A stretch of 32,000 bases of DNA from positions 600,001 through 632,000 of the forward strand of contig NZ_CP036280.1 of the NCBI RefSeq assembly GCF_007748075.1, in the 5' to 3' direction. A program made the translations under genes and the position numbers. Position 1 is the stretch's first letter. The number at the start of each line of letters is the position of its first letter. The notes under the pieces were generated by a model. It worked only from the letters and a program-made list of their open reading frames with translations. It searched no databases and had not been told where the DNA came from. The DNA comes from Mucisphaera calidilacus (GTDB taxonomy: Bacteria > Planctomycetota > Phycisphaerae > Phycisphaerales > Phycisphaeraceae). This document shows positions 1 through 32,000 of this stretch, piece by piece.

Positions 1-770
1 AGCCCTTCTTCCTCTACCTCCCGCTCCCCTCGCCGCACACCCCCCACGTCCCCCGCGAACCCTTCCAGGGCACCAGCGAATGCGGCGCCTACGGCGACTA
101 CGTCGTCGAGCACGACTGGTCCATCGGACGCGTCCTCGAAACACTCGAACGATCCGGACTCGCCGACGACACACTCGTCATCGTCACCTCCGACAACGGT
201 GCCCACATCCGCGGACAGGGCATGAAGGCCGACATGCCCTTCGACTTCGAGCAGCAGTACGGACATCGCTCCAACCACATCTACCGCGGACAGAAAACCG
301 ACGCGTGGGACGGCGGGCACCGAATCCCCTACATCGCTCGATGGCCAGGCGTCATCGAACCCGGATCCACCTGCGACCACCCCATCTGCCTCACCGACCT
401 CCTCGCCACCGTCGCCGAACTCCACGGCGAAGACCTGCCCGACGACGCCGGCGAAGACAGCCTCTCCACGCTCCCGCTCATGCACCAGCAACAACCCGGC
501 AGCGGACGACAGGCCATCGTGCACCACAGCGGAGGCGGCGAATTCGCCATCCGGCAAGGCAACTGGAAACTCATCGACTGCCCCGGCTCAGGCGGGTGGT
601 CCATGCCCCCCGGCAAGGTCCCCGACGACGCGCCACCACGACAACTCTACAACCTCGACAACGACATCGAAGAACAACACAACCTCATCGGACAACACCC
701 CGACGTCGAACAACGACTCCTCACGCTCCTCGATCAGTACAAGACCAACAACCGGAGCGTCGACCGCTGA
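1..770 (+). CDS. Sulfatase (arylsulfatase family), C-terminal part; 5' end lies outside the window
   Basis: Frame 3 is open from nt 3 (PFFLYLPLPSPHTPHVP...) and runs into the listed 222..770 ORF. Motifs GGHRIPYIARWPG, ICLTDLLATV and LYNLDNDIEEQHNL are typical of the C-terminal half of type I sulfatases. Confidence 0.85.
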   Translation, partial: PFFLYLPLPSPHTPHVPREPFQGTSECGAYGDYVVEHDWSIGRVLETLERSGLADDTLVIVTSDNGAHIRGQGMKADMPFDFEQQYGHRSNHIYRGQKTDAWDGGHRIPYIARWPGVIEPGSTCDHPICLTDLLATVAELHGEDLPDDAGEDSLSTLPLMHQQQPGSGRQAIVHHSGGGEFAIRQGNWKLIDCPGSGGWSMPPGKVPDDAPPRQLYNLDNDIEEQHNLIGQHPDVEQRLLTLLDQYKTNNRSVDR

Positions 771-851
771 CCACAACACCACCCCGAGGCCCGCGCATCA
801 GCCAGACCCCGCCCACAGAATCCCGCATCGATCTCTAGCGATGCCGACGGC

Positions 852-2078
852 TCACGCGTACGACGACCCACCCTCTTCGCCACGCTCCGCACGGGCCTTC
901 TTCCGCTCACGCCCGAGCTGCTTGATCACGCCGCTCTTCCGCAGCGCCGCCAACGGGTCCTTCTCCAGTTTCTGACCCTTCCGCCACGCCTCCAGCGCAG
1001 GCGATACGTCGGTATCAAACGCCGACTTGAGCAGCACCTCCGCGCCCGTGATGTCCCCCTTCGCCTGCGCCCTGGCCAACGCCTCGCGGTCCACAATCTG
1101 CGCCTTCACAAAAAGCTTCTGCGCCTCGCACACCGTCTGCACCATCGCCTCGAGCTTCGGCTTGAGGTTGTGCGACTGGTCCACCATGTAATCCACAGGC
1201 GTCGAGCCCGGCGCCTTCTTCGCTTCGAACTCAAACTGCGCAATCTCGTTGAAGATCCGGAACACCGCATAAGGATCGATGCTCCCCAGCGTCAGGTCGT
1301 CGTCCGCGTACTTGCGATCGTTGAAGTGGAACCCGCCCAGACGGCCCTCGTTCAGCAGCAACGCCACGATCTGCTCGATGTTGCAGCCCGGCAGGTGATG
1401 CCCCGTGTCCACCAGAACCTTCGCCTGCGGACCCGCGTGCTGACACAGCAGCAGCGACGCACCCCAGTCCGGAATGTCCGTGTGATAGAACGCCGGCTCG
1501 AACGGCTTGTACTCGATCAGCAGCTTCGCCCCACGCCACGAACGACCCATCTTCAGGTGCAGCTGCTTCATCGCATCCTTCAGATCGTTGAAACGCCGAC
1601 GGATGTTGTCCTGTCCCGGGTAGTTCGTCCCGTCCGCCAGCCACATCGAGATCGACTTCGAACCCACCGCCGCACCCAGCGCGACCGAGTCCAGCGTGTG
1701 ATCCATCGCCGACTGACGCGCCGAAGCATCCGGCGAGCAGAACGAACCGAGCTTGTACGCCTGGTCCTGGAACACGTTCGGGTTGATGCTCCCGATCTTC
1801 ACGCCGTGCTTCCGCGCCAGACGCCGGGTCGTCTTCGCAGAAGCAGGGTCGGTCGGATCATCAAAGTCCCACAGCACATGCACCGCCACCGTCGGGCACG
1901 CGCCCGTCAACGCGTTCACCAGACCCGCGTCGTGCAGCTTCTCCTCCAGCGTCGAGGCCGCCGCGTCCTGCATGAACTTCCCGAAACGCGTCCCGGTGTT
2001 CGCAAAACCCCACGACGGCAACTCAATACGAAAACGATCCAGGGCCTCAATCGCCTTGGCCTTCTGCTTACGGTTCAC
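852..2078 (-). CDS. rhaI: L-rhamnose isomerase-type sugar isomerase (xylose-isomerase-like TIM barrel, RhaI type)
   Basis: 408-aa ORF. The N-terminus RFRIELPSWGFANTGTRFGKF and the overall length match the non-E.coli RhaI class as I recall it. It lies 22 nt downstream of a rhamnulokinase gene on the same strand. Confidence 0.7.
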   Translation of the reverse strand: MNRKQKAKAIEALDRFRIELPSWGFANTGTRFGKFMQDAAASTLEEKLHDAGLVNALTGACPTVAVHVLWDFDDPTDPASAKTTRRLARKHGVKIGSINPNVFQDQAYKLGSFCSPDASARQSAMDHTLDSVALGAAVGSKSISMWLADGTNYPGQDNIRRRFNDLKDAMKQLHLKMGRSWRGAKLLIEYKPFEPAFYHTDIPDWGASLLLCQHAGPQAKVLVDTGHHLPGCNIEQIVALLLNEGRLGGFHFNDRKYADDDLTLGSIDPYAVFRIFNEIAQFEFEAKKAPGSTPVDYMVDQSHNLKPKLEAMVQTVCEAQKLFVKAQIVDREALARAQAKGDITGAEVLLKSAFDTDVSPALEAWRKGQKLEKDPLAALRKSGVIKQLGRERKKARAERGEEGGSSYA

Positions 2079-2100
2079 GATCAGACTCCCATTTCAGGTT

Positions 2101-3609
2101 TCAGTTTCGGACACACGCCGGCAACGAGGCGTAACGCTCGGCCGCCGCCGACCAGTCACCCCGGATGCCCGCCTCGGGCTCGTAACGCCTCGGCGAAACC
2201 GTCGCGTTCACCACACGACGCATCGCCGCAAGATCCTCAAGATGCCCCGTCCCCATCGCCTGCGTCAGCAGGTTCCCCATCGCCGTCGCCTCGTCGGGGC
2301 CCGCCACCATCACACAACCCGTCGCCGCCGTCGTCATCTCGTTGAGCAGGATGTTCCGGCCGCCGCCACCCACGATGTGCAGCACGTCAAACGAACGCCC
2401 CAGAACATCACCCAGACGCTCAAGCGTCGCCTTGTACTCCAACGCGAGGCTCTCGAACGTGCAACGCACCACCGCGCCGATCGACTCCGGCACCGGCTGC
2501 GACGTCTGCGCCGCATACGCCCGGATCTTGTCGATCATCCCGCCCGGCTCCGCGAACACCGGGTCGTTCACCGGCATCAGCGTCGGCAGCGGGTCCGCCG
2601 CCGCGGCGAGATCCTCAAGCTCGATGTAATTGAAGGTCTGCCCCTCACGCTCGAGCTGACGACGCACCTCCTGCACCAGCCACAACCCGCCAATGTTCTT
2701 CAGAAACCGCACCGTCCCGCACACACCCAGCTCGTTCGTGAACGGCGCCGCAGCCGAAGCATCCGTGATGCAAGGCGAATCCAACTCCGCGCCCAGCAGC
2801 GACCACGTCCCGCTCGACAGGTAACACCAGTTCGTACCCGGGTCCGCGGGAACCGCCGCCACCGCCGAAGCCGTGTCGTGCGTCGGCGGAGCCACCACAC
2901 GCACCGAAGGGTCCAGCCCCGTCGCCTGAGCAACCGACGCCGTCAACGTCCCCACCGTGTCGCCCGCGTCGATCATCGAACCCAGCGGGCCCGTCGGCAG
3001 ACCCAGACGCTCCAGCAACGCGTGACTCCAGTCACCCGTCCGAACGTCCACCATCTGACTCGTCGACGCGTTCGTCCGCTCCGTCGTCATCACGCCAGTC
3101 AGCAGCCAGTGAAACAGGTCCGGCATGAACATCAGACGGCACGACTCCTCGAAGACCGCATCGTCCTGCTCCACCCGCGACACATACTGGTACAGCGAGT
3201 TCAGCGGCATGTGCTGAATACCCGTCGCCTCGTAGATCGCTCGCGCCCCGATCCGACCCTGAACACGCTCGAACGCGTCCGCAAACACAGGGTCCCGGTA
3301 GCAACGCGGCAGCCCCAGCATCACGCCGCTCTCCGACACCAGCGCCCAGTCCACACCCCACGTGTCCACGCCCACACTCTCCGGCCGCAGACCCGCCTCC
3401 GCCGCGTAATCACACGCCGCGCGCAGACCGTCCAGAATCGAACGCCACAGACCCGTGAAATCCCAGCACAGACCCGCGGGCGTCGGCACCGGCAGGTGGC
3501 GAAAACGGTGAACCTCCTCCAGCGACAGCTTCCCGTCGCTCAGCACCCCGACAATCACACGGCCCGATTCCGCACCCAGATCGACCGCGATATGCACACT
3601 GGTTTCCAT
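2101..3609 (-). CDS. rhaB: Rhamnulokinase (FGGY carbohydrate kinase)
   Basis: N-terminus VHIAVDLGAESGRVIVG...EVHRF...CWD is the rhamnulokinase signature. It has FGGY-like length. The ATG at 3609 (METSVH) is preferred over the upstream TTG at 3636. It is adjacent to rhaI. Confidence 0.8.
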   Translation of the reverse strand: METSVHIAVDLGAESGRVIVGVLSDGKLSLEEVHRFRHLPVPTPAGLCWDFTGLWRSILDGLRAACDYAAEAGLRPESVGVDTWGVDWALVSESGVMLGLPRCYRDPVFADAFERVQGRIGARAIYEATGIQHMPLNSLYQYVSRVEQDDAVFEESCRLMFMPDLFHWLLTGVMTTERTNASTSQMVDVRTGDWSHALLERLGLPTGPLGSMIDAGDTVGTLTASVAQATGLDPSVRVVAPPTHDTASAVAAVPADPGTNWCYLSSGTWSLLGAELDSPCITDASAAAPFTNELGVCGTVRFLKNIGGLWLVQEVRRQLEREGQTFNYIELEDLAAAADPLPTLMPVNDPVFAEPGGMIDKIRAYAAQTSQPVPESIGAVVRCTFESLALEYKATLERLGDVLGRSFDVLHIVGGGGRNILLNEMTTAATGCVMVAGPDEATAMGNLLTQAMGTGHLEDLAAMRRVVNATVSPRRYEPEAGIRGDWSAAAERYASLPACVRN

Positions 3610-3748
3610 GAAAGACTCTCGAAACAACGCCCACAAAACGGGATCACCAACAGAAGACGAACGACCCTGAAACTAGCAGATTACACACAGCTATGCTGAT
3701 AGAGTGGCAGCGAATCAGACAACCCCCTGAGCAGAACGGGTCACCATC

Positions 3749-5068
3749 ATGAGCAGCCTGGAACCCCACGACGTCACCTTCCGCTACGACCGCGGACACA
3801 TCACCCTCAGGCTCCCCCCGAACGCCGACATCCTCACCGCGCCCGGTGCCCCGCCCCTGCCCGACCCGCAGCAGGCCCTGCGCGATGCGCTCCAGAACCC
3901 CATCGGCTCCCAACCCCTCGCCGACGTCGCCCGCGACCGCAACCCCCGAAACGTCGTCATCACCATCAGCGACATCACCCGCCCGGTCCCCAACGAGCCG
4001 ATCATCCGCGCCATCCTCGACGAACTCGCCAGCGCCGACGTCACACCCGACCGGGTCACCATCCTCGTCGCCACCGGCATGCACCGGCCCTCCACCCCCG
4101 AAGAACGCGTGATCATGCTCGGCGAAGAACTCGCCAACACCCTCCGCATCGTCGACCACGTCGCCGACGACGCCTCCTCACTCACACGCGTCAGCGACGA
4201 CCCGCCCGTCAGCGTCAACAGCCTCTACCTCGAAGCCGACCTCAAGATCGTCACCGGCCTGATCGAGCCGCACTTCATGGCCGGGTACTCCGGCGGACGC
4301 AAGGGCATCTGCCCCGGGATCGTCGACCTCGCGACCATCAGCCGCTTCCACGGCTACGCAACCATGTCCAACCGAAACTCCGCGGAGGGCATCCTCGACG
4401 GCAATCCCTGCCACGCAGAGGGGCTGCGCGTCGCACGCATCGCCGGTTGCGACTTCCTGGTCAACTGCGCCATCGACGACGAACGCCGACTCGTCGCGCT
4501 CTACGCAGGAGATATCGAGGAGGCACACGACGTCGGGTGCGCGGAAGTAGGGCGGTTCAACAGCGCCACCATCGATGAGCCTTACGACCTGGTGGTGACC
4601 TGCGCGGGCGGCTATCCGCTCGACGAATCGTTCTATCAGACGGTCAAAGGCATGGTGACAGCGCTCCCCGCGTTGCGCGAAAAGAGCACGCTCGTGATCG
4701 CCTCCCGTTGCGCCGAAGTCGGATCAGCAACCTACCACGAACTCATGCTCGAATACGAGGATAACTGGGAGGGGTTCCTGCGGGATATCGCGGGTCGGGA
4801 CACCATCATCAAGGATCAGTGGGAGTTCCAGATGCAGACCCGTGTCCTGGAACGTGTTGGAAAACAAGGGCTTATGCTGGCATCGGACGGGATGGCGGAG
4901 ACCGACCTCAGCCGCCTGTGCGTGACGCCGCTGGCCGGCGCGGGTGACGTGGCAGATCGGGTGCAAGCCTTTATAGATCAGTATGTTGCGGACCATCCCG
5001 ACGCGCGGGTGGCAGCCATCCCCGAGGGGCCCTACACCATGATCCGCCGGGCGGTCCCGGTCGGCTGA
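3749..5068 (+). CDS. LarA-like (nickel-pincer lactate racemase family / DUF2088) protein
   Basis: 439-aa ORF with ITISDITRPVPNE, ATGMHRP and GLIEPHFMAGYSGGRKG motifs characteristic of the LarA N-terminal domain family. Confidence 0.7.
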   Translation: MSSLEPHDVTFRYDRGHITLRLPPNADILTAPGAPPLPDPQQALRDALQNPIGSQPLADVARDRNPRNVVITISDITRPVPNEPIIRAILDELASADVTPDRVTILVATGMHRPSTPEERVIMLGEELANTLRIVDHVADDASSLTRVSDDPPVSVNSLYLEADLKIVTGLIEPHFMAGYSGGRKGICPGIVDLATISRFHGYATMSNRNSAEGILDGNPCHAEGLRVARIAGCDFLVNCAIDDERRLVALYAGDIEEAHDVGCAEVGRFNSATIDEPYDLVVTCAGGYPLDESFYQTVKGMVTALPALREKSTLVIASRCAEVGSATYHELMLEYEDNWEGFLRDIAGRDTIIKDQWEFQMQTRVLERVGKQGLMLASDGMAETDLSRLCVTPLAGAGDVADRVQAFIDQYVADHPDARVAAIPEGPYTMIRRAVPVG

Positions 5069-5110
5069 AACGCCCCCTCCCGACAACCGGCGAAGTAACC
5101 GGCGAAGAAA

Positions 5111-5184
5111 AGGCCGCGGTGGGATTCGAACCCACGAATCGCGGATTTGCAATCCGCTCCCTTAGTCCACTCGGGCACGCGGCC
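5111..5184 (-). tRNA. tRNA-Cys (anticodon GCA); 3' CCA not encoded
   Basis: Minus-strand sequence GGCCGCGTGCCCGAGTGGACTAAGGGAGCGGATTGCAAATCCGCGATTCGTGGGTTCGAATCCCACCGCGGCCT folds as a cloverleaf. Acceptor stem is 7 bp (GGCCGCG/CGCGGCC). Anticodon stem is GCGGA/TCCGC with loop TTGCAAA. T arm is GTGGG-TTCGAAT-CCCAC. Total 74 nt. Confidence 0.9.
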
Positions 5185-5223
5185 GTGACAAGCCCCGCAT
5201 CATAGCCGATTACCGCCCCCCAT

Positions 5224-6080
5224 TCACTTCGGGAACAACAACTGAAACTGCAGCCGCAGCGACCAGTCCGCGCCCAGATCAGGCTTGACCGCGTTGTAAT
5301 ACGCCTGAACGCTCACGTTCACCGGCAGCTTGCCCAGACGCAGAATCTTCCCCCCGCCGCCGCCCACCGGAACCACCCACCGGTCTCCCGAACCCGCCGA
5401 CCAGTTCCCCGTGATGATCGGAGCCGTCACCAGATAGAAACCGCCCGGCAGGTTGTAGTTCACGAACGGCTGGATCAGCGTCTGGTTCACACTCGCACGG
5501 TCGCGGTCGCCCGCGAACGACCAGATGTGCCGGAACAAACCGCCCGCCACCAGCGGACCCTCCGAAACCAGCACCACCACGCTCGGACCGGCACTCCACT
5601 TCTTGCTCCCCAGCAACGAATCCGTCGCCGTCGGGACCGCCACCGCCGGACCCGCGCCCCAGATCACCCGCCCGAGTTCTTGGGCGAAAAGAACGCCGTG
5701 AAATTCACGTCACCCAGACCGAACTCCGAATCCCCGCCGCCCGGCGCCAACTCAGGCAGGCCCGCCGTCGTGTCCGGAATGTAGATCACCGGCAGAATCG
5801 TCCGCGTGATCAGATTCCAGTCCTCCGAAATCGAGACCGGAATCACCGGCTGGATGTTCAGCACGTTCGCCGTCTTGTTCCCCGACACACCCGCACCAAA
5901 ATGCGTGTTGTTCTGGAACGGCAGGCTGATCAGGTCCGCCACCGGATTCTGCGTCTGCTTCGCCAGACGCGACGCCTCATCCTCCGCAGCACCCTCCAGC
6001 GCATCCTGACCCCAGCCCGCACCGCTCAGAACCAACACCACCAACGCAGACACAAGAAGACGCATGACGATTCCTCTCAA
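5224..6080 (-). pseudogene. Outer-membrane beta-barrel 'transporter'-type protein split by a 1-nt frameshift (two ORFs, 5664..6080 and 5224..5667)
   Basis: The upstream ORF has a signal peptide (MRLLVSALVVLVLSGAGWG) and ends ...FFSPKNSGG*. The downstream ORF continues (V)IWGAGPAVAVPTATDSLLGSKKW..., as a single protein does in this family. The junction is at the G-run ggcgggtga (about 5664-5672). Confidence 0.6.
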
Positions 6081-6131
6081 CGAGAACCGCAGCCTGTCTA
6101 CCCGATACCCCCCGGCAAACCCGCCCTCAAA

Positions 6132-7091
6132 TCAGTTGTTCAGATCAGCAAACATCGCCGTCGACAAGTAACGCTCGCCGAAGCTGCAACCGATCGTCAC
6201 GATCGTCTTGCCCGCGTACTCAGGCATCGACGCCACCTTGCACGCCGCCGCCACGTTCGCGCCCGTGCTGATCCCGCCGAACAACGCCTCCTCCGTCGCC
6301 ACGCGACGACCCCACGCAAACGCCTCCTCGTTCGTGACCTTCACCACGTCATCCACGATCGCTCGGTTCAGGTTCTTCGGAACAAACCCCGCACCAATCC
6401 CCTGAATCTTGTGCGGACCCGGCTCGCCACCCGAAATCACAGGCGACGCCTCCGGCTCCACCGCGATGCACTTCACCGAATCCTTCTGCTCCTTCAGGTA
6501 ACGACCCGCACCCGAGATCGTCCCGCCCGTCCCCACGCCCGCCACCAGCACATCAACCTTCCCGTCCGTATCCGCCCAGATCTCCGGGCCCGTCGTCTTG
6601 TGGTGCACCTCCGGGTTCGCCGGGTTCTCAAACTGCTGCGGCATCCACGCGTTGTCATGCGTCGCCACCAACTCCGTCGCCTTCGCGATCGCACCCTTCA
6701 TCCCCTCCGCCGCAGGCGTCAACTCCAGGTTGGCACCCAACGCCTTGAGCAACGCACGACGCTCCAGACTCATCGACTCGGGCATCGTCAGCGTCAGCTT
6801 GTAACCCCGCGCCGCACAGATAAACGCCAACGCGATCCCCGTGTTCCCCGACGTCGGCTCGATAATGTGCGTCTCCTGCGTCACCGCCCCCGACGCCTCG
6901 CCCGCCTCGATCATCGCACGACCGATCCGGTCCTTCACCGACGCCATCGGGTTGAAGAACTCACACTTCACCAGAATGTTCGCGCCCTCAGGCATAACAC
7001 GGTTCAGCTTCACCAGAGGCGTGTTGAACACCGTCTCGGCCATGTTCGCGTAAGTCCGTCGGTGAAGCAGGTGCGCAGATGCCATCGTCAT
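6132..7091 (-). CDS. cysK: Cysteine synthase A (O-acetylserine sulfhydrylase)
   Basis: TPLVKLNR, PLP-lysine motif SVKDR, SGNTGIALA, GVGTGGTISG and KIQGIGAGFVP are present. The ATG at 7091 is preferred over the long Cys-rich upstream extension to 7187. Confidence 0.9.
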   Translation of the reverse strand: MTMASAHLLHRRTYANMAETVFNTPLVKLNRVMPEGANILVKCEFFNPMASVKDRIGRAMIEAGEASGAVTQETHIIEPTSGNTGIALAFICAARGYKLTLTMPESMSLERRALLKALGANLELTPAAEGMKGAIAKATELVATHDNAWMPQQFENPANPEVHHKTTGPEIWADTDGKVDVLVAGVGTGGTISGAGRYLKEQKDSVKCIAVEPEASPVISGGEPGPHKIQGIGAGFVPKNLNRAIVDDVVKVTNEEAFAWGRRVATEEALFGGISTGANVAAACKVASMPEYAGKTIVTIGCSFGERYLSTAMFADLNN

Positions 7092-7216
7092 TAGGTCAGC
7101 TCCAGTCAGGTGATCAACGTCTTCCCGTAATACAGCTAAACCAGATCCTAGACACCTCACCCCCGAACGACAACAACAACACGCCAACCGCCAACACCAA
7201 CCCCTAAACTACCGCC

Positions 7217-8638
7217 ATGAGCACCAAACCCAACTGGCGCAGAAGGGTCTTCCGCTCCCTCCTCCTCGTCCTCCTGCTCGTCCCGCTCGGCTACTGGGCC
7301 ACCCTCTACGTCAGCCAACGCGGCATGATCTTCCCCGGCATGTTCAAGCCCGAACACCGGGATATGAACCCGCCACCCGACATCAACGCACAGGTCGTCT
7401 GGATCGACACCGACGCCGGACCCGTCGAGGGCTGGCTCTTCCCCGGCAAAGGCCGATCCGCCGAAAACCCCGGCCCCGCCATCCTCTACGCCCATGGCAA
7501 CTTCGAAATCATCCAGCTCTGCTTCCAGCACGCGCGATGGTACGCCGACCACGGCATCACCACCCTCATGATGGAATACCGCGGCTACGGACGATCCGCC
7601 GGCAAACCCTCCGAGGCCGCCGCTCGCGCCGACGGCGTCGCCTTCTACGACCTCCTCGCCGCACGACCCGAAGTCGACCCCCAACGCATCGCCTTCCACG
7701 GACGATCACTCGGCGGAGGCGTCGTCTGCGCCATCGCTCGCGACCGAAAACCCGACGCACTCATCCTCGAATCCGCCTTCGCCACCATCCGCGACATCGC
7801 CGTCGCCATGTACGCGCCCGGTTTCCTCGTCGCACACCCCTTCGACAACCACGAGGTCCTCGCCACCTACGACGGTCCCGTCCTCCTCGCCCATGGCAAC
7901 CAGGACGCCGTCATCCCCTACAAACACGCCGAGCGTAACCGCAGCACCGCAACCAACGCACGACTCATCACCTACCCGGGCATCGGACACGAACTCGACC
8001 CCGTCCACCCCCAGTGGCACCGCGAAATCCTTAACTTCCTCGCCGAACTCGACTGGATCGAGAACCCCGCTAAACTCAACACGCACGGGAACCCCCTAAC
8101 CAACACACCTGGAGACCGACCCATGACCGAACGCGCCGCCGCCGTCACCCTCAAAGGCAACCCCATGACACTCTTAGGCGACGAACTCAGCGTCGGCGAC
8201 ACGGCCCCCGCCTTCAGCCTCGTCGCCAACGATATGTCCGCAAAAACACTCGACGACTACGCCGGCAAGGTCAAGATCATCTCCGTCGTCCCCTCGCTCG
8301 ACACCGCCGTCTGCGACGTCGAAACACGACGCTTCAACACCGAAGCCGCATCCCTGGGCGACAACATCGTCATCCTCACCGTCTCCATCGACACGCCCTT
8401 CGCCCAGAAACGATGGTGCGGAGCCGCAGGCGTCGACAAGGTCGAAACCCTCTCCGACTTCAAAGACCACGCCTTCGGAACCGACTACGGCGTACGCATC
8501 AAGGAAGCCGGCATCCTCGCCAGGCAAGTCTTCGTCCTCGACAAGAACAACAAGATCGTCCACGCACAACTCGTCAAGGAAGTCGCCGAGGAACCCGACT
8601 ACGACGCCATCCTCAACGCCGCCAAAGCCGCGCTCTGA
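7217..8638 (+). CDS. Single 473-aa ORF: N-terminal membrane anchor + alpha/beta hydrolase domain, fused in frame to a complete thiol peroxidase (Tpx) module
   Basis: Hydrolase part: TM helix LLLVLLLVPLGYWATLYV, nucleophile elbow HGRSLGG, and later D (GNQDAVIP) and H (GIGHELD). No stop codon occurs before the Tpx part. Confidence 0.7.
   Translation: MSTKPNWRRRVFRSLLLVLLLVPLGYWATLYVSQRGMIFPGMFKPEHRDMNPPPDINAQVVWIDTDAGPVEGWLFPGKGRSAENPGPAILYAHGNFEIIQLCFQHARWYADHGITTLMMEYRGYGRSAGKPSEAAARADGVAFYDLLAARPEVDPQRIAFHGRSLGGGVVCAIARDRKPDALILESAFATIRDIAVAMYAPGFLVAHPFDNHEVLATYDGPVLLAHGNQDAVIPYKHAERNRSTATNARLITYPGIGHELDPVHPQWHREILNFLAELDWIENPAKLNTHGNPLTNTPGDRPMTERAAAVTLKGNPMTLLGDELSVGDTAPAFSLVANDMSAKTLDDYAGKVKIISVVPSLDTAVCDVETRRFNTEAASLGDNIVILTVSIDTPFAQKRWCGAAGVDKVETLSDFKDHAFGTDYGVRIKEAGILARQVFVLDKNNKIVHAQLVKEVAEEPDYDAILNAAKAAL
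8123..8638 (+). CDS. tpx: Thiol peroxidase (Tpx) module; possible independent translation start inside the fusion ORF
   Basis: MTERAAAVTLKGNPMTLLG..., peroxidatic Cys in PSLDTAVCD and resolving Cys in FAQKRWCGA, 171 aa. GGAG at 8111-8114 lies about 8 nt upstream of the in-frame ATG at 8123. Confidence 0.8.
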   Translation: MTERAAAVTLKGNPMTLLGDELSVGDTAPAFSLVANDMSAKTLDDYAGKVKIISVVPSLDTAVCDVETRRFNTEAASLGDNIVILTVSIDTPFAQKRWCGAAGVDKVETLSDFKDHAFGTDYGVRIKEAGILARQVFVLDKNNKIVHAQLVKEVAEEPDYDAILNAAKAAL

Positions 8639-8723
8639 AGCCCGTGAAAAACACGTAATCAAATTACGGATCAGCCCGGCCCCTCGATACAATGAGGGCT
8701 TGCGAGCACCCGAAGGGAAACCC

Positions 8724-9566
8724 ATGCGCCCACGCCAAGCCTTCACACTCATCGAACTCCTCGTCGTCGTCAGCATCATCGCGCTGCTCATAGGCATCCT
8801 CCTACCCTCCCTCGCCGCCGCTCGCGCCTCCGCGAAGCAGACCCAGTGCATGTCCAACCTGCGGCAGATCGGCATCGCACTCGCCAGCTACGAGGTCTCC
8901 GAAAAAGCCTACCCCGCCATCTGGACCCACAACGTCCCCACCGGCTGGAAATCACGCATCGACACCTACCTCTCCGCACAGGCACTCGAACTCGACGAGA
9001 CCGTCATGCAGTGCCCCGCCGTCGACCACGACGAGCTCTACAACGCACCCTCCGACGTCGAACGCGGTTTCATCGCCGCCTCCTACGGCCTCAACGGAGC
9101 CCTCCAGCTCCCCCAGTGGTCCTACAAATCCGCCGTCGTCCCCAACCCCGCACAGATCGTCCTCGCCGGCGAACAACCCGTCGAAATCCTCGAAGCCATC
9201 ATCACCGCCGACGGCTACGGCGTCCTCGCCACACCCATCATCACCGGATGGTTCGCCTCCCCCAACCACCGCGCCGATCGCGCCGTCCGACACCTCCCCG
9301 ACGACGCCTGCCTCTTCGTCTTCGTCGATGGCCACGTCGACTGGCTCAACCTCCGACAGCAGCGACGCGACGCCGGACACTGGTACTGGTGGCCCGAAGA
9401 ACAGAACATCGAGATCGAAGGCGAAATCGATGACCTCCTCCCCGACCTCCCCGACAACGGCAACGGCGGCGAGCAGGGCGGCGGTTCCGGGGGCTCCGGC
9501 GGCTCCGGCGGCGGAAACTCACCCTTCCCCAACACCAGCCCCAACATCCCCGGCTGCGGCTGCTGA
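8724..9566 (+). CDS. Prepilin-type N-terminal cleavage/methylation domain protein (DUF1559-like pseudopilin) with a Gly/Ser-rich C-terminal tail
   Basis: MRPRQAFTLIELLVVVSIIALLIGILLPSL is the canonical prepilin leader plus hydrophobic helix. The later FVDGHVDWL motif is present. The tail is GGGSGGSGGSGGG...PGCGC. The ATG at 8724 is preferred over the TTG at 8700. Confidence 0.8.
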   Translation: MRPRQAFTLIELLVVVSIIALLIGILLPSLAAARASAKQTQCMSNLRQIGIALASYEVSEKAYPAIWTHNVPTGWKSRIDTYLSAQALELDETVMQCPAVDHDELYNAPSDVERGFIAASYGLNGALQLPQWSYKSAVVPNPAQIVLAGEQPVEILEAIITADGYGVLATPIITGWFASPNHRADRAVRHLPDDACLFVFVDGHVDWLNLRQQRRDAGHWYWWPEEQNIEIEGEIDDLLPDLPDNGNGGEQGGGSGGSGGSGGGNSPFPNTSPNIPGCGC

Positions 9567-9615
9567 TCCACACCCCCAATCGGCGACGGCCTCACGCCCG
9601 CTCGGGTGGCACATT

Positions 9616-9660
9616 GCAACCGAGTCCGCGAGGTTGCTGTGCGTCCCCCCCAATCATTAT
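9616..9660 (+). repeat. Hairpin-containing intergenic repeat, copy 1
   Basis: GCAACCGAGTCCGCGAGGTTGCTGTGCGT followed by a C-run and AATCAT. The core matches copy 2 at 10768-10796 except for one base. Stem is GCAACC/GGTTGC. Confidence 0.6.
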
Positions 9661-9855
9661 CCGTAATCTAACCTTGACACCGCTCGCACCCCTGATCAAC
9701 GAATATCTATGCAGCATCGGATACCTCGGGATCTGCAACGCTGGCCCACGCTATTCCATCGTTAAGAGCCGCATCTGATTTCCCTTGACCCGACGCCAGG
9801 TCTCATCTAAGTTCGTTGTTGCACCAAAACCGTAACAAGCACGAAGAGAAGAAAC

Positions 9856-10554
9856 ATGCCGCAACGGCTGAACATAACCTGTCTTGCACTCCTCGCCATC
9901 ACCGGCTTTGCCGCCACCCTCACTTCTGCCGACACCGCGACGATCCTCGCAGACGCCACCGGGAACTACGACGTCAACGGCAGCGGCTACGCCGCCGGCG
10001 CACTCAACACCTTCGAGATCGTGAGCACCGACTTCCTGCCCGGGCCGTTCGGCCGCAACGCACTGCTCCTATTCGACACCGCCAACGCCCTCCCTCCCGC
10101 AGTCACCATCAATAAGATCGAGTTCGCCTACGCCATCCGCGATACAGAACCCGGCTCCGCAGACATTCTCCTCGAAAGTCTGCTCGGCCCATTGTCCCTC
10201 GGCGGAGCAACCATCGCCGCTCAATCACACACCCCACAGGGAAGCATCCCATCCGCTCAGGGCCCAGGCATCATCTCACTCCACGCCTCACTCGTCTCAG
10301 CCGACCTGCTCGATCCAAACGGCCGGTTCGCCCTCCGACTCACCGCCGCAGAACCGTCATTCACGAATGTAGAATTCGCCGGCTCCGGCAACTCCTCCCA
10401 CAACCAACGCAACCCTGTCCGCCCACGCCTCATCATCGACTACACGCTAATCCCAGAGCCTTCGACCGCCGCCGTCCTCCTCACCTCTCTCGGACTGAGC
10501 ACCCAACGTCGGCGACCACGGACACCAAACAGACTTGTGGATCTCGGCAGCTGA
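9856..10554 (+). CDS. Secreted PEP-CTERM sorting-domain protein
   Basis: Signal peptide (ITCLALLAITGFAATLTSA). C-terminal IPEPSTAAVLLTSLGLSTQRRR is PEP + TM helix + Arg cluster. Codon bias matches the local host strand bias. Confidence 0.75.
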   Translation: MPQRLNITCLALLAITGFAATLTSADTATILADATGNYDVNGSGYAAGALNTFEIVSTDFLPGPFGRNALLLFDTANALPPAVTINKIEFAYAIRDTEPGSADILLESLLGPLSLGGATIAAQSHTPQGSIPSAQGPGIISLHASLVSADLLDPNGRFALRLTAAEPSFTNVEFAGSGNSSHNQRNPVRPRLIIDYTLIPEPSTAAVLLTSLGLSTQRRRPRTPNRLVDLGS

Positions 10555-10566
10555 ATTAAAGCGACA

Positions 10567-10725
10567 AGCACCTCTCATCGACACCGGCATAGCACCAGCA
10601 CCACGCCCCAGGCCTAACAGGCACCCCGTCGCGGGTGTCAGAACCTTACGTTCACTGATGAAGCTGCTCGCAAGCAGCGAAAGATCGATCACGTCGACCA
10701 CCGCATCCGTATTGAAGTTACCGCC
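10567..10725 (-). pseudogene. Decayed C-terminal fragment of a dockerin-like + PEP-CTERM protein
   Basis: The minus-strand translation GGNFNTDAVVDVIDLSLLASSF...TPATGCLLGLGRGAGAMPVSMRGA resembles the usual GD.NGDG.VD..DL..L + (P)EP-TM-RR C-terminus. There is no credible N-terminus or signal peptide. The ORF runs on into the convergent gene. Confidence 0.35.
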
Positions 10726-10763
10726 GCACCCCCACGAGCCCCAAGCGCAAGCTTGGGGTGCCA

Positions 10764-10815
10764 CACAGCAACCGAGTCCCCGAGGTTGCTGTGCGTAATC
10801 ATCCCCAATCCTGAC
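10764..10815 (+). repeat. Hairpin-containing intergenic repeat, copy 2
   Basis: CACAGCAACC-GAGTCCCCGA-GGTTGCTGTG is a perfect 10-bp stem, followed by CGTAATCATCCCCAATCC. It is homologous to 9616-9660. Confidence 0.6.
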
Positions 10816-11180
10816 CGGCACCCAAGGCCCAGCCGAAGGACTACGACACCTGCGCCGGAACACAGGCACAAGTGTCACTGCAAGCAGAGTGGGTGTTGAG
10901 GCCACGGCCGCCGTCAGGGCGACCTCATCGAGTTGATCAGCGTCGATGACAACGCGTGAAATGCCTCCTTGAATCTCCCACGCGTAGCCCTGCAGGTCAC
11001 CACGAACCACAGCGATATCGAATGAGCAGGTACTACGCAGTTGAGTTATTAAACACGGCCCGGCAACGAGATGGGTATGATGACGATCTAAGACGCAATT
11101 GACCTTCCCCCCTGAACCGAGTCCGGAAGTTATGGGAGACTTCCCGCGTTCTGGGCGTCATCAGGAAGGAAGCGTCATCG

Positions 11181-11447
11181 ATGAGCAGAAAGCGTCATTT
11201 GGCCGAAGAGATTGTGAACAAGCTGCGTGAAGCCGATGTGCTGCTGGGCCAAGGCCGGACGGTGGCTCAGGCGTGCAGGCAACTGGGCGTGGGTGAGCAG
11301 ACGTACTACCGCTGGCGTCGGGAGTACGGGGGGATGAAGGTCGACCAGGCCCGCAAGTTCAAGGAGCTCGAGCGTGATGACGAGGGGCCGCTGACGCGGC
11401 GGATCGTCGCGTTGGCGTCGATGTACGGAGCTTCAACGGCAAGCTGA
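11181..11447 (+). pseudogene. IS3-family OrfA (HTH) N-terminal fragment fused to junk
   Basis: MSRKRHLAEEIVNKLREADVLLGQGRTVAQACRQLGVGEQTYYRWRREYGGMKVDQARKFKELE is the typical IS3 OrfA. The leucine-zipper and frameshift region is missing. Confidence 0.75.
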
Positions 11448-11647
11448 GGGATGAACTGCTCAACGGCGAGCTCTTTTACACGCTCAAGGAAGCGAAGGTC
11501 CTCATCGAGCGGTGGCGACGTCATTACAACACGATCCGGCCTCATTCGTCGCTGGACTACCGGCCACCCGCACCCGAAACCATCACTGCAGAGCCGGGCT
11601 CCGCTCCGCTACGCCCGCCTCTGCAAACCAGCCTCGGTCTACCGTAG
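11429..11647 (+). pseudogene. IS3-family OrfB (DDE integrase) C-terminal fragment
   Basis: Translation is SFNGKLRDELLNGELFYTLKEAKVLIERWRRHYNTIRPHSSLDYRPPAPE...*. This is the conserved end of rve-domain IS3 transposases. Confidence 0.75.
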
Positions 11648-11817
11648 ACTGTGGGCCGAATCGTGGGGGAAGGTCAAGGAGGCTACATGGCGAAGCGTTT
11701 GAGTCAGATGAGACGACTCGGTGATTGGTGGCCGCTCCTCTGCGAGGCACCCAAAGCCACTGCACACCTCATCGTTCGCGTGTCCATATTTGCCATGACT
11801 ATCGCGGAGACTTGGTG

Positions 11818-12624
11818 ATGGCGGACTCTGGCGAACGCTTCTCCCGCCGCCTCGGCGTCCGCCCCCGTGGTGATGGGCCGCTGATTCACCACGACGCGCC
11901 GGAGTCCCTACTGGTGGGAACCATATCGCTGCTGCACGACCAGTTGGACAAGTCGCCATCATGGATCCGCGGCATGATCTGTGGGGTACGGCGCGTTCGT
12001 CCAGATCCGAGCAACTGGTCGCAGTACCCCAACATCTGGGGCGAGGCGCAGGACCTGGTTTACAGTGCCGAGTGGTTCGAGTTCTACGACTTCGTGGAAG
12101 CGTGCGCGGACTCTCTTGAACAGAGCGAAGAACTCGACCACTTTGAGTCAGCGATGAATCAACTCTTTGAGGAAGAGCACATCGGCTGGCGTCTCGTCGA
12201 CGGGGTCTTGGAGATTCAGGGTGACAAACTCCTTGAGGATCTGATCGAGGAGTCGCACGAGGAGCTGGAGGCAACGAGTTTCAACGTTGCGTCCCAGGAG
12301 TTGCGGGAGGCCCGGACCGATCTCTCGCGACGACCGGACCCCGATCTCTCGGGCGCCGTCCACCACGCGATGGCCGCTTTGGAGGCTGTCGCGAGACAGG
12401 TCACCGGCGAGCCCAAGAAGACGCTCGGCGACATCATCAAGCGGAATCCAGGGTTGCTCCCGCCCCCTGTCGATGAAGCCGCTACAAAGCTCTGGGGATT
12501 CGCCTCCGAGCAAGGACGACACGGCAGCGAAGGTCGCACGCTCAAATGGGCGGAGACGATGCTCGTCGTCGGAACGGCGGCGGCGTTGTGCTCCTACCTA
12601 ATCGCAAAGCAAGAGGAGATGTGA
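11818..12624 (+). CDS. AbiJ-like protein: AbiJ-NTD4-type N-terminus + HEPN-like C-terminal module (cassette gene A)
   Basis: GGAGA lies about 8 nt upstream of the ATG at 11818. The N-terminus ERFSRRLGVRP...ESLLVGT resembles the FS.R.G.KP start of the AbiJ_NTD4 family. The C-terminus AMAALEAVARQVTG..KKTLGDII...ATKLWGFASEQGRHGSEG..KWAETMLVVGTAAALCSYLI follows the '..AvE....tG...tLg....LyGf.S...G.RH' pattern I associate with the HEPN-like end of these proteins. Assignment is from memory, not an HMM. Confidence 0.6.
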   Translation: MADSGERFSRRLGVRPRGDGPLIHHDAPESLLVGTISLLHDQLDKSPSWIRGMICGVRRVRPDPSNWSQYPNIWGEAQDLVYSAEWFEFYDFVEACADSLEQSEELDHFESAMNQLFEEEHIGWRLVDGVLEIQGDKLLEDLIEESHEELEATSFNVASQELREARTDLSRRPDPDLSGAVHHAMAALEAVARQVTGEPKKTLGDIIKRNPGLLPPPVDEAATKLWGFASEQGRHGSEGRTLKWAETMLVVGTAAALCSYLIAKQEEM

Positions 12625-13511
12625 TGGCTCTTAAGCGACGCTGGATCGAGGTGCATCGGCTCACCATCTCCGGTCTTGAAGACGGGACCGCATACGGTTC
12701 GTTCTTGCGCGACACGCGAAACAAGATCGAGCAGCTTGAGAACACGGTACGAGACCAGGGCGGTAAGTCGCACGCGTTGTATGAAGCCAAGGTCATCAAG
12801 AGCCGGCTTCGTATGCGGTTTCTGAGCTACACCACCGGATACCGCCCCGATATCCTGAATACTGACGGCTACGCGATCGAGCCCAATCCCCTCGCTGACT
12901 CACAGACCGGCGTGGAGTGGACGCATGTTCTTGGTGCTCGCGTGAATGGCCGCTACTTGCTCTTATGCGAGAAGGTGCAGTCGGGCATCTGGCCGTCCAG
13001 CATCGAGCACTACCTCCAGTGGATGATCGACAAAGTGCATGGCCAGGAGTGGGTGGGCGATAAGGAGGAGGACGACGAGAACATCACCGTCAGCCTTGAG
13101 CCGGAAGCCGGGGCCGCCTTTGTGACGCGGATCGATGACCTGACACGCGTTCGGCTCGCGACCGTCCGCACCGTCCGACCGAACCCAGGCTGGATAGACC
13201 TTGAGAACGAGCTCGCCAGCGAGGCTGACGACTCCAAGGCTCAGAAGGCTGATGTCACGATGACCGCTCGCCGCGAGGCGTCGCTCTCGAAGACCAAAGG
13301 CATTGTCGGAGCGATCAAAAGGATGTTTGCCCGCAAGGAGCTGGACTACGCCGCGATCGAAGGCGAGCGGGAAGACGGGCAGAAGGACCACTTCACGACA
13401 AAGAAGCTCGTCGAACGGAGACGGCTCTCTCTGAAACTCGATGAGGGCGGTCAAGTCGATCATAGCGACGCATGGACCAGGCTGGGCGAGATGATGGACC
13501 AACAGGACTGA
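12624..13511 (+). CDS. Hypothetical 295-aa soluble protein, no family recognised (cassette gene B)
   Basis: ATG overlaps the stop of gene A (TGATG). A strong SD, AAGAGGAG, lies at 12611-12618. It has an acidic central stretch (GDKEEDDEN) and a charged C-terminal third. No TM segments. Confidence 0.7.
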   Translation: MALKRRWIEVHRLTISGLEDGTAYGSFLRDTRNKIEQLENTVRDQGGKSHALYEAKVIKSRLRMRFLSYTTGYRPDILNTDGYAIEPNPLADSQTGVEWTHVLGARVNGRYLLLCEKVQSGIWPSSIEHYLQWMIDKVHGQEWVGDKEEDDENITVSLEPEAGAAFVTRIDDLTRVRLATVRTVRPNPGWIDLENELASEADDSKAQKADVTMTARREASLSKTKGIVGAIKRMFARKELDYAAIEGEREDGQKDHFTTKKLVERRRLSLKLDEGGQVDHSDAWTRLGEMMDQQD

Positions 13512-13512
13512 C

Positions 13513-14079
13513 ATGTACCACGAGATTGGAGAATTCCTGTGGCACATGGGACGCCGCCAGAAGCTCTGGAAGGACGGCGAGCTGTGGACTGCGCTCATTC
13601 TTGGCGGGCTGGCAGGTTGGTTGTTCTACTGTGACCCAGCCGCCGTGGATCTTGTCCGCGAGCGATTCGGTGAACTACTGACTGTAGCGAGCATCGTCTT
13701 CGGCTTCGTGCTGACCACGCTGTTCTTTTACATCCAGGCGGCTGGCGAGTGGTCTCGGGATCCACGAGTTGGCCGCGTCGCAGAGAAACTCGTGGACTGG
13801 CACGTTTGGACGGTAATGTGCCTTCTGGCACTTGTCGGACTGATCATCGTGCTCTGGATCGCTAAGGGATTCTTCACCGGCGGCCGCCTTCGCTCCGCAA
13901 TCTCCCACGCGACCCTCGTGTTTCTCGCGGCCTATTGCAGCTTCCAGATCATCAACCACGTTCTCACCGTCCGCTGGGTGTTCCGGAAGCGTTCCGTACT
14001 GAAGGACGGCCCAGCACCACATGATCAACGATCAGATACCTCCGAGGCAGGCATCGGAACCGACACGGAGGACAAGTGA
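13513..14079 (+). CDS. Integral membrane protein, about 4 predicted TM helices, short acidic tail (cassette gene C)
   Basis: Starts 1 nt after the gene B stop. Hydrophobic segments are LWTALILGGLAGWLFY, LLTVASIVFGFVLTTLFFYI, VWTVMCLLALVGLIIVLWIA and ATLVFLAAYCSFQIINHVL. Confidence 0.7.
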   Translation: MYHEIGEFLWHMGRRQKLWKDGELWTALILGGLAGWLFYCDPAAVDLVRERFGELLTVASIVFGFVLTTLFFYIQAAGEWSRDPRVGRVAEKLVDWHVWTVMCLLALVGLIIVLWIAKGFFTGGRLRSAISHATLVFLAAYCSFQIINHVLTVRWVFRKRSVLKDGPAPHDQRSDTSEAGIGTDTEDK

Positions 14080-14441
14080 GTCCAACACTTCCATCCATCG
14101 AGCACCGCGACGCTGTCTTCGTAAGCCACGCGAATCCCGAAGACAACGCTATTGCGACCTGGCTCACTCTACGACTAACGCGCGAGGGCTACCGCGTGTG
14201 GTGCGATGTCGTCAAGCTTCGCGGCGGCGACGACTTCTGGAAGAACATTGAAGCAGCTATACGGCTACGCACTCGCCGCTTCATCTTTGTGACCTCACGT
14301 GTGTCCAATCAGAAGCCGGGAACACTCAAGGAACTCGCTATCGCTGAGGGAGTGGCCCGTACTCTGGGTGAGAACCGCTTCATCATCCCCGTCAAGGTTG
14401 ATGATCTCCCGTATGGTGAGCACAACATCCAGATCAACTGA
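14076..14441 (+). CDS. TIR-domain protein (cassette gene D); 3' end interrupted by an IS3 fragment, so probably truncated
   Basis: GTG start overlaps the gene C stop (GTGA), and GGAGGA lies just upstream. VFVSHANPEDNAIATWLTLRLTREGYRVWCDVVKLRGGDDFWKNIEAAIR..RRFIFVTSRVSNQKPGTLKELAIA is a TIR_2-type fold pattern. A Glu (E86) sits at the expected catalytic position. The stop TGA (14439-14441) is the first three bases of the IS left inverted repeat. Confidence 0.75.
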   Translation: MSPTLPSIEHRDAVFVSHANPEDNAIATWLTLRLTREGYRVWCDVVKLRGGDDFWKNIEAAIRLRTRRFIFVTSRVSNQKPGTLKELAIAEGVARTLGENRFIIPVKVDDLPYGEHNIQIN

Positions 14442-14592
14442 CCTTCCCCCCTGAACCGAGTCCGGATGTTGTGGGAGACTTCCCGCGTTCTGGACGCCAT
14501 CAGGAAGGAAAGATCGATGAGCAGGAAGCGTCATTCGGCCGAGGAGATTATGAACAAGCTTCGAGAGGCGGAGGTGTTGATGAGCCAAGGTG
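14439..14592 (+). mobile_element. IS3-family left-end fragment (IRL + first ~25 codons of orfA), a diverged relative of the element at 11100
   Basis: TGACCTTCCCCCCTGAACCGAGTCCGGA... is identical for 28 nt to the IRL at 11100, then roughly 85-90% similar by eye. MSRKRHSAEEIMNKLREAEVLMSQG follows, and homology is lost near 14592. Confidence 0.8.
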
Positions 14593-14651
14593 ACCTGGTC
14601 CACAGCCGGGGCCGGTCCAGATTGTCGGGCACGGCCAGCTTTCATCGTGAA

Positions 14652-14830
14652 TCATGCTGCTTGCCTGTAGTCATGATTCAGAAGACCGCCGAGGATACGC
14701 TCGCGGCGAATCGAGCCCACCGAAGTCGGTGGTGGACGGCCTGTCAAGGCCTCGTAACCGCGATGGAACGTCCTGAAGGGTCCACGCTTGGAGTGACGGA
14801 ATAAAGAATCCTTGGCGCGATGCCCGCTTG
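14652..14830 (-). pseudogene. Possible C-terminal remnant of a different rve-type transposase
   Basis: The minus-strand translation ...GSIRRERILGGLLNHDYRQAA* resembles the '..I.RRERLGGLL..YYR.AA' C-terminal end common in integrase-core transposases. The upstream part is degenerate. Confidence 0.35.
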
Positions 14831-14924
14831 CCCTGCAGCAGGGGGGCGGAGCGGGTGAAACCCCGCCCTTCCCGACTCATACGGCCATGTTGAACATAAT
14901 CAGTAAATCTAATGGGTATCGCGT

Positions 14925-15734
14925 CTAACGTTCCAAGGCCGAATCGCGATGCGAATTGACCACGTCGCTTGTGTGGTCGAGTAGTTCAAGGCCACCCGGT
15001 AATCCATGGCCAGGAACCACGATCTTTGTTTGCGGATACTTAGTCTTTAGTCGTTGCATTGAACTAGACCAAGCTAGGAGATCGGCGTCACCAATGTAAC
15101 CCGGTGTCTTCCGATCCATCTCGTAAACCGCACACCCACCGAAGAGCACACCCGAATCCGGTACATAGACCACTAAGTTGTCTACGCTGTGGGCTGGTCC
15201 CGGATAGAAAATTTCCATCGGCCCAAATCTGACCGCATCGCCCGGCTCTGCCAGGCCATCTATTGATTGCCGAGGGATTTGGTTACCCTCCGCTTTTGCC
15301 AGACGTTTCGTTAGAGGGGTGCCGTAGGTGGCCACCCCTGCCGCATCGAGCACGTCCATGCCCTCGACGCAGTCGTCATGGAAGTGCATGGCTATAGCTG
15401 AACGCACCGGCAAGCCAATTTCCGTTTTAAGGGCCGTAAGCAGCGCTTCGGTGTTCTTATCGCCCCAGGCCGTGTCGACCAGGATCAATTCGTTACCGTC
15501 GCGAACGACCAGACCATTCGCCGGATACATCACGCCGCCTACCTCACGGACGGCGACATGGACCCAGACACCATTGCGTATCTCATGCAACCGTGCTTCA
15601 CCGGGGGGCGTCTCGGCCAACCCTGGATGGTTCTGCGCTATTTCAGCCACCGTCAGCGATTGATTGGCGTCGGACGGTGGCGGTGCCGCAACGCAACCCG
15701 ATAAGAAGAGCAAACATAAAGCGAAATATTTCAT
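14925..15734 (-). CDS. Subclass B1 metallo-beta-lactamase, VIM-like, with lipoprotein signal peptide
   Basis: 269 aa from the ATG at 15734. Lipobox MKYFALCLLFLSGC. Zinc ligands are all present: HFHDD (H116/H118/D120), GPAHSVDN (H196), GGCAV (C221), PGHGLPGG (H263). Long collinear matches to VIM as I recall it: NGLVVRDG.EL.L.DTAWG.KNT, IGLPV, DVL.AAGVATY, GDAVRFGP.E.FYPG.AHS.DNLVVYVP, PGHGLPGGL.LL.HT..VV. GC is lower than in flanking genes. Confidence 0.85.
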   Translation of the reverse strand: MKYFALCLLFLSGCVAAPPPSDANQSLTVAEIAQNHPGLAETPPGEARLHEIRNGVWVHVAVREVGGVMYPANGLVVRDGNELILVDTAWGDKNTEALLTALKTEIGLPVRSAIAMHFHDDCVEGMDVLDAAGVATYGTPLTKRLAKAEGNQIPRQSIDGLAEPGDAVRFGPMEIFYPGPAHSVDNLVVYVPDSGVLFGGCAVYEMDRKTPGYIGDADLLAWSSSMQRLKTKYPQTKIVVPGHGLPGGLELLDHTSDVVNSHRDSALER

Positions 15735-16120
15735 ACAACCTAGATTGACCATAACCATCAACGTGGTCAAGCGGGTCTCTCTGCATGAACCTCTGTGCCT
15801 GAGGGTGGAGTACGCGTGCCCGATTGTCCATGAGGCCGACGATCTCGTCTTGGGCCAGCCCCTGGTGACCGAAGGCACAGAGAGCCACGGGCGATGAGGC
15901 GTAGGCAGAGCGGAACAAGTCGCTGCGCGGCGCCTTCGGCGTCGAACCGCGCGTGCGTCCGGCTTCGCCTGCCGCTGCGTGTTCTCATCCCGCTGGTCAT
16001 GTTTCGGGCTCCTCATCATCACCCGCCGAAACCCCATCCCAAAACCGATACTTTCTTTCACCCCCACCCCCTGATTCCGGGCGTCGCGCGCACAAGGACG
16101 GTATTCGTGCGCACATCGTG

Positions 16121-16235
16121 ACCAAAAACAGGCCCTTTTTGGACCAAAACGCTCCAAAACGGACCAAAACGCTCCAAAACGGACGAAAACGAACCCAAAA
16201 CGCTCGAAAACGACCCGAAACGAACCCGAAAAAGT
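16121..16235. repeat. Helically phased A-tract array (about 10 units of ~10 bp), including a perfect 20-bp tandem duplication
   Basis: From 16141 the units are ggaccaaaac gctccaaaac ggaccaaaac gctccaaaac ggacgaaaac gaacccaaaac gctcgaaaac gacccgaaac gaacccgaaaaag. It is non-coding, about 400-500 bp upstream of the MBL start and just downstream of the amidohydrolase stop. Confidence 0.8.
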
Positions 16236-16277
16236 GTAAATTCCTGCAAAGTCGTCAGATTGTGCGCGCCTCACCCG

Positions 16278-17306
16278 TCAACGCACCGCCGTCTCGTCCC
16301 CGAAGAACCCCCGCGGCGCATCCTGGTACACCTGCCTCAGCAGCTCATCATCAAACCCCGCACCCCGCAACAACGCCGTCGAATCCTCCGGCAGACTCGG
16401 GTCCACCATCGACAGATCCGGGTCCACGATCGGGCTGGGTCCGTCATAATTAGTTTCCAGTAAAGTCTTTAACGACCAGTACCGGCTCGCGTACAGGTCG
16501 TAGTCGATGTTCGCGTCCGTCGTCACGATGTCGCTGCCGAACAGTACTCGCCCCGGATTCCGACGGCAGAAATCTCGGAACGCGTCCGGCCGCTTGCTCA
16601 GCTCACGCACCATCCACTTCGTCGCCGACGTATCCACCACGTAATTCGGGTACGTGTCTATAAGTACTTGTAAATACTCAAGATCCTCAGGCGACCCGCC
16701 CATGTGGGCCCCCAGCCACGGCACATCCCCATACCGGTCCATCACCCGCCGCAGACGGTCGAAGTGCTCCCGCTTCGTGCCATAACGACTGCTATCCGAA
16801 TACTTTGTAGCAAACCACGTGTCCGGGTCCCCGACGTGGCTCATGAACTTCATCCCCAGCGACTTCGCCAGGTCCATCGCCTCAAACCGGATCGGCGAAT
16901 CGATCCAGAAGTGCTCCGCCAGGTCCAGACCCCGCGGCGCCGCCCAGAACTTGCAGATCATGCACCCCCGCTCCGCGAACGCCTCGATGCGTTTAAGCCA
17001 ATGTGAAGTAAAGGTTTCCGGATTATCGCGCTCCTCGTAATTCGGCACCGCGATGAAGGCGATCCGCTTGCCCCACCGCTCCGCCAACGCGTCCACCTGC
17101 TCCATCCGGTTGGTCATCGACCACGTCTTGGTGATGCCGTAGTCGTCGGCCGCATGGAAATAAACCTCTGCCGAATCAAGGGTTCCGATGTGCGTGTGCA
17201 CGTCGTAGATCGGCCCCGCGTACCGGAACGTCGCCGCCTGGGCCGCGTAATCCAGCCCCAGCATGTTCGCCGGGTTCCGCTTCACGTCGGTGGGTGTCTG
17301 GCTCAT
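16278..17306 (-). CDS. Metal-dependent amidohydrolase-fold (TIM barrel) hydrolase
   Basis: 342-aa ORF. It has the HxH motif near the N-terminus (IYDVHTHIG), plus later H and D residues (FMSHVGDP, GAHMGG, LFGSDI) typical of the amidohydrolase_2-like family. Confidence 0.7.
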   Translation of the reverse strand: MSQTPTDVKRNPANMLGLDYAAQAATFRYAGPIYDVHTHIGTLDSAEVYFHAADDYGITKTWSMTNRMEQVDALAERWGKRIAFIAVPNYEERDNPETFTSHWLKRIEAFAERGCMICKFWAAPRGLDLAEHFWIDSPIRFEAMDLAKSLGMKFMSHVGDPDTWFATKYSDSSRYGTKREHFDRLRRVMDRYGDVPWLGAHMGGSPEDLEYLQVLIDTYPNYVVDTSATKWMVRELSKRPDAFRDFCRRNPGRVLFGSDIVTTDANIDYDLYASRYWSLKTLLETNYDGPSPIVDPDLSMVDPSLPEDSTALLRGAGFDDELLRQVYQDAPRGFFGDETAVR

Positions 17307-17342
17307 GGTTTGAGCATGTTAGTCTTCTGGTCCGAGACTTCT

Positions 17343-18173
17343 ATGCGTAACACAAAAGCCATACAGCTCATCGCCTGCGACGTCGACGGAACCCTCATCG
17401 ACGCCAGCGGTAAGATCCCTGAAAACAACCGTTTAGCCATCGCCGAGGCCGCCCGCAGGGGGGTGCGTTTCGTCCTCGCCTCGGCCCGCCCGCCGCGTAT
17501 GGCCCGCCCGATCTACGACGCCCTCGGTCTCGACACCTATCAGGTCAACTACAACGGCGCGGTCATTCAGCGGCCGGCCGACGACGACTACGCCGTCCAC
17601 CTCCCGATCGAGCCGCGGCTCGCGCTGCGGGTGATCGAGACGGCCCGGGCCGCTGATCCGGAACTTGCTGTCAGTCTTGAGATTAAAGACAGATGGCTGA
17701 CCGACGGCCTGCTCGACGGGCTGGAGACCGCCACGTCCCTCAACCTCACGCCCGACTACCTCGGCCCGCTCGAGCCGGTGCTGGTCGAGCCGGTGACCAA
17801 GATCCTGCTGCTGACCCCGCCCGCGCGGATGCCGGCCCTGCGCTCGGCGCTGGAGGCAGCGCTTGAGCCCGAGTTCGGCGGGCACGTCCGCCTGCAGGTC
17901 AGCGACGAGCACCTGGTGCAGGTCGTGAACGTCGAGGCGGACAAGGAGCACGCGGCGGCGTGGGTCGCGCAAGCCTATGGCATATCAATGGATGCGATGC
18001 TGGCGATCGGCGACGCGCCCAACGACGCGGGGATGCTGCGGGCGGCGGGGGTCGGCGTCGCGGTCGGCGGCGCGTGGGACGAGGCCCGGGCCGCTGCGGA
18101 CTGCGTGTCGCCTTGCGGCGCAGCGGAGGGCGCGGTGGCGTGGGCGATCGAGCGGTTCGTGCTGGATCGATAA
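17343..18173 (+). CDS. HAD-superfamily hydrolase, Cof-type (HAD-IIB)
   Basis: Motif I is ACDVDGTLID and motif IV is GDAPNDAGML. The cap region length fits Cof/YbiV-like phosphatases. The ATG at 17343 is preferred over the upstream extension that overlaps the divergent gene. Confidence 0.8.
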   Translation: MRNTKAIQLIACDVDGTLIDASGKIPENNRLAIAEAARRGVRFVLASARPPRMARPIYDALGLDTYQVNYNGAVIQRPADDDYAVHLPIEPRLALRVIETARAADPELAVSLEIKDRWLTDGLLDGLETATSLNLTPDYLGPLEPVLVEPVTKILLLTPPARMPALRSALEAALEPEFGGHVRLQVSDEHLVQVVNVEADKEHAAAWVAQAYGISMDAMLAIGDAPNDAGMLRAAGVGVAVGGAWDEARAAADCVSPCGAAEGAVAWAIERFVLDR

Positions 18174-18177
18174 AAAC

Positions 18178-18205
18178 GGGCCGCGGCGCTGGTGCGCCAC
18201 GACCC
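18178..18205 (-). terminator. Candidate intrinsic terminator for hsp20
   Basis: GC-rich hairpin GGGcCGCGGCGC-tggt-GCGCCaCGaCCC. On the minus strand it is followed by a T-run (plus-strand AAAAA at 18172-18176). It sits between the convergent HAD and hsp20 genes. Confidence 0.4.
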
Positions 18206-18240
18206 ATGGAACGCTCGGACAGGGAACATTCCGGCGGGGA

Positions 18241-18717
18241 TCAGTTAATCGCGATCTGCCTGGGTAGGACCTGCTCACTCTTGGGCAGTCGGACCGTCAG
18301 CACGCCATCGGTGAGCGAGGCGTCGATCCGGCCGGCGTCGAGGCCGCGCGGCAGGCGGAACTGACGTCGGACCTGCTCGATGCGGCGTTCACGCATGTGA
18401 ACGGTCGCGACGGGCTTCTCGGCCTGGGCCTGCTCGGTCTGGCCCTCGCCCTCGCCTTCGGCGGGCGTGATCTGGTCGGAGCCGGTGCTGCGGTCGGCCT
18501 CGATGGTCAGGACGTTGTCCTCGAGGTTGATGCTGATCTGGTCCCGGGTGAAGCCGGGCAGCTCGGCCTCGATGACGTAGGCGTCGTCGACCTCGGAGAC
18601 GTCGACGGGGTACCAGCCCTGGGTGCTGGAGGGTGTGCAGGCGACGTTGCCGGCTAAGGCGCGGTCGAACTCTCGGAAGAGCTGATCGATCGGGTTGCGG
18701 GTGGTTCGGGTCAACAT
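18241..18717 (-). CDS. Small heat-shock protein, Hsp20/alpha-crystallin family
   Basis: 158 aa. The alpha-crystallin core is VDVSEVDDAYVIEAELPGFTRDQISINLEDNVLTI...F.RQFRLPRGLDAGRIDASLTDGVLTVRLPK. AGGAGG lies 8 nt upstream of the ATG. Confidence 0.9.
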   Translation of the reverse strand: MLTRTTRNPIDQLFREFDRALAGNVACTPSSTQGWYPVDVSEVDDAYVIEAELPGFTRDQISINLEDNVLTIEADRSTGSDQITPAEGEGEGQTEQAQAEKPVATVHMRERRIEQVRRQFRLPRGLDAGRIDASLTDGVLTVRLPKSEQVLPRQIAIN

Positions 18718-18812
18718 GGTTGGGCCTCCTAAAAGGTTGTGCTTGCTGCTTGAGTCCCGGCGGGGTCTGCCGCTCGGGGCCGCTGCCTTCGTGGCGGCGA
18801 CGCAAGGAGATA

Positions 18813-18828
18813 TGCACGGTGCGTGCCA
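18813..18828 (-). promoter_or_regulatory. Sigma-54 (-24/-12)-like promoter element upstream of hsp20
   Basis: The minus strand reads TGGCACG-CACC-GTGCA, against the consensus TGGCACG-N4-TTGCW. Only one core mismatch, correct GG/GC spacing, about 95 nt upstream of the hsp20 ATG. Confidence 0.35.
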
Positions 18829-18858
18829 GCCCCTGGAATACAGGTATAGATACGTAAG

Positions 18859-18874
18859 TGATTGATTTCAATCA
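18859..18874. promoter_or_regulatory. Palindrome TGATTGA-tt-TCAATCA inside an AT-rich tract between hsp20 and argC (candidate operator)
   Basis: Perfect 7-bp inverted repeat within an approximately 70-bp AT-rich stretch (18837-18906) in an otherwise high-GC region. It lies about 100 nt upstream of the argC start. Confidence 0.3.
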
Positions 18875-18969
18875 TATTAAGATAAATATAGAATCATTCT
18901 AAAAATGCCAACATGGCAGTATTCGGGTTGTGGACTGCGGATTGTGCTGTCGGATGCAACAATGGGGGT

Positions 18970-20016
18970 ATGACGACACGAGCCGCGATTTTGGGGCCGA
19001 CCGGCTACGCCGGGGCCGAGCTGATCCGCCTGCTGCTGGGGCATCCCGAGGCGGAGGTGACGTACCTCGCTTCGCACCGGGACGAGCTGCCCGACCTGCG
19101 TGTGGAGTACCCGCGTCTGGCGGCGGCGTTGGACCCGGCGGTGGCGGTAGCGCGGCCGGTGGATCCGGGGGCGATCGCGGCGGCGGCGGACGTGGCGTTC
19201 CTGGCGTTGCCGCACAAGGCGTCGATGTCGTATGCGCCGGCGCTGCTGGACGCGGGGCTGCGTGTGATTGACCTGTCGGCGGACTACCGGCTGTCGTCGG
19301 TGGAGCTGTATGAGTCGGTGTATGGCGTGGAGCACGTGGACGCGGATCGTGTGGCGGAGACGGTGTACGGGCTGCCCGAGTTTTTCCGTGAGCGGATCAC
19401 GGCGGACACGCGGCTGCTGGCTTCGCCGGGGTGTTATCCGACGGCGGCGCTGCTGGGGATCGTGCCGCTGATGCGTGGCGGGCTGGTGGATCCGGCGTCG
19501 CTGATCGTGAACGCGGCGTCGGGGACGACGGGCGCGGGGCGGAGCGCGAAGGTGGGGTTGTTGCACGCGGAGGCGAACGAGGGTTTTGCGGCGTACGGGA
19601 CGATCGGCGGTCATCGTCATCAGCCGGAGATCGGCGACGTGCTGGAGGTGCTGGGGTATCCGGGCGTGGACCCGTTGTTCGTGCCGCACCTGCTGCCTGT
19701 GGACCGGGGGATCCTGGCGACGATTTATGGCACGCCTCGGGCGGGGGTGCGTCTGGAGGATGTGGGGCGGGCGTTCGAGGTGGCTTACGGGGGTGAGCCG
19801 TTTGTGCACGTGGTGGATCATCTGCCGAGCGTGAAGCACGTGGCGGGGACGAATCACGTGCAGGTGTCGTTCCGGCTGGCGGAGACGGGCAGCGGATCGC
19901 GGCTGGTGGTGTTCGTGGCGGAGGACAACATCGTCAAGGGTTCGTCGGGTCAGGCGATTCAGGCGATGAACCTGATGTTTGGGCATGAAGAGGGGTGCGG
20001 GCTGATGGGGGTGTAG
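18970..20016 (+). CDS. argC: N-acetyl-gamma-glutamyl-phosphate reductase
   Basis: AILGPTGYAGAELIRLL (NAD-binding) and catalytic SPGCYPTAALL are present, 348 aa. The ATG at 18970 is preferred over the upstream extension. Confidence 0.9.
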   Translation: MTTRAAILGPTGYAGAELIRLLLGHPEAEVTYLASHRDELPDLRVEYPRLAAALDPAVAVARPVDPGAIAAAADVAFLALPHKASMSYAPALLDAGLRVIDLSADYRLSSVELYESVYGVEHVDADRVAETVYGLPEFFRERITADTRLLASPGCYPTAALLGIVPLMRGGLVDPASLIVNAASGTTGAGRSAKVGLLHAEANEGFAAYGTIGGHRHQPEIGDVLEVLGYPGVDPLFVPHLLPVDRGILATIYGTPRAGVRLEDVGRAFEVAYGGEPFVHVVDHLPSVKHVAGTNHVQVSFRLAETGSGSRLVVFVAEDNIVKGSSGQAIQAMNLMFGHEEGCGLMGV

Positions 20017-20158
20017 ATGGGGGCAGGTGGAGAGATCTGAGACTTTGGTGGTGCATCCTGGATTCTGCGAATTCGAGTCAGGGGTGCGGTGTGTATCGCG
20101 TCATAATATTATTTCTAGATCTTGTATTATCAATAAATCGGGCTAGCCGGAATGATTA

Positions 20159-20188
20159 GCAATGTAAGATTAGTGATAATTACATTGC
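20159..20188. promoter_or_regulatory. Perfect 9-bp inverted repeat GCAATGTAA-N12-TTACATTGC in the AT-rich leader of the orphan lipoprotein gene
   Basis: Seen directly. It lies about 70 nt upstream of the ATG at 20260. GATTAG is directly repeated at 20154 and 20168. Confidence 0.3.
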
Positions 20189-20259
20189 ATCTGTTATCAC
20201 AACATGATAGAAAAAGGAAATAGTCCACCCGATAAGACCTCGCATTTCAAGGGACATCT

Positions 20260-21012
20260 ATGCAACTGATCACAGCCGTTTTTGCACTCGCCTTGGTCAT
20301 GCTCGTCGGGTGCCAGGGGATTCATTTCGAGGATGAGGTGTTGTCGACAGCAGTCAACCCGAAGATGAAGAAACGTATTGTCTGGCCATATGATGATGCG
20401 TTGAAGCGTAATCTTGCGCAGCTGGCAGGGCATGTGATCGTAGGCGATCTTACATCAGGTTCGTTTGACCGCGGCAATCGTTACGTTGGAGAGGCGGGTG
20501 TCGAGGTCGTACCCATCGAGGCGGGTGAGATCTTTACTGCGAAGTGTGACAGCAGTGCGGCTGCTGAGGGTGTTTATCTGATGGTGACATCTTCTCTAGC
20601 TGCGAACGAAGTCGCGGAGGTTACGATCGCTGACATTAGCGAGGTGTTTATACCGTGGGACGATATACCTCGTGATGAGCTTGTCAAAGAGGGGGCGAGG
20701 GCGCGTGACGAAGGAGTTGGATGCTACTATGTACAGGCTGCAACGCTTACGTCGATCGTGATGGAACGATCGGTTGTGGTGGATTCCAACACGCAGGGGT
20801 TGGTGGGGGAGGCGTATGGGGCGAAGGGAAAGGTGCGTCACGCAAGCAAGAAATTCAGCCGTGATTATGTAGTCTCCTTGACGCTTCTTGACCTGTCGTT
20901 GATTCAGCCTGTGCCGCCCAACTCGATCCGGGGACCCTTAACCCTGCGTGAGAGTCGGGTTCAGCCAGATGGCCTGGTCGTTATCGAACAACTCTCGGGC
21001 TGGGAGGACTAG
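20260..21012 (+). CDS. Lipoprotein of unknown function
   Basis: Lipobox MQLITAVFALALVMLVGC, 250 aa. GC is visibly lower than in neighbouring genes. No family recognised. Confidence 0.6.
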   Translation: MQLITAVFALALVMLVGCQGIHFEDEVLSTAVNPKMKKRIVWPYDDALKRNLAQLAGHVIVGDLTSGSFDRGNRYVGEAGVEVVPIEAGEIFTAKCDSSAAAEGVYLMVTSSLAANEVAEVTIADISEVFIPWDDIPRDELVKEGARARDEGVGCYYVQAATLTSIVMERSVVVDSNTQGLVGEAYGAKGKVRHASKKFSRDYVVSLTLLDLSLIQPVPPNSIRGPLTLRESRVQPDGLVVIEQLSGWED

Positions 21013-21040
21013 CCGTGTGTCGGGGCGAGGCTTGTGCTGG

Positions 21041-21697
21041 TTATGCAGCGTTGGTGACGTTGTTCTGCGGGCAGGAACGTTTGAGGGGGCAGGTGGAGCA
21101 TCTGGGTTTGCGTGCGTCGCAGACGGCTCGGCCATGTGCGATGAGCAGGTGAGCGAGCATGGTCCAGTTTTTGGCGGGGAATCGTGCCATGAGGTCGCGT
21201 TCGATGCGGACGGGGTCTTTGAAGGTGGTGAATCCGAGTCGTTGCGCGAGTCGTCCGATGTGGGTGTCGACGACCATGCCGACGTTGATGCCGAAGGCGT
21301 TGCCGAGGACAACGTTGGCGGTTTTGCGTGCGACGCCCGGGAGGGTGAGGAGTTGTTCCATGGTCCGGGGGACTTCGCCTTGGAAGGTTTCGACGACCTC
21401 GATGGCAGCGCCGTGGATATTTTTGGCCTTGTTGCGGAAGAAGCCGCAGGTCTTGACGTAGGGCTCGATGCTGGCGGGGGTGGCGTCGGCGAAGGCCTGG
21501 GGTGTGGGGAAGGCCTTGAAGAGTTCGGGCGTCACTATGTTGACGCGTGCGTCGGTGCACTGAGCGGAGAGGATGGTGGCGACGACGAGCTGCCAGGGGT
21601 CGCGGTGGTGGAGGGCGCAGTCGGCGTCGGGGTAGAGCTCGAGCAGCTTCTTGTAGATGCGGGCGGCGCGTCGTTTGTCGGCGGTGGTGGGTTTCAT
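21041..21697 (-). CDS. nth: Endonuclease III (DNA glycosylase/AP lyase)
   Basis: HhH-GPD motif LLTLPGVARKTANVVL with the catalytic Lys, plus the C-terminal 4Fe-4S cluster C-x6-C-x2-C-x5-C (CDARKPRCSTCPLKRSC). Confidence 0.9.
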   Translation of the reverse strand: MKPTTADKRRAARIYKKLLELYPDADCALHHRDPWQLVVATILSAQCTDARVNIVTPELFKAFPTPQAFADATPASIEPYVKTCGFFRNKAKNIHGAAIEVVETFQGEVPRTMEQLLTLPGVARKTANVVLGNAFGINVGMVVDTHIGRLAQRLGFTTFKDPVRIERDLMARFPAKNWTMLAHLLIAHGRAVCDARKPRCSTCPLKRSCPQNNVTNAA

Positions 21698-22281
21698 GCG
21701 TCGTCGGCGGGTGCGGGCTGGGGTGCGGGTTGGGCTGCGGGTTTGGGGGCGTGGGCCCAGGGCGCGACGGCGAGGGCGGCGAGGACGAGGAGGGCTTCGG
21801 TGCCGACGGTTCGCTCGGCGGTTTTGTGGAGGGTGTGGAAGGCGTCGCGTGCGGCGGCACGGTCGATCTCGGGTTTGGCGGGGTCGTAGATGACGGCGTA
21901 GAGGTCGTTCATCTGGGGGACGACCTGTTGCTGTTCGTAGAGCAGGCAGCCGAGGGCGAGGATGAGGATGGCGAGTTGGGTGCGCGAGGTTTTGCCGCCC
22001 AGCCAGGGGATGATCAGGAGTGTGGCGATGGCGGCGGAGGCGCAGGCGTAGCGGATGATGGCGTGTTGGTCGAAGAGCTTGTTGGCGATGACGCCTGCGA
22101 GTCGTTGGGGGTCGTCGTTGCGGAGCAGGACGTGGTAGTGCTGGGGCGCGGTGATCATGGGCTGGTAGTCGCGCATGGTCCAGAAGATCTGGGGTGCGCC
22201 GAGGCCCATCATGAGGGTGGAGCCGGCCCAGAGTCCGAGGGCGATGATCTGGATGGCGAAGAGTGTTTTGAGGGTGTTCAT
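21694..22281 (-). CDS. Membrane protein (DUF4149/TMEM205-like?), translationally coupled between mutS and nth
   Basis: Hydrophobic segments are FAIQIIALGLWAGSTLMMGL, AIATLLIIPWL, LAILILALGCLLY and LLVLAALAVAPW. ATGA overlaps occur at both ends (22278-22281 and 21694-21697). Confidence 0.6.
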   Translation of the reverse strand: MNTLKTLFAIQIIALGLWAGSTLMMGLGAPQIFWTMRDYQPMITAPQHYHVLLRNDDPQRLAGVIANKLFDQHAIIRYACASAAIATLLIIPWLGGKTSRTQLAILILALGCLLYEQQQVVPQMNDLYAVIYDPAKPEIDRAAARDAFHTLHKTAERTVGTEALLVLAALAVAPWAHAPKPAAQPAPQPAPADDA

Positions 22282-24953
22282 GCCTGTCTGGCCTGTTCGG
22301 AGAGTTGTCGGAGTGTGTCGAAAGCCTGGAGGGGCGTCATGGTGTCCATGTTGAGGTTACGCAGGGCGTCGACGGCGGGGTGGTCGAGGACGCGTGAAAA
22401 GAGGGGCATCTCGGTTTCGGCGTGCGGGGTGGTGTCGGGTTTGGCGACGCTGGCGATGTCCTGGGCGGCGTGCTGGTCGGCGAGGGCGTTGAGGAGTTGG
22501 TTGGCTCGTTGGACGACCTGCGGGGGCATGCCGGCGAGTTTGGCGACGTGGATGCCGTAGGAGCGGTCGGTGGTTCCGGGCTCGATGCGGTGGAGGAAGA
22601 CGACCTGGTCGTTCCACTCGCGGACGCGGACGTGGAGGTTGAGGACGTTGTCGGGGAGCTGGTCGGCGAGGTCGGTGAGTTCGTGGTAGTGGGTGGCCAT
22701 GAGGACGCGTGGCGGTTCGGGACGTGTGGCGAAGTGTTCGGCGATGGCCCATGCGAGCGAGAGTCCGTCGAGGGTGGAGGTTCCGCGTCCGATCTCGTCG
22801 AGGATGATGAGTGATTGTCCGGTGGCGTGGTGGCACATGCGTGCGGTCTCGGCCATCTCGACCATGAAGGTGGACTGTCCGGTGTGGAGTTCGTCGGAGG
22901 CGCCGATGCGTGTGAAGATTCGGTCGGTGCGTCCGATGCGTGCGGCCTTGGCGGGGACGAAGGACCCGGCGTGTGCGAGGAGGGTGATGAGGGCGGCCTG
23001 TCGGATGAAGGTGGACTTGCCGGCCATGTTGGGTCCGGTGATGAGTGCGAGGGCGGGTTGCTGGCTGCCGCCGAGGGAGGTGTTGTTGGGGACGAAGTTA
23101 TCGCGGAGGATCTGGTCGAGGACGGGGTGTCGTCCGTCGGTGATGTCGAGGGTGGCGTCGTCGGTGAGTTGGGGCCGGACGTATCGGTGCCGGGTGGCGG
23201 TGCGTGTGAAGCAGAGGAGGGTGTCGAGTTCGGCGACGGCGTCGGCGAAGGCGCGGAGGGCGGGTGCGGCGGTGATGATTTCGGTGCAGAGCTGGTCGAA
23301 GAGTTGTTTCTCGCGTTCGACGGCGCGGGACTCGGCGTGGAGGACCTTGTTCTCGTATTCCTTGAGCTGCGGCGTGATGAATCGTTCGGCGTTCTTGAGG
23401 GTTTGTTTGCGTGTCCAGTCGTCGGGTGCTTTGTCGCGGTGGGCGGCGGTGAGTTCGATGTAGTAGCCGAAGACCTTGTTGAACCCGACCTTGAGGGAGG
23501 GGACGCCGATCTGCTCGACGAGCTGTTTCTGGTAGCGGGCGAGCCATGCCTGGGAGTCGCGTTGGAGGGATCTTGCCTCGTCGAGTTCGGGGTCGATGGT
23601 GTCGCGGATGAGTCCGCCCTCGCGGAGGTGGGGTGGCGGTTCTTCGACGCATCGTTCGGTGATGATGGCGGCGGCGTGGTTGAGGGCGTCGGCGTGCCGG
23701 GTGATCTGGTCGGCGAGGGGCTCAAGGGCGTGCTGGTCGGTGAGGTTGTCGTTGATGGCTTGAGCCTGTGCGGTGCTGTTGCCGAGGGCGACGACGTCGC
23801 GGGGAGAGGCTCGGCCGAGGGTGAGTCGTGCGAGGATGCGTTCGACGTCCTGGACGTCGGCGAGGTTTTCGCGGAGGGCGTCGACGAGGCGCGGGGTTTG
23901 TGTGAGGGCTTCGACGGCGGCGTGCCGTGTTTCGATGGTGTTCTTGTCGCGGAGGGGGTAGCAGAGCCATCGCCGGAGTGTGCGTCGGCCGAGTGCGGTG
24001 TCGGGTCGTTCGAAGACGGAGAGGAGCGAGCCGTCTTCGGATTCGGATCGTGTGGTGCGGACGATCTCGAGGGACCGGAGCGCGGCCTCGTCGAGGACGA
24101 GGTGGTTTTCGCGTGGGAAGCGTTTGGGTGGCTGGAGGTGTGCGAGGGAGGCGGGCGTGTCGGCGCCCATCTGCTGGGTTTCGTGGAGGTAGTGGAGGAT
24201 GGCGCCGGCGGGGATGATCTCGGGGTCGTCGTCGCGGAGTCCGAAGCCGGTGAGGGCGTGGACGCTGTAGTGCTTGCGGATGAGTTCGAGGGTTTCGGTT
24301 CGGTGGAACTGCCAGCCGGGTCGTCCGGTGGCGGTGAGGTTGAGTCGTTGGAGGAGGTTTTGGGCGCGGGGCGGTGTTTCGTTGGTGGCGGTCTGGCTGT
24401 AGATGAGTTCGGAGGGGTCGAGTCGTGAGAGTTCGTCGGCGACCTCGTTTTCGTGGAGTTCGGAGACCCAGAAGGCACCGGTGGAGAGCTCGGCCCATGC
24501 GATGGCGACGCGTTGGTTGTCGAGGAAGGCGACGGCGGCGAGGGGGTTGTCTTTGCTGTCGTCGAGGAGGGAGGATTCGGTGAGGGTGCCGGGTGTGACG
24601 ACGCGGGTGACGTCGCGTTTGACGACGCCTTTGGCTTGGGCGGGGTCTTCGACCTGGTCGCAGACGGCGACGCGGTACCCGGCCTGGATCATGCGTCGGA
24701 GGTAGCCGTCGACGGCGTGGTAGGGCACGCCGGCCATGTCGATGCCCTTGGTGCGTTGGGTGAGGGTGACGCCCAGGACCTTGTGTGCGAGGCGAGCGTC
24801 GTCGTAGAAGAGCTCGTAGAAGTCGCCCATGCGGAAGAAGAGGACGCAGTCGGGGTGTCGTTGTTTGAAGGTGTGGAACTGGCGCATGGCGGGGGTCTGG
24901 TGCTGCGCGCCATCGGGGATGTGGGTTGCGGGTGTTGCGGTCTTCTCCGGCAT
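22278..24953 (-). CDS. mutS: DNA mismatch repair protein MutS
   Basis: 891 aa. The N-terminal mismatch-binding region is TPAMRQFHTFKQRHPDCVLFFRMGDFYELFYDDA. Walker A is GPNMAGKSTFIRQ. ILDEIGRGTSTLDG is also present. Confidence 0.95.
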   Translation of the reverse strand: MPEKTATPATHIPDGAQHQTPAMRQFHTFKQRHPDCVLFFRMGDFYELFYDDARLAHKVLGVTLTQRTKGIDMAGVPYHAVDGYLRRMIQAGYRVAVCDQVEDPAQAKGVVKRDVTRVVTPGTLTESSLLDDSKDNPLAAVAFLDNQRVAIAWAELSTGAFWVSELHENEVADELSRLDPSELIYSQTATNETPPRAQNLLQRLNLTATGRPGWQFHRTETLELIRKHYSVHALTGFGLRDDDPEIIPAGAILHYLHETQQMGADTPASLAHLQPPKRFPRENHLVLDEAALRSLEIVRTTRSESEDGSLLSVFERPDTALGRRTLRRWLCYPLRDKNTIETRHAAVEALTQTPRLVDALRENLADVQDVERILARLTLGRASPRDVVALGNSTAQAQAINDNLTDQHALEPLADQITRHADALNHAAAIITERCVEEPPPHLREGGLIRDTIDPELDEARSLQRDSQAWLARYQKQLVEQIGVPSLKVGFNKVFGYYIELTAAHRDKAPDDWTRKQTLKNAERFITPQLKEYENKVLHAESRAVEREKQLFDQLCTEIITAAPALRAFADAVAELDTLLCFTRTATRHRYVRPQLTDDATLDITDGRHPVLDQILRDNFVPNNTSLGGSQQPALALITGPNMAGKSTFIRQAALITLLAHAGSFVPAKAARIGRTDRIFTRIGASDELHTGQSTFMVEMAETARMCHHATGQSLIILDEIGRGTSTLDGLSLAWAIAEHFATRPEPPRVLMATHYHELTDLADQLPDNVLNLHVRVREWNDQVVFLHRIEPGTTDRSYGIHVAKLAGMPPQVVQRANQLLNALADQHAAQDIASVAKPDTTPHAETEMPLFSRVLDHPAVDALRNLNMDTMTPLQAFDTLRQLSEQARQA

Positions 24954-24988
24954 TGGGTCACTTTAGCGGATGGCGGTAGACTCGCGGG

Positions 24989-27304
24989 GTGAGCAAGTCG
25001 CTGTTCGGACAGGATGAATCGGGTCGGTCTGCCGAGGGCGGCGGGTCGTATGTGCGTGTAGCGATCGAGCAGGGCGTGGACGTGACGGCGGACGGTCTGA
25101 CGTACGCTGTGCCTGAGGGGATGTCGGTGGGTGTGGGGCAGCGTGTGCGTGTGCCTCTGGGGCGTGGGAATGCGCGGGCGGCGGGCGTGGTGCTTGCGTG
25201 CACGTCGGAGGCGGGTGATCTGGATCCGGCGAAGATCAAGCCGATTCTTGAGGTGGACGTGTCGGCGCCGGCGTTGCCCGGGGATCTGATTGAGCTGGCG
25301 CGATGGATTGCGCGGTATTACGTGTGTCCGCTGGGGATGGTGTTCGGTTCGATCACGCCGAGCGCGGTGTCGAAGGGTGTGGGTTCGACGACGCGTGTGG
25401 AGGTGCGTCTGGCGGGTGAGGTTTCCGGGAAGCTGCCTCGGGTTCAGCGTGCGCTGGTGGAGGCGGCGGGGGCGGACGGGGGCTGGGTGGAGCGGCGTGT
25501 GCTGGCGGAGCGTGCGGGTGCGAAGACGCTGGGGCCGGTGGCGAAGCTGGTGGAGGCGGGGGTGTTTGAGGTGCGTCGGGTGGACGCGATTGTTGCGGAC
25601 CCGGTCGCGGTGGCGGAGGCGGCGTCGACGGAGCGTCTGGTGCTGACGGATGAGCAGAGGTTGGCGTTGGAGCGTCTGATCGCGATGGGGGAGGGGGGTT
25701 TTGGTGTGGGTTTGCTGCACGGGGTGACGGGTTCGGGCAAGACGGAGGTGTATCTGCGTCTGATCGAGCATCTGCGGGGTCAGGACCCGGGCGCGGGGGT
25801 GATTGTGCTGGTGCCTGAGATCGCGTTGACGCCTCAGACGGTGGGTCGTTTTCAGGCGCGTTTTTCGGATGTGGCGGTGCTGCATTCGGGTTTGACTCAG
25901 GCGCAGCGGAACGCGCAGTGGCATCGCGTGCGGAGCGGTGAGGCGACGGTGGTGGTGGGTGCGCGGTCGGCGGTGTTTGCGCCGCTGGCGCGGTTGGGGC
26001 TGGTGATCGTGGACGAGGAGCATGACGGGAGTTACAAGCAGGATCAGCTGCCGCGGTATCACGCACGGGATGTTGCGGTGCGTCGTGCGCACATGGCGGG
26101 CGCGCTGGTGGTGCTGGGGTCGGCGACGCCCAGTCTGGAGTCGTTGCACAACGCGCGGGTGCGTCCGAGTTACGAGCGTTTGCGATTGACGGAGCGTCCG
26201 GCGGGGATGCGGATGCCGAGGTGCGAGGTGGTGGATCTGATCGAGGAGCGTCGGAGTCGGCGAGGGATTCACCTGATCAGCCAGCGTCTGGAGACGGAGC
26301 TGAGGCTGCTGATTGAGGGCGCGGGTGGGGTGCGGGGGCAGGCGATTCTGTTGTTGAACCGGCGTGGGTATGCGAGTCACATCGCGTGTCCGGATCATGG
26401 TTGCGGGTGGGTGAAGACGTGTGATCATTGTGATGCGACGCTGGTGTTTCACCGTCAGGATGCGTTGCCACGCGGGGGTGTGGCGCGTTGTCATCACTGC
26501 GGGGCGGAGCAGCTGGTGCCTGAGACGTGCCCGGACTGCGGCAAGCGTGTGACGCTGTTCGGTTGGGGGACGCAGCGTGTGGAGGACGAGCTGGAGCAGA
26601 AGATTCCCGGCGTGCGGATGATCCGGATGGACTCGGACACGATGCGTGCGCACGGTGATTACGTGGCGGCGTTGGAGCGTTTTGGTCGCGGGGAGGCGGA
26701 CCTGCTGCTGGGGACGCAGCTGGTGGCCAAGGGTCTGGACTTTCCCAACGTGCGGCTGGTGGGGGTGGTGTCGGCGGACACGGGTCTGCATCTGCCTGAC
26801 TTTCGTGCGGCGGAGCGGACGTTTCAGCTGATTGCGCAGGTGTCGGGGCGTGCGGGTCGTGGGGCGGAGCCGGGGCGAGTGATTGTGCAGACTCTGAACC
26901 CGGATGATCCGACGCTGGGGATGGCGATGGCGTCGGACTACGAGGGTTTTGCGGAGCGAGAGCTGGAGCTGCGGGGGAAGCTGGGGTTGCCGCCTGTGGC
27001 TCGGATGGCGCGGCTCGTGGTGCGACATCGTGATCTGGCGCAGTGTGTGCGACTGGCGACGGAACTGACTCAGGCGCTGGAGGCGACGCAGCAGCGTCTG
27101 GGTCTGGACGTTCGGATCCGGGGTCCGATGGTTCCGCCGATCGCGCGGCTGGCGGATCATCATCGTCAGCAGATCGAGGTGCTGGGTTCGGCGGACGGGT
27201 CGGCGGAGGGTTTGCAGCGTGTGATGACGGCGCTGCGGAACCAGGGGCGGTTGATATCGAACACCACGCTGGCGGTGGATGTGGATCCGGTGGCGTTGTT
27301 GTAG
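24989..27304 (+). CDS. priA: Primosomal protein N' (replication restart helicase PriA)
   Basis: Walker A is GVTGSGKTEVY and the DEAH-type box is VDEEHD. The Cys-rich zinc region is CPDHGC...CDHCD...CHHCG...CPDCG. GTG start at 24989. Confidence 0.9.
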   Translation: MSKSLFGQDESGRSAEGGGSYVRVAIEQGVDVTADGLTYAVPEGMSVGVGQRVRVPLGRGNARAAGVVLACTSEAGDLDPAKIKPILEVDVSAPALPGDLIELARWIARYYVCPLGMVFGSITPSAVSKGVGSTTRVEVRLAGEVSGKLPRVQRALVEAAGADGGWVERRVLAERAGAKTLGPVAKLVEAGVFEVRRVDAIVADPVAVAEAASTERLVLTDEQRLALERLIAMGEGGFGVGLLHGVTGSGKTEVYLRLIEHLRGQDPGAGVIVLVPEIALTPQTVGRFQARFSDVAVLHSGLTQAQRNAQWHRVRSGEATVVVGARSAVFAPLARLGLVIVDEEHDGSYKQDQLPRYHARDVAVRRAHMAGALVVLGSATPSLESLHNARVRPSYERLRLTERPAGMRMPRCEVVDLIEERRSRRGIHLISQRLETELRLLIEGAGGVRGQAILLLNRRGYASHIACPDHGCGWVKTCDHCDATLVFHRQDALPRGGVARCHHCGAEQLVPETCPDCGKRVTLFGWGTQRVEDELEQKIPGVRMIRMDSDTMRAHGDYVAALERFGRGEADLLLGTQLVAKGLDFPNVRLVGVVSADTGLHLPDFRAAERTFQLIAQVSGRAGRGAEPGRVIVQTLNPDDPTLGMAMASDYEGFAERELELRGKLGLPPVARMARLVVRHRDLAQCVRLATELTQALEATQQRLGLDVRIRGPMVPPIARLADHHRQQIEVLGSADGSAEGLQRVMTALRNQGRLISNTTLAVDVDPVALL

Positions 27305-27319
27305 GGGTTGTGCTTCGGG

Positions 27320-28111
27320 TTAGTTGTCGTCGTTGGGGTCGGCTTCGCCGAAGAGCGCGCGTCCGATGCGTATGACGTTGGCGCCTTCTTCGATGGCGAT
27401 TTCGAAGTCGTTGGACATGCCCATGGAGAGGACGGTGAAGTCGTTGCCGCCGATGCGTTCGGATCGGATGTCGTGGTAGACGGAGGCGGCTCGCGAGAAG
27501 ACGGAGCGTGTCTCGTCGCTGTTTTCGGTGAAGGGTGCCATGCACATGATGCCTCGGAGTCGGAGGTGCATCATGGTGTCGATCTGTTCGGCGACGTGGA
27601 TGGCCGCGGGGGCTGCGACGCCGTGCTTGGAGACCTCGCCTGAGACGTTGACCTGCATGAGGATGTCGATGACCTGGTCGGTGCGTGCGCCGAAGGCGTG
27701 GAGTTCTTCGGCGAGTCGGAGGCTGTCGACGCCATGGATGAGGTCGACCACGGGGACGACCTGTTTGACCTTGTTGCGTTGGAGGTGCCCGATCATGTGC
27801 CAGCGGACGCGTTCGGGGACGGGGTGGGCTTCGCCCTCGACGGCGTTGCCGAGGGACCGTCGTCTCGAGAGGTATTCTTCGAGTTGCGCGGCGCGTTGTG
27901 TGAGTTGCTGAACACGGTTTTCGCCGAGGTCGGTGTGTCCGAGGTCGACGAGGGTGCGGATCTGGTCGGGGCTGGCGTTCTTGGTGACGGCGACCATGAG
28001 AACGTCTTCGGGCCGCCGTCCGCTTCTGATGGCGGCGTTGGCGACGCGTTCGGAGACTCTTTGATAGCTCTGCCGGACTTCAGCCGGTCCGACCAGGTGC
28101 TCTGTAGACAT
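27320..28111 (-). CDS. yggS: YggS-family pyridoxal-phosphate homeostasis protein
   Basis: VAVTKN (PLP Lys), GENRVQQL, WHMIGHLQRNK and SMGMSNDFEIAIEEGAN.IRIG are present. Confidence 0.85.
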   Translation of the reverse strand: MSTEHLVGPAEVRQSYQRVSERVANAAIRSGRRPEDVLMVAVTKNASPDQIRTLVDLGHTDLGENRVQQLTQRAAQLEEYLSRRRSLGNAVEGEAHPVPERVRWHMIGHLQRNKVKQVVPVVDLIHGVDSLRLAEELHAFGARTDQVIDILMQVNVSGEVSKHGVAAPAAIHVAEQIDTMMHLRLRGIMCMAPFTENSDETRSVFSRAASVYHDIRSERIGGNDFTVLSMGMSNDFEIAIEEGANVIRIGRALFGEADPNDDN

Positions 28112-28159
28112 GTGTAAAGCGTAGACCGCGCGGGCTGGCGCTGCAAGGGGGAATCGTGA

Positions 28160-28852
28160 TCATGCGGCCTGATCGGGGCTGGCGGATGTTTTGGGGGTGT
28201 TGGGTCGTGTGGACATGCGTTGTTGCTGGAGTTGCTGCCGTCGTTCGCGGAGCTGGAGCCAGGCGCGGTGTCGTCGTCGCCAGCGGAGCGCGAGGTAGGT
28301 GCAGGTGGTGAGTGCGACGATGGCGAGGATGATCTGTCCTTCGAGGATCCAGACGCGTACCTGCTCGATCTGCTCGGCGAAGTAGAAGCTGAGCCAGAAG
28401 ACGGCGGTGGCGGAGACGGTGGCGGCGGTGGCGTCGAAGAGGATGAATTTCCAGTAGGGGACTTTGAGGGCGCCGGCGGCGAACATGACGGGTGCGCGGA
28501 CGCCTGGGATGAATCGTCCGACGAAGATGAACTTGCCGCCGTGCTGTTCGAGGTTTCGCTCGTACTTGGCGACGCGTTCGTCGGTGAGGAATCGGTTGAG
28601 GAGCGGGAGTCTGGGGACGTGGTGTCCGCAGGTTCGTCCGAGCCAGAAGAGGACGCCGTCGGCGGTCATGATGGCGGCGAAGCAGACGAGGAAGAGGGGG
28701 AGCGGCTGGGCGTAGTCGTGTCCTGCGAGGTATCCACCAATAAAGAGCGGGAGGTCTTCGGGTATGGGCAGACCGAAACCGCTGGCCAGCAGGACTGCGG
28801 CGAGGACGATGTAGGGTGCGTTCGCGGCGAGCTGTTCGAGCCAGGCTTCCAT
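28160..28852 (-). CDS. DedA/VTT-domain family membrane protein
   Basis: GLPIPEDLPLFIGGYL and HGGKFIFVGRFIPGVRAPVMFAAGALKVPYWKF are signature DedA motifs. Confidence 0.85.
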   Translation of the reverse strand: MEAWLEQLAANAPYIVLAAVLLASGFGLPIPEDLPLFIGGYLAGHDYAQPLPLFLVCFAAIMTADGVLFWLGRTCGHHVPRLPLLNRFLTDERVAKYERNLEQHGGKFIFVGRFIPGVRAPVMFAAGALKVPYWKFILFDATAATVSATAVFWLSFYFAEQIEQVRVWILEGQIILAIVALTTCTYLALRWRRRHRAWLQLRERRQQLQQQRMSTRPNTPKTSASPDQAA

Positions 28853-28924
28853 AGGCGGGACTAACAGTTTACCGATGGCCGGGGTGTCGGCTAACGAATC
28901 TTCCTGGGTGTTTTAGGGAAGTCG

Positions 28925-30214
28925 TCAGGCGGGGTCCTGGGCGGTGCTGACGTGTGCCTGTATCCATGCCTGCGCGGTGGCGTGGTCGTGGATACGGCCT
29001 TCGAGCTGCTCATCGTAAGCGATTTCGAGGAGTTTTCCGACCTCGGGCCCGGGTCTCATGCCGGCTTCGAGGATGTCTTCGCCTCGGACAAGCGGTTCGG
29101 GAGCGACGCCCTGGGCGGTGAGGGTTGGCAGGTCGTCGGCGATGGGCTGTGTGGCGGCGGTGTCGTCGATGGCGTTGAGGAGGGTCCAGGTGTGCGGCCA
29201 GGCTTTTTCGGCGAGGAGTCGCTTGCGTTGGGCGATGCGTAGATTGCCCCATTGTGCGGCTCTGGGGACGAGTTTGAGGGTGGCTCGGAGCGTGGTTTCG
29301 AGGGTGTTGCTGAGGCAGAGTGCCTTGCGCCAGCGGTCGGCGACGTCATCGGCGTGGCGTTCGCAGAGGGGGGCGATGGCGTCGAGTTGCATGGGGATGC
29401 GTTGTCGTGTGAGCCACCACGCGGCGAGGGTGACGGGGGGTTGGGGGTTGTGGGGGAGGTTGTTGAGCGGGGCGGTGGTCTGGGCGGGTTCAAGGTGGTC
29501 TTCGTTGAGGACGGGTCCGTCGAGTCGGAGTTCTTCGAGGAGGGTGACGGCGTGGGCGCGTCGGGGGTGTGCGAGCATGGCGAGGACTTCGCTGCCGATG
29601 CGTTCGCGGCTGATCTGGCCGAGGTATTTGGCGAGTGAGCGGACGGAGGCCGCGGTGCGTGGTTCGAGGTGGAAGTCGAGTCGCGCGGTGAAGCGGACGG
29701 CGCGGAGCATGCGGAGGTAGTCTTCGCCGAAGCGTTCGTCGGGTTCGCCGATGGCTCGGAGGCATTGGTTGTTGAGGTCGTCGATGCCGCCGACGTAGTC
29801 GATGACGCGGTCGTGGTTGGTTTCGGGGTCGATTGTGAGGGGGTCGGCGAAGAGTCCGTTGACGGTGAAGTCGCGGCGTTGTGCGTCTTCCCGGGCGTTG
29901 GTGAAGACGACGCGGTCGGGTCGTCGTCGGTCGGAGTAGCCTTCTTCGCGTCGGAAGGTGGCGACTTCGATGGCGTGTCCGCCGAGCCGGACGAGGGCGA
30001 CGCCGAAGGCGGCACCGACCATCTGGCATCGAGGGAAGAGTTTCTGGACGGTTTTGGGCTGTGCGTCGGTGGCGATGTCGTAGTCGAGAGGCTGGATGCC
30101 CAGGAGCTGGTCGCGGACGCATCCGCCGGCGAAGTAGGCGGTATGTCCGGCGTCGCGGAGAATCTGGATGATCCGCACGGCGGCCTGTCGTTCTGTCGTT
30201 TCAGGCTGAGCCAT
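28925..30214 (-). CDS. Class II tRNA nucleotidyltransferase (CCA-adding enzyme / poly(A) polymerase family)
   Basis: YFAGGCVRDQLLG, DYDIAT, EVATFR and RRDFTVNGL are present. The ATG at 30214 (MAQPETTERQ) is preferred over the upstream extension. Confidence 0.8.
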   Translation of the reverse strand: MAQPETTERQAAVRIIQILRDAGHTAYFAGGCVRDQLLGIQPLDYDIATDAQPKTVQKLFPRCQMVGAAFGVALVRLGGHAIEVATFRREEGYSDRRRPDRVVFTNAREDAQRRDFTVNGLFADPLTIDPETNHDRVIDYVGGIDDLNNQCLRAIGEPDERFGEDYLRMLRAVRFTARLDFHLEPRTAASVRSLAKYLGQISRERIGSEVLAMLAHPRRAHAVTLLEELRLDGPVLNEDHLEPAQTTAPLNNLPHNPQPPVTLAAWWLTRQRIPMQLDAIAPLCERHADDVADRWRKALCLSNTLETTLRATLKLVPRAAQWGNLRIAQRKRLLAEKAWPHTWTLLNAIDDTAATQPIADDLPTLTAQGVAPEPLVRGEDILEAGMRPGPEVGKLLEIAYDEQLEGRIHDHATAQAWIQAHVSTAQDPA

Positions 30215-30281
30215 TTGGGGCAGTGTAGAGCAGCGGGGTTCGGTTGTTCCGTGGGCTGGGCGGCTCTGGTAATCTGGGGCG

Positions 30282-30512
30282 ATGATGCGAACGATGCGTT
30301 GTGTGCTGAGTGTGCTGCTTGTGGGGGTTGTTGTGTTGGGGAGTGGGTGCAAGTACTCGAAGAACCAGCTGTTTCCGCCTCATACGCCTCGGTCGCCTTA
30401 CGAGCGTTATCTGGCTTTGCGGGATCGTGAGCGTACGGCGACGTACAAGGATGCTTACGGCCGGGATCAGCCGAATCTTCGTGAGCGTTTGCGTCCTCTG
30501 GACACGCCCTGA
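30282..30512 (+). CDS. Small putative lipoprotein (76 aa)
   Basis: Signal peptide with lipobox VLLVGVVVLGSGC. Codon bias fits the local strand bias. No homology recognised. Confidence 0.45.
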   Translation: MMRTMRCVLSVLLVGVVVLGSGCKYSKNQLFPPHTPRSPYERYLALRDRERTATYKDAYGRDQPNLRERLRPLDTP

Positions 30513-30635
30513 TGGTGAAGGATTCGGGAAAAACGGTTGATCTGGCGAAGTTTTGATGACACTGCCGGCTATCGACGATACAACTAGAGATAAGTCTTTA
30601 AGGCGTTGGCGTTAAGGGCCGATAACCGTCTTTGG

Positions 30636-31289
30636 ATGAATCAGAAGGAGCCACTCCGCACGATGCCGGACCAGCGGACGATCACGATACTTGGTGTGCT
30701 GCTGGTGGCGATGACGCTCACGAGCAGTCTGCTGCTGGTGCTGGAGCCGTCGCCTGTGGCGCCGGTGCAGCCTGTGGCGATGAAGCTGCAGAGTGACCGT
30801 GCGGGGGATTCGCTGGACGAGCCGCTGCTGGATGTGGCGGAGCCGGCGGCGTGGCAGGCGATCATCATCCATGACTCATCGCGTCTGCGTGGGGGTGCTG
30901 CGTCGTTGAACGAGGCGCACGAGCGTGACGGTCGTGGGGGTCTGGGTTATCACTTTGTGGTGGGTAACGGGACGGAGACGGGTGACGGCGAGATCGAGGC
31001 GGGTTTCCGCTGGCGTCTTCAGGCACAGGGTCGATTCCTGGCTGGCGAGGAGGCGAGTCGCTGGCACCGGGTGGCGATCGGGATCGTGGTGGTCGGGGAC
31101 GCGGACGAGCGTGCGATGACCCCCGTTCAGCGTGAGTCGTTATTGAGGCTGGTTTCGTCGATTCAGGAGCGATTCGGGATCCGCAGCGACCAGGTTCATG
31201 CCCACTTCGGTGATGACGGGAGCGGGGGAAAAGAGCTGTTTTCGCTGAGTGAGTTCCGGGCTGAGTTGGCGTCGGTTTCTGTCGATTAA
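30636..31289 (+). CDS. N-acetylmuramoyl-L-alanine amidase (Amidase_2/PGRP-domain) protein with N-terminal membrane anchor
   Basis: TM helix ITILGVLLVAMTLTSSLLLVL, plus WQAIIIHDS, GYHFVVGNG and IGIVVVGD motifs. The start is ambiguous (ATG at 30636 or 30663; TTG at 30606). Confidence 0.7.
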   Translation: MNQKEPLRTMPDQRTITILGVLLVAMTLTSSLLLVLEPSPVAPVQPVAMKLQSDRAGDSLDEPLLDVAEPAAWQAIIIHDSSRLRGGAASLNEAHERDGRGGLGYHFVVGNGTETGDGEIEAGFRWRLQAQGRFLAGEEASRWHRVAIGIVVVGDADERAMTPVQRESLLRLVSSIQERFGIRSDQVHAHFGDDGSGGKELFSLSEFRAELASVSVD

Positions 31290-31311
31290 GCGGTTTTTTC
31301 GCTTGGAATCG
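31283..31311 (+). terminator. Weak hairpin overlapping the amidase stop codon
   Basis: CGATTAAGCG-gtttttt-CGCTT(gg)AATCG. There is no downstream T-run, so this is weak. Confidence 0.25.
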
Positions 31312-31498
31312 CGCAGAAAAGGGGGATTTAAAGCGTTCAGTGGGGAGTTAGTGCAAGGGTAAGGCGGTCCTGCCGACAGTTGTGGTGGTCTGTACGTGTC
31401 GTTAAGTTGGGTTTATACGTTTATGGATTGTTCCGACAACCTGGTATGAGGCGACAGGTCCGGCATTGGTGGTCTGATGCGGGTCTGCACCCTGAAGT

Positions 31499-32000
31499 AT
31501 GGGCGACTGGCACGAAATCTCGGGATATCAGATTCTTGGCACGCTCGGAAAGGGTGCCAAGAGCACGATTTATGAAGTTCGGGGTCAGGATGGGAAGCGT
31601 TATGCGCTCAAGCACGTGATCAAGGATTCGCCGAGTGATCAGCGTTTCATTGATCAGGCGGTGAGCGAGTATGAGCTGGCTCGCAAGTTCGACAGCCCGT
31701 ATCTGCGCAAGGGGATCAAGCTGATCCGGGTGCGGAAGGTGATCCGGACGAGCGAGGTGGTGGTGATCATGGAGCTGATCGAGGGTTTACCCCTAGAGCA
31801 GTATCAGCCGGGGAACATGCTGGAGCTGATTGAGATCATCGCGCATTCGGCGAGTGGTCTTCATGCGATGCACAACGTGGGCTATGTGCACGCGGACATG
31901 AAGCCGAACAACATCATGGTGACGCCTGCGCGTGAGGTGAAGCTGATTGATTTTGGTCAGAGCTGTCCGGTGGGGACGATCAAGGAGCGGATCCAGGGGA
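31499..32000 (+). CDS. Serine/threonine protein kinase (Hanks type), N-terminal part; 3' end lies outside the window
   Basis: It is open to the window end and is absent from the ORF track because it has no stop. Motifs: YQILGTLGKGAKSTIYEV (G-loop), YALKHV (catalytic Lys), HADMKPNN, LIDFG. Confidence 0.8.
   Translation, partial: MGDWHEISGYQILGTLGKGAKSTIYEVRGQDGKRYALKHVIKDSPSDQRFIDQAVSEYELARKFDSPYLRKGIKLIRVRKVIRTSEVVVIMELIEGLPLEQYQPGNMLELIEIIAHSASGLHAMHNVGYVHADMKPNNIMVTPAREVKLIDFGQSCPVGTIKERIQG

Follow-up and report, generated by a model that had tools for sequence, protein, structure and literature searches.

A VIM-like subclass B1 metallo-beta-lactamase with a predicted lipobox on the chromosome of the planctomycete Mucisphaera calidilacus Pan265

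The chromosome of Mucisphaera calidilacus carries a gene whose product resembles the VIM metallo-beta-lactamases, which raises the question of what kind of enzyme is encoded here and whether it can help in tracing the source of blaVIM. The original prediction, based on a window of 32,000 nucleotides (the whole stretch of DNA that was analysed), described a VIM-like subclass B1 enzyme with an NDM-style lipobox on an environmental-type chromosome, and regarded its IS-associated position as relevant to the origin of the VIM family. In the planctomycetes, as a phylum, tolerance of beta-lactams has long been recognised. The host replicon is the complete chromosome CP036280 (3,486,541 bp) of strain Pan265, a Phycisphaerae planctomycete from biofilm of a shallow hydrothermal system (PMC8882080). 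The features discussed below are collected in Table 1.

Table 1. Features of the lactamase gene and its surroundings (positions within the window)
Feature	Position	Strand	Basis or remark
Lactamase gene, 269 aa	14925..15734, stop codon included	minus	ORF and translation
Predicted type II (lipoprotein) signal peptide MKYFALCLLFLSGC	15693..15734	minus	G+LPP pattern match
Lipobox LSGC, residues 11-14	15693-15704	minus	
Cys14, predicted lipidation site	15693-15695	minus	
Active-site motif HFHDDC (BBL H116, F117, H118, D119, D120, C121), residues 117-122	15369..15386	minus	
Segment of atypical composition with defence-type genes, IS remnant and lactamase	11725..16130		genes with GC3 0.59-0.74
AbiJ_NTD4 / PDC-S32 protein	11725-12624		
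TIR-domain defence gene, 5' fragment, 121-aa ORF	14076..14441	plus	Pfam TIR_2, E 1e-18
Solo IS3-family left end (terminal repeat and first ~25 orfA codons, ~155 bp)	14438..14590	plus	
IS3-family element of 577 bp with an internal deletion; its terminal inverted repeats TGACCTTCCCCC are perfect	11100..11676	plus	

The reading frame runs on the minus strand from an ATG at 15734 to a TAG stop at 14925 with 269 unbroken codons, and neither a frameshift nor an internal stop was found over its full length. The encoded protein matches WP_145444804.1, WP_391560988.1 and QDU70649.1 with 100% identity, in agreement with the environmental-type chromosome that had been proposed. NCBI names the first two entries 'subclass B1 metallo-beta-lactamase [Mucisphaera calidilacus]', and the original record of QDU70649.1 carries the name 'Beta-lactamase NDM-1 precursor'; the enzyme is already in the public databases by annotation, yet uncharacterised. 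The three NCBI records use three differing start codons, resulting in lengths of 281, 275 and 364 aa. When homologues are aligned, the ATG at 15734 is the preferred start, and the lipobox Cys then falls on residue 14, as in most relatives. From this start the signal peptide reads MKYFALCLLFLSGC, and the beginning of the 269-codon frame MKYFALCLLFLSGCVAAPPP. Every in-frame upstream start retains the identical lipobox, and the predicted mature lactamase is therefore unchanged by the choice of start.

The assignment to subclass B1 was confirmed by the NCBIfam profile NF033088 (bla_subclass_B1), against which the lactamase scored 234.4 bits (E 1e-69, profile positions 7-216 of 217) and passed the curated cut-off of 200 bits. 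Pfam returned the generic Lactamase_B domain only. The metal ligands were located in an alignment of the query with VIM-1, VIM-2, VIM-61 and 16 further clade members (20 sequences in total). His117, His119 and His182 (H116, H118 and H196 in BBL numbering) correspond to the Zn1 ligands, and Asp121, Cys201 and His243 (BBL D120, C221 and H263) to those of Zn2. All six ligand columns are invariant over the 20 sequences, as expected from the claim that the 269-aa product has every B1 zinc ligand, and all 49 invariant columns of the clade are kept in the lactamase. Tyr224 and Arg228, the substrate-side residues of the VIM-2 type, are both retained as well.

An AlphaFold2 model, computed with a 20-sequence alignment as input, reached a pLDDT of 91.7 and a pTM of 0.86. 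Residues 1-30 were modelled with low confidence, consistent with a signal peptide followed by a flexible tether. In a Foldseek comparison with the PDB, the model matched VIM-2 crystal structures with a target-normalised TM score of 0.98, an rmsd of 0.8 A and 58% identity. The gene is genuine and intact, and it encodes a probably functional B1 metallo-beta-lactamase of an environmental VIM-like clade; for the Pan265 enzyme, substrates, zinc dependence and localisation alike are what we infer beyond the sequence.

Among the named families, VIM is clearly the nearest one by sequence. When all PDB chains were searched with phmmer, VIM-20, VIM-2 and VIM-1 scored about 327 bits (E ~1e-96, 6e-97), aligning without gaps over residues 30-266, and the next family was NDM with 160-168 bits. 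The best NCBIfam family model was blaVIM (NF012100) with 335.2 bits, with PYX (199), COR (198), MYX (158) and NDM (145) as runners-up; the CIM, CfiA and CHM models gave 142, 135 and 127 bits, respectively. The scores for PYX, COR, MYX, CIM and CHM all lie well under the cut-offs of those families. The blaVIM model itself has a cut-off of 500 bits, which the lactamase fails, as it does that of the NDM model NF000259 (145.2 bits against a cut-off of 580). The VIM-likeness noticed in the original prediction, estimated by eye at 55-65% identity to VIM-2 in the mature part, was thus reproduced by computation, with 56.9% in an alignment of 232 residues and 51% when the full-length sequences are aligned. 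The lactamase is collinear with VIM-1, VIM-2 and VIM-7 over the whole mature domain (55-58% identity). Its identity to VIM-2, VIM-1-type and VIM-7-type proteins amounts to 51-57%, against at least about 73% among VIM alleles, those among the hits sharing about 73-90% with VIM-2. Judged by these comparisons, the lactamase is not a member or an allele of the VIM family.

The boundaries of the group to which it belongs were examined by a HMMER scan of 1.84 billion representatives at 50% clustering, in which two clusters scored above 290 bits and the next one 215 bits. This gap sets the VIM-like group off as a clade with clear limits. Kimura distances from 218 trimmed columns were used to construct a neighbour-joining tree with 200 bootstraps, which includes 118 clade members and 31 outgroup representatives. 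The predicted placement of the lactamase in the VIM-containing clade was recovered, the clade being split from the 31 outgroup representatives in 80% of the bootstraps. The internal branches are weakly supported. The lactamase forms a long isolated branch, joining with low support the metagenome proteins P0003-P0009 (about 58-61% identity to it), and even its nearest proteins share no more than about 60% identity with it.

Membership in this clade, the first rank of VIM among the named families and the chromosomal position beside IS remnants could suggest that a chromosomal gene close to VIM, or nearly its progenitor, has been found, bearing on the source from which blaVIM was mobilised. We consider this barely credible, in view of the identities to VIM alleles and the failed blaVIM cut-off given above and of the distance of the lactamase from VIM-2, which ranks 93 of 118 clade members and contradicts such a role. 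Clinical VIMs nest in a separate group of 24-25 proteins, including P0060 and P0061 (both 70-72% identical to VIM-2), Parahaliea and Bowmanella; they lie among proteins free of a lipobox, whereas the lactamase groups with lipobox-bearing ones. Closer to VIM-2 are, among others, the proteins of Marinobacter sp. C2H3 (73.7% identity), a Bacteroidetes MAG (partial gene, 69.6%), Parahaliea mediterranea (65.8%), a Wenzhouxiangella MAG (61.9%) and Bowmanella denitrificans (60.2%). The enzyme gives no help in tracing the VIM progenitor, because so many proteins are much closer to VIM-2, and its practical value for tracing blaVIM is little with dozens of such environmental proteins available. On the evidence of sequence it is not near the VIM progenitor and not informative on the origin of VIM, contrary to the importance first attached to it.

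The LSGC lipobox that had been noted is present, at residues 11-14. The N-terminus matches the G+LPP lipoprotein pattern and has the build of a type II signal peptide, with a positive residue, a hydrophobic stretch and then the lipobox [LVI][ASTVI][GAS]C; counted from the ATG at 15734 it is short, with 14 residues. When only proteins with complete N-termini were counted, the lipoprotein pattern was present in 65 of 87 sequences (75%) from the portion of the clade that holds the query, and 16 more of them have a looser lipobox. It was present in 2 of 24 in the VIM-proximal group, in 7 of 24 of the tree outgroup representatives and in 32 of 119 of all B1 representatives returned. The typical lipobox in the query's part of the clade is L[AT]GC with the Cys at residue 14, as in the lactamase, and not a single VIM sequence in the hit list has one. 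What had been taken for an NDM-style peculiarity is the majority state among these relatives; as a predicted feature the lipobox is characteristic of the clade, and it is the soluble VIMs that depart from it. The occurrence in most environmental VIM-like members, with none typical of the VIM-proximal branch, bears on a change of localisation during mobilisation.

The lactamase is accordingly predicted to be membrane-anchored, and in this it would differ from VIM, which has a type I signal peptide and is soluble in the periplasm. With NDM-1 it shares the LSGC lipobox, which is experimentally processed in that enzyme, and the flexible linker that follows before the catalytic domain (PMC12326980). 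Overall identity to blaNDM loci is only about 36%, and position 121 is Cys in the lactamase and Lys in NDM-1. Lipoboxes are also known from other environmental chromosomal B1 enzymes, namely CIM-1, CIM-2, CJO-1 and CHM-1 of Chryseobacterium, published as lipidated enzymes (PMC12326980), and MYX, COR and PYX of myxobacteria. These belong to other B1 lineages than the lactamase, and they show that anchoring in the membrane occurs outside NDM as well (PMC12326980, PMC13616975).

An active but soluble enzyme with an unused lipobox has to be weighed against this prediction. Signal peptidase I would then cut elsewhere, or the planctomycete lipoprotein pathway would leave the lipobox unprocessed, and the localisation would be like that of VIM. 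The myxobacterial B1 enzymes predicted as lipoproteins were secreted in soluble form in E. coli, a host that can mis-handle signal peptides of this kind (PMC13616975), for which reason a lipobox alone is no proof of anchoring; the three annotated start codons and the shortness of the signal peptide from the ATG at 15734 point in the same direction. On the other side, the motif is the same as the one processed in NDM-1, it stays unchanged with every upstream in-frame start, and three quarters of the relatives from the same portion of the clade retain it with an identically placed Cys, which argues for selection. A soluble enzyme is therefore regarded as unlikely, and lipid anchoring is kept as the preferred reading.

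The lactamase differs from VIM in having Met115, Cys121 and Tyr233 in place of Thr115, Arg121 and Asn233, and of these positions 115 and 121 belong to the second shell of the zinc site. HFHDDC is preceded by Met at BBL 115, and the motif itself confirms the earlier observation that position 121 is Cys rather than the Arg of VIM; the likeness to CcrA that was drawn from it is supported by published work (PMC7443720). Among 120 sequences, Cys121 was found in two, the lactamase and the metagenome protein P0052, with Arg present in 96%. Met115 occurs in the same two proteins, Thr being otherwise 99% conserved at this position. As the two residues occur together, and in these two proteins alone, the changes are coupled. 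P0052 also bears the LSGC lipobox. At BBL 233 Asn is present in 90% of the clade, and Tyr in the lactamase and its closest relatives. An exact scan of JGI metagenome contigs with back-translated MHFHDDC gave no further Met115/Cys121 homologues: 19 loci were matched, and since none of them (0/19) encodes a homologue (tblastn E < 1e-5), they are chance matches.

Cys at position 121, beneath the Zn2 site, is shared with CcrA/CfiA, MYO-1 and ECV-1 (PMC7443720). Those enzymes are distant in sequence, whereas the lactamase carries its Cys121 on a VIM-like scaffold and paired with Met115. The Arg121 enzymes BcII, VIM-2 and BlaB show lower Zn2 occupancy, the Ser121 or Cys121 enzymes IMP-1, CcrA, MYO-1 and ECV-1 show high Zn2 occupancy, and the C121R mutation in CcrA lowers zinc affinity (PMC7443720). 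By analogy, Met115/Cys121 would likely lead to tighter Zn2 binding in the lactamase. This rare second shell on a VIM scaffold could serve as a possible probe of zinc affinity under metal limitation; together with the contrast between a clade-wide lipobox and the soluble VIMs, the coupled residues are the points of some interest in this enzyme.

The gene is located in a segment that differs in composition from its surroundings. The lactamase has a GC content of 0.559 and a GC3 of 0.59, its neighbours in the segment have GC3 values of 0.65-0.74, and the flanking housekeeping genes of 0.79-0.89. The flanks are ordinary planctomycete chromosome genes, encoding on the left side a PALP enzyme, a redoxin fusion and a DUF1559/N_methyl protein (8700-9566), and on the right side an amidohydrolase (16278-17306), a HAD hydrolase, HSP20, asd, endonuclease III and MutS. 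Besides the genes listed in Table 1, the segment holds two ORFs without a family match. The TIR gene matches the PADLOC model Aga_TIR-PNTD1-PNTD2 (short-Argonaute-associated; E 6e-45) over positions 1-108 of 443 only and breaks off exactly at the start of the IS remnant, a sign that this is a variable region in which rearrangement has taken place.

The IS association that was proposed for the gene stands in so far as IS3-family material is adjacent, but this material consists of decayed remnants only. The solo left end lies 335 bp past the stop codon of the lactamase, is 85-93% identical to 11096-11254 and gave weak tblastn matches to IS3-family transposases (E ~0.04). The ORF at 14466-14804 had no Pfam or NCBIfam match of its own, and its IS-like nature could be seen only through the paralogue at 11100-11676. 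In the latter, the inverted repeats (11099-11111 and 11665-11677) are 100% complementary, and the coding pieces match HTH_Tnp_1 (E 2e-12) and rve_3 (E 6e-20) of Pfam, with the catalytic core absent. Both copies are remnants and not active elements.

A check for integron or gene-cassette signatures, which the original prediction had called for, was negative. No attC core-site pair (RYYYAAC...GTTRRRY, 50-150 nt apart) was present on either strand between 14300 and 16400, and no integrase domain was detected in the scanned ORFs from about 5.7 to 25 kb. The lactamase thus differs from the VIM genes, which are integron cassettes, in being chromosomal in a planctomycete and lacking an attC or integron context. 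The flanks (14591-14924 and 15735-16277) and six neighbour proteins had no match in 101 related loci, VIM loci included, and like the missing attC this also argues against a near-progenitor of VIM. No tRNA marking an island was found near the segment; the sole tRNA (tRNA-Cys, 5111-5184) is too far away. Among 72,556 plasmids searched by tblastn no relative above 60% identity was found, the best being VIM-4 with 52.4%, and the 80 top-ranked of 555 related loci from GTDB species genomes included no other planctomycete.

These surroundings could also indicate a gene that is silent or in decay, left behind in a degraded mobile region and with no current role as a beta-lactamase. The atypical codon composition, the truncated neighbours (IS end and TIR gene fragment) and the substitutions Thr115Met, Arg121Cys and Asn233Tyr at otherwise conserved positions would agree with this, as would the result that no sigma-70-type promoter was recognised upstream of the lactamase, a scan that is uninformative here because the consensus does not cover planctomycete promoters. 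Decay is nevertheless very unlikely: the ORF is full-length and unbroken, the metal ligands and the 49 invariant columns are intact, the fold model is confident, and the deviating residues are natural variants of active B1 enzymes, Cys121 being found in CcrA, MYO-1 and ECV-1 (PMC7443720).

For the intact gene, horizontal acquisition into a variable, defence-gene-rich spot is the most likely history, although no donor was found among the related loci and plasmids searched. It is favoured by the low GC3, the adjacent IS3 remnants, the truncated defence gene, the lack of planctomycete relatives among the loci listed and the identity of only about 60% to the nearest proteins. It is also possible that the Met115/Cys121 enzymes form a small lineage that has long resided in the PVC group and was not recently transferred, as the neighbours of P0052 resemble N_methyl proteins of planctomycete type, their N-termini being 56-64% identical to that of the DUF1559-type protein of the window.

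The reading that we hold to be probable as a whole is that of an intact, lipid-anchored di-zinc B1 enzyme in which Met115/Cys121 raise the occupancy or affinity of Zn2, acquired horizontally and being neither a VIM nor a near-progenitor of VIM. The precursor would be exported via Sec, Cys14 would be diacylglycerol-modified by Lgt, and signal peptidase II would then cut the signal peptide. The mature lactamase would be held on the periplasmic side of the membrane, with a flexible tether of about 30 residues between anchor and catalytic domain. The site formed by Zn1 (His116/His118/His196) and Zn2 (Asp120/Cys221/His263) would hydrolyse penicillins, cephalosporins and carbapenems. Thr115Met and Arg121Cys would take away the positive charge beneath Zn2, and Zn2 occupancy or affinity should be raised, by analogy with CcrA, MYO-1 and ECV-1 and with position-121 mutants of BcII and CcrA. 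The gene itself would have been acquired horizontally.

A wider speculation, to which we give a real but minor chance, is that anchoring is ancestral or prevailing in the environmental VIM-like clade and that the clinical VIMs were secondarily de-lipidated, with the Mucisphaera enzyme and P0052 pairing the anchor with a Zn2-tightening Thr115Met/Arg121Cys. If true, these two proteins would represent a natural NDM-like answer to zinc scarcity on a VIM scaffold, and they would offer a ready-made system for testing whether VIM can gain robustness of the NDM type by few changes.

Large surveys of environmental B1 diversity exist (PMC5637372, PMC13616975), and the present enzyme adds the presence of a VIM-like B1 enzyme in a cultured planctomycete. 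The only planctomycete beta-lactamase so far biochemically characterised is much more divergent (PMC11380404). The Phycisphaeraceae protein MBX3358097.1, an enzyme of the metallo-beta-lactamase fold, cleaves nitrocefin (Attrah et al. 2024, PMC11380404); it resembles the lactamase in being a beta-lactamase of this fold from the same planctomycete class, but by description it has 30% identity or less to characterised enzymes, against 57% to VIM-2 for the Pan265 lactamase.

Among the homologues of the lactamase, only P0052, which is encoded on the metagenome locus L081, also combines Met115, Cys121 and the LSGC lipobox. Its gene is adjoined by those of two N_methyl proteins (L081 324-1193 and 1692-2513) with N-termini similar to the DUF1559-type protein encoded left of the variable segment, a resemblance which hints at a PVC-group host for P0052. 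The lactamase itself was originally named 'Beta-lactamase NDM-1 precursor' in GenBank, and the start codon of its gene is inconsistent among public records, with products of 281, 275 and 364 aa, while the mechanical ORF (14925-16274) comprises 449 aa.

Features located in the window and on L081
Feature	Position	Remarks
41-nt repeat, two copies	9604-9644 and 10756-10796	90% identical
IS3-family element, internally deleted	11100-11676	577 bp; perfect terminal inverted repeats
AbiJ_NTD4 / PDC-S32 candidate defence protein	11725-12624	family matches
ORF	12546-13511	no family match
ORF	13513-14079	no family match; hydrophobic stretches
TIR-domain ORF	14076-14441	Aga_TIR-PNTD1-PNTD2 model, first quarter only
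Head-to-tail repeat array	16134-16231	about nine units of 10-11 nt, CCAAAACGNN
ORF	20260-21012	250 aa; GC 0.547, GC3 0.60
P0052 gene	L081 2776-3633	54% identical to query

The repeat array, which occurs only once in the window, is located in the 543-bp gap that separates the stop codon of the amidohydrolase gene from the start of the lactamase gene. Its CCAAAACGNN units are phased A/T tracts, and three terminator-like hairpins are located inside it on the minus strand. The array may act as a terminator or bind a protein, or its DNA may be curved.

The IS3-family element is MITE-like, as it has kept the start (HTH_Tnp_1) and the end (rve_3) of the transposase and lacks the catalytic core. Together with the solo left end (14438-14590) it flanks on both sides a three-ORF stretch (11725-14079), in which the candidate defence protein is followed by the two ORFs with no family match. 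The model partially matched by the TIR-domain ORF describes short-Argonaute-associated TIR proteins, and the 3' limit of this ORF coincides exactly with the IS3 left-end remnant. Both features indicate that it is a truncated defence gene with its partner genes missing.

The 41-nt repeat contains a hairpin (GCAACC...GGTTGC), and the 11-mer AACCGAGTCCG is common to this repeat and the terminal repeat of the IS3 element. Between its two copies lies an ORF (9856-10554) for which only a weak PEP-CTERM match was found.

Between asd and endonuclease III, the ORF at 20260-21012 showed no match to Pfam, NCBIfam or PADLOC, and it is situated where the GC content of the window dips most deeply (0.478 at 20001-20500). 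Based on these results and its low GC and GC3, this ORF may be a second foreign insertion.

What the first reader, a model, noticed from the sequence alone, without database searches (positions are those of the whole stretch)
17343..18173. Replication-type strand-composition switch (origin polarity) located inside an intact HAD hydrolase gene
Left of about 17.5 kb, + strand genes (sulfatase, LarA-like, hydrolase::Tpx, pseudopilin, PEP-CTERM) use almost only C/A-ending codons: ccc ttc ctc tac, Arg=cga, Gly=gga, Glu=gaa. In the same region, - strand genes (rhaI, rhaB, cysK, amidohydrolase) use G/T-ending codons: ctg gcg acg cgt ggt. Right of about 17.9 kb the rule inverts. There, + strand genes (argC, priA, kinase) are G/T-ending and - strand genes (hsp20, nth, mutS, yggS, dedA) are C/A-ending. 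The bias therefore follows the DNA strand rather than transcription direction, and it is unusually strong. Going from a C-rich to a G-rich + strand is the polarity expected at a replication origin under the usual rule that the leading strand has G>C and T>A. However, the flip occurs gradually within one ORF. The first ~70 codons of the HAD gene are NNC-rich and the last ~90 are NNG-rich. The window contains no dnaA or dnaN, and I found no DnaA-box cluster. Possible explanations are a nearby atypical oriC (AT-rich tracts at 18837-18906 and 20090-20260), a large inversion endpoint created by recombination between inverted HAD paralogs, or an unconventional skew regime.
Basis: partly seen in the sequence, partly recalled or inferred. 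Interest (0 to 1): 0.7.

Follow-up and report, generated by a model that had tools for sequence, protein, structure and literature searches.

The report
Replication-origin strand switch crossing a gene
This is most likely the point where the two replication forks of the Mucisphaera calidilacus chromosome start in opposite directions; the strand bias here is so strong that the boundary can be read codon by codon, and it falls inside an ordinary, intact hydrolase gene.

Summary
The window is from Mucisphaera calidilacus (Phycisphaerae). The + strand is C/A-rich on the left (GC skew -0.25) and G/T-rich on the right (+0.32). Third-codon-position skew reaches +/-0.7 whichever strand a gene is on. 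The sign changes at 17.6-17.9 kb, inside the intact Cof-type HAD gene.

It is not a local inversion endpoint. Three other lineages keep the amidohydrolase-HAD-hsp20-argC-nth block, and each has the same-polarity switch inside it. The switch sits at a different place in each: -157, +431, about +1280 and +2672 nt from the HAD start.

On a relative's 3.25-Mb contig, a second switch of opposite polarity lies almost antipodal (arcs 1.58 and 1.67 Mb). That switch is diffuse over about 20 kb. One lineage carries an inversion spanning the switch.

I conclude this is the origin-side replichore boundary. No DnaA-box cluster, dnaA, dnaN or dif-like site was found.

The kind of feature is ordinary. The strength of the skew and the movement of the boundary through coding sequence are moderately interesting.

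The parts
1..10500 (.). Left replichore flank. The + strand is C/A-rich: GC skew -0.25, and GC3 skew -0.40 to -0.72 for genes on either strand.
7217..8638 (+). Hydrolase_4::Redoxin (Tpx) fusion gene. The junction between its two domains is one endpoint of the origin-spanning inversion that distinguishes the window from L002/L050.
   Evidence: Pfam. In L002/L050, AhpC/Redoxin alone lies on the left, and Hydrolase_4(-)-PALP(+) lies to the right of mutS.
10501..16100 (.). Inserted island with zero skew and lower GC. It carries an AbiJ_NTD4/PDC-S32-like gene, a TIR-only gene and a metallo-beta-lactamase-fold gene. It interrupts the left flank and is absent between the pseudopilin and amidohydrolase genes in L001.
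16134..16235 (+). Tandem array of about 10 units of 10-11 bp (CSAAAACGNN, phased A-tracts), just 3' of the amidohydrolase stop codon.
   Evidence: The same array occurs with about 6 copies in L052, 1 copy in L002/L050 and none in L001.
16278..17306 (-). Amidohydro_2 gene, of left type but attenuated (GC3 skew -0.30). In the relative L001, the switch lies in codon ~32 of its orthologue.
17343..18173 (+). Intact Cof-type HAD-IIB hydrolase gene that straddles the switch. Codons 1-88 are C-ending (18 G, 55 C). The rest is weakly G-ending (95 G, 71 C).
17600..17934 (.). Interval in which the + strand composition changes sign. This is the inferred boundary between the leftward- and rightward-replicated DNA.
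   Evidence: Cumulative minimum at 17845. Change points at 17846 (17772-17925) and 17774. Codon windows.
18241..18717 (-). hsp20 gene, already right-type but attenuated (+0.37). In L002/L050 the switch lies in codon ~47 of its orthologue.
18718..18912 (.). Divergent spacer between hsp20 and argC. It holds two conserved palindromes, GCACG-N3-CGTGC and TGCCA-N3-TGGCA, and a window-specific AT-rich insertion at 18837-18906.
18913..20016 (+). argC gene, right-type but attenuated (+0.52). In L052 the switch lies at its 3' end.
20017..21012 (+). Lineage-specific cargo at the argC|nth junction: an AT-rich 243-bp spacer plus a 250-aa putative lipoprotein gene with GC3 of 0.60. Each relative has different cargo, or none, at this junction.
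21041..32000 (.). Right replichore flank at full strength. The + strand is G/T-rich: GC skew +0.32, GC3 skew +0.44 to +0.72. The mutS|priA junction at 24953/24989 is the other inversion endpoint.

Best explanation
The switch is the boundary between the two replichores on the origin side of the M. calidilacus chromosome.

**How the bias arises (inferred from established knowledge).** To its right, the + strand is the leading-strand sequence. To its left, the - strand is. This clade has an exceptionally strong replication-linked mutational asymmetry. Its signature is G and T excess on one strand, as expected from C-to-T change on the strand exposed as lagging-strand template. That asymmetry drives synonymous sites, and partly amino-acid composition, to opposite equilibria on the two sides.

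**Role of HAD.** HAD is a bystander. It is an intact housekeeping-type gene that happens to lie across the boundary in this species.

**Movement of the boundary.** The boundary is confined to the conserved amidohydrolase-HAD-hsp20-argC block in all relatives, but it sits at a different nucleotide position in each. It is flanked on one side by 1-3 kb of intermediate skew. This can be read in two ways:
- The boundary has moved by up to about 2.8 kb since these lineages split, leaving DNA that has not yet reached the new equilibrium. I prefer this reading.
- Initiation and first priming are spread over a zone of about 3 kb.

**Shown:** the switch, its independence of gene strand, its conservation, its different position in each lineage, the antipodal diffuse counterpart, and the inversion that spans it.

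**Inferred:** that it marks the origin rather than the terminus, the mutational mechanism, and the history of movement.

**Not identified:** the oriC element itself.
For: **1. Strand-linked skew of very large size.**. For scale, phylum averages of replication-associated GC skew in 185 chromosomes were 0.001-0.096, and G/T excess on the leading strand was nearly universal (PMC2031905).

**2. Same synteny and same polarity in the relatives.** Single change points on third positions, relative to the HAD start:
- L001 (Mucisphaera sp., HAD 70% identical): -157, interval -160 to -151.
- Window: +431.
- L002 and L050 (HAD 60% identical): +1280 and +1274.
- L052 (HAD 70% identical): +2672.

HAD GC3 skew is +0.84 in L001, -0.05 in the window, -0.50 in L002 and -0.45 in L052. 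Codons for identical residues are the same in only 24-44% of cases. Synonymous sites are therefore largely re-equilibrated, so the switch reflects present replication direction in each lineage.

**3. An antipodal counterpart.** L051 is on the same 3,251,998-bp contig as L001. It carries the opposite-polarity switch at about 725.7 kb, against 2,305.3 kb for the main switch. The arcs are 1.58 and 1.67 Mb. The L051 switch is diffuse: GC3 skew runs from +0.46 to -0.70 over 20 kb. A sharp switch paired with a diffuse one fits a fixed origin and a variable fork-meeting zone.

**4. An inversion that spans the switch.** L002 and L050 differ from the window by an inversion that spans the switch, with endpoints hydrolase|Tpx and mutS|priA. 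Every gene still matches the skew of its side. This is the classic origin- or terminus-centred inversion pattern.

**5. tRNA orientation.** tRNA-Cys (window 5111-5184, - strand) and the tRNA in L051 are both co-oriented with replication under the standard polarity.
Against: - No DnaA-box cluster, repeated 9-mer cluster or conserved AT-rich unwinding element was found at or near the switch in any lineage.
- No dnaA or dnaN lies within 15 kb.
- In every lineage the switch falls inside a coding sequence or at a 10-bp gene junction, not in a spacer that could hold a classical oriC.
- A boundary that moves with no change in gene order is not what a fixed oriC predicts.
- The polarity call rests on the general rule that the leading strand is G-rich. 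I found no rRNA or ribosomal-protein operon in this clade that could confirm it.
- All 14 genes in L051 point away from the diffuse switch, so they would be head-on with replication if it is the terminus.
- The whole replicon of M. calidilacus itself could not be examined.
Confidence: 0.8

Rival explanations
1. The classical oriC is the hsp20-argC spacer, with the AT-rich tract at 18837-18906 as the unwinding element. The sign change in HAD is only one edge of a neutral zone of a few kb around it. In that zone both strands are copied continuously, because each leading strand is primed some distance beyond the unwinding site.
For: - It is the only sizeable spacer conserved in all lineages, and the most AT-rich spot of the block.
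- In the window, the zone of attenuated skew (about 16.3-21 kb) is roughly centred on it.
Against: - In L001, HAD (+0.84) and hsp20 (+0.53), which lie left of that spacer, are fully right-type. The switch there is 1.95 kb away and sharp to within about 10 nt.
- In L052, argC, which lies right of the spacer, is left-type (-0.21).
- The AT-rich tract is not conserved, and the conserved blocks are short palindromes typical of operators.
- There are no DnaA boxes.
Confidence: 0.15
2. The switch is the endpoint of a large inversion created by recombination between inverted HAD paralogues. HAD would then be a chimera, and the G-rich DNA to its right would be an inverted segment of the same replichore.
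For: The HAD gene is compositionally two-part. The window alone cannot exclude this.
Against: - The same polarity switch lies in the same gene block in four lineages whose synonymous sites are largely randomised.
- The crossing point lies in a different gene in each lineage.
- Window HAD shows similar identity to the orthologues in both parts.
- The relative's contig has its other switch antipodal.
- An old inversion would have been erased by so strong a bias, and a recent one would not be shared.
Confidence: 0.03
3. Skew polarity is inverted in this clade, with the leading strand C/A-rich. The compact switch would then be the replication terminus, for example a fork trap, and the diffuse antipodal switch would be the origin region.
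For: - The boundary moves between lineages.
- Islands and toxin-antitoxin cargo sit beside it, which is typical of terminus regions.
- No oriC features were found.
- All 14 genes in L051 would be co-oriented with replication if that locus were the origin.
- About two thirds of the genes in the sampled strongly skewed loci have a C-rich coding strand. This is my count, from a small, clustered sample.
Against: - G/T excess on the leading strand is nearly universal and has a mechanistic basis (PMC2031905).
- A fixed origin cannot easily give a 20-kb gradient, whereas free fork collision can.
- No dif-like site lies near the compact switch.
- Two tRNA genes are oriented as the standard polarity predicts.
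Confidence: 0.05

Closest known systems
GC-skew minimum at a bacterial chromosomal origin (Lobry-type strand asymmetry, as used by Ori-Finder and DoriC)
   Same: - The sign change runs from C-rich to G-rich, with a parallel T over A excess.
- It is independent of gene orientation.
- It is paired with an opposite switch about half a chromosome away in a relative.
   Different: - The amplitude is several times the highest phylum averages reported (PMC2031905).
- No DnaA-box cluster, dnaA or dnaN accompanies it.
- The crossing lies inside coding sequence, and its position differs between close relatives.
Origins unlinked from dnaA, such as E. coli oriC between mnmG (gidA) and mioC about 40 kb from dnaA, or Caulobacter Cori next to hemE (from my own knowledge)
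   Same: The origin-side switch is surrounded by ordinary housekeeping genes, with dnaA absent from the neighbourhood.
   Different: Those origins are discrete intergenic elements with recognisable DnaA boxes and an AT-rich unwinding element. Nothing comparable was found here.
Genomes whose codon usage is dominated by replication strand, such as Borrelia burgdorferi, Chlamydia muridarum (PMC2089121) and Lawsonia intracellularis (PMC2671203)
   Same: Genes fall into two codon-usage classes according to the replicating strand they lie on.
   Different: - This is a 64% G+C planctomycete.
- The effect is large enough for orthologues in sister lineages to have almost opposite third-base usage (HAD GC3 skew +0.84 against -0.50).
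- One gene is visibly two-part.
Origin- or terminus-centred symmetric inversions (X-alignments between related genomes; from my own knowledge)
   Same: The window and L002/L050 differ by an inversion spanning the switch, and it preserves every gene's leading or lagging status.
   Different: One endpoint falls between the two domains of a gene that is fused in the window (hydrolase::Tpx) and split in the relatives.

Membership tests
Origin-side replichore boundary (skew minimum) | GC skew on a fixed strand changes sign from negative to positive, and keto (G+T) excess switches with it. | tested here: met
Origin-side replichore boundary (skew minimum) | The bias follows the DNA strand, not the direction of transcription. 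| tested here: met
   Per-gene GC3 skew has the same sign for + and - strand genes on each side. The same holds in L001, L002 and L050.
Origin-side replichore boundary (skew minimum) | It is a stable feature of the replicon, conserved at the syntenic place in relatives, rather than a recent rearrangement. | tested here: met
   Four lineages share the block and the polarity.
Origin-side replichore boundary (skew minimum) | It is one of only two global switches, with the other roughly antipodal. | tested here: inconclusive
   Met in the relative: 2,305 kb against about 726 kb on a 3,252-kb contig. Only two places on that contig were sampled. The window's own replicon could not be retrieved.
Classical DnaA-dependent oriC | A cluster of DnaA boxes (TTATCCACA-like 9-mers). 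| tested here: not met
   The DnaA-box consensus of this phylum is not known to me, so a divergent box could have been missed.
Classical DnaA-dependent oriC | An AT-rich unwinding element in an intergenic region at the switch. | tested here: not met
   - The spacers at the switch are 36 and 67 bp long.
- The AT-rich tracts are 1.0-2.4 kb away, on the G-rich side.
- Those tracts are not conserved.
Classical DnaA-dependent oriC | Initiation demonstrated at this site by marker frequency, DnaA binding or autonomous replication. | not testable with these tools
   This needs cultures or read-depth data.
Inversion breakpoint between inverted paralogues | Lineage-specific gene order across the junction, and a reciprocal chimeric copy elsewhere. 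| tested here: not met
   Gene order across the switch is identical in all lineages. There is no chimeric identity pattern. The reciprocal copy could not be searched for in the whole genome.
Replication terminus / dif region | A 28-bp XerCD dif-like site at a G-rich to C-rich switch. | tested here: not met
   The polarity is the opposite one. No dif-like match was found in the window, L001, L002, L009, L010 or L051.

The most novel reading that the evidence does not exclude
The chromosome of the Mucisphaera clade starts replication without a fixed, box-bearing intergenic oriC. Initiation, or the first leading-strand priming, happens within a zone of about 3 kb made almost entirely of coding sequence (amidohydrolase-HAD-hsp20-argC). 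The preferred start point drifts through genes over evolutionary time. The extreme strand bias records that drift at near-nucleotide resolution.
Probability: 0.15. Interest if true: 0.75.

Novelty: new member of a known kind. Interest (0 to 1): 0.45.

Why it matters
Skew switches at origins are routine, so the existence of this one is not news. Three things make it useful.

- **Size of the bias.** Overall GC skew is 0.25-0.45 and third-position skew reaches 0.84. The replichore boundary can therefore be placed from sequence alone to within tens of nucleotides, about 10 nt in one relative. This is far finer than in model bacteria.
- **Behaviour of the boundary.** At that resolution the boundary lies in coding DNA, has no recognisable DnaA boxes nearby, and sits in four different places within a conserved 2.8-kb gene block in four related lineages.
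- **What could be tested.** This clade could serve as a natural system for three questions: where leading-strand synthesis really begins relative to an origin, how fast skew re-equilibrates after a strand change, and how far mutational bias can reshape a protein. HAD valine content is 13.4% on the G/T-rich strand and 7.4% on the C/A-rich strand.

It also gives a candidate origin region for a phylum in which I know of no experimentally mapped origin.

Tried and rejected
- **DnaA boxes.** TTATCCACA with at most 1 mismatch, and TTNTCCACA with at most 1 mismatch, gave no cluster. ATCCAC-type cores simply follow the C/A-rich strand.
- **De novo repeats.** A search for repeated 9-mers (at most 1 mismatch, within 500 bp) in the core block of four lineages found no shared motif. 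Only the A-tract array turned up.
- **Shared intergenic k-mers.** Only GCGTGCCA(G), from an operator-like palindrome, is shared.
- **dif.** E. coli and B. subtilis dif, and the conserved core, were searched with generous mismatches. Nothing was found.
- **Overlapping elements.** Synonymous-site conservation across three genomes showed no stretch that stands out and could reveal an embedded element.
- **Chimeric-paralogue test on HAD.** Negative.
- **The source contig.** Exact-protein look-ups for the window's own proteins failed three times. The genome scan did not return M. calidilacus. The position of the window in CP036280.1, and its distance to dnaA, therefore remain unknown. Sequential GenBank accessions (QDU70641 and QDU70651) and the one published locus tag (Pan265_03220) were not enough to place it.
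- **Independent polarity test.** Rfam found only tRNAs.
- **More relatives.** The metagenome scan gave no close relative, with HAD identity at most 48%.
- **Literature.** I found no paper on skew or origins in Phycisphaerae or in this species. One apparent hit was an unrelated plasmid name.

Full report
**Source and gene content**

The HAD protein encoded at 17343-18173 is 100% identical to QDU70651.1 of Mucisphaera calidilacus. This is strain Pan265, class Phycisphaerae, phylum Planctomycetota. Its genome is 3,486,541 bp with 63.9% G+C (PMC8882080).

- **Left of the switch:**
  - a xylose-isomerase-like TIM-barrel gene (-)
  - an FGGY kinase (-)
  - LarA (+)
  - tRNA-Cys (-)
  - a PALP/cysK-type enzyme (-)
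  - a Hydrolase_4::Redoxin fusion (+)
  - a DUF1559 pseudopilin (+)
  - an Amidohydro_2 gene (-)
- **Right of the switch:**
  - hsp20 (-)
  - argC (+)
  - a 250-aa gene of unknown function (+)
  - nth (-)
  - DUF4149 (-)
  - mutS (-)
  - priA (+)
  - a YggS-like gene (-)
  - a DedA/VTT gene (-)
  - a CCA/poly(A) polymerase (-)
  - an amidase (+)

No dnaA or dnaN is present.

The + strand has GC skew -0.248 over 1-10,500 and +0.323 over 21,001-32,000. AT skew has the opposite sign on each side.

Third-codon-position GC skew, expressed on the + strand, is -0.40 to -0.72 for left genes and +0.44 to +0.72 for right genes. This is true whichever strand encodes the gene. The bias therefore belongs to the DNA strand, and the G-rich strand is also T-rich.

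The cumulative minimum is at 17845. Likelihood change points fall at 17846 (17772-17925) on all G/C bases, and at 17774 on third positions.

HAD is intact. It is a full-length Hydrolase_3 match with all catalytic motifs aligned to homologues. It is compositionally two-part: 18 G and 55 C at the third position in codons 1-88, against 95 G and 71 C afterwards (p=3e-6).

Two refinements are needed.
- The 3' part of HAD is only mildly G-rich. Skew then climbs stepwise to full strength only at nth: hsp20 +0.37, argC +0.52.
- The left flank contains a 5.6-kb island (10.5-16.1 kb) with zero skew and lower G+C.

For scale, phylum-average replication-associated GC skews in 185 chromosomes were 0.001-0.096 (PMC2031905). 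This clade is several-fold above that.

**Relatives show a conserved feature, not a rearrangement scar**

Three further lineages carry the HAD orthologue in the same block, amidohydrolase(-)/HAD(+)/hsp20(-)/argC(+)/.../nth(-)/DUF4149(-)/mutS(-).
- **L001:** a Mucisphaera sp. MAG on a 3.25-Mb contig, HAD 70% identical.
- **L002 and its close relative L050:** HAD 60% identical.
- **L052:** HAD 70% identical.

All show the same C-rich to G-rich switch inside this block. More distant Phycisphaerae have weak skew and no synteny.

Codons for residues identical in three genomes are the same in only 24-44% of cases. Synonymous sites have therefore been largely rewritten since these lineages split. A skew pattern that persists under such strong pressure must reflect how each genome replicates today.

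**The crossing point differs between lineages**

Single change points on third positions, measured from the HAD start codon:

| Lineage | Position (nt) | Location |
|---|---|---|
| L001 | -157 (interval -160 to -151) | codon ~32 of the amidohydrolase gene |
| Window | +431 (broad interval) | inside HAD |
| L002 / L050 | +1280 / +1274 | codon ~47 of hsp20 |
| L052 | +2672 | 3' end of argC, 10 bp from the convergent nth |

As a result, HAD GC3 skew is +0.84 in L001, -0.05 in the window, -0.50 in L002 and -0.45 in L052.

Protein composition follows the same trend. Valine is 13.4% in L001 against 7.4% in L002, and glycine 8.8% against 5.2%.

Each lineage has 1-3 kb of intermediate skew on one side of its crossing.
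- Right side in the window, L002 and L050.
- Left side in L001.

Equilibrium left-type composition always holds up to the amidohydrolase gene. Equilibrium right-type composition always holds from nth onward.

**Global context from the relative**

A paralogue of the pseudopilin gave a second locus, L051, on the same 3,251,998-bp contig as L001. It contains the opposite-polarity switch.

GC3 skew on the + strand runs +0.46, +0.27, +0.25, +0.04, +0.15, then -0.28, -0.24, -0.43 and on to -0.70 across 20 kb.

In record coordinates, that sign change is at about 725.7 kb and the main switch is at 2,305.3 kb. The arcs are 1.58 and 1.67 Mb. The skew signs of the sampled stretches fit a circle with exactly two switches.

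One switch is compact: sharp to about 10 nt in L001. The other is a gradient of about 20 kb. A fixed start site and a variable fork-meeting zone explain this pair naturally. The reverse assignment would need a diffuse origin.

**Inversion across the switch**

Compared with the window and L001, L002 and L050 have dedA-yggS-priA on the left in inverted orientation, and Hydrolase_4-PALP-tRNA-Cys on the right of mutS. The core block is unchanged.

This is a single inversion spanning the switch, with endpoints at hydrolase|Tpx and mutS|priA. Every relocated gene has the skew of its new side. Such inversions are characteristic of the origin-terminus axis (my own knowledge).

**Polarity**

The G- and T-rich strand is the one expected to suffer C-to-T change while exposed as lagging-strand template. 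That strand is the leading-strand sequence, a direction reported as nearly universal (PMC2031905).

Under this rule the window's switch is the origin side. Two tRNA genes, in the window and in L051, are co-oriented with replication under this assignment.

I could not obtain an rRNA or ribosomal-protein operon from this clade to test the rule independently. All 14 genes of L051 point away from the diffuse switch, which is mildly awkward for a terminus. I therefore keep a small probability for an inverted regime.

**What was not found**

- There is no DnaA-box cluster, no shared repeated motif, no dif-like site, and no stretch of unusual synonymous conservation.
  - Both lie inside the G-rich side.
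  - In L001, HAD and hsp20, to the left of the corresponding spacer, are fully right-type. In L052, argC, to its right, is left-type.
  - The 18837-18906 tract is a window-specific insertion in a spacer whose conserved parts are two short palindromes.
  - The 20.0-21.0 kb segment is lineage-specific cargo at a junction that carries Phd, Phd-PIN, DinB_2 or nothing in the relatives.

The oriC element proper is therefore unidentified.

**Interpretation and verdict**

The finding is the origin-side replichore boundary of a genome with an extreme replication-linked mutational bias. The gene it crosses is incidental.

The movement of the boundary within a conserved gene block has two possible explanations.
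- **Historical movement with incomplete re-equilibration.** I favour this because skew rises stepwise away from the crossing.
- **A spread of initiation or first-priming positions over about 3 kb.**

The data do not decide between them.

The kind of feature is well known, and the public genome could be analysed by any skew tool, so novelty is modest. The amplitude, the codon-level resolution, the drift through coding sequence and the absence of recognisable origin signals are moderately interesting, and they are open to experiment.

Noticed in passing
window 10501-16100: Zero-skew, lower-GC island inserted between the pseudopilin and amidohydrolase genes. In L001 those two genes are 50 bp apart.

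Contents:
- an AbiJ_NTD4 / PADLOC PDC-S32-like gene (11725-12624)
- three ORFs without family matches
- a 121-aa TIR-only protein resembling the TIR domain of short-pAgo-associated Aga_TIR proteins (14076-14441)
- a metallo-beta-lactamase-fold gene (14925-16274, -)

It is probably a recently acquired defence island. Its lack of skew suggests it arrived recently.
   Followed up: partly
window 16134-16235; L052 about 2575-2640: Tandem array of 10-11-bp units (CSAAAACGNN), which are phased A-tracts and so probably intrinsically bent DNA. It sits immediately 3' of the amidohydrolase stop codon. There are about 10 copies in the window (7 exact, none elsewhere in a cluster), about 6 in L052, 1 in L002/L050 and none in L001. 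Its function is unknown, and it is not conserved enough to be an essential origin element.
   Followed up: partly
window 7217-8638 and 24953/24989: The Hydrolase_4::Redoxin fusion gene corresponds to two separate genes in L002/L050, lying on opposite sides of the switch. One endpoint of the origin-spanning inversion therefore coincides with a gene fusion or fission event.
   Followed up: partly
window 18718-18912; L001 11678-11909; L002 11416-11640: Two palindromes are conserved in the divergent hsp20-argC spacer: GCACG-N3-CGTGC next to hsp20, and TGCCA-N3-TGGCA(GT) next to argC. They are likely operator sites for heat-shock and arginine regulators, respectively.
   Followed up: no
window 20017-21012 and the argC|nth junction of L001, L002, L050, L052: The argC|nth junction is a hot spot for small cargo:
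- window: a 250-aa putative lipoprotein with an AT-rich upstream region
- L001: a PhdYeFM antitoxin
- L002: Phd plus PIN
- L050: DinB_2
- L052: nothing (10-bp junction)
   Followed up: partly
L009 and L010 (Planctomycetota MAGs P01_C01_bin.78 and P01_D01_bin.113), about 5.7-13.8 kb: In a more distant, also strongly skewed lineage, the amidohydrolase(-)/HAD(+) pair is kept. It is followed by tRNA-Leu and a 6-8-kb segment of reversed skew carrying hslV, mraW, a LysM protein, ftsI and hscB. A G-rich to C-rich switch lies right after HAD, and the skew returns to G-rich at about 13.8 kb. This looks like a local inversion or transposed segment.
   Followed up: partly
L051 (Mucisphaera sp. contig, record 711,647-732,423): The presumed terminus region is a 20-kb skew gradient. 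It is made of sugar-utilisation genes (GH20, GH94, GH16, ROK, SSF transporter) that all point away from the sign change. A tRNA gene and a tyrosine recombinase gene lie at one end.
   Followed up: partly
HAD orthologues: window 17343-18173, L001 10001-10789, L002 10001-10816: Amino-acid composition of one orthologous enzyme shifts with the replicating strand it lies on. It has more Val and Gly on the G/T-rich strand, and more His, Gln, Pro and Thr on the C/A-rich strand. This is a clean example of mutational bias reaching the protein level.
   Followed up: partly
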